Under the pieces are notes generated by a model. That model was not told the DNA's origin and made no database searches. It worked only from the letters and a program-made list of their open reading frames with translations. A stretch of 64,000 nucleotides of DNA. It comes from an uncultured Myxococcales bacterium. GTDB taxonomy: Bacteria > Myxococcota_A > UBA9042 > GCA-2863065. Positions 1-64,000 of the stretch are shown here, in pieces. The DNA is taken from positions 17,789-81,788 of the forward strand of contig CAZJHX010000014.1 in assembly GCA_964545715.1 (NCBI GenBank), written 5' to 3'. Position numbers and translations under genes: made by a program. Position 1 is the first letter of the stretch, and each line of letters starts with the position of its first letter.

Positions 1-484
1 CTGGCGAGCGGGCGATGGCCAGACGTCCCAGCCCGCCACACAGGAGCAGCGGCGTGTCGCGCTCCAGCCTCACGACGGACTGGATCACGTACGGCGGCTC
101 TACTGGCGAGCGCAGCACAAACGCGATGGCGCCCCCCTCCCCCGCGACCGCCTCGGCGCACGCATGCCGCGTCTCCACCGGGTCCGCCGGCAGCTTGCCC
201 GGCACCTTGATCCCGCGCACGTGGCGGCGCGGGACAAGCCACTCATCGGTCCCACCTGCGATGCGCACCAGCGCGAAGCGGGCGCCGCATCGGGTGACCT
301 CACCACAAAACGTCAGGCTGCGGATGTCGACCTGCTGCTCGGACGGCAGACGCCTGGCGCAGCCGTCGGAGCCAACCTGGTGCAGCACCGGCTTTCGGAC
401 CGCGCTCTCCACCGGGACGCAGCGCTCGTCGGCCCGGCCGTCGACCGCGACAAACACCACCAAAACGACGACCAGACGGCGCAT
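1..484 (-). CDS. Partial CDS (N-terminal ~160 aa; gene runs off the left edge): hypothetical secreted protein
   Basis: On the minus strand an ATG at 484-482 opens a frame with no stop down to position 1 (MRRLVVVLVVFVAVDGRADERCVPVESAVRKPVLHQ...). A signal-peptide-like N-terminus is present. The ATG overlaps the TGA of the upstream gene (TGATG), suggesting translational coupling. It is absent from the ORF track because it has no in-window stop. Confidence 0.4.
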   Translation of the reverse strand, partial: MRRLVVVLVVFVAVDGRADERCVPVESAVRKPVLHQVGSDGCARRLPSEQQVDIRSLTFCGEVTRCGARFALVRIAGGTDEWLVPRRHVRGIKVPGKLPADPVETRHACAEAVAGEGGAIAFVLRSPVEPPYVIQSVVRLERDTPLLLCGGLGRLAIARSP

Positions 485-1848
485 CAGCGCACCCGCCCCA
501 GCTCGACTCGAAGTGTCTCCTCCAAGTCGGGAAACCGAAACTCGAAGCCGGTGCGCTGCAACGCCGCGGGCTGCACACGCGCGCCCTGGAGCAGCGTCTC
601 CTGCCCGAGCTCGCCGAAGATCAGGCGGACCGCGGCTTTGGGTAGCGGCACGAACACGGGGCGACGCAGCACCCGCCCCAGGGTCTTGGCGAAGCCCTCG
701 TGCGTCTGTGCGTTGGGTGACACGATGTTGAAAGGCCCGACCAGCGCGGGCGTGAAGGCGGCGTGGTGCAGCGCTCCGAGCACGTCATCCAGCGCGACCC
801 AGGACAGCCACGGGCGACCGTCGCCCGCCACGGCGCCCACGCCCATGCGAAACGGCGGCAGCATCTCCGCTAACGCCCCGCTACGCTGCGACAAGGCGAC
901 TCCAATGCGGGCGTTGGCGACCCGGATACCGGCGTCCCGAGCAGGTTGAGACGCCTGCTCCCACCGGCCGCAGACGTCGGCCAGAAAGCCGCCGCCCTGG
1001 GGGGCCGTCTCGTCCACTGGCTCATCCCCACAGTCGCCGTAGAAGCCGATCGCCGAGGCTGAGATCAACGTGTGCGGCTTGTTTGTCAGCCCGGCCAGCG
1101 CAGTGCTCAGGACGGTGGTGCCATCGACTCGGCTGTCCATGATCAGGCGCTTGCGCGCGTCGGTCCAGCGTCCTCCGGCCACGGGCGCACCGGCCAGGTG
1201 GATGACGATGTGGGCGCCCTCCAGCGCTGCCGCGTCGATCTCGCCGCGGGCCGGATCCCAGGCGATCTCATCCTCGCCGGGCTGACGGCGAACCAGCCGG
1301 CGCACGCGGTGGCCACCGGCAGTCAGAAACGCGGTCAGCGCCTGCCCGATGAGGCCCGACGCGCCGCTGATCACGACGTCGGCAGGCTCGGCGTCCACGG
1401 CGGCATGGCGCAGCAGATCATGCGCGACCCGGGTGTGCCGCCATCGAAAGGTGCGCTGCAGATTGCGCTGAACGTATCCCCCGGCGACCAGCGCGCCAAG
1501 ACCGCCCAGCGGCAGGTCGTATTCGATGCTGTCGTCCAGGGTGCAGCCGTCGCCATCGGGCACAAAGCGATGCGTGTGCTCCCAGCGGGAGAACGGCCCG
1601 GCCAGCTGGACGTCTTTGAAGCCCAGCTCGTGGCAGTCGCGATGCTCCGCCACCCAGGTCAGCGTCAGCGGCCAGCGCGACAGCTTCAGGTCCCACCGGC
1701 TGCCGTCCTCGACTCCGCCGGTGCGCGCGGCGACCCGCAGATTCTCCCAGGGCGGTACCAGCCGCTCGAAGCCACCGGGTCTGCCGTGCCAGGCACACGC
1801 CTGCTGCGCGCCGACTCCGACTGAGCTGCTGTAACTGAAGGTCGCCAC
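484..1848 (-). CDS. Fusion protein: SRPBCC (START/polyketide-cyclase-like) domain plus TIGR01777/YfcH-type NAD-dependent epimerase-family domain
   Basis: The C-terminal two thirds carry a glycine-rich NAD-binding motif (VVISGASGLIGQALTAFL) and the YfcH/DUF1731-type tail. The N-terminal ~140 aa (FSYSSSVGV...WDLKLSRW...HTHRF) look like an SRPBCC ligand-binding domain. The ORF-track Met at 1986 overlaps the next gene. A GTG at about 1848 (IVVSVATF) is the more plausible start. Confidence 0.7.
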   Translation of the reverse strand: MATFSYSSSVGVGAQQACAWHGRPGGFERLVPPWENLRVAARTGGVEDGSRWDLKLSRWPLTLTWVAEHRDCHELGFKDVQLAGPFSRWEHTHRFVPDGDGCTLDDSIEYDLPLGGLGALVAGGYVQRNLQRTFRWRHTRVAHDLLRHAAVDAEPADVVISGASGLIGQALTAFLTAGGHRVRRLVRRQPGEDEIAWDPARGEIDAAALEGAHIVIHLAGAPVAGGRWTDARKRLIMDSRVDGTTVLSTALAGLTNKPHTLISASAIGFYGDCGDEPVDETAPQGGGFLADVCGRWEQASQPARDAGIRVANARIGVALSQRSGALAEMLPPFRMGVGAVAGDGRPWLSWVALDDVLGALHHAAFTPALVGPFNIVSPNAQTHEGFAKTLGRVLRRPVFVPLPKAAVRLIFGELGQETLLQGARVQPAALQRTGFEFRFPDLEETLRVELGRVR

Positions 1849-1957
1849 CGAAACTACGATCCCATGAACATAGCCCGGGACACAACGACGCGCATCGGTC
1901 AGACGACGTAGATACACCTGGAAAAAATGTCCCAAAAACGGTACAAGGGAGCCGATT

Positions 1958-3406
1958 ATGGGCGAACCAAAAACCACCACTCGCAAGGCTGAAGCTCAGA
2001 AGGCGACGGACGGCCCCACGCCCGCGCCACGCAGCAATACAGCCGTCCAGCTCGCGGGCCAACCATACGACGTGCAACGACGCGCGCTGCAACCCGGCCA
2101 GGGTGGCTACAACGCCCAGGCGCAGGCGTTGCGCCCCGGCGGCAACCTCATCCAGATGAACAAAGAGGGCGAGAAGGACCCCAATCCGGCGCCCGGTCCG
2201 CACGCCGCCGACCCCAGCGCGGACGCTCTGACGTTTGCCAATCCGGTGAGCATCTCGGTGCCCAAAGTCGCGAACATCGCGCGCATCAAGAACGTGGTGA
2301 GCCGCAACGACGTCATCAACCAGAGCTACAACCAGTTCGACGGCGCCATGACCCAGTATCTGGGCCAGCCGACCATCTCCAACTGGCTCACCTACGGCCA
2401 GCATGCCTCCCGCGGTGTCGGCGACCACCTGCGCAACATGGAAGCGGCGCTGCGCACCATGAACGAGGCGTTTACGATTTTGAACGCCATGCTGTCTCTG
2501 AGCATGGGCACGCTGCTGAGGAAGCTGCCGGATGTGGGCAACATCCTGTCGCGCGTCTACGCGCTGACGACCGCCCCCGGTCTGATCGGCATGGGCGTCA
2601 AGCTGGCGCTGCAGAAGGCGGGGATCTCGCCCAAGATGCTGCGCGATACCGCCAAGTCGGCCGTCGATCTCGTCAGCAGCCTGGACTGGCCGTGGAAGAA
2701 GATCGAGCAGGCCGCCGAGATCGCCGCGTTCCTGACGCTGCTGGTCGGCGCCATTCCCGGCGTGATTCGCGCGCTGAAGAAAATCTTCAAGAACCTGTCC
2801 ATCGGCAACCGCGCCATCTACCAGGCCATGGCGCCCGTTTACTCGTCGTTCTTGAACGCGGCCAACAGCGCCTCCAACGGCGTCCCTGGCAAGATGACGT
2901 TCAGCGCCAAGGTGGACGGCAAGTCGGTCGATCCCAACGGGCTGCTGTCCGCGGGCTTCGAGCTGTACGGCAAAGTGAAGGCGCTGTCGGACAAGGCCGC
3001 GTCGCCGCTCAACGCCACCGAGAGCGGCAAGGCGCTGGCAGAGCGCCAGAGCCTGGCACATCGCGCCAACATGATGATCGTCACCCAGGAGCAGGTCGGC
3101 GCGCAGCCGCTCTTCGACCAGATGAAAGCCGAGTTCGGCGCCATCGGCGAGGGCGAGATCGGGCTGCCCAAGGGCCAGGTCTTCACCATGGTCAGGGGCA
3201 ACTGGGCCGACTTCGCCACGCGCATGGGCTACAACCCCTCCCGAGTGCGCGACCCCAACAAGATCACGCCGGCCGACTTCGAGGGCCCCAACTCGCTGCT
3301 GTCCAGCAAGCCGAAGAAGGGCACGATCCAGGACCTCTTCTTGTCGAACCTGACCGACACGAAGGTGGTGCACAACGCGCCGTCGCGCATCTCCCCGATG
3401 AAATAG
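1958..3406 (+). CDS. Hypothetical protein, 482 aa, with no signal peptide and an N-terminal ~95-aa low-complexity (Q/A/P/G-rich) region
   Basis: Clean ORF with RBS AAGGGAG 7 nt upstream of the ATG. No domain I recognise. Amino-acid usage (rich in S/N/K/M, poor in R) differs from neighbouring genes. It is followed 10 nt later by a small helical partner gene. Confidence 0.6.
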   Translation: MGEPKTTTRKAEAQKATDGPTPAPRSNTAVQLAGQPYDVQRRALQPGQGGYNAQAQALRPGGNLIQMNKEGEKDPNPAPGPHAADPSADALTFANPVSISVPKVANIARIKNVVSRNDVINQSYNQFDGAMTQYLGQPTISNWLTYGQHASRGVGDHLRNMEAALRTMNEAFTILNAMLSLSMGTLLRKLPDVGNILSRVYALTTAPGLIGMGVKLALQKAGISPKMLRDTAKSAVDLVSSLDWPWKKIEQAAEIAAFLTLLVGAIPGVIRALKKIFKNLSIGNRAIYQAMAPVYSSFLNAANSASNGVPGKMTFSAKVDGKSVDPNGLLSAGFELYGKVKALSDKAASPLNATESGKALAERQSLAHRANMMIVTQEQVGAQPLFDQMKAEFGAIGEGEIGLPKGQVFTMVRGNWADFATRMGYNPSRVRDPNKITPADFEGPNSLLSSKPKKGTIQDLFLSNLTDTKVVHNAPSRISPMK

Positions 3407-3415
3407 GGGCGGCAC

Positions 3416-3835
3416 GTGAGCACCGAAGCCGAGCTGGTCGCGCGCATACAGGCCGCAGAAGCCTCCGAACAATACGCCGAGATGGTCAACGTCCTCACCG
3501 AGCTGGGCGCGCTGATGGCCGCCGAGCAGCGCCTGGACGAAGCCACGGACTCCTTTCGCGCGGCGTCAGAAGCAGCGGTGATGGCAGGCGACACGCTCGC
3601 CGAGGGCAACAGCCTGCGTCGGGCCGGTAAGCTGGCGCTGGCCCGACAGGAATACGACCAGGCCCGGTCGCTGCTGAACAAGGCGCGGACCAGTCAGTCG
3701 GTCAACGGCGACCTCAGCGGCCTGGCCGAGACGCTCAAGGCGCTGGCCGCTCTTCACCGCGCGCAGGGCAACAACGCGGCAGCGGACGAGCTCGCCGCGG
3801 ACGCCGCCCACTACGAGCAGCTCAAAACCCTGTAG
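3416..3835 (+). CDS. Small TPR-like all-helical protein (139 aa)
   Basis: GTG start 10 nt after the preceding stop. The sequence is Ala/Leu/Glu-rich with paired helix-turn repeats (AEMVNVLTELGALMAAEQRLDEATDSFRAA...), resembling a TPR/chaperone-like helper. Co-directional with and tightly linked to 1958-3406. Confidence 0.5.
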   Translation: MSTEAELVARIQAAEASEQYAEMVNVLTELGALMAAEQRLDEATDSFRAASEAAVMAGDTLAEGNSLRRAGKLALARQEYDQARSLLNKARTSQSVNGDLSGLAETLKALAALHRAQGNNAAADELAADAAHYEQLKTL

Positions 3836-3838
3836 GTC

Positions 3839-4834
3839 TTACTCTTCGAACGGGAACGCGACGCCAGTGATCTTCTCCAGCGCGTTGGCGGCCTGAATGA
3901 GCCCGCCGGCGGAGTGATGAATCTTCATCTCCTGGTCCACCACGATGAAGTGCGGCAGGACCGGGTTTCCGCCCGTCCAGTGGGCAGCCGCGGGGCGCAC
4001 CGCGTTGAAGTTGGGGTCGTTCACGGTCAGGATCGGGTCCCCCGTGTTGAAGTCCTTCTCGTACTGAGCCGCGAAGGCCTGGGTCGAGGGGTTCTGGAAG
4101 TTGTCCTGGCCAACGATCATGATCACTTGGACATCGTGTTCCTCGTAGAACTCTGCCATCGCACGGACGGCCGGCGAATTCGCCTTACAAGCCGGTCACC
4201 AGCCCGCCGTTTCCATCATCAAGACGGCTGATTTCATGCCGCAGTACTGGTGGAGCTCGACCGGATTCCCGGCCGTGTCCTTCCACAGCACGTTCTTGAT
4301 CTGGCTGCCGACCTGGATGCCGGTGCCGGCCGCCACGCACATGTCCTGGCTGCCGCACTGGCCGTATTTGTTGCACAGCGCGCCGCCCTCGCACTCACCG
4401 CAGGTGCCGCCGCATCCGTTGGCGCCGCACTGCTTGCCGTTGCAGGCCGGAACGCACTCTGTGGTGCAGGAGGCCGTGTCCGGGTTGCAGACCATGCCCG
4501 CGTCGCAGCTCTCCACGTCGTACCAGGCCAGCCCGTCACCCTTGCAGGCCACGACGACGCCGTCCTGACAGGTCACGGTGCCCGGATCGCAGACCGGCGT
4601 GGGCTCGATCGGGTCGACCGGATCCTCGACGCCCGTCGCCTCGGTCAGGTCTTCTTCGCCGGTGTCGGCCTGCGGGTCCAGCTCCTCTTCTGGAGGCGCT
4701 TTGTCCGTCTCGGCCGTTGGATCCGACTCATTGCCCGCGTTGCCGCCGGCGTCAGGCGAGCACCCGAAGATCAGGCTCGCCGTCGCTAGCGGGATGAGAA
4801 AAAAGGGAGTGCGTACAACCAACTTCATGCTCAC
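3839..4834 (-). CDS. Lipoprotein with a Cys-rich module and a C-terminal TlpA/ResA-like thioredoxin-fold domain, interrupted by a single in-frame TGA at 4196-4198 (candidate selenocysteine; alternatively pseudogene or base error)
   Basis: ORFs 4196-4834 and 3839-4159 lie in the same frame, separated only by a TGA. Read through, the protein gives ...IKNVLWKDTAGNPVELHQYCGMKSAVLMMETAGW-[TGA]-PACKANSPAVRAMAEFYEEHDVQVIMIVGQ..., matching the TlpA-family pattern FxLxDxxGxxVxLxxxxGKxVLLxFWAxWCxPC, with the TGA at the first Cys of CxxC. The N-terminus is MSMKLVVRTPFFLIPLATASLIFGC (lipobox), followed by an acidic linker and a Cys-rich module. Confidence 0.6.
4165..4195 (-). ncRNA. GC-rich imperfect hairpin in the mRNA immediately 3' of the in-frame UGA (possible SECIS-like element)
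   Basis: The mRNA after the UGA reads CCGGCUUGUAAGGCGAAUUCGCCGGCCG. The palindromic core GGCGAAUUCGCC is flanked by CGGC/GCCG, giving a bipartite stem with an internal loop and its apex about 17 nt after the UGA. The position is compatible with a bacterial SECIS, but this is not validated. Confidence 0.3.
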
Positions 4835-5197
4835 TTAGTACGACTGACCGTCGATCAATTCAATAGGGATCTGGAATGCGTCGACGCCCTCAACGCATCC
4901 CAGGTTCACCCGATACTTGCCCGGAAAGGCCGGCCCGTCGTGAAACGGGTAGATCCCACACGTGCTGCAGAAGTGGTGATAGACGTCCAAGTCACCGAAC
5001 TGATACGTGGTCAGCTTGTCCAGCCCCTCGACCGACTCAAAGTCTTCCGGCGGGTAGTATTTCACCGAGACCACCGCGCCTTTTCGGCGGCAGATGGAGC
5101 AATTGCACCGCTTGCCGGCGGTGATCTCTTCGCTGCGAAAGACAAAGCGCACCGCGCCGCAGTGACAGCTTCCCTCATATGTATGCAGTTCGGCCAT
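4835..5197 (-). CDS. GFA-family (glutathione-dependent formaldehyde-activating / CENP-V-like) zinc-binding protein
   Basis: Cys-rich signature EGSCHCGAVRFVF...CNCSICRRKG...HHFCSTCG, typical of PF04828. Three in-frame ATGs are present. I chose the third (MAELHTYEG) to avoid overlap with the divergent gene. Its stop lies 1-2 codons upstream of the start of the TlpA-like gene, so the two are probably co-transcribed. Confidence 0.8.
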   Translation of the reverse strand: MAELHTYEGSCHCGAVRFVFRSEEITAGKRCNCSICRRKGAVVSVKYYPPEDFESVEGLDKLTTYQFGDLDVYHHFCSTCGIYPFHDGPAFPGKYRVNLGCVEGVDAFQIPIELIDGQSY

Positions 5198-5246
5198 GGT
5201 GGCGCGGACCATAGCATGGTGAACTGAGGTCATGAGATGGCGTCAC

Positions 5247-5720
5247 ATGGCGGTGCTGGCGATCGTCGCAACGGCGTGCGGCGGGTGCACGTTTGCCACG
5301 TCAGCGGGCTTCGCGGGCGCGATCCCCGACGATCCCGAGCAGCGCGGCGGTTATGCGCACATCTACACCGGGATCGGGGGCAAGACGCTGCATTACACCG
5401 CCGACGTGCGGGGCCACATCAGCCGGCAATCGGGCGCGATCGGCCTGGGCGGCGGCTTGCTCTCGCCGTGGTTTCCGCGCTCCGCCGTCACGCCGTTCAG
5501 CCACATCGGCATCGACTCGCTGGACTTCGGCTGGGTCGGCAACGAGTTCTCGTTCGGCATGCTCTCGCCGTGGGCCGAGCTGGGCGTGCGGTTCGGCCGC
5601 CGGCGCTTCTTTGTGATAGGCGCGGGAATCGAGTACGTCGTCCGGTTCACACACGCGTCGTCGCCTGTCTACATGGTCTTTATCGGCCTGGGCAGCTACA
5701 AGCCGCTGCGCCTGCGTTAG
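5247..5720 (+). CDS. Small hypothetical lipoprotein, Gly/aromatic-rich (possibly a beta-barrel)
   Basis: MAVLAIVATACGGC lipobox. It runs divergent from the GFA gene. The competing 702-aa ORF 5237-7345 is antisense to the TSP3 gene and has R/A/V/H-biased composition, so this short frame is preferred. Confidence 0.5.
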   Translation: MAVLAIVATACGGCTFATSAGFAGAIPDDPEQRGGYAHIYTGIGGKTLHYTADVRGHISRQSGAIGLGGGLLSPWFPRSAVTPFSHIGIDSLDFGWVGNEFSFGMLSPWAELGVRFGRRRFFVIGAGIEYVVRFTHASSPVYMVFIGLGSYKPLRLR

Positions 5721-8083
5721 TTGTCGATGCCACAGCCGTCGTCGGGGTCCAGCGGGCAGGGGTCGCACACGTCGCCCTTGCCGTCGTTGTCACTGTCCTG
5801 CTGCGCCTGCAAGATGTTGGTGATGCAGTCCACCGACTCGTAGTCGCCGCCGTTGTCGATCAGCGCGTGGAGCACCGCCGAGCCGTCCGTCTTGTCGACC
5901 TTGAACAGCCCATTGAACGTGGTCCCGATCAGCTGCCCCTGCGGGTCGAAGCCCAGGCCCTCCATGTCGTCGATCGTCTCGCCGTCCTCGACCAGCGGCC
6001 CCACCACTTCAGTGGCGCCCGTGTCCTTGTTGACCGTGATGATGTGCGTCTTGGTCCCGCTGTTGTTCTGCAGGGCGTACATCACGCCCGTCGTGGGATC
6101 GATCGCCAGGTCGTCGATGTCGTCGTTTTTGCCGTTCTTCTCGATCACGACAAAGTCCTTGCCCGGGCCGAAGGCGCTCTTGGTCACCAGGCCGGTGAGC
6201 ACGTCGATGCGGATCAGCAGATCCGGCGACACCTTGCGCACGCTGCCGTAGAGGACGCCGGTAGCGGGGTCGAACGACAGCCCATCGACGTCGGCCACGG
6301 ACTGGTCGTTGGCCTTGCCAAATTTGTTCGGCAGCGCCACAAACACGCCGGTGGTCAGGTCCAAGGTCCCCAGCTGATTTGCGTCCGCCGCGTAAAGCTT
6401 GCCGGTCAGCGGATGGAAGGCGCAGGCCTCCACCGTATTCGTCCCGGTACCCGCGCCGATGTTCGTCTCGTTTGTCTTTGGGTCCGGATTGCTCTTGTCG
6501 ACCAGCGTGAGGATGTCGTCGCCGCCCGCGCCGCCACCGTTGTCCGCCACCAAAAAGCACGTGTTCACGTCAGCATCGTCGCCGTTGGGCACCTTGGGGC
6601 AATTGTCCACGTCGCCGCAGTAGCCGTCGCTATCCTCATCGTTGTTGGGATCCGCCGGGCACGGATCGTCGATGGCGCACAGTCCGTCCCCATCCGCGTC
6701 GTCCAGCGGGTCCAGCGGGCACTCATCACAAGCGTTGCCGACGCCGTCCTCATCGGTGTCCAGCTGCGCGGTGTTGGGCGTGTCCGGGCAGTTGTCGCCT
6801 GCGCCGCAGACGCCGTCGTCGTCAGGGTCGTTCAACACATCGCTCAGGCACGGATCGCACACATCCCCAACGCCATCCGCGTCCTCGTCCGCCTGATCCA
6901 GGTTGGCGATGTCGGGGCAGTTGTCCACGTCGGCGCACAGCCCATCCGCGTCGCCGTCCGGCGCGTCCACCGGGCAAGGCTCGCACGCGTCTCCTTTTCC
7001 GTCTTTGTCCGCATCCAGCTGATCCGCGTTGGCCACTGTGGGGCAGTTGTCAGCGCCTGCACACAGGCCATCGCCATCCTCGTCATCGGCGGCGTCCTTG
7101 GGGCACATGTCACACGCGTCACCGGCGCCATCCAGGTCAGAGTCCAGCTGATCCCCGTTAGCCTTATCCGGGCAGTTGTCCACGTCACCGCACACCGAGT
7201 CCCCGTCCGCGTCGTTCAGCGAGTCGAACGGGCACAGGTCGCAGACGTCGCCCTTGCCGTCGCCGTCGCTGTCGATCTGCTCCGGGTCCGGATCCGTCGG
7301 GCAGTCATCGATGTTGTCCGGGATGCCGTCGCCGTCGGTGTCTGAGGGCGGCGGCGTCCCACAGTCCGCGTCGCAAAGTCCCCATCCTGCCGAGCCGAGA
7401 CACACCTGCTCGCCTTCGCAGGGTCCGGCCTCCTCTTCGACCGTGCACGCGACCTTCAGGCCCTCGGTCGCGGTCCCGCAACACGGCAGCTCGCCCGCGG
7501 GCTGACACAGCTCGTCCACGCACTCAAACCCGTCCTTGCACAGCCCCAGCTCACCCTCGCACGTGGCCAGGCACTGCCCGTCCCGACAGGCCGTCGCGCC
7601 CAGGCAGGCGGCGTCGTCCGTGCACTCGCCACAGACCGCGCCCGGCTCGGGAACGCACAGGAAGATGAGGTCGCCGCCCTGCCCCGTCGTCACGCCCTTG
7701 CACGTCCACGCCTCAGGGCACTCGGTCACGCAGTTTTCGGTGCAGATCGTGTTGTCGGGGCCCTCGACGCACCAACCCTCGGGGCAGTCCTCGTTGCTCT
7801 CACACGCGTCGCCGAAGTGTGGTCCGCCAAACTCTTCGGCGCCCGTGTCCGACGTCCCAGAGCCTTCCTCATCCGCGGTGCCGGTGTCGGTCGCGGCGGA
7901 GCCCTGCGTCTCGTCGGTCTCGGTCCCGCTGTCGCCGGTGTCCCCGACGCCGCCGGTCCCCGCTGTGCCCCCGCCGTCCACGGCCGCAACAACGTCTGCC
8001 AGCGCGCCGTCCGGGTCGTCGTCTCCACACCCCAGCAACGCCGAAAACATGCTCAGAAGTGCCATGACCAAGAAGAACCGCAT
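5717..8083 (-). CDS. Large secreted lipoprotein with Cys-rich EGF-like modules, about 12 thrombospondin type-3-like calcium-binding repeats (DxDxDGxxDxxDNCP) and a C-terminal beta-propeller-like region
   Basis: Signal and lipobox MRFFLVMALLSMFSALLGCGDDD (the Met at 8083 is preferred over the ORF-track Met at 8158). Repeated motifs include DSDGDGKGDVCDLCPFD and DADGDGLCAGADNCPTVANADQLD. Confidence 0.8.
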   Translation of the reverse strand: MRFFLVMALLSMFSALLGCGDDDPDGALADVVAAVDGGGTAGTGGVGDTGDSGTETDETQGSAATDTGTADEEGSGTSDTGAEEFGGPHFGDACESNEDCPEGWCVEGPDNTICTENCVTECPEAWTCKGVTTGQGGDLIFLCVPEPGAVCGECTDDAACLGATACRDGQCLATCEGELGLCKDGFECVDELCQPAGELPCCGTATEGLKVACTVEEEAGPCEGEQVCLGSAGWGLCDADCGTPPPSDTDGDGIPDNIDDCPTDPDPEQIDSDGDGKGDVCDLCPFDSLNDADGDSVCGDVDNCPDKANGDQLDSDLDGAGDACDMCPKDAADDEDGDGLCAGADNCPTVANADQLDADKDGKGDACEPCPVDAPDGDADGLCADVDNCPDIANLDQADEDADGVGDVCDPCLSDVLNDPDDDGVCGAGDNCPDTPNTAQLDTDEDGVGNACDECPLDPLDDADGDGLCAIDDPCPADPNNDEDSDGYCGDVDNCPKVPNGDDADVNTCFLVADNGGGAGGDDILTLVDKSNPDPKTNETNIGAGTGTNTVEACAFHPLTGKLYAADANQLGTLDLTTGVFVALPNKFGKANDQSVADVDGLSFDPATGVLYGSVRKVSPDLLIRIDVLTGLVTKSAFGPGKDFVVIEKNGKNDDIDDLAIDPTTGVMYALQNNSGTKTHIITVNKDTGATEVVGPLVEDGETIDDMEGLGFDPQGQLIGTTFNGLFKVDKTDGSAVLHALIDNGGDYESVDCITNILQAQQDSDNDGKGDVCDPCPLDPDDGCGIDN

Positions 8084-8217
8084 AGGCAAACCGTACCACA
8101 AACGGGCCACGCAAAGCCCTTCCGGCGCCAAACTCAGGTGGGGCCGAAAGTCCGGCACGGGTAATGCAGTACCCCCAGACGGCAGCCGGTGGGACGGCGC
8201 GCCAGGGAGGAAGACCG

Positions 8218-9306
8218 ATGAAAATGCAAGCCGCCATGATGGCCCTTTCCGTTGTCTTTGCGCTCGGCTGCGCCGCCGAAGCCCCGACGATCATTGGTGA
8301 GGTCGACAGCTGGGCCGACGCGCCCTTCGCCAAGGGCGACGGCACCGATGAGGCCGACACCTCCTGCCGCGTCGTGCTCCGACAGATCGGCCACTCCAAG
8401 ACCAACGTCTACTCGGGCGACCTGTGGGTGACCTTCTCCGGCAAGTTCGACGTCGCCGAGTCCCTGATCGCCGACGGCGCCACTCCCATGCTCATCTACA
8501 AAGCCGGGTCCGAGAGCAAGTTCAACTGGGCCAACGGCACGCCGTCCGGACGCGGGCCGACCGGCTTCAAGCGCTTCTCCTTCAAGCTGGACGCCGGCAC
8601 GCTCATGCCCCACGACGTAGAGTTCAAGCGCGACACGCTGCAGGTCATCGCGGTCGCCAGAACCGCCGACGGGCGCATTCTGGACCACAACAGTCGTGGC
8701 CTTGAGAGCGCCGGTGTGGAGCTGACGCCGGAGAACAAGTACCGCTTCTCCGCGCCGAGCTCGACCTGCTCAGCGCCGATGCGCGCCGCCGAGGTCAACA
8801 AGGACGACCCCGACAAGGTCACCCTGGTCGTCAAGACCGGGCCCGCCAACGAGGATCCCTGCGCCAACGGCGCGCCGCTGCTCAACGAGTACACCGTGCG
8901 CGACTATCAGACCGACGCCGGCAACAGCGTGCACCTGTGCGCCTTTGTGGCCAAGACCGGCGTCACCGACGGCTGGGGCACAAGTCCGGAGACCGCGGAT
9001 GTCTTCGACGTGAAGCTGCAGTACCGCTTCGCACGCTCAGGCGACTTCACGCCGACGTCCCTCACCTTTCACAAGGTGGCCAACAAAACCGCCGTCTACA
9101 CGGTCAACTTGAACGAGCTGGACCCGTTCCCCGAGAGCGGCTGCCCGGCGGAGGGCGTCGCCCTGGAGTACAAGGAAGAGGCCTTCAACATGTGGGCCCG
9201 CGCCGAAATGTACGTGACGGTCGGCACCAAAGAGTACAAGCCCCAGGCGGGCGGCTTCTTCAGCGCCCTGTACGGCGCCTTTCCCGCCTTCGAGTGCCTC
9301 CACTGA
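8218..9306 (+). CDS. Hypothetical lipoprotein
   Basis: MKMQAAMMALSVVFALGCAAE lipobox. Clean 363-aa frame with no recognisable domain. Divergent from the TSP3 gene. Confidence 0.65.
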   Translation: MKMQAAMMALSVVFALGCAAEAPTIIGEVDSWADAPFAKGDGTDEADTSCRVVLRQIGHSKTNVYSGDLWVTFSGKFDVAESLIADGATPMLIYKAGSESKFNWANGTPSGRGPTGFKRFSFKLDAGTLMPHDVEFKRDTLQVIAVARTADGRILDHNSRGLESAGVELTPENKYRFSAPSSTCSAPMRAAEVNKDDPDKVTLVVKTGPANEDPCANGAPLLNEYTVRDYQTDAGNSVHLCAFVAKTGVTDGWGTSPETADVFDVKLQYRFARSGDFTPTSLTFHKVANKTAVYTVNLNELDPFPESGCPAEGVALEYKEEAFNMWARAEMYVTVGTKEYKPQAGGFFSALYGAFPAFECLH

Positions 9307-9329
9307 ATCAGGCGGCGCTGACGGTCACT

Positions 9330-9905
9330 CTAAGGTTGCGCGCGCAGCGACTTCAAAAAGCGTTTGGTCGGGAACCGCTTGCCCGGGCACTGAGTCAGCC
9401 GCCCGTCGACGCCGGTGTGCGTGGTCACCTTCTCCACGGGGATCTTCAGCCGCTGCATCAGCGTCCTGGTTAGCGCCGTCAGCGCCTCGATCTGCCGCGG
9501 GTGCGGGCGCGTCTCTTCAAAGTTGCCGACCAGGCAGATCGCGATGGCCTCGGGCGCCTTTTCGGGCTTGAACAGATGGATGGAGCGCGCCTGGTGCTGC
9601 CAGCGCGCGACCTCGATCTTGCCCGCCGGCGCCTTCTTCCCGTTGCCGATCAGAAAGTGGTACTCGATGCCCAGCGGGTCGTCGAAGCGCTTGCGATGGT
9701 ACCGATCGATGCCGGCCAGCGACGCATACGGCGCCGCAGTGTGATGGACCACGATGCCCTGCCAGCGCAGCAGCGGCTGCTTCAGCTCAAACAGGCCGGC
9801 CAAAACCCTGGCGTTGTGTTGCTCGGTCTTTTGTCGTTGGGTCAGCCGCGGCGGGCGGGCCACCGCGGCACTGATGAGGCTCTGCAGAAACTCTCGGCGC
9901 AGCAT
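9330..9905 (-). CDS. N-acetylmuramoyl-L-alanine amidase (amidase_2/PGRP fold) with a Tat-type signal
   Basis: N-terminal MLRREFLQSLISAAVA (RR motif). Core WQGIVVHHTAA...GYHFLIGNG...ICLVGNF is characteristic of AmpD/PGRP-type amidases. Confidence 0.75.
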   Translation of the reverse strand: MLRREFLQSLISAAVARPPRLTQRQKTEQHNARVLAGLFELKQPLLRWQGIVVHHTAAPYASLAGIDRYHRKRFDDPLGIEYHFLIGNGKKAPAGKIEVARWQHQARSIHLFKPEKAPEAIAICLVGNFEETRPHPRQIEALTALTRTLMQRLKIPVEKVTTHTGVDGRLTQCPGKRFPTKRFLKSLRAQP

Positions 9906-9976
9906 GGTCAGCCAACGTGCGAGGCGCCTCCCCGCATTCCGCGGTCTACTCGGCCGACTTGACGCGGTACGACAGC

Positions 9977-10498
9977 CTAAAGGGCGGGGAGGTCGTCGTT
10001 GTCGTCCTGCCAGTCGACGCGAGCGGACGCGGGCAGCTCAGCGATGGCCTTCTGGACCATGCGCACGTGCTCGACCTCCTCGTCGCGCAGCTCGGTGAAC
10101 AACGCGACGATCTCCGGATCGCTCACGTGAGGCAGGGCGTGGGTGTAGAAGTCCAGGGCCTTTCGCTCACATTCCAGAGCGACCTTGAAGGCCTTCAACG
10201 CCGACATGTCCGACCGCGCCGCGCCCTGCTCCGGCGCCTCCACATCGAAGAGGGCGTCGCGCGAGACGCGCATCGGGGTATCGCCGAACATGGCCTCCCG
10301 GCGGCTTGCCAGCTGGCTGCCGTGCTTGGCCTCGTTCTCGGCCATGGAGGCGAAGACGTCGGCCGCGTCCCCATCGGCGCGATGACCGAGCTGGTCGGCG
10401 AACATGCGATAGCGCTCGTAGGCCTCCACCTCGATGAGCACGGCGAGGTCCAGGGCGTCCATGAGGTCGAGCGTTGCAAAGTCGAGGCTGACGGACAT
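9977..10498 (-). CDS. Rubrerythrin/ferritin-like di-iron domain protein
   Basis: Paired ExxH-type helices (EVEAYERYRMFADQ..., ECERKALDFYTHAL..., EEVEHVRMV). Start chosen at the ATG of MSVSLDF (10498), which has a GGAGC RBS. Confidence 0.7.
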   Translation of the reverse strand: MSVSLDFATLDLMDALDLAVLIEVEAYERYRMFADQLGHRADGDAADVFASMAENEAKHGSQLASRREAMFGDTPMRVSRDALFDVEAPEQGAARSDMSALKAFKVALECERKALDFYTHALPHVSDPEIVALFTELRDEEVEHVRMVQKAIAELPASARVDWQDDNDDLPAL

Positions 10499-10645
10499 CG
10501 GAGCTCCAAAGTTAGTTCGGACGCAATCTTCCCCCAAACGAGGCGGCACTGTCCCCGACCGGCGTCAGACTGGCTGCCGACACGAGCCGATCCCCGCGCC
10601 CGGGTCGTCCGCGGACTTCCCGAAGATGCGGTACAATGGGCAACA

Positions 10646-10849
10646 ATGACGGAGCAAGTCAGACGGGTCTGGTTGCGAAAGGGACGTCTCGAAGACCAGG
10701 AGGGCCAGCAAGAGTTCGAGCAAGCGTTCTGGCAGTCGATGACTGGCGTTGAACGCGTTGAATCGCTGGACCAGATGTTTGACGACTACTTGGAGCTAAA
10801 TGGCACAGCGGACCAAAGACTTCCAAGAGTTGCTCGCCGCGTTCGCTGA
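10646..10849 (+). CDS. Small hypothetical protein (67 aa), a possible partner of the downstream nucleotidyltransferase-fold gene
   Basis: ATG at 10646 (MTEQVRRVWLRKGRLEDQEGQQEFEQAFWQSMTGVERVESLDQMFDDYLELNG...). It overlaps the next gene by 50 nt in another frame. A TACAAT hexamer lies 8 nt upstream. Confidence 0.3.
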   Translation: MTEQVRRVWLRKGRLEDQEGQQEFEQAFWQSMTGVERVESLDQMFDDYLELNGTADQRLPRVARRVR

Positions 10850-11255
10850 CCACGGCGTTCGCGCGATTGTCGTCGGTGGGTACGCCTACTCTTTTCATGC
10901 GCGGCCGCGACTCACCAAAGACTTCGACGTGTTGGTGGAGCCGACCCACGATAACGCCGTCAGAGTCCTGGCAGCGCTAGACGACTTCATGGGTGAGCTC
11001 GGCCTGTCTGTCGAGGACTTCGATAAGCCGGGACAGATCGTCCAGCTGGGCGTCGCTCCATGGCGGATCGACCTCATCACATCGATCGCAGCGGTCCCTT
11101 TCGACGACGCTTGGCGCGATCGGGTCGAGTCGACCTTCCACGGCGCGCCGGCCGCGTATCTCTCGCGTGAACATCTCATTGTTAACAAGAAGACTGTCGG
11201 ACGGCTGCAAGACCTCGCGGATGTGGAGAAGCTGGAGGCCCTGGACGCCGACTGA
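10800..11255 (+). CDS. Minimal nucleotidyltransferase-fold (Pol-beta superfamily) protein, 151 aa
   Basis: The hG[GS]-x9-13-DhD signature is present (VVGGYAYSFHARPRLTKDFDVLV). The size and layout resemble MNT/AbiEii-like toxin-antitoxin or defence components. Confidence 0.55.
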   Translation: MAQRTKDFQELLAAFADHGVRAIVVGGYAYSFHARPRLTKDFDVLVEPTHDNAVRVLAALDDFMGELGLSVEDFDKPGQIVQLGVAPWRIDLITSIAAVPFDDAWRDRVESTFHGAPAAYLSREHLIVNKKTVGRLQDLADVEKLEALDAD

Positions 11256-11332
11256 GCGGACAGTCGGCGCGGCTCGGAAATGGCGGTGCCGCGCGGCTTA
11301 TGGAAAACTGCCCGCGGACCGTAGGGCTGGTC

Positions 11333-12250
11333 ATGAAAGCGTGCACAATTATCAGTGTGGCAGCGATGGTGCTGGGTTGTGGCCCCGGCGGCGGGCGTGG
11401 CGGAAGTCGCGGCTCTTCGGGCCACGACGCCTATCATCACGGCGATGTGGCCGAGCACGGGGACGAGGACGCCTATGTGCCTCCCTTCGGCGACGTCATC
11501 GAGGACTGGCTGGACACGGACGAGTTGGACGCGGGCTCCGGTCCGGGCGAGCCGCTGTGCGAGTTCGGCGGTACCTACAACGGCAGCTGGTCCATCAAGA
11601 AGGACGACGATGTCCAGCGCATCGAACCCTGCCAGGTGATCACCGGCGACCTCGAGATCAGCTACTGCAGCCTGGAGAACATCACGCTCAACAACCTTCG
11701 TGAAGTCGGAGGCCTGCTGCGGGTTCGAAACAACGCGTCCTTGAAGCGTGTCACCCTCAACGGCCTGAAGAAGGTGGGGCACGCGTTTCACTTCACGGAC
11801 AACCCCGCGGTCGACTGGATGAATTACTCAGCGCTCACTGAGATCGGCAACAACCTCACCGTTCGCAACAACGACGCCTTAGCCTCAGTCGAGATGACGT
11901 ACCTGGAGACGGTTGGGCGGTCGATCGAGGTCGAGGGCAACGCGGTGATCTCGGCTATCTACATCAAGGCCACGCAGGTGGAGCACTCGGTCGAGGTCAA
12001 GCAGAACCCGAAGCTTACCAAGATCATCATGGAGTCCATCCAGGAGATCGGCCACGAGCTCAAGGTCCATCACAACGTCGAGCTCATCCAGCTCTTCCTC
12101 CCCTACCTGAAGTGCGTGGGCGCCAAGGTGGATATCGGCCACAACGACGCCTATCCCGCCTGCCTGGTCGACAGTCTCTACGATGCGGTCAAGGACTGCG
12201 CGAGCAAGCCGACGTTGTACAACCAGGGCAACGACGGGGCGTGTCCGTAG
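11333..12250 (+). CDS. Lipoprotein with receptor-L-domain/beta-helix-like leucine-asparagine repeats
   Basis: MKACTIISVAAMVLGCG lipobox. Repeats of the type ITGDLEISYCSLENITLNNLREVGGLLRVRNNASLKRVTLNGLKKVG. Confidence 0.65.
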   Translation: MKACTIISVAAMVLGCGPGGGRGGSRGSSGHDAYHHGDVAEHGDEDAYVPPFGDVIEDWLDTDELDAGSGPGEPLCEFGGTYNGSWSIKKDDDVQRIEPCQVITGDLEISYCSLENITLNNLREVGGLLRVRNNASLKRVTLNGLKKVGHAFHFTDNPAVDWMNYSALTEIGNNLTVRNNDALASVEMTYLETVGRSIEVEGNAVISAIYIKATQVEHSVEVKQNPKLTKIIMESIQEIGHELKVHHNVELIQLFLPYLKCVGAKVDIGHNDAYPACLVDSLYDAVKDCASKPTLYNQGNDGACP

Positions 12251-12280
12251 CCTCGGCACGAGTGGCGCGACGAGCGCAGG

Positions 12281-14011
12281 CTACTTCTCGGCCTCTGTCT
12301 CCACTTTGAGGTGCAGCAGCCAGGCGATCAGGTAGTTCATCTCAGAGGGGCTGAGATGATCGAACGCGGGCATGCCGTCGCCAAGCTCACCGTAGAACAG
12401 CTCGCCTGTCGGCTGGGCCATCATGTCGGCCAGCCACTGCTTGCCGCCGAAGCCCTCGAGAGCCGGCCCCTCGCCCGACGTGCCGTCCAGGGTGTGGCAG
12501 CCGCTGCAGTCGCCGTCTTCGAACAGGGTTGCGCCTTTCGCCGCCAGCGCGCGGTCGATGGGCGGGTCGTAGGCTTCGCCGCTGAGGCTGGCCAGAAACT
12601 CCACCATAGGCGCAAACTGGCCGGGCTCGAGGTCGGCTGCGTCCATGCCTGTCCCTTCGTCCTCGTCGTATTTCAGCTTCGTGACGCCGAAGTGCTTGGG
12701 GTGGCTCGGGTTGCGGAGAAAGCGCTCCAACCAGACCCGGCTGAGGTACCCGCGCAGCGACGGACCCTTGTCCTCCTCGATGATCTCCAACGTCTCATGG
12801 CACTCGTCGCAGCGCTGCTGGCGAAAGACCTTGTGGCCCTCGAACAGGACAACCGCGCCGCGCGCGTCGATGCCCCACTCCTCGTTGGCGGCATATCGGC
12901 GCGCCTCCTCGGCGTCCCGAGCGGCCTCCGCCAGCTTCTCCTGAAACTCGGGGTTCGCCCCGTCCTCACGGGCGGCCACGACGGTCAGCAGGACGACGGC
13001 GCCGACGCCCGCAAAGAAGACCACCGCCCACAGCTTGCGCGCAGCCAGTCGGCGGTCCTCGGCGCGGTCGAGGAACGGCAGCAGCACCAGGAACACGGTG
13101 GCCAGCCCGGGCAGCACCACCGTCCCAAAGAGCACCATGGGCCCTTCAAAGTACTTGAGCAGCTGGAACAGGAACAGGAAGTACCACTCGGGGCGCGCGT
13201 CGTACTCGCTGGCGGGGTCCGCGGGGGCGTCGAGAGGCGCCCCGACCCACACGCTGAGAGCGATGAGCAAGGCCAGAATAGCCAGCACAAAGACCGCGTC
13301 CATAAGCACCTGGACAGGCCAGAACCAGCCGCTCTTCGACTTCAACTCAGCCTCGCTGAGGCCGGGCGGCGGGGTCACGCCATGGCGCCGGAAGAGGTAC
13401 ACGTGCAGGCCGATGAGGCCGACGGTCAGCACCGGCAGCACAAAGACGTGCAGCGCGTAGAAGCCGGTGAGCGTGCGGTTACCGTAGTCCGAGCCGCCCT
13501 GAAAGAGCGTCTGGATGGTCTCGCCGATGAGCGGCAGTCCACCGGCGATGTTGGTCGCGACTTTCGTGGCCCAGTAGCCCTTCTGATCCCACGGCAGCAG
13601 GTAGCCTGTCAGCGAGAAGCCCATGATCAGCCCGAGCAGCATCAGGCCGGTCAGCCAGTTGACCTCCCGCGGCTTCTTATATGCACCGAACAAGAAGACC
13701 TGCAGCATGTGCAACACGCACAGCACGACCATGGCGCTGGACCCGAAGTGGTGCAGGCCGCGGATCAGCCAGCCCATCGTCACCTGGTGCTGGATCGCGT
13801 AGACAGAGCCCCAGGCGTCGGTGGTGGACGGGCTGAAGTAGAACGCCAGCAGGATGCCGGTGACCGCCTGAATAGTGAACGTGAGCGCAAGCCCGCTGCC
13901 GAAGACGTAGGCCCAGCGCGGACCGCCCGGGATGTGCTCGTGCAGCGCGGCCTTGCCAAGGCTGATCAGCCCGGTGCGGTCTTCCACGAAATCAACGATC
14001 TTCCGGAGCAC
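12281..14011 (-). CDS. Cytochrome b (bc-complex type) fused to a C-terminal di-heme cytochrome c domain
   Basis: Bis-His helices (IRGLHHFGSSAMVVLCVLHMLQVF; HVFVLPVLTVGLIGLHVYLF) and a PEWY-like segment (PEWYFLFLF). The C-terminal ~200 aa carry two CxxCH heme c sites (CDECH, CSGCH). Confidence 0.9.
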   Translation of the reverse strand: MLRKIVDFVEDRTGLISLGKAALHEHIPGGPRWAYVFGSGLALTFTIQAVTGILLAFYFSPSTTDAWGSVYAIQHQVTMGWLIRGLHHFGSSAMVVLCVLHMLQVFLFGAYKKPREVNWLTGLMLLGLIMGFSLTGYLLPWDQKGYWATKVATNIAGGLPLIGETIQTLFQGGSDYGNRTLTGFYALHVFVLPVLTVGLIGLHVYLFRRHGVTPPPGLSEAELKSKSGWFWPVQVLMDAVFVLAILALLIALSVWVGAPLDAPADPASEYDARPEWYFLFLFQLLKYFEGPMVLFGTVVLPGLATVFLVLLPFLDRAEDRRLAARKLWAVVFFAGVGAVVLLTVVAAREDGANPEFQEKLAEAARDAEEARRYAANEEWGIDARGAVVLFEGHKVFRQQRCDECHETLEIIEEDKGPSLRGYLSRVWLERFLRNPSHPKHFGVTKLKYDEDEGTGMDAADLEPGQFAPMVEFLASLSGEAYDPPIDRALAAKGATLFEDGDCSGCHTLDGTSGEGPALEGFGGKQWLADMMAQPTGELFYGELGDGMPAFDHLSPSEMNYLIAWLLHLKVETEAEK

Positions 14012-14553
14012 TACGCCGGGACCTTCTCAACGACGCCCGACTTGAAGCGCTCGAAGGTGCAGTACAGCACGCCATCGCGTACGACGTGCTCCAGAGCGTC
14101 CATCGGGCGGGGAGACGGGTTGGTCTCTTCCCCCTCCTCGACCTTGGCGCCGTCGACGTCGAAGCGGCTTCGGTGACAAGGGCAAATGAAGCCCTCCTCC
14201 GCTTTGTTCACGGCGCAGCCCAGGTGCGGACAGATCGACGACAGCACCCTGAATTCGGCCGGCTCGGCCTTGGCGCGCACGACCCACACCGAGCCGATGG
14301 TGACGCCGCGAGTCGTGACCCACGCGTCTCGGCGGTCGGCCGTAATCGAAACCTTTTGGGGCACGCCGACCTCAAAGCCGTCGACAGGTCCCAGTCGGCT
14401 CTCACCCGCTGACACGCCGATGGTGTCCTCGATGAGCGGGTGAGCCAGAAACACAGCGCCCGGCACCGCAACAGCGCCGCCGATCACCACTCCGACCGCG
14501 CCGGTGAGCTTCCCAAGGAAGTCCCGGCGGTCGCCTTCATCATTGTGAGCCAC
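14011..14553 (-). CDS. Rieske [2Fe-2S] subunit of a cytochrome bc-type complex, Tat-exported
   Basis: RRDFLGKL twin-arginine signal. Rieske boxes CPHLGC and CPCHRSRF. Its stop overlaps the start of the cytochrome b gene. Confidence 0.9.
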   Translation of the reverse strand: MAHNDEGDRRDFLGKLTGAVGVVIGGAVAVPGAVFLAHPLIEDTIGVSAGESRLGPVDGFEVGVPQKVSITADRRDAWVTTRGVTIGSVWVVRAKAEPAEFRVLSSICPHLGCAVNKAEEGFICPCHRSRFDVDGAKVEEGEETNPSPRPMDALEHVVRDGVLYCTFERFKSGVVEKVPA

Positions 14554-14659
14554 GCCCTGATGATGCGGCGAACTCCCATCCGGAGTCCAGTCCCCCCGGA
14601 TGCTTTGGATAAGTCGGTTGGAATCAGGGCGCCCGCGACCTGCATACGTGTTGCATCGT

Positions 14660-15328
14660 CTACTGGATGCGCTTCAGTTCGAACGTGGTGCAACCCGCCT
14701 GGCTGCCGCCGCTGGCGCTGGTGACCTTGCCCGTAAACTTGGCGCCCTTGATCTTGCCGTCCAGACCGACGGTCACCCAGAAGCCCACCATTGGGTAGTG
14801 AAGCCACTTGACCGGCAACAACACCACGGCGCCGGTGCTGGGATCGTACGTGCCCTCCATCAAGAACGCGCCACCCTGGCCAAAGAAGGACGGATTGTCG
14901 GGGTGTTCGTAGAAGTCGAACACGCTGGTAACCGCATGGCTGTCGGAGACCGTGTTGAGGCTGAGCTTCAGCGCCGTCAGGCCCTGGGCGCACACGTACT
15001 TGCCACGCCAGAGCGTCGTCGACGGCAGCGGGTTGGGCTCCACGTCCAAAACGGGTGGCGCTGCAGGGGCGGCGTCCACCGTGCCGATATCGTCAGCTGC
15101 CACGCCGGCGTCGTCCGGCGTCATGGACCACCCGCCGTGCATAACGATGTCGGTGGGCCGAGAACCCCAGACGTGAGCGGCGCCTGCCGCCCCAGGCCCC
15201 ATAGCGACATCGATGGCGCCTGACGACACAGCGGCGTCCGCCCATCCACCCGGGGGAACGGCGCCGGGGGTGGGATTGTCGGCACACGCGCCCAACAACA
15301 AGGCCAGCCCGCAAACCACCGCTTTCAA
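14660..15328 (-). CDS. Hypothetical lipoprotein
   Basis: MKAVVCGLALLLGACADN lipobox. No recognisable domain. Confidence 0.6.
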   Translation of the reverse strand: MKAVVCGLALLLGACADNPTPGAVPPGGWADAAVSSGAIDVAMGPGAAGAAHVWGSRPTDIVMHGGWSMTPDDAGVAADDIGTVDAAPAAPPVLDVEPNPLPSTTLWRGKYVCAQGLTALKLSLNTVSDSHAVTSVFDFYEHPDNPSFFGQGGAFLMEGTYDPSTGAVVLLPVKWLHYPMVGFWVTVGLDGKIKGAKFTGKVTSASGGSQAGCTTFELKRIQ

Positions 15329-15343
15329 TTCACATCCCCCCTT

Positions 15344-17239
15344 TTACGTCTTTGGGCCGGACTTCATGAAGCCCAGATCTTCCATGTCCTCCGCCCAATC
15401 CTCGTCGGTCATCACCGGCGCGGGCGGGACCCCATCAGGCCGCGGCGCAGGTGCCGAGGCCGGCGCGACAGAGACGACCGGCGCCTGGCTGGTCTCCGTA
15501 ACGTTCAGCACCTCCTCGAGAGACGTGGCCCCTGCGACTACCTTTCGCAGGCCGTCCTCGAAGATCGAGACCATGCCGCTTTTTCGGGCGGCGCGGTCCA
15601 GGTCGTGGCGGTCGGCGCCGTCCGCGATCATGGCGCGGATCTCGTCGTTGACGATCAGGATCTCGGCGATGGTGTGCCGGCCGCGGTAGCCGGTGTCGAA
15701 GCAGTGCACGCAGCCGCCCGGCACGGCCACTTGCTCCAGGGTTCGGTATTGCGGTGGAAGCAACGCCAGCAGCGCCGGATCCGGCGGCCCCAGCTGGCGA
15801 CACTTGGGGCAGAACCCGCGCACCAGCCGCTGGCTGACAACCGCCCTCAGACTGCCCGCCAGCAGGTAGGGCTTGGTGCCCATGTCGACCAGCCGGCTGA
15901 TCGCCGAGACCGCGTCGTTGCTGTGCACCGTGGCCAGCACGAGGTGCCCGGTCAGGCTGGCGCGCACCGCGTTCTCGGTGGTGTTCTGGTCGCGGATCTC
16001 GCCGACCATGATCACGTCCGGGTCCTGCCGCAGCACCGACCGCAGGATCTGGCTGAAGCTGAGCCCGATCTCGTCATCGACCTGGATCTGGGTCACCCCG
16101 TCCATCTGGTACTCGACCGGGTCCTCGATGGTCGTAATGTTGCGGGTGCCGGTGTTCAACGCCTCCAGCGCGGCGTACAGCGTGGTGCTCTTGCCCGACC
16201 CGGTGGGCCCGGCGACCAGGACGATCCCGTTGGGGCTGCGCAGCACCTGCCGCAGCGCCAGGTACTGATCCTTGGTAAAGCCCAGGTTCTCCAGCCCCAG
16301 CAGCGCGGCCTGCTTGTCCAGGATCCGCATCACGACCTTCTCACCGTGCAGGGTCGGGGTCGTGGCGACGCGGAAGTCGATGTCGCGCCCCTCTACCTGA
16401 ATGTGAAAGCTGCCGTCCTGCGGCAGGCGGCGCTCGGCGATATCCAGCTCACAGAGGATCTTGATTCGGTTCACCAACTCCGGCGCGATCGCGATCGGCA
16501 GCTGCTGCACAGTCTCCAGAATCCCGTCGATTCGGTACTGCACCAGCACGTGGCGCGAGGTCGGCGTCAGGTGGATGTCGCTGGCCCGTCTCACAAGCGC
16601 CTGCAAGAGCAGCAGGTTCAGCGTGCGGATGACCTGATTGCTCTCGGCGGCCGCGCTGCTCAGGTTGACGGTGAGCCCGATCCGGGCGGCCAGCGCCGAC
16701 CCTTGATCGCGTACACCCTCCAGCAACCGCTCCACGCGCCGGGACTTGTAGTGATCGTTGTACTCGCCCAGCTTTTTGGAGATCTCGCCCGCCGACGCCA
16801 GCAGAAACTCGACCCGCTTGCGCACGACGCTGGAGATGGTATCCGTGGTCGCGATATCGCCGGGATCGGCGCACGCAACCTGCACTTTGCCGCCCTCCTG
16901 CGAGAACGCCAGCACCCGGTATTGCAGCGCGATATTCTCGGGGATCAGCTCCACCACGGACGGGTCCGGCGTCAGCGTGGCCACGTCCACAAACGTGTAC
17001 TGCTCGCGCTCGGCCCGCAGCATGATGAGGTCGCGCTCGCTGACGTACCCCAGGTCTTGCAGCACGTGGTTCATGGGCACCTGCGACCGCCGCATGACCG
17101 CGCGGATCCGAGGAACATCGTCCAGGGGCACGTGTCCCTTGGCGATCAAGGCCTTCAAGAGCCCGCGATCGCGCTTGTTCAAAGCAGAGAGTCCACCCAC
17201 GCTGCCCCCTTCAACTGTCTGTAGCTGAGCGTGCAGCAT
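15344..17239 (-). CDS. GspE/PilB-family secretion ATPase (T2SS/T4P-type)
   Basis: N-terminal T2SSE_N-like domain, Walker A GPTGSGKST, Asp/His boxes and a tetracysteine motif (CPKC...CVHC). An unusual Pro/Ala-rich acidic C-terminal tail is present. No other T2SS/T4P genes are adjacent. Confidence 0.9.
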   Translation of the reverse strand: MLHAQLQTVEGGSVGGLSALNKRDRGLLKALIAKGHVPLDDVPRIRAVMRRSQVPMNHVLQDLGYVSERDLIMLRAEREQYTFVDVATLTPDPSVVELIPENIALQYRVLAFSQEGGKVQVACADPGDIATTDTISSVVRKRVEFLLASAGEISKKLGEYNDHYKSRRVERLLEGVRDQGSALAARIGLTVNLSSAAAESNQVIRTLNLLLLQALVRRASDIHLTPTSRHVLVQYRIDGILETVQQLPIAIAPELVNRIKILCELDIAERRLPQDGSFHIQVEGRDIDFRVATTPTLHGEKVVMRILDKQAALLGLENLGFTKDQYLALRQVLRSPNGIVLVAGPTGSGKSTTLYAALEALNTGTRNITTIEDPVEYQMDGVTQIQVDDEIGLSFSQILRSVLRQDPDVIMVGEIRDQNTTENAVRASLTGHLVLATVHSNDAVSAISRLVDMGTKPYLLAGSLRAVVSQRLVRGFCPKCRQLGPPDPALLALLPPQYRTLEQVAVPGGCVHCFDTGYRGRHTIAEILIVNDEIRAMIADGADRHDLDRAARKSGMVSIFEDGLRKVVAGATSLEEVLNVTETSQAPVVSVAPASAPAPRPDGVPPAPVMTDEDWAEDMEDLGFMKSGPKT

Positions 17240-17281
17240 ACCCGATCGGTCGCGTGATGATCACGGCGCAATCTGAGTCGC

Positions 17282-19105
17282 CTACTGTTTGATGACGAAT
17301 GCCTGAGTCGCGGCGTCCCACCCGACCCAGGCGCCGTCGTCCAGCTCGATCTCGAGGACGCCGTCCCCGTCCAGGTCCTGCTCGCTCAGCTCCGCGATGA
17401 AGCTGTACGAGCCCAAACCGACCGCGCCCGTGGGCACGACCGTGCGGATCTTGGGACGGCCTGCCACGGGGAAGACGCCGCGCTCGGTCCACAGGCCCTC
17501 CACCAGCGCCTGTACGCGGATTGGAGTCAGCTCTCGGTCGGCCAGGTCCCAGCGGCCGTCGCCCAGCACGTATTCGACCAGGTAGACGGCCTCACCGCTG
17601 GGCAGCGCCGTGCTCGTGCGGCCCCACACATAGGTCTGCTGGCTGCCGGTCAGCGGCAGGCCGTCCGACTCGCGCAGCACCTGCATGCCCCACAGCCCCA
17701 TGGCGCCCACATTGGAGGCAAAGCAGCCGTACCAGGCGTCGGCTTTTTCGTCGGTCCAGGTGGGCTCCACGTACAGCTGGTATTGCTTGCTGAGGCACAG
17801 ATCGACCGGCGCCGTCTGAGCAAAGTAGTTGAAGACGAGGACCTCCTGTCCGTCCATGACGCTGCGCGAGTCCGAGAAGCGATGGATGCAGCCGTCCATG
17901 ACGTCGGCCGGACGCGCCACCACAGCCGCCGGGTTGCCTGCCCACTGGGCGCCGTATGCGCTGAAAATAGTGGACGCAAAGCCGAAGTAGTTGGACCAGG
18001 CCAACGTGCGGGTCGCGGGGGCACCCGGCTGTGACGCCAGGACCGCCACAAAGCGGCTGACGTTACAGTTGTAGTCGGTGAAAGTGCCCACCGGAGCGCC
18101 CGCGACGATCGCCTGGCGCAGCACGCCGTCAGCGCCCTTGTGCGCCGCGTGGGAGCCGTAGTTGCGGCCGGAATGGAACCACTTGGGAGACGCCGGCTCG
18201 GCGACCGCGGCCACATCGAACTGCAGCGTGTTCAGCACAGCCAGGCTCGCAGTCGAGACCGTGTGAACCAGCGTGTGGAAGATCAGCGTGATGTCCTCGA
18301 ACCCGTCTCCGTCCAGATCCTGCAGCACGCCGCCGACCTCACGGAAGGCGGTCGGAGACGGGGTACCGGCCGCGGCCCCAAAGCCGGCACCGCAGCTGCT
18401 GGAGGTGCCCGGTTTAAAAACGCAGACGGTGCCCCAGGTCGGCGCGGGGCCGCCACCGTCACCGTATGAGGGCGCCAGAAACGGGTACAAAAGGCCATCG
18501 GGGCCTGATGGATGATCGACCCAGGCATGTGCGATGCCCGCCGGAGCCACCGCATTGGCCACGACCGCTGCAGCCTCGACATCCACCACCGCCAGCGCGG
18601 GCGGACCGGCGGGGCAATACACGGCCGAGACCTCATGCAGCGGTCCGCCGAGGTGGTCGCCGATGACGCGGAGGTGGGTGCCCACGACGTTGCCGCTGCA
18701 GCCGTTGGCCAGCGGCGACAACGGGACGCTCGTGACGGCCGTGACTGTGGAGTCAACCACCAGACAGGTCCCCGCGTCACAGGCGGCCACAGACAAGTCG
18801 GTGTCGGCGGTCCCATCCCCGTCCAGGTCGTAGGCATACGTCTTGGCGGGCGGCTCGGGGACGTCTTCGCTCAGCACGTCCGGAATCGGCACATCCTCCG
18901 GGCCCGGCACATCCGGATCCACGGCCACCGCAACATCAGCGATATCGGGCACATCCGGGGCAACCACGACCTCGGGCAGAGCCGGCACATCCACGGCGAT
19001 CATCACGTCTGGGGCAGCCTCCGCGGCATCCGAGTCCGCCGTGCTCTGCTTCGTGGCGGACGACGGGCAGCCGACCAGGAGCAGCGCCAGAACCCACCGC
19101 CTCAA
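17282..19105 (-). CDS. Secreted lipoprotein with FG-GAP/VCBS-like DLDGDG repeats
   Basis: MRRWVLALLLVGC lipobox. An N-terminal (D/E)VP-rich linker. Motifs DLDGDGTAD, DLDGDGFEDI and DLDGDGVLEI. Confidence 0.7.
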   Translation of the reverse strand: MRRWVLALLLVGCPSSATKQSTADSDAAEAAPDVMIAVDVPALPEVVVAPDVPDIADVAVAVDPDVPGPEDVPIPDVLSEDVPEPPAKTYAYDLDGDGTADTDLSVAACDAGTCLVVDSTVTAVTSVPLSPLANGCSGNVVGTHLRVIGDHLGGPLHEVSAVYCPAGPPALAVVDVEAAAVVANAVAPAGIAHAWVDHPSGPDGLLYPFLAPSYGDGGGPAPTWGTVCVFKPGTSSSCGAGFGAAAGTPSPTAFREVGGVLQDLDGDGFEDITLIFHTLVHTVSTASLAVLNTLQFDVAAVAEPASPKWFHSGRNYGSHAAHKGADGVLRQAIVAGAPVGTFTDYNCNVSRFVAVLASQPGAPATRTLAWSNYFGFASTIFSAYGAQWAGNPAAVVARPADVMDGCIHRFSDSRSVMDGQEVLVFNYFAQTAPVDLCLSKQYQLYVEPTWTDEKADAWYGCFASNVGAMGLWGMQVLRESDGLPLTGSQQTYVWGRTSTALPSGEAVYLVEYVLGDGRWDLADRELTPIRVQALVEGLWTERGVFPVAGRPKIRTVVPTGAVGLGSYSFIAELSEQDLDGDGVLEIELDDGAWVGWDAATQAFVIKQ

Positions 19106-22100
19106 AGCGGGTCGGCCATCAGCAGCGTGCCTTTCTTAGGCAGCGAGTACACGTTCTTGCCGGCGTCCACGCGCATGAGCACGCAGTTTTCCTGCTGAGG
19201 CGCGGTCGGCAGTGCCGCACCGGACGCCGACCACCAGGTGGCGCAGGGCATGGTCCCCGAGTGGGCCTCAGGGATCACGAACGACCCGTCAGACAGCGAC
19301 TGAACTCTCGCGTGACGGCGCCGATAGCCGTCGAACTGTTGGGTGACGCCGCCCACGTTCTGGTCGCTCAACAGCGCGCCGTCAGCACCGTAAAACGCGG
19401 CGCGCAGCGAGTTGTCGTTGGACCGCTCCCAGACCACGACAAAGCCGCCGGCGTCGTTCATGCCCAGCGTGTGGCTGTCGTACCAGCTGCTGTTGCTCTT
19501 GTCGCTGGGCACCACGATGACCATGTTGGGGTCCACGGCCTCCCCCGTCGCCGAGAAGCGCTGAAACAGCACCGGGCCACTGGCGTGATTCTGACAGCTG
19601 ACGACCAGCTCGCCAGTGGTCTCACGCATGGCCACCCGGATACCCCAGTCCTGACACTCGCTCTGCCCAAACGGCACCTTGCTGCCGACCTGCTTGCCGG
19701 TCTTGTCAAAGATGACCAGCTTGTTGTGGATCTGGCCCTCTTCGGTGTCTTTGGCGACATACACCGCAGCGGTCTGTCCGGTGTCGCCCATCACGATGTC
19801 GAAGTACTCCGACGTGCCCAGCGTGGTCTTGATGCCCAGGTCCTGCACGTCGACCGGCCCACCCGCCACGTTGCACGCGCTGTCCAGCCAGAACAGGCGC
19901 CACGTCGAGGGATCCTGCCCGGTCCCCGAGGCGGGTCCCGACTCGAGATGCACGGCCAGGACGGACTCATGCGTCTTGTCCGCCCGAGAGACGTACACGC
20001 TGTTCCAGCCCTCCTTGTCCTGGGGCCCCATCTGCGCCACGGCAAACGGCGCCTTGGTCACGACACCGCCCGGCCCGAAGCACGCCGCCGCGATCTCGCC
20101 CTTCTTCACTTCCGCCACCGTCATGGAGCCGTCGTCAGCCACGTCGAAGCCCTCGGCCTGCAGCGGCAGGTCCATTTCAGGCTCCGGATCGGCCACACAC
20201 GGCGGCGCGCCCCCGCCAAAACACGGAAACGTCAGCTCATAAACCGATTTGTAGCCGGCGACATACACGCGACCGTTGGGGTGCAGCTGCATGCCGCGCG
20301 GGCTGTCACCCAGCGCGATCGTCTCGGTCAGCTGGCCTGTGCCGGCGTCGTGCCTGTGGAGGGCGCTGCCGCTGAGGTTGGAGACCAGCGCATCCCCGTT
20401 GGGCAGCGCCACCAGCCCCTCGACGGTGCCCTCAAAGTCGGCGACAGCGGCAAACGCCCCGCAGAGCTCCGCCCGAAAGACCGACGATGTCGTCACGGCC
20501 GTCCAGAACTTGCCGCCCGGTCCTACGCCGATGTTGAGGCTACCCGGATAGTCCTCGGTCAGCTTCTGCACAAAGGCGCCGTCGTCCGCCGCTAACTGAT
20601 AGACCCCAACGCCTTCGGGTCCGATGCCGGCCACACCGACGTCGCCGTTGGGCAGCTGCACCAGGGCCGACGCCTTCATGGTCGGGCTGCCGAACTGAAC
20701 CAGCGCCCCGCTCTTCAGCACCTTCACCAGCTTCTGCGCGGGCGCCATCCCCAGCGCCTGGCCATCGGCGGCCTCGGCCATGGAGATCTCGCCGCCGTTC
20801 AGCGACTCGCTCTCGTACAGCAGGGCGCCTGTCGCCGAAAGCCGGTACGCCGCCTCGGACCCGTCGTTGGGCACGACGCTGAACTCTCCGTTGGTGTGCC
20901 GATAGACCGCATCGATGTTCTTGATGGGCGACGGCACGTCGAACAGCTTCACGACAGCCGGCGACGCGGCGTAGTCAAACGACGCGCTGAGGGCGCCCAG
21001 ATCGTAGCCCTGAGCCGGCAGAACGGCCGGCGGCGCGGTCGGATCCGCGGCGTCGCACTCGATGCTGGGCGGCACGCACTCGCCGTCCTCGCAGATTCCG
21101 TCGCCGGGACACGGTCCGCCGTCCACGTTCGTGTACGCACACTGCTCGTCGCAGGAGTCCGCCGTGCACGGGTTGCCGTCGTCGCACTCCGCGTCGCTGT
21201 TGCACACGCACGGACCGTTCGCCTTGCACTGCCCGTCGACACACAGCCCGCCGCCCGTGCAGCCGTCGCCCGGCTCACAGACCGCGCCGTTGACCGGCGT
21301 GTGAAGCACCTCGCCGTCCACGCAGACATCGTCGGTGCACGGGTTGTTGTCGTCGACCCACAGCGGCGCACCGAGACACGCCTTTTGCCCCACCTCGGTC
21401 ACCTGGCAGGTGTCGTTGGAGGTGCACGGGTTGTTGTCGTTGCAGGAGCCCCCGTCCACGAACAGCGTCTGGGTGCATCCGGTCTTCTTGTTGCAGCTCC
21501 AGGTCCAGCACGGGTTGTTTTTTTGCTGCGCCGCGCAGGTCTCCAGCTCGCCGGTGTCCGAGCACGCCCCCTCTCCGTCACAGGCCTCCAGCGTGCAGAT
21601 GTCCGCGTCCGTGTCGCAGCTGACGCCGGCCGGCGTCAAAATCGGCACGCTGCACTCTCCGGTCGCGGGATCGCACTGCATGGCCTCTATGCACGACGAC
21701 TCAGGCGCCGGACACAGCGTGGCGGTCGCCTCATCGGGCACACACTCTCCAGCCGAACACACGGCGGCCCCAAAACAGCCGACTGAGCATGCCTCCCCGT
21801 CGACCAGGTCCGTGTAAACGCAGCCGGTCGCAGGCTCGCAGGCGCCGGTGCGACACCCGCTGTCGTCGTCGCATACCGCGCTCGCGCCGCCGACACAGAC
21901 GCCGTCCGCACAGACGTCGTCCACGGTGCAGGCGTTGTCGTCGTCACACGCGGCGCCGTCGGCGGCGGTCGAGCACGCCGTGGGGTCCGATCCGACATCG
22001 CCGCCCGCCACCTCGACCGGCGTCCCGCTGTCCGTCGCCGGCCCGCCGGCATCCTTGGGCCCACGCTCGGTGATGGTGGTCGTACAGGCGGCCAGAGTCA

Positions 22101-22125
22101 GCAATAACGCCGCGATTCGAAGCAT
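19102..22125 (-). CDS. Large secreted lipoprotein with myxobacterial-type Cys-rich repeats (C..DDN.CT.D.C) and a C-terminal beta-propeller-like region
   Basis: MLRIAALLLTLAAC lipobox. About 8 repeats such as CDDDNACTVDDVCADGVC and CNDNNPCTSNDTC. Start and stop overlap the neighbouring genes. Confidence 0.75.
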   Translation of the reverse strand: MLRIAALLLTLAACTTTITERGPKDAGGPATDSGTPVEVAGGDVGSDPTACSTAADGAACDDDNACTVDDVCADGVCVGGASAVCDDDSGCRTGACEPATGCVYTDLVDGEACSVGCFGAAVCSAGECVPDEATATLCPAPESSCIEAMQCDPATGECSVPILTPAGVSCDTDADICTLEACDGEGACSDTGELETCAAQQKNNPCWTWSCNKKTGCTQTLFVDGGSCNDNNPCTSNDTCQVTEVGQKACLGAPLWVDDNNPCTDDVCVDGEVLHTPVNGAVCEPGDGCTGGGLCVDGQCKANGPCVCNSDAECDDGNPCTADSCDEQCAYTNVDGGPCPGDGICEDGECVPPSIECDAADPTAPPAVLPAQGYDLGALSASFDYAASPAVVKLFDVPSPIKNIDAVYRHTNGEFSVVPNDGSEAAYRLSATGALLYESESLNGGEISMAEAADGQALGMAPAQKLVKVLKSGALVQFGSPTMKASALVQLPNGDVGVAGIGPEGVGVYQLAADDGAFVQKLTEDYPGSLNIGVGPGGKFWTAVTTSSVFRAELCGAFAAVADFEGTVEGLVALPNGDALVSNLSGSALHRHDAGTGQLTETIALGDSPRGMQLHPNGRVYVAGYKSVYELTFPCFGGGAPPCVADPEPEMDLPLQAEGFDVADDGSMTVAEVKKGEIAAACFGPGGVVTKAPFAVAQMGPQDKEGWNSVYVSRADKTHESVLAVHLESGPASGTGQDPSTWRLFWLDSACNVAGGPVDVQDLGIKTTLGTSEYFDIVMGDTGQTAAVYVAKDTEEGQIHNKLVIFDKTGKQVGSKVPFGQSECQDWGIRVAMRETTGELVVSCQNHASGPVLFQRFSATGEAVDPNMVIVVPSDKSNSSWYDSHTLGMNDAGGFVVVWERSNDNSLRAAFYGADGALLSDQNVGGVTQQFDGYRRRHARVQSLSDGSFVIPEAHSGTMPCATWWSASGAALPTAPQQENCVLMRVDAGKNVYSLPKKGTLLMADPL

Positions 22126-22156
22126 AGGTCCCTCTTGAAAACAGGGCGCTATTCTA

Positions 22157-22360
22157 TCAGTTTGCGTCGACGCTCGCCGCGGCGGTGGCCAGCATCGCCT
22201 TGGCTTTCGGATAGCCCAGCTCAGCCGCCATCTTGAAGAAGCGCACCGCGGTCTCCGCGCACTGGTCGACGCCGCGCCCCTCCCAGTAGTGAATGCCCAA
22301 CGCGTAGGTGTGCTCGCCGGGGTGCTCCAGGGGGCGCAGGTAGAAGGGATGTGCTGGCAT
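22157..22360 (-). CDS. Short Sel1-like repeat protein or gene remnant
   Basis: GIHYWEGRGVDQCAETAVRFFKMAAELGYPKAKAML resembles a single Sel1/TPR-like repeat. The start is uncertain (MPAHPFYL...). May be a fragment. Confidence 0.3.
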   Translation of the reverse strand: MPAHPFYLRPLEHPGEHTYALGIHYWEGRGVDQCAETAVRFFKMAAELGYPKAKAMLATAAASVDAN

Positions 22361-22471
22361 CGATTCGCTCCTCGTTGTGTTGCGGGTCACAGCACATGGA
22401 CGGACGAGCCGCGCGGGATTGATCGGCGTGGTGCAAATATGGTCTGCTACCGCCATACCTAACGGAGATCC

Positions 22472-24676
22472 TTGATGTTGTCTGACACAAAAATGTGTGC
22501 GATTGCGGCTGCCTTGAGCCTGGTATTTGGTTGCTCCACCGACTCCGGCAAATCAGGGAGCGGCGACGGGACCGGTCCGGCGGACACCGGCGGCACCGGC
22601 GATACAGGCGCCACCACCGACACGACCGGCACCACAGACACGGGACCGGGGGACACCACCGATACGGGCCCCGGCGATACAACCGACACGGGACCGGGCG
22701 ACACCACCGACACCGGCCCTTCGGACACCACCGACACCGGGCCCGGCGACACGACTGATACCGGGCCTTCAGACACCACCGACACGGGCCCCGGCGACAC
22801 GGGCGACACGGGCGATACCGGCGGGCCGGGAGACTGCGTCGACAACGACGACTGCCCCGGGCAGGTGTGTCAGGTGCAGACCGGCTTGTGTGTGGAGTGC
22901 GTCTCCCAGGCGGACTGCGCCGACAGCCCCAACGGCTCCCAGTGCAACGACTTTTTGCAGTGCAGTCACGCGACGTCGTGCACCCACTTCGGGGAGTGTG
23001 CGGGCAACCCCAAGGGCGAGCTCTGCGTCTTCTTCGAAGAGCGGTGCGGCCAGTGCCGGACCACCTCGGATTGCGGGGAGGGCACGCACTGTAGTCTGGA
23101 CTTCGAGTGCGTACCGCTCACCGACGCCTATTGCGCCAAGATCGACGACGACGAGCCCTACGCCAAGGGCGTCGAGTGCGTCGAGTGCCTGAGCGACAGC
23201 CACTGCACCGGCAAATACTCGCCGCTGTGCAGCCCCAACAACCTCTGCGTGGAGTGTCTGACCAACAACGACTGCGACGATCCCGACCAGGGCATCTGCA
23301 ACGCCAACTACAGCTGCGGGGAGTGCAAGGTGGACAGCGACTGCCCCGACGACGAGCCGCAGTGCACGAGCTACGGCAGCTGCAAGGCGTGTGACTCCAA
23401 CGAGTGCCCGGGCTCGACGCCGTACTGCAACTACGACGACAAATGCGTGGAGTGCAAGTTTGACAAACAGTGCAACCCGGACGCGGACGAGTACTGCTAT
23501 GAGGGCTCCTGCCAGTTCGAGGCGACAGGCTGCAGCAGCGACGGTGACTGCGAGGATCACGCCGAGCTGACCCACTGCCACGAGACGCTGGGCAAGTGCG
23601 TGGCATGCACGTCCAACTGGCACTGCAGCTGGGGGCTCTTCGGCTGGGGCGCCGACGCCTGCGATGCCCCGACGGGCAACTGTGTGGAGTGCGACGGCAA
23701 CTCGGATTGCATCGGCGAGGTCTGCGATGTGCCCAACAAGAAGTGCGTCGACTGCAACGACGACGACGACTGCGATGACGGCGAGGTCTGCAACACGGGC
23801 CACTACTGCACCGACGGGTGCAAGGACGACTCGTCGTGCACAGACGCCGACAAGCCGCTGTGCAGCAGCTGGGCGGAGTGCGTGGAGTGCAAGTCGACCA
23901 ACGACTGCACAGGCCCTGACGAGGTCTGCACCGACGGGGTCTGCAAGGCCTGTGAGGACGACTGGGAGTGCGAGGGCAACCCCAACGGCGGCTTCTGCAA
24001 CTTCGGCAAATGCTCGGAGACCGATCTCGGCGAGTGCGACGGCTGGGATCAATGCAACCTGAGCCAGGTCACCTATGTCTGCGGCAACTACGTGGACGGC
24101 TGCGACAGCACGTTCAGCTGTGGGGGCTGCAGCGGCGGCGGGGCCTGCGCCGACAAAGGACGCGACTGCGACTGCCCGATCGACCCGATGGACGACAAGG
24201 GCGCCAACAGCACCGCGTCCAGCGCCAGCGATCTGGGCAGCTTTGCTGACCAGCCCAACTCCGAGTTCGGGGTGGAGGCGCTCAGCATTCACAGCGACAC
24301 CGACGTCGACTGGTACACATTCCATGTCGACGACGACGGCTTCGATGGCAACCCCACCGTCTCCGCGTCGGTCTCGGTCGACAAGCCGAGCGCGGATCTC
24401 GACGACTACTCCCAGTACGAGGTCACGCTGTGGGTCAAGTGTGACGACGACGACGACAACAGCGGCAACCAATCCGTCTGTCTCAACGGCGACGCCTCGG
24501 CCGAGACCGAGTACGGCGTGGGGTGTCGCGACGACTGGTCGTCACCGTACGCGGTGTCGGCCCGCCTCAACTGCGCGTGGGCGCTGGACGACTCGGGGCA
24601 GGCGCTGATCCGCGTGCAGAAGACGCACCGCTACGGGCGCTGCGACAGCTACAACCTGTCGATCACCGTAGAGTAG
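22472..24676 (+). CDS. Secreted lipoprotein: tandem DTTDTGPG linker repeats, about 12 Cys-rich C..C......DC....C..C.EC modules, and a C-terminal pre-peptidase C-terminal (PPC)-like domain
   Basis: MMLSDTKMCAIAAALSLVFGCSTD lipobox. The C-terminus DLGSFADQPNSEFGVEALSIHSDTDVDWYTFHVDDDGFDG...YEVTLWVKCDDDDD matches the PPC domain pattern. Confidence 0.8.
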   Translation: MMLSDTKMCAIAAALSLVFGCSTDSGKSGSGDGTGPADTGGTGDTGATTDTTGTTDTGPGDTTDTGPGDTTDTGPGDTTDTGPSDTTDTGPGDTTDTGPSDTTDTGPGDTGDTGDTGGPGDCVDNDDCPGQVCQVQTGLCVECVSQADCADSPNGSQCNDFLQCSHATSCTHFGECAGNPKGELCVFFEERCGQCRTTSDCGEGTHCSLDFECVPLTDAYCAKIDDDEPYAKGVECVECLSDSHCTGKYSPLCSPNNLCVECLTNNDCDDPDQGICNANYSCGECKVDSDCPDDEPQCTSYGSCKACDSNECPGSTPYCNYDDKCVECKFDKQCNPDADEYCYEGSCQFEATGCSSDGDCEDHAELTHCHETLGKCVACTSNWHCSWGLFGWGADACDAPTGNCVECDGNSDCIGEVCDVPNKKCVDCNDDDDCDDGEVCNTGHYCTDGCKDDSSCTDADKPLCSSWAECVECKSTNDCTGPDEVCTDGVCKACEDDWECEGNPNGGFCNFGKCSETDLGECDGWDQCNLSQVTYVCGNYVDGCDSTFSCGGCSGGGACADKGRDCDCPIDPMDDKGANSTASSASDLGSFADQPNSEFGVEALSIHSDTDVDWYTFHVDDDGFDGNPTVSASVSVDKPSADLDDYSQYEVTLWVKCDDDDDNSGNQSVCLNGDASAETEYGVGCRDDWSSPYAVSARLNCAWALDDSGQALIRVQKTHRYGRCDSYNLSITVE
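22590..22815 (+). repeat. Imperfect 24-bp tandem repeat (about 8 units) encoding (D/T)TTDTGP(G/S)
   Basis: Units such as gggaccgggcgacaccaccgacac / cggcccttcggacaccaccgacac are visible directly in the sequence, inside CDS 22472-24676. Confidence 0.8.
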
Positions 24677-25637
24677 CGTGCCAGCGGGCTGCGGTGTGGA
24701 TGATCGTCGCGAGATCGGACACCGACGGGACCCACCCCAACAGCTCGGCGGCCAGGTCAGCGTTGCCGGTGATCGACGCCGGATCCGCCGGGCGGCGTGG
24801 GCCGATGCGGATATCCATCGGCGTGTCGAATCGGGCAGCGACCGCCCGGGCGATCTCTCCGACCGTGGCGCCGGTGCTTGTGGCCAGGTTCATCACGCGC
24901 GTCGGCCCCCCGCTCCACAGGTAAGCAAACGCGCGCTCGTGTGCGCGTGCGAGATCGACGGTGTGTACGTAGTCACGCAGCGCGGTGCCGTCGCGGGTGG
25001 GAAAGTCGTCGCCCAGCAGCGTAAACGGGCGCCCGCTCGCCGCCGCCAGAAACAGGTTCGGGATCAGATGCTTCTCGGGCACGTGGCGCTCACCGACCCG
25101 GCCGTCGGGATCGGCGCCTGCGGCGTTGAAGTACCGAAAGATCACGGTCGGAATCTCGTGCGCGCGTGATGCCGTGTGCAGCAGCCCCTCGGCGGCCAGC
25201 TTGGAGATCCCGTAGTCGTTGTGGGGCTGCGTGGGCCGGTCCTCTTTGACCGGCCGGCCCCCGGCGTCGCCGTAAACCGCGCAGGTGGAGCTGAAGACGA
25301 TGGGCACCGAACCGGCTTCGCGCGAGGCCTCGATGACGCCCAGCGTGTTGTCCACGTTGCCGCGAAAGTGCGTATCGGGCTTGACGCTGGGATCCGGCAC
25401 GCAGGTCCGGCCGGCGCAGTGCAAAATGCCGTGCACGCGCTCGGATCGCAGGACGGCTCCCAGGGCAGCGCCGTCGCACACGTCCAGCTGCTCAAAGCGG
25501 TCGGCCAGGGCCGCAAACTCGCGGTGGCCGGTTGTCAGATCATCGGCCACGATCACGCGCCAGCCAAGCTCCTTGAAGTAGAGCACCGACTGACTGCCGA
25601 CGTAGCCGGCCCCCCCGGTTACGAGAATCGTCTTCAT
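24663..25637 (-). CDS. galE: UDP-glucose 4-epimerase
   Basis: TGGAGYVGS Rossmann motif, YGISK catalytic Y-x3-K, and full-length similarity pattern to GalE. Convergent with, and overlapping by 14 nt, the preceding lipoprotein gene. Confidence 0.9.
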   Translation of the reverse strand: MKTILVTGGAGYVGSQSVLYFKELGWRVIVADDLTTGHREFAALADRFEQLDVCDGAALGAVLRSERVHGILHCAGRTCVPDPSVKPDTHFRGNVDNTLGVIEASREAGSVPIVFSSTCAVYGDAGGRPVKEDRPTQPHNDYGISKLAAEGLLHTASRAHEIPTVIFRYFNAAGADPDGRVGERHVPEKHLIPNLFLAAASGRPFTLLGDDFPTRDGTALRDYVHTVDLARAHERAFAYLWSGGPTRVMNLATSTGATVGEIARAVAARFDTPMDIRIGPRRPADPASITGNADLAAELLGWVPSVSDLATIIHTAARWHATLR

Positions 25638-25643
25638 GAGGTG

Positions 25644-26252
25644 TTAGAAGCAGCCCTTGCGTAAGAAACGGGTGCGATACTGCATCACCTTGGACACATA
25701 GGAGAAGTTCTTGGGCAGGCGGCCACGCTTCTTGGCGCGGGATGGCGCGCGCGGACCCGAGTGATAGGCGGCGATGCCGTACGTCAGATCGCCCTTGAAA
25801 TAGTCGATATAGCGACGCAGCACGCGGGCGCCGCACTCCATGTTGCGGGCTGCGTCCGAGAGGTCACCGCACTTAAAGTACTTTCCGGTGCTGGGCATGA
25901 TCTGCATGAGCCCGGTCGCGCCAGAGCGCTTGTTGCGCGCGGTAGGTTTGAAGCGGCTCTCGACGCGCATGATCCCGATCAGCACACCCAGGTCCAGCTT
26001 GTGACGGCGCGCAGTGAATTTGGCGGCGTTGAGCAGCTGGGTGCAGCGGCCGGCCGCGCTGTCGGAGCTGACGTGGAGCTGGGCGGCGCGGGTCGGGGGC
26101 TCCGGAGCGTAACGAATCGGGGCCTCGGGACCACGCGGGGTGTAGCCCGGGTCCTGGCGCCCCGAAGTCAGCGTCGCACCACGACCGGGCGGACCGCAGG
26201 CCACAAGCGTGCACAAAGCTGCGATGGCGGCTGAGAAGCGAAGCACAAACAA
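25644..26252 (-). CDS. Lytic transglycosylase (SLT-domain) lipoprotein
   Basis: SLT motifs ESRF...GATGLMQIMPSTG...AYHSG. The probable TTG start at 26252 gives MFVLRFSAAIAALCTLVACGPPG (lipobox). The longer ORF-track frame is antisense to livK. Confidence 0.7.
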   Translation of the reverse strand: MFVLRFSAAIAALCTLVACGPPGRGATLTSGRQDPGYTPRGPEAPIRYAPEPPTRAAQLHVSSDSAAGRCTQLLNAAKFTARRHKLDLGVLIGIMRVESRFKPTARNKRSGATGLMQIMPSTGKYFKCGDLSDAARNMECGARVLRRYIDYFKGDLTYGIAAYHSGPRAPSRAKKRGRLPKNFSYVSKVMQYRTRFLRKGCF

Positions 26253-26324
26253 CAGACTACCGCCCGTCGCACATCCTTCAAAAATTGTGGTAGCTTCCGG
26301 CCGATTTTCACGGAGGGAGAAGCG

Positions 26325-27599
26325 ATGACTGTGCGGGTTTTGACAATTGCGGCGATGGCGTTGGCGTTGACGGCCACGGTGAGCTGTCGCGAGGCAAAGA
26401 AGCCGAACAAGCCGGAAGAGAAGAAGATCACCACCGAAGAGGGCAAAGAGGTCACGCTCAAGTTCGACAACGGGGTGAACGCCGAGACCAAGACGATCAC
26501 GGTCGGCGCCCTGAACGACGAGAGCGGCCCCGCGGCGGCCATCGGCAAGCCGTTTGCCCTGGGCAAGCGCGTGCTGGTCAAGCAGATCAACGCCGGCGAG
26601 GGCGGGCTGCTGCCGGCCGGGTGGAAGGTCGAGCTGGTCGAGAAGGACCACGGCTACAACCCGCAGAAGTCGGTGCAGGCCTACAAGCAGATCCAGGAGA
26701 GCGTGCTGTTTGTCGGCACCAGCTTCGGCACGCCGGCGACCCTGCCGCTGCGCAAAGACCTCAAGCGCGACCAGGTCATGGCCTTTCCGGCGTCGCTGTC
26801 GTCCAAGATGGCTGAGCACCAGTACACGCCGCCGCTGGGCGCGTCGTATACGTTGGAGGCGCGGCGCGCGATGGACTTCGCGGTCGAGAAGATGGGCGGC
26901 GCCGACAAGATCAAGGCCGGCATCGTCTACAACCAGGACGACTACGGCAAGGACGGCCTGGACGGCTGGGAGGCGCAGGCCAAGCTGCACGGCGTGGAGC
27001 TCGTCGGCAAGCACGCGGCGACGCCCGGTCAGAAGGACTTCACGGCCGCCATCGGCGCGCTCAAGGAGAAGGGCGCCAACGTCGTCCTGCTGACGGTGCT
27101 GCCCAGCGCGACCGGCCCCGTGCTCGGCACCGCCGCCAAGATGCAGTTCGGCCCGATGTGGATCGGCAACACCCCCACCTGGCTGGACCTGTTCTTCAGC
27201 CCCAAGGTCATCCCGCCCGTGCTCTTCGGCAACTACTACTGGGTGACCGGCATGCCGTACTGGGGCGAGAAGGTCCCCGGCATGGACGCGTTTCTGGCCG
27301 CGTTCAAGGCGCACGCCGGCGAGGGCGCGCGCCCGGACTTCTACACGCTGCTGTCCTACATCCAGGGGCTCTTCCAGGTCGAGGCCGCCAAGCGAGCGAT
27401 CGAGGCGGGCGACATCAGCCGCGCGGGGTACGCCAAGGCCGTGTCCACTATGAAGGCCTTCTCGGCCATGGGCGTCACGATCGACCTGTCCGTCACGCCG
27501 TACGTGACCAGCACCAAGACGCGGGTTCTAAAGCCCCTCATGGACAAAGGCACGTGGGAAGAGGTCGCGGCGAGCGCGGACCCCAAGTCGTCCAAGTAG
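26325..27599 (+). CDS. ABC transporter substrate-binding protein, Leu/Ile/Val-binding (LivK/Peripla_BP_6) family
   Basis: Signal peptide, then the typical LivK-family architecture (TIxVGALNDESGPAAAIGKPFALG...). Confidence 0.85.
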   Translation: MTVRVLTIAAMALALTATVSCREAKKPNKPEEKKITTEEGKEVTLKFDNGVNAETKTITVGALNDESGPAAAIGKPFALGKRVLVKQINAGEGGLLPAGWKVELVEKDHGYNPQKSVQAYKQIQESVLFVGTSFGTPATLPLRKDLKRDQVMAFPASLSSKMAEHQYTPPLGASYTLEARRAMDFAVEKMGGADKIKAGIVYNQDDYGKDGLDGWEAQAKLHGVELVGKHAATPGQKDFTAAIGALKEKGANVVLLTVLPSATGPVLGTAAKMQFGPMWIGNTPTWLDLFFSPKVIPPVLFGNYYWVTGMPYWGEKVPGMDAFLAAFKAHAGEGARPDFYTLLSYIQGLFQVEAAKRAIEAGDISRAGYAKAVSTMKAFSAMGVTIDLSVTPYVTSTKTRVLKPLMDKGTWEEVAASADPKSSK

Positions 27600-27600
27600 A

Positions 27601-28370
<770 letters not shown>

Positions 28371-28383
<13 letters not shown>

Positions 28384-29138
28384 TGTTGGAGATCAACGAC
28401 GTCAGCCTGGCCTTTGCCGGCGTGCAGGCGCTCTCCGGCGTGTCCCTGGAGGTGGCGGACGGCTCGCTGACGGCGATCATCGGCCCCAACGGCGCGGGCA
28501 AGACGTCGCTGTTCAACTGCGTGTGTGGTGTCTACCGGCCGCAGGTCGGGCGCATACGGCTGCAGGGCCGGGAGATCACGCCGCTGCAGCCGTTTGAGAT
28601 CGCTGAGCTGGGCGTGGCGCGCATGTTTCAAAACCTGGCGCTGTTCGAGCACCTGACGACGCTGGAAAACCTGATGCTGGGCCGCCACCACCGCTACAAG
28701 GCGTCGTGGTGGCAGAACATGCTGTGGACGCCGGCCGCGCGCCGCGAAGAGATCGCCTGCCGCACCCGCGCCGAGGAGGTCATCGACTTCCTGAATCTGG
28801 AGCGCTATCGCAAGCTGCCGGTGGGCATGCTGCCGTACGGCGTGCTCAAGCGCATCGAGCTGGGACGAGCGCTGATGAGCGAGCCCCGGGTGCTGCTGCT
28901 GGACGAGCCGGCGGCCGGTCTCAACCACGAAGAGACCGAGGACATGGCGCGGTACCTGTTGGACGTCAAGGAGGAGCTGGGCATCACCCAGATCCTGATC
29001 GAGCACGAGCTGCGCTTTGTGATGGACCTGGCGGACACGATCGCGGTGCTGGATTTCGGGCGCAAGATCGCCGACGGCACACCCGAGGTCATCCGAACGG
29101 ACCGCGCGGTGACGGAGGCCTATGCCGGCGTCGCGTGA
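28371..29138 (+). CDS. Branched-chain amino acid ABC transporter ATP-binding protein, LivG-like
   Basis: Walker A GPNGAGKTS, LivG-type insertion, Walker B LLLLDEPAAGLN. Start overlaps the livF-like stop. Confidence 0.85.
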
Positions 29139-30948
29139 CCATCTGCAGCAGCTGCTGGCGGGACGTCTGAGCCTGCTGGCCAAAGAGCGCGGCGACACGT
29201 GCGCCCTGCGCGAGAAGCGGCTGGGGATCTGGCAGCCCATCACCTGGCAGACGTACTACGACAACGTAGCGGCGGCGGGTCGTATGCTCTGGGAGCTGGG
29301 GGTGCGCCCGGGTGACCACGTGGCCATTCTCAGCGACAACCGGCCCGAGTGGCTGTACGCCGATCTGGGCGCTCAGGGCATCGGCGCGCGGGCGGTCGGC
29401 ATCTACCAGACCAACCCGCCGCCGGACTGCGCGTACGTGTTGTCGCACAGCGGGTCCAAAGTGCTCGTGTGCGAGGATCAGGAGCAGGTCGACAAGGCGA
29501 TCGAGGTCGCCGACGAGACACCGACCGTGGAGCACGTCGTGGTGATCGACCCCCGCGGCACCCGACACTACACCGACAAGCGCCTGATGACCTGGGACGC
29601 CTTCCTGTCGAAGGGCCGGTCGCTGCTGGAGCCCGGCTGGTTCCACAATCAGCTGGCCGAGCGCGATCCGGCCGCACCCTCGATGGTTGTCTACACCAGC
29701 GGCACTACCGGAGACCCCAAAGGCGCCCTGCTCTCTTGTCGCAACGTGGTCGAGAGCGCCAGCGCCATGGTGCCGCTGCTGGCGATCGACGAGCGTGACT
29801 GCGTGCTCTCATACCTGCCGCTGTGCCACGTGGCCGAGAAGATCTTCAGCCTGTATCTGCCGCTGACGGCGGGCGCCGTCGTGCACTTCGGCGAGTCGAT
29901 CGCCACGGTGCGCGAGGACCTCAAGGAGGTGAGCCCCACGGTCTTCCTGGGCGTGCCGCGCATCTGGGAGAAGATGCACGCCAATGTAACGCTGAAGATG
30001 CAGGACTCCAGCTGGCTGAAGCGCACGCTGTTCAACGTGTTCACGCGGGCGGGCCGAGCCATCGCAAAGCGGCGCAGCCAGGGGCGCGGCTCGGTGATCG
30101 ACGCGGTGGTGTGGTGGGTCGGCGACAAGCTGGTCTATCGGCCGCTGCAAGAGCGACTGGGCCTGCGCCGCTGCCGGCTGCCGGTGTCCGGAGCGGCCCC
30201 CATCTCGGTCCAGCTGCTGGAGTGGTTTCACGGCATCGGCGTGCCCGTCGGCGAGGGCTACGGCATGACCGAGTGCGGCGGCGTCAGCCACTTGAACCCG
30301 CCCGACGCCATCGTGCTTGGCACAGTGGGCCAGACCCTGACAGGCACCGACTGCGAGCTGGCAGAGGACGGCGAGATCCTGCTCATGGGCAGCCACGTCT
30401 TCTGCGGCTACCTGCACAACGAGGAGGCCACGCGCGAGACTATCGATGAGCAGGGGCGGCTGCACACAGGCGACGTCGGCAGCCTGGACGAGCGCGGCTA
30501 CCTGCGGATCACCGGCCGTAAAAAGGAGATCATCATCACGGCGGGCGGCAAGAATCTGTCGCCGGAGAAGATCGAGAACACGCTGAAGATGAGCCCCTTC
30601 ATCAAGGAGGCGGTGGCTATCGGCGACGCGCGCAAGTTCATCAGCGCGCTGATCCAGATCGACTACGACGCGGTGGGCGACTGGGCCATGCGGCGGGCGA
30701 TCACCTACACCAGCTTTGAGGATCTGGCGGCCAAACCACAGGTGGCCGACCTGGTGAAGCGCGAGCTGGATGAGCTGAACGAGGCCCACCTGGCGCGGGT
30801 CGAGCACGTGCGCCAATTTCGGCTCTTCGACAAAGAGCTGCACCAGGACGACGGCGAGCTGACAGCCACCCAGAAGGTCCGCAGGCGCGCGATTCACGCC
30901 AAGTACGGGGCGCTGATCGAGTCGATCTACGGCGGGCCGGCCGCATGA
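29122..30948 (+). CDS. AMP-dependent acyl-CoA synthetase/ligase (long-chain fatty acid-CoA ligase-like) embedded in the Liv-type ABC operon
   Basis: AMP-binding motif YTSGTTGDPKGA, with the GEGYGMTE and ITGRKKEII motifs. It overlaps both neighbours (17 nt and 4 nt). Confidence 0.85.
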   Translation: MPASRDHLQQLLAGRLSLLAKERGDTCALREKRLGIWQPITWQTYYDNVAAAGRMLWELGVRPGDHVAILSDNRPEWLYADLGAQGIGARAVGIYQTNPPPDCAYVLSHSGSKVLVCEDQEQVDKAIEVADETPTVEHVVVIDPRGTRHYTDKRLMTWDAFLSKGRSLLEPGWFHNQLAERDPAAPSMVVYTSGTTGDPKGALLSCRNVVESASAMVPLLAIDERDCVLSYLPLCHVAEKIFSLYLPLTAGAVVHFGESIATVREDLKEVSPTVFLGVPRIWEKMHANVTLKMQDSSWLKRTLFNVFTRAGRAIAKRRSQGRGSVIDAVVWWVGDKLVYRPLQERLGLRRCRLPVSGAAPISVQLLEWFHGIGVPVGEGYGMTECGGVSHLNPPDAIVLGTVGQTLTGTDCELAEDGEILLMGSHVFCGYLHNEEATRETIDEQGRLHTGDVGSLDERGYLRITGRKKEIIITAGGKNLSPEKIENTLKMSPFIKEAVAIGDARKFISALIQIDYDAVGDWAMRRAITYTSFEDLAAKPQVADLVKRELDELNEAHLARVEHVRQFRLFDKELHQDDGELTATQKVRRRAIHAKYGALIESIYGGPAA

Positions 30949-31844
30949 CGTCCCTGCTTCAGTTGGTGCTCGACGGCCTGGCGCTGGGCGCGATCTACGC
31001 GCTGGTGGCGCTGGGCTTCGTCGTGATCTACCGCTCCAGCCAGGTCTTCAACTTTGCCCAGGGCGAGCTGCTGGCCTTTGGGGCCCTGAGCATGCTGAGT
31101 CTGCACGATCTGGGGCTGCCGTGGCTGATCGCCCTGCTGGCAGCCATGACCCTGACCGGCGTGCTGGGCGTGATCGTGGAGCGCATTCTGCTGCGACCGT
31201 TGGTGGGCAAGCCGGTCTTTGTGACGGTGATCCTGACTATCTTCGTGGGGTTGATCCTGCGCACGTTCATGATCATCTGGTGGGGCGCCGAGCCGCTGGG
31301 CATGGCGCCGACCCCCTGGGCGCCGGACGCGTCGGTCGACATCCTGGGCAGCACGGTCTGGGTCAGCAGCCTGGCCGCCATCGCAGCCGCAGTCATCGCG
31401 CTGGGCGCCTTCTACCTGCTGATCCGCTTCACGCGCCTGGGTGTGGCCATGCGCGCGACCGCCAGCGATCAGGAGACCGCCATGGCGTTGGGCATCCCGG
31501 TGGGCGTCGTCTTCGGCACCGCCTGGTTCGTCGCGGGCGCCCTGGCCGCGCTGGCCGGCGTCTTTCTGGGCATGTCGCCCCGCGCGGTGGAGGTCAACCT
31601 GGGCTACACCGCGCTGGCCGCCTTCCCCGCGGTGCTCGTCGGCGGCCTGGACTCGGCTCAGGGCGCGGTGATCGCCGGCTTCATGCTCGGCGTCCTGGAG
31701 CTGCTCGCGCAGGCGTACGTCAACCCGGCGCTGGGCGACTTCGGCCAGGGCTTTCACGCGGTCTTCCCATACGTGGTGATGATCCTCTTTCTGGTGGTGC
31801 GCCCATACGGGCTCTTCGGGACGGAGGAGGTCGAGCGGGTCTGA
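30945..31844 (+). CDS. Branched-chain amino acid ABC transporter permease, LivH-like
   Basis: Hydrophobic 299-aa protein. N-terminal LLQLVLDGLALGAIYALVALGFVVIY is typical of LivH. Confidence 0.85.
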   Translation: MTSLLQLVLDGLALGAIYALVALGFVVIYRSSQVFNFAQGELLAFGALSMLSLHDLGLPWLIALLAAMTLTGVLGVIVERILLRPLVGKPVFVTVILTIFVGLILRTFMIIWWGAEPLGMAPTPWAPDASVDILGSTVWVSSLAAIAAAVIALGAFYLLIRFTRLGVAMRATASDQETAMALGIPVGVVFGTAWFVAGALAALAGVFLGMSPRAVEVNLGYTALAAFPAVLVGGLDSAQGAVIAGFMLGVLELLAQAYVNPALGDFGQGFHAVFPYVVMILFLVVRPYGLFGTEEVERV

Positions 31845-32953
31845 TGCCGACACGTCCTCTCGTCACCAGCTACAAGCAGGACATGCGCCTGTTCCCGGAC
31901 CTCTGGCACAAGCTGGGTCTGGTGGTGTGGACCGCTCTGCTGCTGGTCTTTCCCCTGGCGTTTGACGACCACTGGGTGACCATCGCCAACAACTGCGCCA
32001 TCGCGGTGGTCGGCGCCACGGCGCTGATGATCCTGACGGGCTTTGCGGGCCAGATCAGCCTGGGCCACGCGGCGTTTCTGGCCCTGGGCGCGTACACCAC
32101 CGCAGTGCTGGGCGGCCAATACGACGTCCCGTTCTGGCTCGGCATCCCCGCCGGCGGCGTGGTGGCCGCGGTCGTCGGCTTGATGGTCGGCCCGTTCGCG
32201 CTGCGCCTACGCGGCCTCTACCTGGCGATCGTGACCGTGGGCCTGGTCTTTCTGGTCAACCACGTGCTGCTCCACATGCCGGACATCACGGGCGGCCCGA
32301 CCGGCATCGAGGTCTCCAGCCGCTACTGGTTCGGCGGCGCAGGAGCGGCCGAGACAGACCTGCCGGTGCTCGACAACTTCACCAGCCGCAACCCGCTGGA
32401 GCTGGGCCCGCTCTACTTCAACTTTGGCCAGCTGCTCTACTACTTCTTTCTGGTCTTCGCCCTGGCCACGGTCATGCTGGCCAAGAACCTGCAGCGCAGC
32501 ACGACGGGCCGCGCGATGATGGCCGTCCGCGACCAGGACATCGCCGCCGCCGTCCTGGGCGTGCACCCGGCGCGCGTGAAGATCATCGCCTTCGGCGTCT
32601 CCAGCTTCCTGGCGGGCGTGGCCGGCGGCATGCTGGCGGTGCAGCAGACCTACCTGAGCATCGAGAACTTCAACCTGCACATGAGCATCGAGTACATCGC
32701 GATGATCGTGCTGGGCGGCATCGGCACGGTCTTCGGCGCCGTCGCGGGCGGCATTGCGTTTGTCATCCTGGACCCGATCGGCCAGTTCGTCACCGAGTTC
32801 CTGCCCTTCATGGCTGAGTGGTCCGACAACCAGCGCGCCACCGTGCTGTTTGCCGGCGTGGTCTGCGGGTTCCTGATCTTCGAGCCGCTGGGTTTGTTCG
32901 GAATCTGGCTACGGATCAAGCGGTACTTCGCCGGATGGCCCTTCCGCTACTAA
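31844..32953 (+). CDS. Branched-chain amino acid ABC transporter permease, LivM-like
   Basis: The ATG overlaps the livH-like TGA (TGATG). It is in the same frame as the C-terminal part of ORF 31121-32953. The upstream part of that ORF is an out-of-frame overlap with livH. Confidence 0.8.
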   Translation: MPTRPLVTSYKQDMRLFPDLWHKLGLVVWTALLLVFPLAFDDHWVTIANNCAIAVVGATALMILTGFAGQISLGHAAFLALGAYTTAVLGGQYDVPFWLGIPAGGVVAAVVGLMVGPFALRLRGLYLAIVTVGLVFLVNHVLLHMPDITGGPTGIEVSSRYWFGGAGAAETDLPVLDNFTSRNPLELGPLYFNFGQLLYYFFLVFALATVMLAKNLQRSTTGRAMMAVRDQDIAAAVLGVHPARVKIIAFGVSSFLAGVAGGMLAVQQTYLSIENFNLHMSIEYIAMIVLGGIGTVFGAVAGGIAFVILDPIGQFVTEFLPFMAEWSDNQRATVLFAGVVCGFLIFEPLGLFGIWLRIKRYFAGWPFRY

Positions 32954-34552
32954 TTACGACGTCGGCGTCGGCGGCGGCGCGTCCGCTGGGCGGGCGGCCG
33001 ATGCGTCACGTGAGGCGGCTTCATAGCGACGTTTGAGGATGTCTGAGGCCACCTCTCGTCCGCCCAGGCCGAAGGCGAGCGCGCCGGCCAGGCACAATGC
33101 GCCAAATAGAATGGCAAACGACGTGGTCACAAAGCTCTGGGCGACGTTGAGTTGGTGCAGCGCCATCGTGAACGAGAAGACCAGGATCGCGTAGCGGGCG
33201 ATCGACGCCAGCCACTGGCGCTCGGCGTTGTCGTCGGATGCGGTGGAGGCGATCAGGTCCTGGACGAAGGCGCCCAGCGCAAACGCGATGCCGACGATGA
33301 TGATCGCCGGCAGAACATTCTGCACCGCGTAGCCCAGCAGCGTGTCCAGGTACGAGGCCCAGGTCGTCAGCTCGATGTTCTCCAGGGCCTGGACGGTAGC
33401 GATCAGGACCACGGCGACGCCGGCGACGCGCCCAGCCAGCAGGCTGGGTCGAGCCAGGTGTTCGTTCTTTTCGGCCAGGTCGGCCATCCCCACGCGCGAG
33501 AGCAACGTGTCGAATCCAAGCCCCTCGAGCAGGCTGGTCGTGATCTCCTTTGCGAAGCGGGCAAGCACGACGCCGATCGCCACGATGATCCCGGACATGA
33601 GCGCAGCCGGCAGGATCGCCCAGAACCGGCCCATCATGGACGCGAGCGGATCGGCCAAGGTGGTGATGCCCAGCTTGCCCAGCGCGGCGATGACCGCGTG
33701 GATCAGAATGAAGGCCATCACGAGCAGGCCCGCGACGTCGCTTGCGGGCTGCTTCTCAAACACCTTTTGCAGCTTCAGCCGGTCGACCAGGCGGTCCAGA
33801 CCACCAGAGGCCAACAGGTTGGAGACGATGGTGCGTGCCAGCTTGCCGCCGACATAACCGATGAGCAGGATGGCGGCGGCCACAGCAAACGCGGGCAGCA
33901 TGTTCAGGGCGGTGGCCAGCACCTCCTTCAGCGGGTCGACAAGGGCTGTGATCCCAAGCGCGTCCATCGTCGCGGTGAGTCCAAAGAACAGGCACAGCCA
34001 GTACACGAAGCGACCCAGCCGATGTGAAAAGTTGGTGGGCACGACGGCGGGCGTGTCCTCACCCTGGCTGCTCCACCGCGCAAGGCGCGCGTCCATGTCC
34101 GTCTCTTTGAGCACCTTCTCGGTAAAGGCGCCCAATGCCCGGCCGGCGATCCACGCGACAGCGACGATGAGGATGGCCTTTCCGATCATCGGCAACGCCA
34201 ACGCCACGGTGCCCAGCAGCGCCTCGACGGGAGCGGCCGCCTGCGAGAGCCCGACAAAGTCCAGCACGGCGACGAGTACCGCCGCCATCAGCAGCCAAAA
34301 GACCAGCGCGGAGCCGATCCGCTCGATCAGGTCGTCGTCCTTGATCGTCACGCCCATGGCGGACGCCAGGCGGTTGTCAACGTCGGTGCCCTTCAGCGCC
34401 CGAAACGTCACTCCGGCGACAAACTTCGCGGCCAGGTAACCCAAAACGAACAGGACAAACGCCAGTCCGACGCGCGTGACGAGCTGAACCGCGTCTACGC
34501 TCAACATATCAGCCAGATCGACGGCCGCGATCGGCAGTGCCTGGAACTCCAT
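32954..34552 (-). CDS. Integral membrane protein built from repeated conserved-TM-helix (MscS-associated TM_helix-like) units
   Basis: About 5 repeats of a hydrophobic helix followed by LxxLGITxLxDPL-type segments. GGGAG RBS before the ATG of MEFQALPIAAV. Confidence 0.6.
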   Translation of the reverse strand: MEFQALPIAAVDLADMLSVDAVQLVTRVGLAFVLFVLGYLAAKFVAGVTFRALKGTDVDNRLASAMGVTIKDDDLIERIGSALVFWLLMAAVLVAVLDFVGLSQAAAPVEALLGTVALALPMIGKAILIVAVAWIAGRALGAFTEKVLKETDMDARLARWSSQGEDTPAVVPTNFSHRLGRFVYWLCLFFGLTATMDALGITALVDPLKEVLATALNMLPAFAVAAAILLIGYVGGKLARTIVSNLLASGGLDRLVDRLKLQKVFEKQPASDVAGLLVMAFILIHAVIAALGKLGITTLADPLASMMGRFWAILPAALMSGIIVAIGVVLARFAKEITTSLLEGLGFDTLLSRVGMADLAEKNEHLARPSLLAGRVAGVAVVLIATVQALENIELTTWASYLDTLLGYAVQNVLPAIIIVGIAFALGAFVQDLIASTASDDNAERQWLASIARYAILVFSFTMALHQLNVAQSFVTTSFAILFGALCLAGALAFGLGGREVASDILKRRYEAASRDASAARPADAPPPTPTS

Positions 34553-34716
34553 GGACTCCCCCTTCCCGACCGCGAGGGCCGGCAAAACAATCTTGTGCAG
34601 ATGGCCTCAGCATCGCAGCGCGGGGCACCGGCTGCAAGGCCGATGCTCGGAACGCGGCATCAGCGAGGGGGGCGCTTACTTCGCCCTGCCTTTGGACGGC
34701 TGCTAGACTGGCGGCC

Positions 34717-36588
34717 GTGTCAGAGGCGGAACAACGGCAGCAGGCGCAGCAATTGGTGCAGGAGGGGCTGAAGTCCCGCCGAGCCGGACGCCACGCCGAG
34801 GGTCGGGCCGCGTACCTGGAGGCGCTGGATATCTATGCCGAGCTGGGGGACGCCGGGGCGCAGGCCGTCTGCCTGAACAACCTCGGCGCCCTGGAGTATG
34901 TGACCGGCGAGCTGGACGGCGCGTTTGCCCGCTTCGAGGCGGCGTGCGCCAAGGCCCAGGAGGCCGGGCGCATGCAGGCGGCGGCGTTTGCGCTGGGCAA
35001 CCTGGGCATGATCCAGGCGGACCGGGGCGACCGGGTGCAGGCCGTCGCGTTCTACAAAGAGTCGCTGGCCATGCACGAGGCGGGCGGAAACCGGCGCGGC
35101 GCGGCGATGCAGCACGGCAACATCGGGCTGCTCGAGCTGGCGCTGGGAGACCTGGATGCCGCAGCGACGCACCTGAGTGGCGCGCTGGAGGCCTTTTTTG
35201 AAATCGGCGACGCAGCAGGTGCGGGCAACGCGCTGAACTCCCTGGGCGAGGTGGCGCGCACACGAGGCGACCTGAACGGGGCGCGCGAGTCGTTTATGAA
35301 AGCGCTGGCGCTTTTCAGCGGTGAGGGCATCGCGGACGGACGCATCCTGGTGCTGCAGAACCTGGGCAACCTGGAGCGGGTGCGCGGGGAGCTGGACGCA
35401 GCCGAGAAGGCGTTTGGCGAGGCGCTGGCGGCCGCGACCGAGGCTGGGGAGCCGCGCCATCAAGCCGCAGCGCACACAAACCTGGGCAACGTGCACATGG
35501 CGCGCGGTGATCGGGAGGCAGCGCGAGCGGCGTATCAGGCCAGCCTGGGGCTGCATGAGCAGATGCGCTTTCCACTGGGCGAGGCGGGCGATCTCTCCAA
35601 TCTGGCCAACGTGCTGGCGGAAGAGGGCGACATCGAGGGCGCGCTCGGCCAATACCACGAGGCGCTGTCACGGTACGCCCAGATGGAGCACGCGCAAGGC
35701 GAGATCACGGTGCGGGCGCTGGTGGGTCAGGCCACGGTGCAGCTGGGGCGATACGCGGAGGCGCGGGAGACCTTTGAGCTGGGTTTGGCGCGCGCCGAGC
35801 AGACGCAGTTCTTGCTGGGTGAGGCGCTGCACCGCAGCGGGCTGGCGGGGCTGGACCTGGCGGCGGGACGGCTGGAGGCGGCGCACGAGGGCCTGACGGC
35901 GGCCGAGAAGGCGTTCGCCACGGCGGGAGATGCACGGGCACGGGCCGCGACGCTGCAGGCGATCGCAGAGGTGGCGTGCTGGCGCGGCGGCTTTGATGCG
36001 GCGCGCAAGGCAGCGCGAGAGGCGCGGGCGTTTTTTGTGTCGCACGGGTTCCCGCTGGGGGCGGCCGACGGCGCGTGCACGCTGGCATTTGTGGAAGAGA
36101 TGGCGGGCGCGTACGAGACGGCGCGCGAACTGTACGGCGAGGCGTGCGAGACGTACTCCGCGCTGGATAACCCGGTGGGGCTGGCGTCGGTTTATACCGG
36201 GCTGGCCCGCGTGGCCTGCAAGCGGCGCGAGCCGGATGTGGCGTTGGGTTTTTTGTCGCGCGCGGAGCCGCTGTGGCATGTGGCGGCGCACCCGCGTGGG
36301 CAGGCGGACATGCTGTGTGCGCGGGGCGACGCTCGGACGCGACGGGGCGAGCTGGACCAGGCCATCGACGACCTTGAGCAGGCGCTGGGGACGTACCGCG
36401 ATCTGGGTCATCAGCTCGGTGAGGCGGTGACCTGGCGCAACCTGGCGCGCGCTTACGCGACGCTGGACGATCAGCCGCAGACGCAGGCAGCCTATGGCCG
36501 CGCGTTGGCCCTTTTTCGGGGAATGGGCGCCCAGGCCGAGGCGTTGCGGACGGAGCTCGAGGCGGACTGGGCTGACTGGGCTGACTGA
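34717..36588 (+). CDS. Large TPR-repeat protein
   Basis: About 14 tandem 34-40-aa A/L/G-rich repeats of the type AxxxNLGxxxxxxGdxxxAxxxxxxAL. A GTG start at 34717 is preferred over the ORF-track Met, which lies in GC-rich upstream noise. Confidence 0.7.
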   Translation: MSEAEQRQQAQQLVQEGLKSRRAGRHAEGRAAYLEALDIYAELGDAGAQAVCLNNLGALEYVTGELDGAFARFEAACAKAQEAGRMQAAAFALGNLGMIQADRGDRVQAVAFYKESLAMHEAGGNRRGAAMQHGNIGLLELALGDLDAAATHLSGALEAFFEIGDAAGAGNALNSLGEVARTRGDLNGARESFMKALALFSGEGIADGRILVLQNLGNLERVRGELDAAEKAFGEALAAATEAGEPRHQAAAHTNLGNVHMARGDREAARAAYQASLGLHEQMRFPLGEAGDLSNLANVLAEEGDIEGALGQYHEALSRYAQMEHAQGEITVRALVGQATVQLGRYAEARETFELGLARAEQTQFLLGEALHRSGLAGLDLAAGRLEAAHEGLTAAEKAFATAGDARARAATLQAIAEVACWRGGFDAARKAAREARAFFVSHGFPLGAADGACTLAFVEEMAGAYETARELYGEACETYSALDNPVGLASVYTGLARVACKRREPDVALGFLSRAEPLWHVAAHPRGQADMLCARGDARTRRGELDQAIDDLEQALGTYRDLGHQLGEAVTWRNLARAYATLDDQPQTQAAYGRALALFRGMGAQAEALRTELEADWADWAD

Positions 36589-36647
36589 GGCCAATCGAGT
36601 ACTATCCGCTGCGCAACCCTGTTCTTGGATTTCGGAGAAGTAAACAA

Positions 36648-38225
36648 ATGAAGGTGTACCTGGGCGTGCTGGTCGCAGCGGCGGCGCTGATTTGCAGCGG
36701 CTGCAGCAAGAAAGAGAGCTCCAGCTCGGAGGACAAGCCGTCCGAAGAGAAGACGGTCGAGGCCACAAAGAGCGGTGTGAGCGGTGATCTGGCCGACCAG
36801 ATCGAAGAGCTGATCGACATGTCCGAGGACAACTTCGACACGGTCCGCATCGACGCGTCCAAGAAGGACTCGGGCGGCGACGACAACTACGAGGTCAAAG
36901 GCGGCTTCAACGCGTGCGGCCCCAAGAGCGAATACAACAAGGTGTGGCACTGGCGGTCGATGAAGGGCAACTGGGAGTACGTCTGCGACGTCAACTTCGA
37001 CAACCACCAGGACGCGACCGCCTACTACGACGACATGAAGGAGATCCTGACCGGGGTGAAAGAGTTTGAGTGGGTGGCTGAAAAGAAGGTCAACGACCAG
37101 ACGCGCCGCCGGCTGGAAGGGTACATGGACGACCCGCCGCACAAGATCATGTTCGATTACGACGTGTCGGCGGACGGCTCGGTCGAGATCGAGTTCTGGT
37201 TCAAGCAAAAGCGCAATCCGGGCGGCAGCGCGGCAGCGGCCCCGTCGACGGACAAACCGGCGCCGGCCAAGAGCGGAGGTAGCGGCGACGGCGGCATCAG
37301 CCCGAACCTGAAGAGCGAGGTGGCGCAGCTGCTGGGCTACTCCATGAAAAACTTCGAGGCGATTCGCGACGACTCCAGCGCCTCCGATCTGGGCGGCGAC
37401 GCCAGCTATCGGATCAAGGGCGACTTCAACGCCTGCGGTGAGAAGAGCGAGTACAACAAGGTCTGGCACTGGAAGACCATGAAGGGCAACTGGGAGTACG
37501 TGTGCGACGTCGACTTCAGCAACGAGAAGGACGCCACGGCCTACTACGATGCGATGAAGGCGGTGCTCCTGACGGTGCCGGGCTACACGTGGGCGCCCGA
37601 GAAGGCGGCCGGGTCGACGGCGCGCCGGGTCGAGGGGCTGATGAAGAGCCCGCCGCGCAAGATCATGTTCGACTACGATCGCGGCCAGGACGGCGCCGTC
37701 GAGATCGAGTTCTGGTACAAGCAGAAGGACAACCCGGGGCCGGTCAAGGCGGGCGCGGCGCCGCCGAGCGGTGGCGATACGAGCATCAGCCCGATCCTGG
37801 CGTCGCAGGTGAAGCAGCTGATCGCCTTTGCCAAGAGCGACTTCTCGGCGATTCGCATCGACTCCACTGAGTCCGACATGGGCGGTGACAAGTCCTACCG
37901 GGTCAAGGGCTTCAACGCGTGCGGCGAGAAGAGCGAGTACAACAAGGTCTGGCACTGGAAGACCATGCGCGGCAACTGGGAGTATGTCTGTGACGTCGAC
38001 TTCAGCAACACCGCCGACGCCACCGCGTATTACGACGCCATGAAGGCCGTGCTGACCGGCATCGGCAGCTTCAAATGGTCGCCCGAGCGGCCGGGCAGCG
38101 GCAGCACAAAGCGGCGCCTGGAGGGGTTCTCGAGCGACCCCAAGCTGAAGATCATGTTTGATTTCGATCAGAGCGGCGACGGCAGCGTCGAGATCGAGTT
38201 CTGGTTCAAACAGAAGTTCAAGTAG
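36648..38225 (+). CDS. Secreted lipoprotein with three tandem copies of an unrecognised ~160-aa domain (paralog A)
   Basis: MKVYLGVLVAAAALICSGCS lipobox. Each repeat carries FNACG(P/E)KSEYNKVWHW(K/R)(S/T)MKGNWEYVCDV(D/N)F ... AYYD.MK ... TRRRLEGY ... PP.KIMFDYD ... GSVEIEFWFKQK.NPG. Confidence 0.8.
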   Translation: MKVYLGVLVAAAALICSGCSKKESSSSEDKPSEEKTVEATKSGVSGDLADQIEELIDMSEDNFDTVRIDASKKDSGGDDNYEVKGGFNACGPKSEYNKVWHWRSMKGNWEYVCDVNFDNHQDATAYYDDMKEILTGVKEFEWVAEKKVNDQTRRRLEGYMDDPPHKIMFDYDVSADGSVEIEFWFKQKRNPGGSAAAAPSTDKPAPAKSGGSGDGGISPNLKSEVAQLLGYSMKNFEAIRDDSSASDLGGDASYRIKGDFNACGEKSEYNKVWHWKTMKGNWEYVCDVDFSNEKDATAYYDAMKAVLLTVPGYTWAPEKAAGSTARRVEGLMKSPPRKIMFDYDRGQDGAVEIEFWYKQKDNPGPVKAGAAPPSGGDTSISPILASQVKQLIAFAKSDFSAIRIDSTESDMGGDKSYRVKGFNACGEKSEYNKVWHWKTMRGNWEYVCDVDFSNTADATAYYDAMKAVLTGIGSFKWSPERPGSGSTKRRLEGFSSDPKLKIMFDFDQSGDGSVEIEFWFKQKFK

Positions 38226-38272
38226 ACATTCAAGATATCCAACCCGGGGAAATATCCCCAAGCCGCGCGACG

Positions 38273-38298
38273 TTGCCGCATTGATACCAATTGCGGCA
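38273..38298. promoter_or_regulatory. Imperfect inverted repeat TTGCCGCAttgataccaATTGCGGCA in the intergenic region between paralogs A and B
   Basis: Seen directly in the sequence about 45 nt upstream of the paralog B start. It could be an operator or a weak terminator. No T-tract follows. Confidence 0.25.
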
Positions 38299-38342
38299 CC
38301 ATGGGCGGACTTCACCAAATGTACGAAAAATGGAGAGTACAC

Positions 38343-39863
38343 ATGAGTGGGTTCAAGTGCGTGTTGGTCGCCTTTGCTGCTTCACTGTTGCTGGCGCCGG
38401 CCGCCGCATCGGCTCAGGTCAGCCCCACCCTCAAATCGCAGGTCCAGCAGCTGATCCGGTACGCCAAGGGCGACTTCGCCGCGATTCGGATCGACAGCTC
38501 TGAGAAGGACGCCGGGGGTGATTACAACTACCGCGTCAAGGGATTCAACGCGTGCGGGCCCAAGTCTCAGTACAACAAGGTCTGGCACTGGCGCACGATG
38601 AAGGGCAACTGGGAGTACGTCTGCGACGTCGACTTCCCCAACGAGTACCCGGCCACGGCCTATTACGACAAGATGGCGGAGATCCTCAAGGCCACGCCCG
38701 GCTTCCGTTTTGAGGAAGAGAAGGTCGTCAACGGCACCACGCGCCGGCGGCTGGAAGGCTACATGAGCAACCCGCCGCTGAAGATCATGTTCGACTACGA
38801 CGTGGCGGACGACGGCAGCATCGAGATCGAGTTCTGGTTCAAGCAGAAGTTCAACCCCGGTCCGGTCAAGAGCGGCGGCGGCGCTGACAAAGGTGGCGAC
38901 GGCGGCACCGGGCGCAAGGCGGTCAGCCCGGCGTTCGTCAGCCAGATGAAGCAGCTGGTGCGGTATGCCAAAGGCAACTTCGACGCGATTCGCATTCAGA
39001 ACACCGAAAAGGACCAGGGCGGCGACGTCAACTACCGCGTGAAGGGCTTCAACGCCTGTGGTCCCAAGAGCGAGTACAACAAGGTCTGGCACTGGAAGAC
39101 CATGAAGGGCAACTGGGAGTACGTGTGCGATGTCAACTTCGACAGCCGCGCGGACGCCGACGCCTACTACAACGAGATGAAGCGCCTCATGACCAGCCAG
39201 AGCGGCTGGCGCTGGGAGCCCGAGAAGCGCGTCAACGATTCGACGCTGCGCCGCGTGGAAGGCTACAAGACCAACCCGCCGCTGAAGATCATGTTCGACT
39301 ACGACAAGGACGGATCGGGCGTCGAGATCGAGTTCTGGTTCAAGCAGAAGTTCAATCCCGGTCCCGTCAAGTCCGGCGGCAACACGACGCCGCGACCGTC
39401 GTCGGGCAAGCCCCAGGTCAGCCCCACCTTCAAAGACCAGGTGCGCAAGCTGATCGAGTACTCAAAGAGCGACTTCAGCGCGATCCGCATGGACAACACC
39501 AAGCGCGACAACAACGGCGACGACGCCTACAAGGCCAACGGCAACTTCAACGCGTGCGGCCCCCAGTCCAACTACAACAAGGTCTGGCACTGGAAGACGT
39601 TCAAGGGCAACTGGGAGTACGTCTGCGACGTGGACTTCAGCAACCGCGGGGACGCCGACGCCTATTACAACGAGATGAAGCGGCAGATGACGTCCATGCG
39701 TGAGTTCACGTGGAAGACCGAGCAGCGCGTGAACAACAGCACGGTGCGCCGCGTGGTCGGCACCCGGGACAACCCGCCGCTCAAGATCATGTTCGACTAC
39801 GACGTCGAGAGCTCCGGCCAGGTCGAGATCGAGTTCTGGCTGAAACAGAAGTTCAACAAGTAG
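38343..39863 (+). CDS. Secreted protein with three tandem copies of the same ~160-aa domain (paralog B)
   Basis: Signal peptide MSGFKCVLVAFAASLLLAPAAASA. Three repeats carry the same motif set as paralog A. Confidence 0.8.
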   Translation: MSGFKCVLVAFAASLLLAPAAASAQVSPTLKSQVQQLIRYAKGDFAAIRIDSSEKDAGGDYNYRVKGFNACGPKSQYNKVWHWRTMKGNWEYVCDVDFPNEYPATAYYDKMAEILKATPGFRFEEEKVVNGTTRRRLEGYMSNPPLKIMFDYDVADDGSIEIEFWFKQKFNPGPVKSGGGADKGGDGGTGRKAVSPAFVSQMKQLVRYAKGNFDAIRIQNTEKDQGGDVNYRVKGFNACGPKSEYNKVWHWKTMKGNWEYVCDVNFDSRADADAYYNEMKRLMTSQSGWRWEPEKRVNDSTLRRVEGYKTNPPLKIMFDYDKDGSGVEIEFWFKQKFNPGPVKSGGNTTPRPSSGKPQVSPTFKDQVRKLIEYSKSDFSAIRMDNTKRDNNGDDAYKANGNFNACGPQSNYNKVWHWKTFKGNWEYVCDVDFSNRGDADAYYNEMKRQMTSMREFTWKTEQRVNNSTVRRVVGTRDNPPLKIMFDYDVESSGQVEIEFWLKQKFNK

Positions 39864-39885
39864 GTAACCAACACGGGGGCGCCCT

Positions 39886-41499
39886 TTGACAGCGTTAGTT
39901 CTCACCACACTTCTCTGCGCCATGCCCCCGATCGACGAGCCGGTCGTCCAACGCGACGACACCTCCGGCGTGTCTGAGAACTTTGTCGACGAGGTCCGCC
40001 AGCTGGAGCGGATGAGCGCCGATAACTTCGTGAGCATCCGCACAGACTCGGCCATGAACGAGGACGGCGACGGCGACCGCAGCTACATCGTTCACGACTT
40101 CAACGCCTGCGGTGACAAGGTCGACTACAACAAGGTCTGGCACTGGCGCAGCTTCAAGGGCAACTGGGAGTACGTCTGTGACGTCGACCTGACCGACCGC
40201 GAGGCCGCGGACGCCTACTACGACGAGATGGTGCGCCGTATGCACACGATGAAGGACTTCACCTGGGAGCCGGAGGCGCGCGTCAACCAGGAGACGGTCC
40301 GGCGCGTGATCGGCCGCAAGTCCAATCCGCCGATCAAGATCATGTTCGACTTCGACATCGAGGACAACGGCAACCGCTTCGAGATCGAGTTCTGGTTCAA
40401 GCAGAAGAACAACCCCGGCGCGCAGACCCAGAAGGGCGGTCAGCCGATCGGTCCGACCACGCCCACGATCAACACGTCGCCGACCAAAACAGCGCGCGTC
40501 AGCCCGACCCTGGCCAAGCAGGTCAAGCAGCTGCTGCGCTGGTCCAAGAACGACTTCAAGGACCTGCGCATCGACTCGACGATGAAAGAGGACGGGGACG
40601 GCGACCGCAACTACAAGGCTCAGGCCGGCTTCAAGGCGTGTGGCCCGGACAGCACCTACAACAAGGTCTGGCACTGGCGGTCGATGAAGGGCAACTGGGA
40701 GTACGTCTGTGACGTGACCCTGAACAGCGAGGACGCGGCCAACGCCTACTACGACGAGATGGTCGCGCAGCTGCGGCGCATCAAGGACTACAAGTGGGAG
40801 GCCGAGTTCAAAGAGGACGGCACCACGATCCGGCGCGTCATCGGGCGCAAGGCCAACCCGCCGCTAAAGCTGGTGTTGGACATGGACCGCGAGGGCGACG
40901 GCAGCTTTGAGGTGGAGTTCTGGTTCAAGCAGAAGAACAATCCGGGACCGGCGGCGCGCGGTGGGATCAGCGTGCGTGGCGGCACCGTCACGCCGCCCAC
41001 GTCCTCGCCGGGTGAAGGCCACGTGGACGGCGACGAGGCAGCCGGAAGCAAAGCGGTCAGCCGGTCGCTCAAGGCGCAGGTCGCCAAGCTGACGCGCTGG
41101 GCCAAAAACAACTTCAAGGCCATCCGGACCGGCTCCCCCAGCGACCAGGGCGGCGACTCCAAGTATGACGTGATCATGGGATTCAACGCGTGCGGCCCCA
41201 AGTCGGGCTACAACCGCATCTGGCACTGGAAGAGCATCGACAACAACTGGGAGTACGTCTGCGACACCGACTTCGCCAACCACCGCGCGGCCGCGGGCTA
41301 CTACGACAAGATGTCGGCGATTCTGACCAAGCTGAAGGGCTTTCGATGGGACAAAGAGAAGTGGGTCAGCTCCACAACGCGCCGCCGTCTCGAGGGCTAC
41401 AACGACAAAGCGCGGCTGAAGATCATGTTCGACTATGACGCGAGCTCGGACGGCACCGTCGAGATCGAGTTCTGGTTCAAGCAGACCTACGACAAGTAG
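39886..41499 (+). CDS. Secreted protein with three tandem copies of the same ~160-aa domain (paralog C, most divergent)
   Basis: N-terminal hydrophobic segment MTALVLTTLLCAMPP. Repeats with FNACGDKVDYNKVWHWRSFKGNWEYVCDVDL, FKACGPDSTYNKVWHWRSMKGNWEYVCDV and FNACGPKSGYNRIWHWKSIDNNWEYVCDTDF. Confidence 0.8.
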   Translation: MTALVLTTLLCAMPPIDEPVVQRDDTSGVSENFVDEVRQLERMSADNFVSIRTDSAMNEDGDGDRSYIVHDFNACGDKVDYNKVWHWRSFKGNWEYVCDVDLTDREAADAYYDEMVRRMHTMKDFTWEPEARVNQETVRRVIGRKSNPPIKIMFDFDIEDNGNRFEIEFWFKQKNNPGAQTQKGGQPIGPTTPTINTSPTKTARVSPTLAKQVKQLLRWSKNDFKDLRIDSTMKEDGDGDRNYKAQAGFKACGPDSTYNKVWHWRSMKGNWEYVCDVTLNSEDAANAYYDEMVAQLRRIKDYKWEAEFKEDGTTIRRVIGRKANPPLKLVLDMDREGDGSFEVEFWFKQKNNPGPAARGGISVRGGTVTPPTSSPGEGHVDGDEAAGSKAVSRSLKAQVAKLTRWAKNNFKAIRTGSPSDQGGDSKYDVIMGFNACGPKSGYNRIWHWKSIDNNWEYVCDTDFANHRAAAGYYDKMSAILTKLKGFRWDKEKWVSSTTRRRLEGYNDKARLKIMFDYDASSDGTVEIEFWFKQTYDK

Positions 41500-41508
41500 C
41501 GCGCCTGC

Positions 41509-42240
41509 CTAGATGTCCTCAGCAGAAATAGCGTCTTCCGTCGCCTCGAGGAACACGTCCTCCAGCGACCGCCCCTTCGCCTCCAGCGCCTGCATCTCTT
41601 CGCGCCCGATGTCGATGGCGATGCGCCCTTTGTGCAACAGCGCGACGCGCGTGCAGATCTTCTGAATCGTCTCCAGGAAGTGGCCGGTCAACAAGATGGC
41701 GGCACCTGCGGCTCGACGCGCCTCCAAGACCTCCCGCATAAGGCGGGCGCCGCGTGGATCGAGGCCGTTGAAGCTCTCGTCCATGATCAGCGCCGGGGGC
41801 TCGCCCAAAAGCGCAGCGGCGATGGCCAGCCGGCGCTGCATCCCCTCGCTGTACTCGCGCGTCAGGCGCCGGCGCGCGTGCGTGAGCGAGAAGCGCTCCA
41901 GCAGCTCGCCCACGATGGGATCGGGCTTCACGCCGCGGATCTCCGCTGCAAAATGCAGGACCTCTTCGCCGGTGAGAAACGGCTCCACGCCCGCGTCCTG
42001 CGGCACATAGCCCAGCTGTCTGCGGGCCTCCAGCGGAGCGTTTTGAAGGTCGGCGCCGCCGAGCGCTGCGGAGCCGGAGTCGGGTAGCAGTTGGCCGGTG
42101 GCGATGCGCAGCGCGGTGGACTTGCCGGCGCCGTTGGGGCCGATCAGGCCGACCATCTCGCCGCCGACGACGCTGAGGTTCAGCCCGTCCAGCACGGTGA
42201 CGCGGTGAAACGACTTGTGAATGTCGGTCAGGCGAATCAT
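41509..42240 (-). CDS. ABC transporter ATP-binding protein (ABC-2/exporter type)
   Basis: Walker A GPNGAGKST, signature YSEGMQRRL, Walker B LIMDESFNGLD. Confidence 0.85.
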   Translation of the reverse strand: MIRLTDIHKSFHRVTVLDGLNLSVVGGEMVGLIGPNGAGKSTALRIATGQLLPDSGSAALGGADLQNAPLEARRQLGYVPQDAGVEPFLTGEEVLHFAAEIRGVKPDPIVGELLERFSLTHARRRLTREYSEGMQRRLAIAAALLGEPPALIMDESFNGLDPRGARLMREVLEARRAAGAAILLTGHFLETIQKICTRVALLHKGRIAIDIGREEMQALEAKGRSLEDVFLEATEDAISAEDI

Positions 42241-42248
42241 CTAAGTAT

Positions 42249-43600
42249 CTAGGCCCCCAATGCCTGCGCGAGCGCCGAGGCGCCGCCCATCAACAGCAAC
42301 ATGCCGCCCTTGACGGCCATGGAGACGCCCGCGACGTTTGGCGCAGCACGCAGCGCCAGCGGTATCGCGACCGCGTTGGTCAGAAAGAAGGCGGCGAGGA
42401 CTGCGGCGATCACCCCCAGCGTGGCGATCCCGAAGCCGGCCAACAGGGACGCGGCCGCGGCGACCAGGCCGATAGGTCCCCACTCCGTCAGCGCCAGCGC
42501 CCACTGCACACGCCGCTCGTCCGCGGGGTCAACCGCCAGGGCGCGGGAGTCATAGCGGGTGCCGAGCTCGGGTCCGGCCAATCGAAAGACCGGCGTGAAG
42601 ACGGTGACGCCCAGCACCATCGCCACCAGCGCCGTCCGCAGCGGCCCTCCGGGCGTGTCGGCGGTGTTGAGCGCGTAGATGGCGAGCACCGCGGCGGCGA
42701 CGAACAGCAGTGGCAGAACCACGCGGAAGCGACGGCGATACTGCAGGATGTCGCGGCGCCAGACGGGCTGTGCCGAGGCCGGGAGATAGCGCCCAAGCTC
42801 CTCGCCGAAATAGTGTCGCGGCAGCGCACCCTCACGCCACGGCGGCAGCACCTCGGCGTCGGCGAAGCGGGGTGAGATCTTGTGATGGTCGGCCACGAAG
42901 ATCCGTTGAGCGGTGACCAGCGCGACACCGGCAGCGACGGTCAGCGCGCCACCGACAACGATCATCGGGCCCCAGATCCCGCGCGTGACGCCGGTGGTCA
43001 GCCCCAGGTCGCACAGGATGCCGACGGACAGCGCACCCACCAGCGCCATGGCCGGACTGTAGAACAGAAACGCGGTCTCGGGCGGGCCAAAGCCGGACGC
43101 CATGTAGCCTTTGAGCTTGGTCGCCTCGTCCAGCAGGGACTGGCCGGCCCACATATGCGCGTAGATCGCGGCGGCCAGGCCCCAAACCAGCGCCCCCAGA
43201 CACGCGCCGACGCCCTGCCCCCACGCGGCGACCTGGCCGTGGGTGATGAGGGTAAATCCGGACGCGACCGGCAGCAGGACCAGCGGCAGGTGTACGCAGT
43301 AGACCTTGATCACCTTCCATACGAACATCGCCTCGGGCCGCACGGGCAGCAGCATCAGGCGTGAGGCGGCCTCGTCGCGATACAGAACATCGAAGCTTGT
43401 GTAGCCGAAGATCAGCGCGGCGGCGGTCATGCACCAGAAGGCCCACAGCTCTACCCGGCGCTCGAGACCTTCCAGATCGCCGGGGCGCAGCAGCGCATCG
43501 CCGGCCAACACGAGCCCGACCACGGCGCCGACCAGGCCGGCCAATACGCCGAGCTGTCCAAGCCGCCCCAACGCCCGCCAGCGGTTGCGCCCAACGGCGC
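42249..43600 (-). CDS. Polytopic membrane protein, probable ABC-2-type permease partner (start uncertain)
   Basis: Highly hydrophobic, with about 10 predicted TM helices, immediately upstream of the ATPase on the same strand. The ORF-track frame extends further upstream as antisense of deoA, so a GTG/TTG start near 43600 is assumed. Confidence 0.55.
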
Positions 43601-43694
43601 GCTGCAGCCTGAGAATCGTGCCCAACACGCGCCCAATCTCATTGGTGTGGGGCCAGGTGTCAACTCGCCCTAATAGGGGTATGCTCGGCCCACA

Positions 43695-44999
43695 ATGAGA
43701 TTCGTAGACCTGATCCGCAAGAAGCGAGATGGCGAGGCGCTGAACTCGGCTGAGATCCAGGCGGTGGTGGACGCGATCACCGCGGGGACGGCGCCGGATT
43801 ACCAGCTGTCGGCGCTGCTCATGGCGATCTTCCTCAACGGGATGACCACGGAAGAGCGTGGACAGCTGACCCGGGCGATGACGCACAGCGGCGACGTGCT
43901 GGACCTCAGCCACATCCCGGGCGGCAAAGTCGACAAGCACTCGACGGGCGGCATCGGCGACAAAGTGTCGCTGTGTCTGGCGCCCGCGGTGGCGGCGTGC
44001 GGCGTGATCGTGCCCATGGTGTCGGGGCGGGGCCTGGGCCACACCGGCGGCACGCTGGACAAATTGGAGGCGATTCCGGGCCTGGTGACGCGCCTCACAA
44101 CCGAGCGATTCATCGAGGTCACCGAGGCCTGCGGCTTCGTCATGGCCGGACAGTCGGGCGACATCGCCCCCGCGGACAAGAAGCTGTACGCGCTGCGCGA
44201 TGTGACGTCGACCGTGGAGAGCCTGCCGCTCATCGCCAGCTCGATCATGTCCAAGAAGCTGGCCGAAGGCATCGGCGGGCTGGTGCTGGACGTGAAGGTG
44301 GGATCGGGCGCGTTCATGAAGACCATGGAGGACGCCCGAGAGCTGGCGCAGGCGCTGGTGGACATCGGCAAGCATGTGGGCGTGGCGACCACGGCCTTCA
44401 TCACCGACATGGACCAGCCCCTGGGCAACGCCGTCGGCAACGCCAACGAGATGGCGGAGGCCCTGGACGTGCTGCGCGGCGGCGGTCCGGACGACCTGGT
44501 GGAGATCACGACGCTGCTGGGCGGCGAGATGTGCGTGCTGGGCGGCGCCGCGAGCTCGCTGGACGAGGGGCGCGCCATGATCACGGCCGCTATTGCCGAC
44601 GGGTCCGCGATGGCCCGAGCTCGACGGATGATCGAGGCGCAGGGCGGCGATCCACGGGTATGCGAGCAGCCTGAGCTGCTGCCGTGCGGTCCGGTCACCG
44701 GCGACGTCAACGCGACGCAGGACGGCTTTGTCCGCAGCTTCCAGACCGAGCAGCTGGGTCACATCGTGATCGGGCTGGGCGGCGGTCGAAACGCCGTGGC
44801 GGACGAGATCGACCCGGGCGTTGGGCTCCACGTGTTCAAGAAGCGCGGCGATCCAGTGACAGCAGGCGACACCCTGGCCCGGGTGACGGCTGCCGATGAG
44901 CAGAGCCTGGCGACGGCGGTGACGGCCCTGAGCGACTGCATCGAGGTCGGGGACGCCGCGGTGCAGTCCCGACCGATTCTCTTGGAGGTCATTCGCTAG
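43695..44999 (+). CDS. deoA: Thymidine/pyrimidine-nucleoside phosphorylase
   Basis: Family hallmarks DKHSTGGIGDKVSL and GRGLGHTGGTLDKLE. Full length is 434 aa. Confidence 0.9.
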   Translation: MRFVDLIRKKRDGEALNSAEIQAVVDAITAGTAPDYQLSALLMAIFLNGMTTEERGQLTRAMTHSGDVLDLSHIPGGKVDKHSTGGIGDKVSLCLAPAVAACGVIVPMVSGRGLGHTGGTLDKLEAIPGLVTRLTTERFIEVTEACGFVMAGQSGDIAPADKKLYALRDVTSTVESLPLIASSIMSKKLAEGIGGLVLDVKVGSGAFMKTMEDARELAQALVDIGKHVGVATTAFITDMDQPLGNAVGNANEMAEALDVLRGGGPDDLVEITTLLGGEMCVLGGAASSLDEGRAMITAAIADGSAMARARRMIEAQGGDPRVCEQPELLPCGPVTGDVNATQDGFVRSFQTEQLGHIVIGLGGGRNAVADEIDPGVGLHVFKKRGDPVTAGDTLARVTAADEQSLATAVTALSDCIEVGDAAVQSRPILLEVIR

Positions 45000-46483
45000 T
45001 GGCGCGGTTCGCTCGCTTCATGCGGCGCACGCTTGCGACGTGTACCGTGCTGTTCGTCGGCTTGGTCTGCGCCGACGTCTATGTCGCGCACGCACAGGCT
45101 GAGAGCACGCCGGAGGTCGCGGCAGAGTCGGCGGACGCCCCAGTAAGCCTGCGAGACCTCAAGGCGCAGCGCACGCCGACGAGCATCGGCGAGCGCGCCA
45201 TCGCGTTTCTGGGCATCGGGGTCCTGGTGTTTCTGGCGTGGCTGCTCAGCGTGGACCGCAAGCGCATCAACTGGCGCCCCGTCCTCTGGGGTATCGGCCT
45301 GCAGTTGATTTTGGGATTGATCGTGTTGTCGCCAACGGTAGGAGACTTCTTCTTCGACGTGGTGAACAGCAGCGTGTCGCGCTTGTTGAGCTTCAGCGAG
45401 GCGGGGGCGGACTTCTTGTTTCAGACCGTCGAGCCACACGAGGTCACGACCTTCGATGCCAAGGGCAACAAGGTCACCAAGACCTACATCGGCCACATCT
45501 CACCGCCGCTGAAAACGGTAGCGTTCTGGATCCTGCCCACGATCATCTTCTTTTCAGCATTGATGACCATCTTCTACCACCTTGGAATCATGCAGTTTCT
45601 GGTGGGGATCACCGCCAAGATCATGCAGAAGACCATGGGCACCAGCGGCTCGGAGAGCCTGAGCGCGGCCGCCAACATCTTTGTGGGCCAGACGGAGGCG
45701 CCACTGGTGGTGAAGCCGTTTATCGACAAGATGACCATGTCCGAGCTGAACGCCATCATGGTCGGCGGCTTTGCGACCGTGGCGGGCGGGGTCCTGGCCG
45801 CGTATGTCGGCTTTCTGCACACGGCGTTGCCCGATATCGCCGGGCACCTGGTCGTCGCCTCGATCATGAGCGCCCCGGCGGCGCTGGCGGTGGCCAAGGT
45901 CATGTTTCCCGAGACCGAGGTCTCCGAGACGCGCGCCGGCGCCGAGCTGCACGTGGATCGGCCGGACATCAACGTCGTCGAGGCCCTGTCCCGCGGCACT
46001 ACCGAGGGCCTCTCGTTGGCGGTCAATGTAGCCGCCATGCTGGTCTCGTTTGTCGCCATGGTCGCGCTGGTGAACTTTCTGTTCGGCGTGGTTGGAGACC
46101 TGGTCGGCCTGAAGCTATCGCTGGAGGGCGCGCTCGGCTGGCTGTTCGCCCCGATCGCGTGGTGCATGGGCGTGCCCTGGGAAGAGTGCACGATCGTGGG
46201 CCGCCTGCTGGGCGAAAAGATGGTGCTGACCGAGCTGATCGCCTACATAAATCTCGCGGAGATCCTCAAGGATCCCGGAGCTCTAAGCTATCGCTCGGCA
46301 GTGATTAGCTCCTACGCCTTGTGCGGCTTCGCGAATTTCGCCAGCATCGGCATTCAAATTGGCGGCATCGGCGGCATCGCTCCGTCACGTCGCGGCGATC
46401 TGGCCAGGATCGGCGTGCGCGCGATGTTGGGTGGCACGATCGCCGCCATGATGACGGCAACCATTGCGGGGATCATCTTATGA
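44999..46483 (+). CDS. Concentrative nucleoside transporter, NupC family
   Basis: The GTG start overlaps the deoA stop (TAGTG). NupC core motifs are present (GITAKIMQKTMGTSGSESLSAAANIFVGQTEAPL). Confidence 0.85.
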   Translation: MARFARFMRRTLATCTVLFVGLVCADVYVAHAQAESTPEVAAESADAPVSLRDLKAQRTPTSIGERAIAFLGIGVLVFLAWLLSVDRKRINWRPVLWGIGLQLILGLIVLSPTVGDFFFDVVNSSVSRLLSFSEAGADFLFQTVEPHEVTTFDAKGNKVTKTYIGHISPPLKTVAFWILPTIIFFSALMTIFYHLGIMQFLVGITAKIMQKTMGTSGSESLSAAANIFVGQTEAPLVVKPFIDKMTMSELNAIMVGGFATVAGGVLAAYVGFLHTALPDIAGHLVVASIMSAPAALAVAKVMFPETEVSETRAGAELHVDRPDINVVEALSRGTTEGLSLAVNVAAMLVSFVAMVALVNFLFGVVGDLVGLKLSLEGALGWLFAPIAWCMGVPWEECTIVGRLLGEKMVLTELIAYINLAEILKDPGALSYRSAVISSYALCGFANFASIGIQIGGIGGIAPSRRGDLARIGVRAMLGGTIAAMMTATIAGIIL

Positions 46484-47316
46484 CAAGCCTTTATGACCGG
46501 GTCATGGCAACGCGTGACCTTATGTACGAAAAGACGCAGAGCGCGCCAGTGCTCGGCTTCATCCTGGGCAGTGGGCTTGGCCGGCTGACAGAAGCGCTGG
46601 AGAACCCCAAAGAGGTCCCGTACGGCGAGCTGCCGCACATCCCCCAGTCGACCGTGCCGGGGCATGCCGGACGCTTTGTGACCGGTACCGTCGCGGGCGT
46701 CCCCGTCGCGATGCTCTCCGGTCGCAGCCACTTCTACGAGGGCCATGACCTGTCCGAGCTGACGATCGGCGTGCGCGCCATGATCGCGCTCGGCTGCAAG
46801 GGCATCGTCGCGACCAACGCAGCCGGCGGCATCCACACCGAGTTTCGGCCGGGCGACCTGATGTGTATTCGCGACCACATCAACATGCAGTGGCACAACC
46901 CGCTGCGTGGGCCGCCGGACGAGCGGCTCGGGCCCCGGTTCCTGGACATGACGCTGGCCTATGATCGCCGCCTGCGACGGATCCTGCACAAGCGGGCAGA
47001 CGCGCTGGGCATCGCACTACACGACGGCGTCTACGCGGCCATCAGCGGCCCGTCCTACGAGACACCGGCCGAGATCCGCATGATGCGCGTCATCGGCGCC
47101 GACGCCGTGGGCATGTCGACGGTGCACGAGGTGATCGCAGCTCGACACGCGGGCGCCCGGGTCGCCGGCATCTCGCTGATCTCCAACCTGGCCGCCGGCA
47201 TCGAAGACGCCGAGCTCAGCCACGAGGAGGTCACCGCCATCGCCAAGCGCGTGGTCGATACGCCGATCAACCTGTTGAAGTCCTTTATCCCGCACGCGGC
47301 CAAAGAGCTCGGATAA
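46480..47316 (+). CDS. Purine nucleoside phosphorylase (PNP/MTAP family, PunA-like)
   Basis: The ATG of MTSLYDRV overlaps the nupC-like TGA. PNP motifs GSGLGRL...HAGRFVTG and GPSYETPAEIRMMRVIGADAVGMSTVHE. Confidence 0.85.
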   Translation: MTSLYDRVMATRDLMYEKTQSAPVLGFILGSGLGRLTEALENPKEVPYGELPHIPQSTVPGHAGRFVTGTVAGVPVAMLSGRSHFYEGHDLSELTIGVRAMIALGCKGIVATNAAGGIHTEFRPGDLMCIRDHINMQWHNPLRGPPDERLGPRFLDMTLAYDRRLRRILHKRADALGIALHDGVYAAISGPSYETPAEIRMMRVIGADAVGMSTVHEVIAARHAGARVAGISLISNLAAGIEDAELSHEEVTAIAKRVVDTPINLLKSFIPHAAKELG

Positions 47317-47724
47317 GTGGCGCTCACGGACGCGCAGCGCACGGAGCTGGTTCAGGCGGCGCTGGACGTGCGCGCCAACGCTTACTGCCCGTACTCCAAC
47401 TTTGCGGTCGGCGCGGCGCTGCTGGACACCAGCGGCGGCATTCACCGTGGCGTCAACGTGGAGAACGCCTCTTATCCGGTCGGCGTCTGCGCGGAGCGAT
47501 CAGCGATCTGCAACGCGATCACGGCCGGCGCCACCGAGTTCGTCGCGGTCGCCCTGGTCACCCAGGTCCCACATCCCATCGCCCCATGCGGCATGTGCCG
47601 GCAAGCGCTCAGCGAGTTCGGCGATCTCGTGGTCCTCATGGCCACGCCCGACGGAGCATTTGAGGAGACCGTCATCAGCGAGCTGCTACCCGCGCAGTTC
47701 GATCCCAGCCATCTGGATGCATAG
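47317..47724 (+). CDS. cdd: Cytidine deaminase
   Basis: GTG start directly after the PNP stop. Zinc ligand motifs CAERSAI and PCGMCRQ. Confidence 0.85.
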   Translation: MALTDAQRTELVQAALDVRANAYCPYSNFAVGAALLDTSGGIHRGVNVENASYPVGVCAERSAICNAITAGATEFVAVALVTQVPHPIAPCGMCRQALSEFGDLVVLMATPDGAFEETVISELLPAQFDPSHLDA

Positions 47725-47740
47725 AAGAGAGAGGGAAGTT

Positions 47741-47764
47741 GCCGGGCCCCAACTGGGACCCGGC
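47741..47764 (+). terminator. GC-rich hairpin downstream of cdd (possible intrinsic terminator without a T-tract)
   Basis: GCCGGGCCCcaactGGGACCCGGC stem-loop seen in the sequence 17 nt after the cdd stop. It lacks a U-run, so terminator function is uncertain. Confidence 0.3.
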
Positions 47765-48021
47765 CGATGACCTCGACACCCTGTAAGTTACGCACAAACC
47801 CTGAGTTGGAGGAGAGCAGTGTCCGCGGAAGGAGGGTCGCGAGACACAGCAACCTCGAAAGAGCGCTCGGCCATCGCCCCCAACAGGAGCAATGCGCGTG
47901 CCACGCCGTCGAGCCTTGTGATATCGGGCGCCTAGGGCCCTTGTGGCTCAGAGTGAGAAAAAAAGGATGACATTCATGTCACAGCGTGGTCTATGACACC
48001 TCGTTCACAGGAGGTGCGACG

Positions 48022-48216
48022 GTGGTGAGTATTCGTAACATCGATCGAGAGCGCGGAATTCGCGAGTACACCTTCAAGTCTCGCAGCCGCGTGGGCGTAA
48101 AGCGCGAGGTGCTGACCTATTGGCACCAGCACCGCGGCACGCTCGGCCTGACGCTGAAGGACTTCCTGGCGCGCTGCCGCATCAGCTCGGACGAAACAAC
48201 CGTCATCTTCAAGTAG
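48022..48216 (+). CDS. Small basic hypothetical protein (about 64 aa)
   Basis: Strong AGGAGG RBS at 48009-48014, then a 7-nt spacer and GTG. The product is MVSIRNIDRERGIREYTFKSRSRVGVKREVLTYWHQHRGTLGLTLKDFLARCRISSDETTVIFK. It is preceded by an unusually AT-rich stretch and a 9-codon mini-ORF. Confidence 0.4.
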   Translation: MVSIRNIDRERGIREYTFKSRSRVGVKREVLTYWHQHRGTLGLTLKDFLARCRISSDETTVIFK

Positions 48217-48260
48217 GTCATCTTCAGGGCCCCGGCCCCCCCTCATGCTACCGTCGCTCG

Positions 48261-50147
48261 GTGGCACGTGCCCTTCTAGCTGCCTGCGCGGCAATCCTCT
48301 ATCTGCCCACCATGCTTCCCGGTCCGGGATGGCTGGATACCAGCGAGTTCATCGCCGGCGCTCACACCCTCGGCATCGTCCATCCGCCCGGGCATCCGCT
48401 GTACATGCTGCTGGCCAAGGCCTGCGCGCTGCTGATCCCGTTTGGCAGCATCGCCTTTCGCATCAACCTCTTCTCCGCCATGTGCGGCATCGGCTGCGCG
48501 CTGCTGGTCGCCGAGATCGTCCGACACGTCGCCGACTCTGTACGCCCCCCCGACCGTTGGCATGTCTGGTGCAGCGCCGCTGCCGGCCTGCTGTTTGCCG
48601 CCACCGACGCCAGCTGGCTGCAGAGCATCCGCGCCGAGGTGTACACGCTAAACGCGCTGCTGGTCCTGGCCGCGCTGTTGCTCGCTTTGAAGTGGGAGCG
48701 CTCGGAGAAGCGCCGGTACGTCTACGGCGCGGCGGTCCTGCTCGGCCTGGCGCTGTGCAACCACCACTATCTGGTGATCTTCTTCCTGCCGGCGCCGCTG
48801 CTGCTGCTGCTGCTGCGGCCTGCCGGTCGCGCGCTGATGACGTCGCGGGCCGTCCTGCACGTCGCGGTGCTGATGTTCGTGGCGCTGGCGGTGTACGCGT
48901 ACCTCCCGCTACGCGCCATGACCGATCCCGACATCAACTGGACCGATCCCGTCACGCTGGAGCGCTTCTACGACACCCTGAGCGCGCGCACATTTCAGGC
49001 CAGCGTGTCCTCCACGGCCCGCAGCGCGCCGATGGGCGACAACATCGGTCTGGCCATGGGCATGTTTGCCGGGCAGGTCAGCGTCGTGGGGCTGCTGGCG
49101 GCGCTGGCCGGACTGACCGCGCTGCTGTTTCGAGCGCAGGCCATCGGCATCCTCTTGTTCGTGGCGTTCGGCTTCAACGTCCTCACCAAGGGGATCATGT
49201 TGATCGATCCCAACAACCCGGACGATTACGGCTACTTTCTGGTGGGCGTGGCGCTGCTCACTGTCGGGATCGGGGTACTGCCCGCCATTGTGGCCGATCG
49301 CCACCGCGCGCTGCTGCCCACGTCGGTGGTCGTGCTCGCCGCCGGCGCCGTCGCCATGGCGGTCGCGGTATGGCCGGGCGTCGACCTGTCCCGCGACCGA
49401 TCCGCGGCGACGATCAGCGACGCCACGCTCGATCGCGTCGCACCCGACGCCGTCGTGGCGGTCAACTTCTACAGTATCTTCTTCAGCCACTGGCATGCGC
49501 AGCTCGTCGACGAGCGCCGTCCGGACGTTGCGCTGGTACACGCCACCTTTGACGCCAAGCGCTACGACGGCGGGCCTTACGTGGCCGCATTGCGGCGCCG
49601 GCACCCGGACCTGGAGCCCGCGCTGGCGGAGTTTGAGCGGACAATGGACTTTCCCCAGGCCGGCCTGCGCATGGTCGCCCGCAGCCGCCCGGTCTATGTG
49701 GAGCCAATGCCCGAGCGCACCCCTGAGCCCGCGGGCTTCGGCGCAGCGGGCCTGGTCCGCAAGCTGGTCGACTCGCCGATTGACGACGCGACGGCGGCGG
49801 CGGCGGATCGCACCTTTTGGACGCCGGTGCTCAAACGCCTCTACAGCGATGGAGAGCCCAACCGCGAGGCGCGACGGCTGCTGAGCTGGATGCACTTCAT
49901 CCACGCCACATGGGCTCTGCGGCGGGGATGGTCGCGCACGGCCTGGCAGATCGCCACGCGCGGCAAAGGCCTGAGCCGCGCTGCCGAGCACGAGGACCTG
50001 TCGGCGCTGGCAACCGGCCTGGCGACGTTCGACCAACAGATCACCGCCGCTCCTATCGCTGCGCGGCCCTTCCGCAGACTGCAACGCAGCGTCCGGCGCG
50101 CCTTCTTCGCCGAACTGGACTACCTCGAGCTACTTGTGCAGCAATAG
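48261..50147 (+). CDS. DUF2723-type polytopic membrane protein (putative glycosyltransferase of the TMEM260/PMT-like superfamily)
   Basis: N-terminal hallmark LPGPGWLDTSEFIAGAHTLGIVHPPGHPLY, many TM helices and a C-terminal soluble domain. A GTG start at 48261 is preferred over the ORF-track Met at 48120. Confidence 0.7.
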   Translation: MARALLAACAAILYLPTMLPGPGWLDTSEFIAGAHTLGIVHPPGHPLYMLLAKACALLIPFGSIAFRINLFSAMCGIGCALLVAEIVRHVADSVRPPDRWHVWCSAAAGLLFAATDASWLQSIRAEVYTLNALLVLAALLLALKWERSEKRRYVYGAAVLLGLALCNHHYLVIFFLPAPLLLLLLRPAGRALMTSRAVLHVAVLMFVALAVYAYLPLRAMTDPDINWTDPVTLERFYDTLSARTFQASVSSTARSAPMGDNIGLAMGMFAGQVSVVGLLAALAGLTALLFRAQAIGILLFVAFGFNVLTKGIMLIDPNNPDDYGYFLVGVALLTVGIGVLPAIVADRHRALLPTSVVVLAAGAVAMAVAVWPGVDLSRDRSAATISDATLDRVAPDAVVAVNFYSIFFSHWHAQLVDERRPDVALVHATFDAKRYDGGPYVAALRRRHPDLEPALAEFERTMDFPQAGLRMVARSRPVYVEPMPERTPEPAGFGAAGLVRKLVDSPIDDATAAAADRTFWTPVLKRLYSDGEPNREARRLLSWMHFIHATWALRRGWSRTAWQIATRGKGLSRAAEHEDLSALATGLATFDQQITAAPIAARPFRRLQRSVRRAFFAELDYLELLVQQ

Positions 50148-50151
50148 CTGC

Positions 50152-50589
50152 ATGAGCGGTGAGTTTCGCGGGTTTACAGTCACATCCGATCCCCCTGAGA
50201 GCCTGTACGAGTACTACCGGTTTACCGAGGAGGGGCGACACTTCCTGAGCGCGCTTGTCAACCGCCTTCAGCCGCGAATCGCCAGCGCGCGCTTCAACGC
50301 TGGACGCGACGTGCGCGGCGGGCGCGACTATTACTTTGAGAACGTCGAGATCCACATTCGAGGTCGCAAGGACCCGTCGTTTCTCGGGCTCTTTCACTAC
50401 CTCGCTCCCGAGGAGCGCGCAGGCAGCTGGTTTCAGCTGTGGGAGTGGGAGCATGACGACAATCCCTGCATCAACGTGCCGGTGGCCGAGCTGATCGAAA
50501 AGGTCTTGGAGGCCACCGAGAAAGGGCGGCTGTCCGAGATGCTGAGCAACATCGCGGCCGACATCAAGAAGCAACTTGGGTTGCATTGA
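50152..50589 (+). CDS. Hypothetical protein (about 145 aa)
   Basis: MSGEFRGFTVTSDPPESLYEYYRFTEEGRHFLSALV... Clean frame with no recognisable domain. Lies upstream of infC. Confidence 0.45.
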   Translation: MSGEFRGFTVTSDPPESLYEYYRFTEEGRHFLSALVNRLQPRIASARFNAGRDVRGGRDYYFENVEIHIRGRKDPSFLGLFHYLAPEERAGSWFQLWEWEHDDNPCINVPVAELIEKVLEATEKGRLSEMLSNIAADIKKQLGLH

Positions 50590-50659
50590 TGCACGAATGG
50601 GCGTATTGAAACTTCTTGACCAGTCTACTGCACTGCAATTTTGAGCGAAGGGCAAGCCA

Positions 50660-51394
50660 CTGAGACCTAGACGACCTGTACTCCCCGAGAAGCGCGAACG
50701 CGTCAACCGCGATATCCGCGCCCGCGAAATCCGAGTCATCTCCGATACTGGAGAGCAGCTCGGCATCATGTCCCCATACGACGCACTGAGCGTTGCCAGG
50801 GACCGCGGCCTCGACCTTGTCGAGGTAGCACCGGAGGCTCGCCCGCCCGTCTGCAAGATCATGGACTACGGCAAACTGCGGTATGACCAGACCAAGCGCA
50901 GCGCCCCCAAACCGAAGTTCGAGGTCAAGACGATCACGCTTCGGCCCAAGACGAGCGATCACGATCTCGAAACCAAGCTGAAGCACGCACGCAAGTTCCT
51001 CAGCCGTGGCGACAAAGTCCGCTTCCAGGTCCGCATGCGCGGCCGCGAGCGCGCACGCCCCGGAATGTGGGCAGAGAAGCTGATGGATATCCTGAAGAAT
51101 CTGTCAGACGTCGCCGTGATCATTCAGCGCCCAGCCCAGGAAGGCCGCGGCATCTTTGCCATGATCGAGCCGCTCAAGGGCTCGGTGAAGCAAACCCAGG
51201 ATGACGGCGGGCAGACCAGGGGCAAGAGCAAGGGCAAAGGCAAGAACCGTAAGGGTGGCGACGACGCTGCCAAGGCTGAAGCCGCTCCCAAAGCTGAAGC
51301 CGCTCCCAAAGCTGAAGCCGCTCCCAAAGCTGAAGCCGCTCCCAAAGCTGAGGCCAAGCCTCCTGCCGCGGACGACAAGCCAGCCTCAGAATGA
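50660..51394 (+). CDS. infC: Translation initiation factor IF-3 with a non-AUG start and a C-terminal Lys/Ala-rich extension containing a 4x AEAAPK repeat (dsg-like)
   Basis: Conserved IF-3 N-domain residues (NRDIRAREIRVISDTGEQLGIMS...LDLVEVAPEARPPVCKIMDYGK) lie upstream of the first ATG at 50768. The frame is open back to the TGA at 50642-50644 with no in-frame ATG or GTG, so CTG 50660 (or another non-canonical codon) is the likely start. IF-3 genes are known for AUU/non-AUG starts. Confidence 0.8.
   Translation: MRPRRPVLPEKRERVNRDIRAREIRVISDTGEQLGIMSPYDALSVARDRGLDLVEVAPEARPPVCKIMDYGKLRYDQTKRSAPKPKFEVKTITLRPKTSDHDLETKLKHARKFLSRGDKVRFQVRMRGRERARPGMWAEKLMDILKNLSDVAVIIQRPAQEGRGIFAMIEPLKGSVKQTQDDGGQTRGKSKGKGKNRKGGDDAAKAEAAPKAEAAPKAEAAPKAEAAPKAEAKPPAADDKPASE
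51275..51352 (+). repeat. Perfect 18-bp tandem repeat x4 (gctgaagccgctcccaaa) encoding AEAAPK in the infC tail
   Basis: Seen directly in the sequence. Confidence 0.9.
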
Positions 51395-52693
51395 GTGATT
51401 GACGGTCACGTTCACGCTCATCGTGAACCCACCGTGCTCCAAGTCTCCCACCGGATCGCCCCGGTTCTCCTTGACCACTGTACGACGCGGCAAAATGCCG
51501 AGCTGTGACGCGATCTGTATGCTGATCGGGCGCCCGCTGACAAACGGATCGTCAAAGGTGAAGGCGGCCCCCAGGCTGACCGCGTGAACGTCGTTATCCA
51601 GGTAGTTGAACGGGCCGCTGGCACGCGGTGCCGCCGTCGGTCGGACGTAGTAGCCACTCCACACCGCAAGCCACTCCAAGGGCGTCCACTCCAATCCCAG
51701 ACGCGGGGTCACCGTGTCACGAAAGTTCAGCTCGATGGGCGGCCGCTCGGTGCCGATGTCCAGCGCCTTGTCCAGCCCAAACGCGTCCAGCAGTCCGCCA
51801 CCGAAGTCGATGCCGAGGCTCGGTGATGGATCGGGGGCCAGCGACCACATCGCGTAGTCGACCTCCGCGCTGACCGTCAAATCGATCGCGTCAAACTTCC
51901 AGCTGACGCCAACGTTGATCTGGTGTGGCGTGTAGAGCACGCTGCCGCCCACATCCAGGCCGAGCGCGATCACGTCCCCCGCGGCGATCCCGGCCGGCAG
52001 ACCAAACTGCAGGCCGTGCTCCTGGCGGTACGTCACCCCGATATCAAGGCCGCCGACCGGGCGAATGTGCAGCCCCGCTGTCGCCGCCGCGTTGGGAATG
52101 AGCTCAACGCGGACGTCGTACTGCTCGAAGGTGCCGTTGACCAAATCGACCTGAAAGCGCGCCTCGCCAAAGACGTCCGCCAACACCTGGACGCCGACGC
52201 CAAAGCTCAACCACTCGACCGGCTCGTAAGCGAGGCTGGCCAGGATCACCAGCTGGTCGGGCAGGTTCTGATACATGTAGAACTGCGGCGTCTGGGGGTC
52301 CAACGACTCCGCGCGCACGAGGTTGATGCTGGGCACGTAGAACACGATGCCGGTGGCCAGCTTGTTCTCGAACACACCGCCCAGCGGAAACAGCCAGCCG
52401 AGGTGAAAGCCCGAGAAGGACTGTGGCAGCACCGCCTCAAAGTCAGACTCCGCCAGGCCGCGCGTGACCGTCAGCTCCGGCGACGTGAAGGTGAAGCCGC
52501 CGCCAAACGTGATGCGCTTGGACCGGGCGAGCGCGGCCGGGTTGTAGAACGTCGCAGTGTAATCGTTGGCCTGGGCCGCCTGAGCGCCCCCCATGCCGAT
52601 GCCGCGCGCACCCATCCCGTATACGTCGAAGATGTTCGCGCTCGCCGACAGGGGCGCAGCCAGCACGCACAGAGCCAGCAGCGCCCTCAACAT
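51386..52693 (-). CDS. Outer-membrane beta-barrel, FadL/OmpP1/TodX-like hydrophobic-compound transporter
   Basis: Signal peptide. N-terminal IFDVYGMGARGIGMGGAQAAQANDYTATFYNPAALA resembles the FadL-family N-terminus. Alternating beta-strand pattern and a C-terminal Phe. Confidence 0.7.
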   Translation of the reverse strand: MLRALLALCVLAAPLSASANIFDVYGMGARGIGMGGAQAAQANDYTATFYNPAALARSKRITFGGGFTFTSPELTVTRGLAESDFEAVLPQSFSGFHLGWLFPLGGVFENKLATGIVFYVPSINLVRAESLDPQTPQFYMYQNLPDQLVILASLAYEPVEWLSFGVGVQVLADVFGEARFQVDLVNGTFEQYDVRVELIPNAAATAGLHIRPVGGLDIGVTYRQEHGLQFGLPAGIAAGDVIALGLDVGGSVLYTPHQINVGVSWKFDAIDLTVSAEVDYAMWSLAPDPSPSLGIDFGGGLLDAFGLDKALDIGTERPPIELNFRDTVTPRLGLEWTPLEWLAVWSGYYVRPTAAPRASGPFNYLDNDVHAVSLGAAFTFDDPFVSGRPISIQIASQLGILPRRTVVKENRGDPVGDLEHGGFTMSVNVTVNHSF

Positions 52694-53661
52694 TCGCCGA
52701 TCGCCAGTGTCAGCAGCACGTCCAGCAGCTCTCCGACCGCGCCCGCCTGAATCAGCGTGACCAGGTCGGGCACCAACTTTTCGGCCGTTTTGGGACGCAA
52801 CAGCACCGCTATACCGATCACGAGCGAGCCGCGCACCGTGTCGTCCGCAACGAGCAGGCGAATCAGCGGCAGCCCGATGCGCTGAATAGTCTCGGTGGTG
52901 CCGCCCGGGTACAGATCGATCGACACGGCCGGCAGATCAGCGCGCACGATGTCGAACAGCGTGCCGGCCAGCTCATCCTCGGGATCCGCCTGCAACAGGC
53001 AGCGCGTGACCAGCTGCACCGACTCCAGCCGCGGGCCCGGAGCCAGCAGCGCCGTCAGTAAGGACTCCAGCTGCGGCACGATGGCCACGATGTCCGCCAC
53101 GTCGAAGCCGCTGTCGGAGATGGACGTGATGAGCGCCCGAATGAGCGCCTGGAAGCCGGCCTTGTTCTCCAGCTTGGACAGGTCTATCGGCAGCTGGATG
53201 TCGACACCGCCGAGCGTCTCGATCTCGGCCAGGAGCGCCTCATCCGACAGCAGCTCTTCCAGCGTGATCAGCAGCGGCTTGCCCGTGCACTGCTCCAGCA
53301 GCTTGCCGACAATACCCAGCCCCTCGTACTCGGTCACGGCGCCAAGCACCCCGCCCAGGGTACCGGCGACCTGATCGAGCTGCCCGCTGTCGATCAGCGG
53401 TGACAGCTCGCGAATGGTCCCGGGTGGCAGGGCATCGATTATCTTGAGCAGCGCATCGATCAGCCTGGTCCGCGAGTCGGCTGTGAAGTCGCGCTGAGTG
53501 ACGCTGCGCAGTCCGTCCAGGCGCCCGTCCTCCAGCAGCTGCAGAAATGTGGTCAGCCGCTGCTCCAGCTTCACGCACTGGGTCGTCTCCGGCAGCGGAC
53601 GCGCGTCCTGCTCGAAGGCGCCGCAGCCCACCAGCACCAGTGCTGCCGCGACCGCTCTCAA
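52687..53661 (-). CDS. Hypothetical lipoprotein, Leu-rich helical
   Basis: MRAVAAALVLVGCGAF lipobox. No recognisable domain. Overlaps neighbours at both ends (operon-like). Confidence 0.55.
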   Translation of the reverse strand: MRAVAAALVLVGCGAFEQDARPLPETTQCVKLEQRLTTFLQLLEDGRLDGLRSVTQRDFTADSRTRLIDALLKIIDALPPGTIRELSPLIDSGQLDQVAGTLGGVLGAVTEYEGLGIVGKLLEQCTGKPLLITLEELLSDEALLAEIETLGGVDIQLPIDLSKLENKAGFQALIRALITSISDSGFDVADIVAIVPQLESLLTALLAPGPRLESVQLVTRCLLQADPEDELAGTLFDIVRADLPAVSIDLYPGGTTETIQRIGLPLIRLLVADDTVRGSLVIGIAVLLRPKTAEKLVPDLVTLIQAGAVGELLDVLLTLAIGEC

Positions 53662-54155
53662 TCCAGCCGTGCCTCGAAGATGGCTGCCTGGCCCGGGCTC
53701 TCCTGCACGGCGACCGTGATGGTGTGGATTTGACCGCTGGGCATCTCGGCGCGCGTGCGCTTGACGATCTCGCCGGCCAAATACTCCGCCAGGCGCTCAC
53801 TGGACGTGTTGTTGATCGGCAGGATCTGCACGTCACGCCTGGGAAAGACAAAGCGGTCTTCGCCGTACCAGACCGTGACCTCTCTCTCGCTCTCCTCCAG
53901 CTTCAGCCACTTGCTGTCGCGCGGCAGCAGCGTCCGGTGGTCCAGCTCGTCGCAGCACGCCTTGACGATGGGCTTGAAGGGGATGAAGTCCAGCACCACA
54001 TCGCCTTCAGTCAGCGCGCCCGAGACCTCCACCGACACGTGATAGTTGTGCCCGTGCAGCTCCTCGCGGGTGCCGTCCTCAAAGATTAGAAAATGCGCCG
54101 AACCGAAGTTGAAGTACTGCTTGTCGACGCGGATGCGAAAGACGGACGTTTTCAT
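53658..54155 (-). CDS. COG0720 (6-pyruvoyl-tetrahydropterin synthase / QueD-like) paralog lacking the CxxxHGH cysteine (ExxHGH variant)
   Basis: MKTSVFRIRVDKQYFNFGSAHFL...EELHGHNYHVSVEV. The ATG overlaps the stop of the upstream paralog (TGATG). GAGGAGG RBS. Confidence 0.75.
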   Translation of the reverse strand: MKTSVFRIRVDKQYFNFGSAHFLIFEDGTREELHGHNYHVSVEVSGALTEGDVVLDFIPFKPIVKACCDELDHRTLLPRDSKWLKLEESEREVTVWYGEDRFVFPRRDVQILPINNTSSERLAEYLAGEIVKRTRAEMPSGQIHTITVAVQESPGQAAIFEARLD

Positions 54156-54526
54156 CACTGCCCTCCTCGATAGGTGCACCGGGCGTTGCACGTCTCGCGT
54201 ACGGTCACAGCCGTCAGCTGTGGCAGTCCGGAGTGGAGACGAGTCCAGATCCACCGGGCGAGCACCTCGGAGGTCGGGTTGGACAACCCTTCGATCTCGT
54301 TCAGCAAATAGTGATCCAGCTGCTTCCTGACGGGCTCGATGACCGCCCGGATGTCGGCATAGTCCATCAACCACCCGGACTCATCATCGATCGGGCCGGC
54401 AGCCGTCACCGTGCAGCGAAAAGAGTGACCGTGCAGCCGACTGCACTTGTGACCTTCAGGCACGTTGGGCAGCCGGTGAGCCGCCTCAAACCGAAAGTCC
54501 ACCTCAAGCTCTACATGATCCGCCAT
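54155..54526 (-). CDS. queD: 6-carboxy-5,6,7,8-tetrahydropterin synthase (QueD-type, CxxxHGH motif)
   Basis: LEVDFRFEAAHRLPNVPEGHKCSRLHGHSF carries the canonical QueD C-x3-HGH zinc motif. Length 123 aa. Confidence 0.75.
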   Translation of the reverse strand: MADHVELEVDFRFEAAHRLPNVPEGHKCSRLHGHSFRCTVTAAGPIDDESGWLMDYADIRAVIEPVRKQLDHYLLNEIEGLSNPTSEVLARWIWTRLHSGLPQLTAVTVRETCNARCTYRGGQ

Positions 54527-54560
54527 AGCGCCGCGGAGATTAGCACGAAACCGCCCTCTG

Positions 54561-57116
54561 TCAGGGGACTGTGAGCCAGCGCACTTTGATGCGCGCTTTG
54601 AAGCCCACTCCGTCCCGCCAGGCGACCGCGATGCGCGTGTCGGTCAGCGTGACGGCGCGCGGGCCGGCCTGCGAGCCCTTGGTGGTCAGGTTGATGGCGG
54701 TGTCGCTGCCGATCGGCTTGCCGTCCTGTCCGACCAGCCGGGCATAGATGCCTACCTCGTCGACGTCCGGTCCCTGCCAGACGACGTACCATCCGGCCCC
54801 GGGTACGACCGCTGCGGACGGCCGCTCCTGCAGGCCGCTTGAGACACTGTTGACCGAGATGACGCCGCCGTCCAGCTGGTCGTCGGGCCCGATCAGCTGG
54901 GCGAAGACGTCGCCGCTGTCCGGCTCACCGGCATCAAACGCGGCCAGCACGCTGCCGTCTTCAGCCACAGCCACGCTCGGGTTGGCAGGGTTCTTCCCGC
55001 TGATGTCAACGACGAGGATCTCGGCCTTGGGCTTGCCGTCCGCCGGCACCTTTCGCAGCCGCAGCTGCTGCGACACGTCGATGCCGACCAGCGAGTCGAT
55101 GGTCCAGCCGGCCCACAAGCCACCGGCCGGATGTGCCGCCGAATGCAGCCCCGTCACCAGCTTGCCGGAGGCTGTCGGCTCGGTGATGAGCACCGCAGGA
55201 CTGGGCTCGTTTTTGCCGTCGGTTATCGACGCGTAGACCAGCTGCGCGGCGGGCGTGACCGGCCCCTCGATTCGCAGCGCCGCAACCAGCCCTTTGGAGA
55301 TGGGCACGGCCGTCGGGAAGGGATTGGCGGGCAGCGAAAACACCGGATCGATCTGAACGATGCCGATATCTTTCTCGTCGGGCAACGGCACCTGCCGCAC
55401 GTGCACCTCGCCCAGGCCCCCGCTGAGCCACGCCACGATCACGCCGCCTTCGCCCAGGTTGGGGGCAGCGACAACGGATGGGAACGGCAGGTTGACCCCA
55501 ACCGGGCCACTGACGTCCAGCGCGTCCTCGACGCCCTCACCGTTGGCATCAAAGCGGCGCAGCATCACGGGGAACGACGCCATCTTGGGAGACGCCCACA
55601 CCACCGCGAGGCCGCCCGCGGTCAGCGCCGCCAACCCGGGACGCCCCAGGGCCGGCTCATCCCACACCTCGAGCTCGCCGTTGACCGCGCAGCTGCCGTT
55701 GCCCACGCAGCTCTTTCCGATTTGGCAGGGCGTCGGCTCGCCGAAGCTCAAGAACCCGTCCTCATCGGCCTCGCAGATGGCAACCGCGTCCCCAATGCAC
55801 GTCGCCTCGGCAAACAGGCAGTCGTCCACGCCGCATTTGCCGCTCTTGCACACCTGTCCGTCCGCGCAAGGCTGCGGGTCCGTAAACGTCAGGAAGCCGG
55901 ACTCGCCAACCACGCAGGTTTGCAGCGCCCCGCCGCTCTCGCAGGTAACCACGCCCTCCAGTGGACACTCATCCTCGCCGCACTGCCCCTCACCCTTGCA
56001 CAGCTGGCCGCCGTCGCATGGTCCGACCGGCTTCCACTTCAGGACGCCGTCCTCGTCGGCCTGGCAGATCTGGGTGTGGGTCTCGTCCTCGCATCCCGTG
56101 GCGCCGTCACCGGGGCACTCGTGCGGCAGGCAGGCGTCCTTCACGCAGATGGCCGGGTCCTCGCACGCCGTCGGCTCGGACCACGTCAGAAAGCCGTCCG
56201 CCCCGGCGGTGCACTGGCTGTAGCTCGTCTCGTCCAGGCACTCCAGCGCGCCATCCGGCTCGCAGCCGTCAACGCCACATGCGCCTTCGCGGCAGATCGT
56301 CTCCGGTGGACACGGCGTCTCCTCAGAAGGGACGAGGAAGCCGTCGCCGCCGACGGTGCAAGTCACGACGCCGCCGCCCTCACCACAGGCCTTGCTGCCT
56401 TTGGGTCCGCATTGGTGAGCGCCGCAGGTTCCGTCCGGGCCGCACAGCTCGTCATCGGGGCAGGGCTGCGCCTCGGCCAGGGTTCGAAACCCGTCGTCGC
56501 CGACGACACAGGAGGACGTGGCCGCGGCGCCGCTGCACTCGCTTGCGCCGACCTCCTTGCACCCGTGCACCCCGCACAATCCAGCCCCCGCGCAGACCTG
56601 GTCATCCGGGCACGCCACGGGCGCGGACCAGGCCAGTCCGTCCGCGCCGGGCTCACAGCTCTTGTAGGTGGCGGCGTCGATGCAGGACCGGGCGCCGGCG
56701 ATGTCGCACTGCACCTCGGTGCAGGCGCCGGCGTCACAGACCTGGCCGGTGGGGCAGGCGGAGTACTCGGACCACACCAACAGCTCGTCGGGACCGGGAG
56801 CGCACTCTTCCAGGCCGGTTGGCCCGACGCAGCGCACGTCACCGTCAGCGGGGCAGTCGTCCTGCCCACACACCCCGGCGCCGGCGCACCGATCCGGCGC
56901 GGTACACGGCGCAAGCTGCCAGGCCAGGCATCCAGCGGTCTCTACGCACACCCGACGTGACGTGGTGGACGCGCAGTCGGAGAGACCGGCTTCGGGACAC
57001 GGCGCTGTGCACCCGGACGGGGGTGTGTCGGGTGAGTCCGCCTCGGTTTTTGGGCGGAACTCGCTGCAGCCGAGCAGCGCAGCGCACAAAAACAGAACCG
57101 GGAGAAGTCGCCTCAC
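54561..57116 (-). CDS. Large secreted lipoprotein: N-terminal Cys-rich repeats (about 10 units of C.....C.......C..G.C) plus a C-terminal beta-propeller-like domain
   Basis: MRRLLPVLFLCAALLGCSE lipobox. Repeats of the type GACTEVQCDIAGARSCIDAATYKSCEPGADGLAWSAPVACPDDQVCAGAGLCGVHGC. Confidence 0.75.
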   Translation of the reverse strand: MRRLLPVLFLCAALLGCSEFRPKTEADSPDTPPSGCTAPCPEAGLSDCASTTSRRVCVETAGCLAWQLAPCTAPDRCAGAGVCGQDDCPADGDVRCVGPTGLEECAPGPDELLVWSEYSACPTGQVCDAGACTEVQCDIAGARSCIDAATYKSCEPGADGLAWSAPVACPDDQVCAGAGLCGVHGCKEVGASECSGAAATSSCVVGDDGFRTLAEAQPCPDDELCGPDGTCGAHQCGPKGSKACGEGGGVVTCTVGGDGFLVPSEETPCPPETICREGACGVDGCEPDGALECLDETSYSQCTAGADGFLTWSEPTACEDPAICVKDACLPHECPGDGATGCEDETHTQICQADEDGVLKWKPVGPCDGGQLCKGEGQCGEDECPLEGVVTCESGGALQTCVVGESGFLTFTDPQPCADGQVCKSGKCGVDDCLFAEATCIGDAVAICEADEDGFLSFGEPTPCQIGKSCVGNGSCAVNGELEVWDEPALGRPGLAALTAGGLAVVWASPKMASFPVMLRRFDANGEGVEDALDVSGPVGVNLPFPSVVAAPNLGEGGVIVAWLSGGLGEVHVRQVPLPDEKDIGIVQIDPVFSLPANPFPTAVPISKGLVAALRIEGPVTPAAQLVYASITDGKNEPSPAVLITEPTASGKLVTGLHSAAHPAGGLWAGWTIDSLVGIDVSQQLRLRKVPADGKPKAEILVVDISGKNPANPSVAVAEDGSVLAAFDAGEPDSGDVFAQLIGPDDQLDGGVISVNSVSSGLQERPSAAVVPGAGWYVVWQGPDVDEVGIYARLVGQDGKPIGSDTAINLTTKGSQAGPRAVTLTDTRIAVAWRDGVGFKARIKVRWLTVP

Positions 57117-57170
57117 GTAATGGTGAGGCAGTCTATCAGGAAGGGTTGGGGGGATTCAGTTTCTAACCTG

Positions 57171-57935
57171 TTAGAAACAGATGCTGATCTGAGAGATCGA
57201 GCCGTCGACGTTGGTGACCTCGCAGGACTGCAGCGTCAGCTTCACGTCGGTGAGCTTGGAGTGGGTCACGATCGGCTGCGCCTCGGCCCAGTATTTGGGG
57301 TGCAGGTCTTCGCCCGCCTTCATTGCAAAAGCGCGCATCGTATACTGGCCGGCATACAGGTTGTCGATGACGATGCCCCGTGCCGCATCGTAGAGCACGC
57401 GGCCGGGGACGTTCTGCTCTGCCTCGACGACCGCCAGCTCCGGGTTGCACGGCAGGCTCTCCTCGTAGATGCGGTTGGAGTGCGTGTCCCAGATGTTGAT
57501 GATGACGGTGTCGACGCCCGCGAAGCCGCACAGCTCGCCGTCCTGAAAGCGCCAGGTGACGTCCATGCCGCCGGGCATCTCGGCCATCTCGACGCGCGGC
57601 GCGATTGTCACGGTGCCTTCACGCACGTTGATGCCCGAGACAAAGCCCGTGTACGTCGGCAGGTCGGACGCGGCGCGGAAGCCGTCGACCTGGACGGTGT
57701 AGTTGCCGCCGGGGACGTCGGGGATCGTGACCTGACCCAGCTGACAGGCCGAGTTTTCGGTCGAGTACAGGCCGTTGGCGTCAAACAAGCTCACGCGCAC
57801 CGACGAAACGCCGCTGGCGCCGCATGTCGAACCGCCGATGGTCCAGCTGACGTCCAATACACCGGGTCGGGCTGAATCCTCGCCGCCGCAGCCGATGAGA
57901 AGGAGGAGTGTAAGGGGGATGGCCAGATGCTTCAT
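57171..57935 (-). CDS. Hypothetical lipoprotein
   Basis: The start at MKHLAIPLTLLLLIGCGGED (lipobox) is preferred over the upstream ORF-track Met. Beta-rich, with no known domain. Confidence 0.6.
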   Translation of the reverse strand: MKHLAIPLTLLLLIGCGGEDSARPGVLDVSWTIGGSTCGASGVSSVRVSLFDANGLYSTENSACQLGQVTIPDVPGGNYTVQVDGFRAASDLPTYTGFVSGINVREGTVTIAPRVEMAEMPGGMDVTWRFQDGELCGFAGVDTVIINIWDTHSNRIYEESLPCNPELAVVEAEQNVPGRVLYDAARGIVIDNLYAGQYTMRAFAMKAGEDLHPKYWAEAQPIVTHSKLTDVKLTLQSCEVTNVDGSISQISICF

Positions 57936-58093
57936 TCGTCGTGCCTCGTTCGAGTTGTGACCCGAGCGGTTGGACGCGGCACCCACAGCTTCATTCAATT
58001 TTTTGCAGTCGCAACGGTGCCACATTACTTTTTTTGTATGAGGCCCCCCCGGGTCTTCGTCAAAAAAACCGCACTGACCCCCGGAGTATCTCC

Positions 58094-59074
58094 GTGAACA
58101 CAAGAACCGTCATATCGCTCGCCTGCGCGGCGGGCCTGATCGCTGTCAGCGGCGGCTGCGCGCAACTAGAAAAGAACATGAAGAGCCCCCATCCGATGGA
58201 GCGGAACTTCGGCCACATGTGGTTCAACAGCGCGACGCAGGTCTATCCGGCGCTAAAGGCCGCGGCGCCTCAGAATGAGCGAACGCCGCGCCGCGACGCC
58301 GAAGCCGAGCGCCGGACGGCCACGATCACGCCGGTAGCGGCGCCGACGACGATCGCCAAAGCGCCCGCACCCGTCGCGAAGCCGACCGAGGTCAAGCCCG
58401 CGCCGGTGATCGCCGAGGCCCCCAAACGTCCGCGCGTCACAGCCCCGCCGCTGCCAACGATTCCGGCTCGTCTTCGCGCGCCCAAAGCTACCGAGGACCG
58501 CGGCCTGCACATCGAAGAGGTCCGCCCGCCCGCCAAGCCCGTGGCGCCCGAAAAGGGCCCGCTGGGCGACGGCACGCGCGCCGGAGAGCTGCTGGCCGCG
58601 GCCCAGCGTCTGGTCGGCATCCAGGAGAGCTTTGACGAGCGCGGCTTCCTGACCCACCTGCTGCAGGTCGCCGACGTCGACATCCAACCCAAAGAGTCCG
58701 AGAGCCTGGCCAAAGCGCTGTACGAGAAGCTCAACGAGAAGGACCGCGTCTACGGCCCGGCCCACTCGCCCGTGGCCGGCGACCTGATCTTCTTTCACAA
58801 CACGCTGGACCGCGACAAAGACGGCCGCGCGGACGACTGGTTCACGATGGCCGCCGTCGTCGAGCGCTCGGACGGCGACGGCACGGTCACGCTCATCGGC
58901 TATGCCCGCGGCGCGATTCGGCGCATGCACATGAACCTCAAGCACCCGTCGATCCGCCGCAACGAGATCACCAACAAGACCCACAACGACCTGCTGCGCG
59001 CCAAGAGCATGGAGGACCGCCCGTTCACGGCGTACCTCGCAGGCGAGCTCTTCGCCAGCTACGGCCGCCTCTAA
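58094..59074 (+). CDS. Hypothetical lipoprotein with a Pro/Ala-rich linker
   Basis: GTG start gives VNTRTVISLACAAGLIAVSGGCAQ (lipobox). A Pro/Ala/Lys-rich segment, then a globular C-terminal domain of unknown function. Confidence 0.5.
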   Translation: MNTRTVISLACAAGLIAVSGGCAQLEKNMKSPHPMERNFGHMWFNSATQVYPALKAAAPQNERTPRRDAEAERRTATITPVAAPTTIAKAPAPVAKPTEVKPAPVIAEAPKRPRVTAPPLPTIPARLRAPKATEDRGLHIEEVRPPAKPVAPEKGPLGDGTRAGELLAAAQRLVGIQESFDERGFLTHLLQVADVDIQPKESESLAKALYEKLNEKDRVYGPAHSPVAGDLIFFHNTLDRDKDGRADDWFTMAAVVERSDGDGTVTLIGYARGAIRRMHMNLKHPSIRRNEITNKTHNDLLRAKSMEDRPFTAYLAGELFASYGRL

Positions 59075-59721
59075 GGCCCCTTCAGCCTCACAAACCACGG
59101 ACGTCCGGGGCGGGTCACCAGCTCCGCGAGAATGCGCGGTCCAGGTGCGCAATAGCGACCGGCGGCCGGCTTGGCGCCAAAGCGTGACAGCTGCGCAGTG
59201 ACGTAGACGTCCGGGGTCTCGAGCAGCCGGGTTGCCTGCACGTCCGTGATCGTCACGCAGCCGCGCATAGCGATCGGGCGAACCTCGTCGCCCGGTCCCA
59301 CCTCGCACACGTTGGTGCCCAGCTTGTAGTGGTAGCCCACATCGGTGGCCGTCAGAAGGTCTGACGCGGCGGCGCAAGCCTGTTGCTTTGTCGGCGCGTC
59401 GGGCGGCATGGCGGCGCGATACGTTGCGGCGGCGCCGATAGCCAGAACGACGGCGCACGCCACAGCGGCCAGTCGGTATCGCGACGGCATCGCTTTTTCA
59501 GCGGGGTCCCAGGCCGGCACGCTCGGGACGTTCTCTGCGCCGCGCTCCTGCAACAGATCGCGGGCAGCGCGGCGTGCGGCGTACAGGTAGACGCCGTCCT
59601 CGACCCACGGGACGTCGCCGGCGGCTATCTCTCTAAGTTCGTCTTCACCCAGGTGCCGATATTGCCGCCGAAAAGCGGCCTCGACGCGGTCGTCGTTCAC
59701 TTGGCGGCCGACAGCGCGCAC
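59071..59721 (-). CDS. Hypothetical protein with one internal TM segment
   Basis: 216-aa frame with a hydrophobic stretch LAAVACAVVLAIGAAATY. It overlaps the dsbD-like gene by 25 nt, so it is probably co-transcribed. Confidence 0.45.
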   Translation of the reverse strand: MRAVGRQVNDDRVEAAFRRQYRHLGEDELREIAAGDVPWVEDGVYLYAARRAARDLLQERGAENVPSVPAWDPAEKAMPSRYRLAAVACAVVLAIGAAATYRAAMPPDAPTKQQACAAASDLLTATDVGYHYKLGTNVCEVGPGDEVRPIAMRGCVTITDVQATRLLETPDVYVTAQLSRFGAKPAAGRYCAPGPRILAELVTRPGRPWFVRLKGP

Positions 59722-62210
59722 TTGAGCTGTGGCTCGTGAATCGCGCTCTTGTGGACCCAGGCGATGTGGCCCTTGGGGTGGATCAGATAGGTCATCGGCA
59801 GCTCGCCGCTGGCCGCCTTGAAGACGTCCGGCAGCCCCGCCTCGTCCAGTGCCACGCCCGCGAACAGGGTGGTCTTGGGGTCCAGCTTGGTGTCCGCGGC
59901 AAAGGCCACGGCCGCATCCTTGCTGTCCGGCTCGTCAAAGGCCACGGTCAGAAACTTCACGTTGGGCGCGCTTTTCAGCGCCGGCGGGAAATCGGCCTTC
60001 AGCTCTTTGCGGCACGGCGCGCACCAGGACGCCCAGAAATTCAGCAGCACCCAGCTCCCGCGTAGTGACGACAGCGCGACAGGCGCGCCGCCGGAGAGCG
60101 TCGGATACTTCAACTCGACCAGCGGACCGTCGGGAGCCATGGCCGGCGGTGTGCAGCCCGCGGTAGGCGTGGGCTCCACCGGCGGCGGTGTCGGAACAAC
60201 CCTCTTCACGGGAGCGCCGCGCGGCTGCACAGTGGCCGTCGGCGTCTCGGGCTTGACGGCGGTAAACGCGGCCAGGCCCTTGTCCAAGAACGCCACGAAC
60301 TCAGCCGGGTCCTGCGTCATGTCGGCAAACGTGGCCAGCACCGTGTCATCGTAAGGGTTGATGATCGCGTAGAACGGCAGCGCGGCGGTGTCGAAGCGGC
60401 GCAGCTGCAGGTCGCGCTGCTCCTCGTTGACCTTGGCGGTGCCGTCCGTGTACGCCGTCACCCGCACCATCTGCTCCAGCCTGGAGCGCACCTCCGGCCG
60501 TGGGAAGACCGAGCCCTCCATGTAGCGGCAGTTCGTGCACGTGTATCCCGTAAAGTCGACAAAGACCGCCTGCGCGTTGGCCTTGCCCACCCGCATGCCT
60601 TTGGGGATGTCGTCGACAATCCACGAGAGGTGTCCGTCATGGCCACCGTCACCCTCGACCATCTGGCCCGGGTAGACCGCGGGTGGCAGCCAGCCGTCCA
60701 GCCACCCACCCATGCTCTTGGTGTCGCGAATGCCCGAGAACGAGTATGCGGCCACTGCGAACATGCAGATGGCAAAGAACATGCGAATCGGGCTGATCGT
60801 GCGCAGCGTGGGATCGTTGTGCGGCAGCGGGAAGAGACGCAGCAGGTACATGCCGGCCACGCCGAACGTGGCGACCCAGATCGTCAGCACGAACGGCCGC
60901 GTGACCAGCTCCCAGCCCCACAGCAGGTCCACGTTGGACAGAAACTTGAACGCGGCCGCAAACTCCAGGAAGCCCAGCGTGACCTTGACCGCGACCATCC
61001 AGTCGCCGCTCTTGCCGCGCAGCTTGTCCGCCCAGGATGGGAACATCGCCAGCAGGAAGAAGGGCACCGAAAACGCGGTGGAGAAGGACAGCATGCCGAT
61101 GGTGGGGAAGAACCAGTTGCCCTTGGCCGCCTCGGCCAGAACGATGCCGATGAACGCGACTGTGCAGGTAAAGGACACCAGCGTGAACGTCAGCGCCATG
61201 AAGAAGACGCCCGCCAGCTGGCTGGTCAGCGAGCCGTCGTCGTCGACCAGCTCCCGCTCTTTGTCGCTGGATCGGTTGATCAAGAAGCTCGGGATGTGGA
61301 TCTCAAACTGCCCGAACAGGTTGAACGCAAAGACGAAGAGCAGCCCGGCCAGGAACAGGTTGAAGTAGGGCGACGCGGAGATCGCCTGCATCCCGACCGC
61401 CCCGAAAACCAGCGACACGACCACGCCCAGCAGCGTGAACGTGGCGATGATCGAGATCGCGTAGACAGACGCCATGATGGCTGACCGGCGCAACGACACC
61501 GCGGCGAACTTGGAGAAGAAGCTGACCGTGATCGGGATCATGGGGAACACGCAGGGCGTCAGCAGCGCGGCCAGCCCGGCTAAGAACGCAAAGATGATGT
61601 ACCCGAGCATGCCGCCCTCGACCGGCAGGCCGCCCGTCTTGGGCGCAGCGGTGACAGACCCGGCAGGGGGCTTTCTATCCGGCGTGAAGGCGATACCGGC
61701 GAGCTTTGGCGGCTCGGCGTGACCAGCGCGCGGCGCGCCCGCCTGTATCGTCAGCGTCGGGCTGACCACCTTCTTGAACGGGATGCACCGGCTCTCGTTG
61801 CAGATCTGGCCGCGCGCGGTGACCTTGACCGGGACCGCACCCGCCGCGCCGACCACCTTGACCACCCGCGCGTGCGCGACCGTGCCGTCGTAGTACTCCA
61901 CCTCTTTTTGAAAGTTGGGATCCAGCTCGACGGTGGGCTCGGGCGCATACCAATCGCCGACCGGCTCCACAGCCCCGGCCTCCACCTGGATGCGCAGCTG
62001 CATCGGTCCCATCGGGATCTTCGTCATGCTGTACAGGTGATAGCCGGCGGGCACGGTGGCGCTCACCTGCAAGGTCACATGCTCGCCGGGGTGCGCGGTC
62101 GCCGGGTCAAAGGCCGCGTTCAGCTCGATCGCGGGGTCTTTGGCGGACGCCGCCGTCGCGAGGCTGAGAACAAGAAGTAGTACGGGGATGGGGCGGGGGA
62201 TGGGAGTCAG
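59697..62210 (-). CDS. dsbD: Thiol:disulfide interchange protein DsbD (alpha, TM-beta and gamma domains) fused to an additional C-terminal TlpA-like thioredoxin domain
   Basis: DsbD-alpha Cys pair (QICNESRCIPF). TM domain Cys residues (LTPCVFPMIP; FTCTVAF). Gamma CxxC (YTCTNC). A Pro-rich linker, then a TlpA-like domain with WASWCAPC. One continuous frame. The start is uncertain (probably CTG at 62210 before the signal peptide PIPVLLLVLSLATAASA). Frame upstream of that is UTR read-through. Confidence 0.75.
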   Translation of the reverse strand: MTPIPRPIPVLLLVLSLATAASAKDPAIELNAAFDPATAHPGEHVTLQVSATVPAGYHLYSMTKIPMGPMQLRIQVEAGAVEPVGDWYAPEPTVELDPNFQKEVEYYDGTVAHARVVKVVGAAGAVPVKVTARGQICNESRCIPFKKVVSPTLTIQAGAPRAGHAEPPKLAGIAFTPDRKPPAGSVTAAPKTGGLPVEGGMLGYIIFAFLAGLAALLTPCVFPMIPITVSFFSKFAAVSLRRSAIMASVYAISIIATFTLLGVVVSLVFGAVGMQAISASPYFNLFLAGLLFVFAFNLFGQFEIHIPSFLINRSSDKERELVDDDGSLTSQLAGVFFMALTFTLVSFTCTVAFIGIVLAEAAKGNWFFPTIGMLSFSTAFSVPFFLLAMFPSWADKLRGKSGDWMVAVKVTLGFLEFAAAFKFLSNVDLLWGWELVTRPFVLTIWVATFGVAGMYLLRLFPLPHNDPTLRTISPIRMFFAICMFAVAAYSFSGIRDTKSMGGWLDGWLPPAVYPGQMVEGDGGHDGHLSWIVDDIPKGMRVGKANAQAVFVDFTGYTCTNCRYMEGSVFPRPEVRSRLEQMVRVTAYTDGTAKVNEEQRDLQLRRFDTAALPFYAIINPYDDTVLATFADMTQDPAEFVAFLDKGLAAFTAVKPETPTATVQPRGAPVKRVVPTPPPVEPTPTAGCTPPAMAPDGPLVELKYPTLSGGAPVALSSLRGSWVLLNFWASWCAPCRKELKADFPPALKSAPNVKFLTVAFDEPDSKDAAVAFAADTKLDPKTTLFAGVALDEAGLPDVFKAASGELPMTYLIHPKGHIAWVHKSAIHEPQLKCALSAAK

Positions 62211-62232
62211 CGCAGAAGTGTGGTTGGTGTGG

Positions 62233-62679
62233 TTAGTCTTCTTCGGCTTCGTCGTTGTCGTCAGGGGAGTCGTCCGGCGCTTGCGGATCCAGAGGCTGCG
62301 GGCTGCCGTGACCGACACCGTCGCCCTGGCTGTCGTCGCAGTTCGGCGCGGGATCGAACTCGCCGCCGCCGCTCTCGGTGTCGCACTTCTCGGCGCCGGG
62401 ATCGCCCTCTTCGATGTGGCCTGGGAGGTTGGGCGGCGGGCTGCCGGACTCGCCCTGATCGGACTTGCCGTTTCGAGCGCTCGGGTTGGAAGCATAGCCT
62501 TCCTCCGACGTCTCTTCGCCTTGAGTCAGGGACTCTTCACCTGTCTCCGTTTTGGGATCGGGCTGAGTCTCTTCTGCCACCTCGTCTTCGCCAGGTCCCA
62601 AAAGGCACCCGTTGACAACCAACGCCAGCGCAACGAGCGCCAGCGCCACGAGGAACCGTCTTATGAGTCGGTCCGTCAT
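62233..62679 (-). CDS. Small highly acidic lipoprotein (148 aa)
   Basis: MTDRLIRRFLVALALVALALVVNGC lipobox. The remainder is D/E/G/S/P-rich and low-complexity. Confidence 0.5.
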   Translation of the reverse strand: MTDRLIRRFLVALALVALALVVNGCLLGPGEDEVAEETQPDPKTETGEESLTQGEETSEEGYASNPSARNGKSDQGESGSPPPNLPGHIEEGDPGAEKCDTESGGGEFDPAPNCDDSQGDGVGHGSPQPLDPQAPDDSPDDNDEAEED

Positions 62680-62687
62680 GCGTCCTC

Positions 62688-63986
62688 CTACCGAACCTTC
62701 ATCCGGTACTCTTTGATCTTCTGCGACAACCGCGGACGCTTCATACCTAGAAGCTTAGCGGCTTGCGTAATGTTTCCTCCAGTTTGGCGAAGCGCTTTTC
62801 CTATGCACTGGACCTCCAGCGCGCGCTTCGCCTCCCCAAGATTGAACCCCTCGTCAAGGGGCGCGTCATCGGCCATCGAGACCGCAACCGCACCAGCCAG
62901 CTCCTGCGGACGTGCATCGCGCAGCAGGGTGTAGGTTGTCAGCTCGTCGGCGGTGATCATGTCGCTCTGCGCAAAGAAATAGACACTGCGCAGCACGTTC
63001 TCCAGCTCGCGCACATTGCCCGGCCAGCGATACTTCCGCAGCAGCGCCGCCGCGTCGTCCGCCAGGCCAAGTCGCCGGCCGTGCTTTTCGGCCAGCCCGT
63101 CCAGAATCCGGTCGGTCAAAAGCTCGATGTCGTCGCCGCGCTCTCGCAGCGGCGGCAGATCCACGGTGAGCCCTTTGATTCGGTAGTACAGATCCAGGCG
63201 GAAGGTGCCCTCGGACACCATCGCCTCCAGGTTGCGGTTGGTCGCACAGATGATGCGCACATCCACTTTGATGGGCTTGCGACCACCGACCCGGCGGAAC
63301 TCCTGCTCCTGCAGGACGCGCAGCAGGCTGACCTGCGTCTTGGCGCTGATGTCCCCGATCTCGTCCAAGAAGAGCGTCCCGCCATCCGCCGCCTCAAAGG
63401 CGCCCAGCTTGCGAGCGACCGCGCCGGTGAAGGCGCCCTTCTCGTGACCGAACAGCTCGCTCTCCAGCAGCGTGTCGGCGAAGGCCGCCGCGTTCACCCG
63501 GATGAACGGCCGGTTGGCGCGGCTGGACTCGGCGCAGATCGCCTGTGCGACCAGCTCTTTGCCGGTCCCGGACTCGCCGATGACCAGGATGGGCGCCTCG
63601 CAGTCGGCCAGGCGCTCGATCATCTCAAACGCGCGAAGCAGCGAAGGCGAGCGGCCGACCATGCTGTGGAATCGATCGGACGGACGCCGCCGGACATCGA
63701 CCCGGGAGCGCCGTGTGGCCTTGACCGGTGCAACCACGGCGGCGGTCGGCTCCTTGCGGGCAGCCTCGAGGTCACGGGTCATCGGCAGCGCGTCAAACGC
63801 CTCGTGATGGGCGCTCGGAATGCGCTCTCGCAGCTCCGCCAGTGCGGTGGTTGCAGACGCGAGCAGACGCGTCGCCTCGGTTGGCTGGTTGCCGGCGCGA
63901 GCCGCCAGGGCCGCTTCGGTCAAGCCGACGACCACGCCGTCTCGCTGGCCCAAACGGCGCAGGGCGTCCACGGCCTCACACGCCAT
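62688..63986 (-). CDS. Sigma-54-dependent transcriptional activator (AAA+ enhancer-binding protein with a C-terminal Fis-type HTH). N-terminal sensory domain is not a receiver. May extend past the window edge.
   Basis: GESGTGKE Walker A, the GAFTGA sigma-54 contact motif (EKGAFTGA), the ESELFGHE, RVNAAA and DLYYRI motifs, and a C-terminal HTH (NITQAAKLLGMKRPRLSQKIKEY). Confidence 0.85.
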   Translation of the reverse strand: MACEAVDALRRLGQRDGVVVGLTEAALAARAGNQPTEATRLLASATTALAELRERIPSAHHEAFDALPMTRDLEAARKEPTAAVVAPVKATRRSRVDVRRRPSDRFHSMVGRSPSLLRAFEMIERLADCEAPILVIGESGTGKELVAQAICAESSRANRPFIRVNAAAFADTLLESELFGHEKGAFTGAVARKLGAFEAADGGTLFLDEIGDISAKTQVSLLRVLQEQEFRRVGGRKPIKVDVRIICATNRNLEAMVSEGTFRLDLYYRIKGLTVDLPPLRERGDDIELLTDRILDGLAEKHGRRLGLADDAAALLRKYRWPGNVRELENVLRSVYFFAQSDMITADELTTYTLLRDARPQELAGAVAVSMADDAPLDEGFNLGEAKRALEVQCIGKALRQTGGNITQAAKLLGMKRPRLSQKIKEYRMKVR

Positions 63987-64000
63987 GGTGTGAGCAGCCG

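What the first reader, a model, noticed from the sequence alone, without database searches (positions are those of the whole stretch)
3839..4834. Candidate selenocysteine (UGA-recoded) TlpA-like thiol:disulfide oxidoreductase lipoprotein
Two ORFs (4196-4834 and 3839-4159) are in the same frame, separated by a single TGA. Read through, they form one textbook TlpA/ResA-type thioredoxin-fold domain, and the TGA falls exactly on the first redox residue, giving W-U-P-A-C, that is, a UxxC motif in place of WCxPC. The mRNA right after the UGA can fold into a GC-rich bipartite hairpin (CGGC...GGCGAAUUCGCC...GCCG), at about the distance expected for a bacterial SECIS. Deltaproteobacteria are the richest bacterial group in selenoproteins, and thioredoxin-fold UxxC selenoproteins are an established class. 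The gene is a secreted lipoprotein with an extra Cys-rich module. It sits in an apparent operon with a GFA-family Zn-thiol protein. A DsbD-TlpA fusion lies elsewhere in the window, so periplasmic thiol redox chemistry recurs here.
Basis: partly seen in the sequence, partly recalled or inferred. Interest (0 to 1): 0.8.

Follow-up and report, generated by a model that had tools for sequence, protein, structure and literature searches.

The report
Selenocysteine TlpA-like lipoprotein gene
The two ORFs are almost certainly one gene for a membrane-anchored, exported disulfide reductase whose first catalytic residue is selenocysteine encoded by UGA; it is a well-supported but unsurprising new member of a known class, and databases currently annotate it as two fragments.

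Summary
On the minus strand, 4828..4199 and 4195..3842 share one frame and are separated by a single TGA (4198..4196). Read through, they give a 329-aa lipoprotein whose AhpC-TSA/Redoxin domain spans the TGA, with the motif W-U-P-A-C.

Comparative evidence:
- The same codon is TGA in 12 other loci, at 21-55% identity, from roughly 8-11 lineages.
- Homology and purifying selection continue past the TGA.
- Six relatives carry Cys at that position (WCxxC).
- The resolving Cys, which lies inside the supposed intergenic gap, is invariant.
- TGA is a normal stop elsewhere in the window.
- The base call recurs in at least six independent assemblies.

An adjacent hairpin (4171..4155, GCCGUC-CGUGC-GAUGGC) meets the stem, loop, loop-G and spacing rules. 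Its bare-hairpin energy (-7.3 kcal/mol) falls just short of the model's -7.5. It also keeps a rare CGU codon in all four close orthologues. Folding energy alone does not separate Sec forms from Cys forms.

I could not check the Sec machinery, and the taxonomy is unresolved. The GFA neighbour is not conserved.

Verdict: a new member of the known Trx-fold UxxC selenoprotein class, of moderate interest.

The parts
3839..4828 (-). Complete read-through CDS of 329 codons plus TAA. The start is ATG 4828, as called in public assemblies; GTG 4834 is an alternative. The Sec codon is codon 211.
   Evidence: (P0001 starts MKLVV)
4760..4828 (-). Signal peptide with lipobox L-I-F-G-C. Cys23 is the predicted lipidation site.
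   Evidence: Read directly from the sequence. All family members carry an L-x-G/A-C lipobox after a hydrophobic N-terminus.
4592..4759 (-). Acidic, Pro/Asp/Glu/Thr-rich low-complexity linker (residues 24-79).
   Evidence: The AlphaFold2 model of the Cys orthologue P0002 has pLDDT below 50 over its N-terminal 86 residues, which include the equivalent linker.
4337..4591 (-). Cys-rich module of 15 Cys (residues 80-164), including the motif C-x-P-x-C-x-G-K-Q-C-G-x-x-G-C-G-G-T-C-G-x-C. It has no Pfam or NCBIfam match. Copy number varies among relatives.
3842..4336 (-). TlpA/ResA-like thioredoxin-fold domain (residues 165-329) with active site W210-U211-P212-A213-C214.
   Evidence: Pfam, weak ResA/TlpA matches in NCBIfam, model of the Cys orthologue and fold search
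4196..4198 (-). In-frame TGA, the predicted selenocysteine codon (residue 211).
4187..4189 (-). TGT, the resolving Cys214 of the UxxC motif. It is invariant in all 13 Sec forms and in the six WCxxC Cys-form relatives; one further relative, P0010, has lost the motif. It lies inside the supposed intergenic gap.
4168..4194 (-). Core GGCG-AAUU-CGCC at 4184..4173, with outer pairs CGGCU/GGCCG. This candidate lower or auxiliary SECIS helix fails the loop-G and spacing rules.
4155..4171 (-). Hairpin 2, GCCGUC-CGUGC-GAUGGC, at +28..+44 from the U of UGA. It has a 6-bp stem, a 5-nt loop with G at position 2, and 30 nt of spacing. It is the best candidate for the SelB-binding apical hairpin.
   Evidence: The rare codon CGU is conserved in 4 of 4 orthologues.
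59697..62525 (-). DsbD (DsbD_N, DsbD_TM, Thioredoxin_7) fused to an extra TlpA-like domain. It is a candidate electron donor; this is inferred and no physical link is shown.

Best explanation
One gene (4828..3839, minus strand) encodes a 329-residue prolipoprotein. It consists of a signal peptide with a lipobox (Cys23), an acidic linker, a disulfide-rich module and a C-terminal TlpA/ResA-like thioredoxin-fold domain.

The UGA at 4198..4196 is decoded as selenocysteine. SelB-GTP carrying Sec-tRNA(Sec) is recruited by mRNA structure immediately downstream. The most likely binding site is the hairpin GCCGUC-CGUGC-GAUGGC at 4171..4155, possibly helped by the preceding hairpin at 4194..4168.

The mature protein is exported, lipid-anchored and faces the periplasm or cell surface. 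Its Sec211-x-x-Cys214 pair acts as a reductant or isomerase of disulfides, or of other oxidised sulfur, in extracytoplasmic client proteins:
1. The selenolate attacks the substrate.
2. Cys214 resolves the mixed selenenylsulfide.
3. A DsbD/CcdA-type membrane electron shuttle re-reduces the Se-S bond. One DsbD is encoded at 59697..62525.

Shown here: the gene structure, the fold assignment, the conserved TGA/Cys column, coding constraint past the TGA, a SECIS-compatible hairpin and the lipobox.

Inferred: actual Sec insertion, the identity of the hairpin SelB binds, cellular location, clients and electron donor.
For: - The domain spans the TGA.
- TGA occupies the same active-site column in L001-L005, L013, L014, L016, L017, L027, L033, L065, L093, L095, L097 and L099. 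Homology continues downstream in all of them.
- Cys forms carry WCxxC at that column: P0002, P0008, P0009, P0012, P0015 and P0016.
- dN/dS is about 0.3-0.4 both before and after the TGA in five of the six pairs among four orthologues (about 0.8 after the TGA for window versus L095), and dS is about 1.
- The resolving Cys, three codons after the TGA, is invariant. No stop or frameshift occurs in the 36-nt gap in any locus.
- The stop is always TGA and never TAA or TAG, including in loci with lower GC.
- TGA is an ordinary stop for 18 of 44 coding-like ORFs in the window, and only one TGA-joined coding pair exists. Pfam domains end just before TGA stops.
- The base call recurs in six assemblies.
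- Hairpin 2 meets the stem, loop, loop-G and spacing rules of the published bSECIS model.
- Hairpins meeting those rules occur at 10 of 13 Sec sites. The background is about 15% of codon positions in the same genes, and 0 of 4 Cys forms have one.
- The rare Arg codon CGU makes up 7% of Arg codons in the window and 14-16% in relatives. In the hairpin-2 loop it is the only 4- or 6-fold degenerate codon identical in all four orthologues.
- The Cys orthologue L101 encodes the same T-I-R-A-A context with CGG and has no such hairpin.
- In the AlphaFold2 model of Cys orthologue P0002, the CxxC sits at the N-terminus of helix alpha-1, with pLDDT 87-97. The best PDB matches are ResA, B. anthracis thiol-disulfide oxidoreductase and the pneumococcal lipoprotein thioredoxin Etrx2.
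Against: - No selA, selB, selD or tRNA-Sec lies in the 64-kb window or in any fetched locus.
- No Rfam SECIS match.
- The MFE of the region after the UGA is ordinary for these GC-rich genes.
- MFE does not differ between Sec and Cys forms.
- For the window itself, MFE is no better than that of synonymous recodings (z=+0.34).
- Covariation is weak. Hairpin 2 is nearly invariant, and the AGUUC-loop group has only one double-sided change among four sequences.
- Bare hairpin 2 evaluates to -7.3 kcal/mol, just short of the model's -7.5.
- The -6 kcal/mol threshold used for the enrichment count was chosen after seeing the data.
Confidence: 0.85

Rival explanations
1. The UGA is translated, but not as selenocysteine. 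A suppressor or allo-tRNA, or near-cognate read-through, would insert Cys, Trp or Gly and give a full-length protein without selenium.
For: All the comparative evidence shows only that the codon is translated, not which residue is inserted. No Sec machinery could be checked.
Against: TGA terminates many ordinary genes in the window, so there is no general reassignment. The position is the nucleophilic Cys of a CxxC motif, and Cys forms exist there, which is the classic Sec/Cys signature. A SECIS-model hairpin is enriched at these sites. UxxC thioredoxin-fold selenoproteins are the commonest predicted marine selenoproteins (PMC2398784).
Confidence: 0.07
2. The TGA is a real stop, and the locus is a split gene or pseudogene. 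A 210-aa Cys-rich lipoprotein would be made, and perhaps a separate 106-aa product from the ATG at 4159.
For: Public gene callers annotate it this way (P0001 plus P0005). An AUG lies at +40 in five of the Sec loci.
Against: - A split at this point would cut a thioredoxin fold between strand beta-1 and the active-site helix, and the UxxC would be deleted.
- The 36-nt gap keeps frame, has no stop and encodes an invariant Cys in 13 loci.
- dN/dS after the TGA equals that before it.
- Several Sec forms have no start codon at the equivalent place: L013, L033 and L065.
- The same 'nonsense' codon recurs at one column across 21-55% identical homologues.
Confidence: 0.05
3. The TGA is a sequencing or assembly error for TGC or TGT.
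For: It would take a single-base difference.
Against: The identical TGA appears in six independent assemblies of this organism from different samples and pipelines. It also appears in 12 other loci from other organisms.
Confidence: 0.01

Closest known systems
[quoted passage not shown] They are catalogued in PMC13188914 and PMC2398784.
   Same: Thioredoxin fold matching PF00578/PF08534. Sec replaces the first Cys of CxxC. Cys-form homologues exist. A hairpin lies just after the UGA. Marine metagenomic origin. Fusions of such selenoproteins to Cys-containing domains of unknown function have been reported.
   Different: No reference sequences of those families could be fetched, so direct membership is untested. 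This family is small: 17 hits at E<=1e-3 among 1.8 billion representatives. It reaches no curated NCBIfam cut-off. It combines a lipobox, an acidic linker and a variable number of CxPxCxGKxCGDDGCGGxCGxC repeats.
ResA / TlpA / CcmG (DsbE) extracytoplasmic thiol:disulfide reductases
   Same: Best structural matches are ResA and B. anthracis ResA-like 4nmu, with target-normalised TM 0.73-0.81. Weak sequence matches to ResA and TlpA models. W-CxxC at the start of helix alpha-1, an invariant Pro in the L-P-x-F strand (the usual cis-Pro position), and membrane anchoring.
   Different: Scores are far below equivalog cut-offs (25 versus 170 bits for ResA, 23 versus 230 for TlpA). There is no cytochrome-c-maturation or cytochrome-oxidase-assembly gene context. 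The nucleophile is Sec instead of Cys. An extra disulfide-rich module is present.
Etrx1/Etrx2, surface-exposed lipoprotein thioredoxins of Streptococcus pneumoniae (PDB 2yp6, 4hqs)
   Same: Lipoprotein anchoring combined with a TlpA-like fold. Among the top fold matches.
   Different: They belong to a Gram-positive host and use Cys. They have no Cys-rich module. Their partner MsrAB2 and CcdA genes lie adjacent, and no such partner is conserved here.
Bacterial SECIS consensus (bSECISearch model; E. coli fdhF archetype)
   Same: Hairpin 2 has a 6-bp stem and a 5-nt loop with G at position 2 followed by U. It lies 30 nt after the UGA and inside the coding sequence.
   Different: The bare hairpin is -7.3 kcal/mol against the -7.5 limit. 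Loop positions N1 and N2 (C, C) cannot pair. A second hairpin lies between the UGA and this one. No Rfam model matches.

Membership tests
Bacterial selenoprotein gene | In-frame UGA with the protein-coding signal continuing downstream | tested here: met
   One Pfam domain spans the TGA. dN/dS after the TGA is about 0.3-0.4 in five of six orthologue pairs, the same as before it. The GC1/GC2/GC3 coding pattern is present on both sides.
Bacterial selenoprotein gene | Homologues carrying Cys at the column of the UGA | tested here: met
   P0002 WCSAC, P0008 WCSAC, P0009 WCVTC, P0012 WCTLC, P0015 WCYWC, P0016 WCAIC.
Bacterial selenoprotein gene | Independent homologues with TGA at the same column | tested here: met
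   12 further loci at 21-55% identity.
Bacterial selenoprotein gene | SECIS hairpin just downstream, per the bSECIS model: 3-9 nt loop, 4-16 bp stem, G in the first two loop positions, 16-37 nt spacing, MFE <= -7.5 | tested here: inconclusive
   Hairpin 2 meets the loop, stem, G and spacing rules. It is -7.3 kcal/mol alone and -15.3 in context. Hairpin 1 fails the G and spacing rules. Model-type hairpins are enriched at Sec sites (10 of 13 versus about 15% background). MFE, synonymous-recoding and covariation tests are weak for the window itself.
Bacterial selenoprotein gene | selA, selB, selD and tRNA-Sec in the same genome | not testable with these tools
   None in the window or in fetched loci. 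The species is absent from the genome collection, and other contigs of the genome cannot be retrieved.
Bacterial selenoprotein gene | Selenium physically present in the protein | not testable with these tools
   Needs 75Se labelling or mass spectrometry.
TlpA/ResA-like thiol:disulfide oxidoreductase superfamily (PF00578/PF08534, cd02966) | Thioredoxin fold with a W-CxxC motif at the N-terminus of helix alpha-1 | tested here: met
   Pfam above the gathering score (48.6 versus 26 bits). In the model of Cys orthologue P0002, strand 212-218 is followed by helix 223-240 with WCSAC at 221-225. Top PDB matches are ResA-type proteins.
TlpA/ResA-like thiol:disulfide oxidoreductase superfamily (PF00578/PF08534, cd02966) | Extracytoplasmic location (signal peptide, anchor or lipobox) | tested here: met
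   The hydrophobic N-terminus plus L-I-F-G-C is read from the sequence and conserved across the family. No dedicated predictor was available.
TlpA proper / ResA proper (NCBIfam NF047696, NF002854) | Score above the curated cut-off | tested here: not met
   23.2 versus 230 bits for TlpA and 25.5 versus 170 bits for ResA.
Peroxiredoxin (AhpC/BCP) | PxxxT/SxxC peroxidatic motif | tested here: not met
   The active-site context is M-E-T-A-G-W-U-P-A-C. It has no Pro four residues before a Thr, and the motif is the Trx-type WCxxC.
Curated NCBIfam selenoprotein families (e.g. NF041054 WAxxUGC ResA-like) | Match above the cut-off to a selenoprotein-specific model | tested here: not met
   No such model hit the window protein. 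A relative scored 18 versus 300 bits on NF041054.

The most novel reading that the evidence does not exclude
This may be a selenoprotein family not yet catalogued. It would be a lipid-anchored, extracytoplasmic Sec-dependent reductase carried on a variable-length stalk of disulfide-rich CxPxCxGKxCGDDGCGGxCGxC repeats, from 1 to more than 12 copies. Sec and Cys would have been exchanged repeatedly within the family. In the window's subgroup, the recoding signal would be a two-hairpin element whose second loop (CGUG) is held by a rare codon. Databases would systematically split these genes into two fragments.
Probability: 0.4. Interest if true: 0.5.

Novelty: new member of a known kind. Interest (0 to 1): 0.4.

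Why it matters
Thioredoxin-fold UxxC selenoproteins are the commonest class of predicted bacterial selenoproteins, so the chemistry is expected. The value is practical.

Every public copy of this family found here is annotated as two truncated ORFs, so the gene is invisible to function prediction.

The family also offers natural Sec/Cys pairs at 40-55% identity in an exported, lipid-anchored reductase. That is a convenient system for asking what selenium buys an extracytoplasmic thiol-disulfide enzyme.

It further shows that folding energy alone cannot identify a SECIS in GC-rich genes, whereas conservation at synonymous sites can.

Tried and rejected
- **Rfam.** At gathering thresholds over the whole window, and at E<=10 over 4100-4260, only noise appeared and no SECIS family.
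- **tRNA search.** ARAGORN on the window and 34 loci found no tRNA-Sec.
- **Genome-contig scan with the family alignment.** Nothing was found, so the species and its close relatives are not among the GTDB representatives. Alignments of the post-TGA part were too variable for the tool.
- **Taxonomy from the PilB-like ATPase core.** All hits were about 45-52% identical and spread over many phyla. The top hit was a Myxococcales MAG at 49%, so no assignment was made.
- **MFE versus other windows of the same gene.** Unremarkable; the window ranks at the 36th percentile.
- **MFE of Sec versus Cys forms.** No difference (Mann-Whitney p=0.71).
- **Synonymous-recoding z-scores.** Window +0.34; mean of Sec forms -0.83 versus Cys forms -0.09; only L093, L097, L065 and L033 were individually notable.
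- **Covariation counts.** Too few sequences: 89 of 500 shuffles were as good for the AGUUC-loop group, and hairpin 2 showed no covariation.
- **Conserved operon.** The GFA neighbour and DsbD proximity are not conserved in the L001, L093 or L006 contexts.
- **Peroxiredoxin reading.** Rejected on the motif.
- **NCBIfam selenoprotein models.** None matched.
- **Submitting the U-to-C window protein to the HMMER scan.** The exact post-TGA translation was used for the HMMER scan and the Cys orthologue P0002 for structure prediction.
Full report
**Observation**

The minus strand of 3839-4834 holds two ORFs in one frame, and a single TGA at 4198..4196 separates them. Translation across it reads ...AVLMMETAGW-*-PACKANSPAVRAMAEFYEEH.... 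With U written as C, Pfam AhpC-TSA (E=9e-13, profile positions 1-123 of 124) and Redoxin (E=3e-11) match a single domain that runs from about 38 residues before the TGA to about 94 residues after it. Neither ORF alone would hold a thioredoxin fold.

I scanned all six frames of the window for segments joined by TGA with a coding-type GC1>GC2, high-GC3 pattern on both sides. The scan returned exactly one pair, and it is this one.

Public assemblies call the start at ATG 4828 (P0001 = MKLVV..., 210 aa). On that numbering the product has 329 residues, with U211 and C214.

**Not an error and not a code change**

The same TGA is present in six independent assemblies of this organism: four JGI samples, one ENA assembly and one Logan assembly. 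TGA ends 18 of 44 coding-like ORFs in the window. Pfam domains of several of those ORFs finish a few residues before the TGA, for example the AMP-binding enzyme, an ABC ATPase and DsbD. TGA is therefore a normal stop in this genome.

**Comparative evidence**

This is the core of the case.
- A word-indexed search found three clusters. One is the query's own N-terminal fragment. One is a full-length Cys form, P0002 (44% identical...ETAVWCSACTALAP...). The third, P0003, stops at ...EVAGW.
- Its locus L001 reads AGW-TGA-PACAQLAPAIRAMAQFYEEH, and the sequence stays 55% identical through the rest of the domain.
- A metagenome scan followed by a six-frame search for W-*-x-x-C with open frame on both sides found the same arrangement in more distant relatives. 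These are L013/L017 (W*SSC), L014/L016 (W*GSC), L027 (W*TTC), L033 (W*PGC) and L065 (W*GTC). Homology continues past the stop in these loci.
- A full HMMER scan with the 118 residues after the TGA returned 17 proteins in total. Four short 'proteins' among them (P0006, P0007, P0011, P0013) each lie 36 nt downstream of an ORF ending in TGA. These are L093 (W*SAC), L095 (W*PAC), L097 (W*GNC) and L099 (W*SAC).
- The same scan gave further Cys forms: P0008 WCSAC, P0009 WCVTC, P0012 WCTLC, P0015 WCYWC and P0016 WCAIC. It also gave one relative that has lost the motif.

In total 13 loci, from roughly 8-11 lineages, carry TGA at the column where six relatives carry the nucleophilic Cys of a WCxxC motif. 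The stop is always TGA. The Cys three codons later is invariant. The 36-nt 'gap' never contains a stop or a frameshift.

Among the four closest Sec forms, dN/dS is about 0.3-0.4 both before and after the TGA in five of the six pairs (about 0.8 after the TGA for window versus L095), and dS is about 1. These lineages are therefore old, and the downstream frame is under the same constraint as the upstream one. This rules out a pseudogene or split gene, because a split would leave the conserved xxC untranslated.

**Recoding signal**

Its loop has no G, and it begins 15 nt after the UGA. It therefore fails two rules of the published bacterial SECIS model. That model requires a 3-9 nt loop, a 4-16 bp stem, G in the first two loop positions, 16-37 nt spacing and MFE <= -7.5 (PMC13188914). 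The hairpin is also not in register among orthologues.

Directly after it lies GCCGUC-CGUGC-GAUGGC (4171..4155). This second hairpin has a 6-bp stem, a 5-nt loop with G second and U third, and 30 nt of spacing. It evaluates to -7.3 kcal/mol alone and -15.3 with its surroundings. It is conserved in L001, L093 and L095. The only stem change is G-U to A-U, and the only loop change is C to A.

Among 27 codon columns with an identical, degenerate amino acid in the four orthologues, six have identical codons. Five of those are preferred two-fold codons. The sixth is Arg CGU in this loop. CGU makes up 7% of Arg codons in the window and 14-16% in relatives. The Cys orthologue L101 encodes the same T-I-R-A-A context with CGG and forms no such hairpin.

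Across the family, a contiguous hairpin meeting the loop, G and spacing rules at <= -6 kcal/mol is found at 10 of 13 Sec sites. The background is about 15% of codon positions in the same genes, and 0 of 4 Cys forms have one. At -7.5 kcal/mol the count is 6 of 13 against about 9%. Counting conservatively as seven lineages gives p of about 0.002. This figure is my own calculation, and the -6 threshold was chosen after the fact.

The following tests do not support a special structure:
- The MFE after the UGA is ordinary for these GC-rich genes.
- MFE does not differ between Sec and Cys forms.
- For the window, MFE is no better than that of synonymous recodings (z=+0.34). The family mean is -0.83 against -0.09 for Cys forms.
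- Covariation is too thin to be significant.
- Rfam has no match.

My reading is that a SECIS-compatible element is present. Hairpin 2 is the better candidate for the SelB-binding apex. Only an experiment, or many more orthologues, can settle it.

**The protein**

The N-terminus MKLVVRTPFFLIPLATASLIFGC is a signal peptide with a lipobox. Every family member has one. An acidic Pro/Asp/Glu/Thr linker follows, and then a Cys-rich module with no Pfam or NCBIfam match. The module contains the motif CxPxCxGKxCGxxGCGGxCGxC. Relatives have from one copy to more than twelve, and the motif occurs in hundreds of metagenomic loci. I read it as a disulfide-stapled stalk of variable length; this is an inference.

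An AlphaFold2 model of the Cys orthologue P0002 gives pLDDT 87-97 for the catalytic domain. It places WCSAC between strand 212-218 and helix 223-240. The best PDB matches are B. anthracis and B. subtilis ResA, S. meliloti SMc02350, pneumococcal Etrx2, FetE and DsbF, with target-normalised TM up to about 0.8.

Sequence matches to ResA, TlpA and MauD models are far below their cut-offs, and PDB sequence hits are marginal. The Prx motif PxxxTxxC is absent.

The protein is therefore a TlpA/ResA-like extracytoplasmic thiol:disulfide oxidoreductase. It is not an orthologue of TlpA or ResA, and it is not a peroxiredoxin.

The expected chemistry follows established Trx-fold mechanisms. The exposed N-terminal residue of the motif, here a selenolate, attacks the client disulfide. 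Cys214 resolves the mixed selenenylsulfide. A DsbD/CcdA-type shuttle re-reduces the enzyme.

**Context**

The GFA gene (4835..5233, Pfam E=4e-15) ends 6 nt before the start codon. Orthologues have other neighbours: DUF2861 in L001, a HAD, GCS2 and glutamine-synthetase cluster in L093, and unrelated genes in L006. No conserved operon is supported.

The window encodes a DsbD with an extra C-terminal TlpA-like domain at 59697..62525, 55 kb away. It is a plausible electron donor, but nothing links it to this gene.

No selA, selB, selD or tRNA-Sec lies in the window or in any fetched locus. The species is not in the genome collection.

Marker-based taxonomy failed. PilB-like ATPase hits are about 50% identical across many phyla, and a Myxococcales MAG is nominally first. 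'Deltaproteobacteria' therefore remains unverified.

**Comparison with what is known**

[quoted passage not shown] They also report fusions of such selenoproteins to Cys-containing domains of unknown function. These families are abundant in marine metagenomes (PMC13188914; PMC2398784).

The present gene works like these and belongs to that class. Whether it is one of the already named subfamilies could not be tested, because their reference sequences were not retrievable. It reaches no curated NCBIfam model, and all public copies found here are annotated as two fragments.

I rate it a new member of a known kind and moderately interesting. Confidence that it is a genuine selenoprotein gene is about 0.85. 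The main gap is the unchecked Sec machinery.

Noticed in passing
window 36585-41499 (+): Three tandem paralogous ORFs of about 545 aa, 58% identical to each other. Each is built from three internal repeats of about 175 aa (FNACGxKSxYNKVWHWKTMKGNWEYVCDVDF ... KIMFDYD ... EIEFWFKQK). None has a Pfam match.
   Followed up: partly
window 59697-62525 (-): DsbD (DsbD_N, DsbD_TM, Thioredoxin_7) carrying an additional C-terminal AhpC-TSA/Redoxin (TlpA-like) domain at residues 811-923. This is an unusual four-module fusion.
   Followed up: partly
L080, minus strand; TGA at plus-strand 424-426: A separate candidate selenoprotein of AhpC/Prx-like type (...VVFYRGHW-U-LFCRLQL...). The hairpin CCAGCUC-GGC-GAGCUGG begins 14 nt after the UGA codon. 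It lies on a contig fetched only because of a Cys-rich-module hit.
   Followed up: partly
P0009, P0010, P0012, P0016, P0018 (relatives, no window coordinates): Cys-form relatives carry a different Cys-rich tail at the C-terminus (C.G.CGG...GCWCD..C...G.CC..NC..CG.C) instead of N-terminal repeats. P0010 has lost the CxxC altogether (WSTPD).
   Followed up: no
window 4835-5233 (-) and loci L001, L093, L006: The GFA-family gene abuts the selenoprotein gene, with a 6-nt gap, only in this organism. Orthologues have unrelated neighbours, so the apparent operon is lineage-specific.
   Followed up: yes
window 5717-8290 (-): An 857-codon ORF for a protein with thrombospondin type-3 repeats and a Cys-rich N-terminal region, two genes upstream of the selenoprotein gene, beyond the GFA gene and a small divergent ORF. 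Cys-rich exported proteins recur in this neighbourhood.
   Followed up: no
window 12281-14026 (-) and 15344-17260 (-): A cytochrome b / cytochrome c fusion next to a Rieske protein, and a PilB-like type IV pilus ATPase. The best genome-collection hits for the ATPase are only about 50% identical and come from many phyla, so the organism has no close sequenced relative in that collection.
   Followed up: partly
L013, L014, L016, L017 (TGA +18..+36): These distant Sec forms share a hairpin with the invariant loop AGUUC, encoded by conserved Ala-Ser-Ser codons GCC-AGU-UCG. Four of its seven stem pairs vary without breaking, including one U-A to A-U swap.
   Followed up: yes
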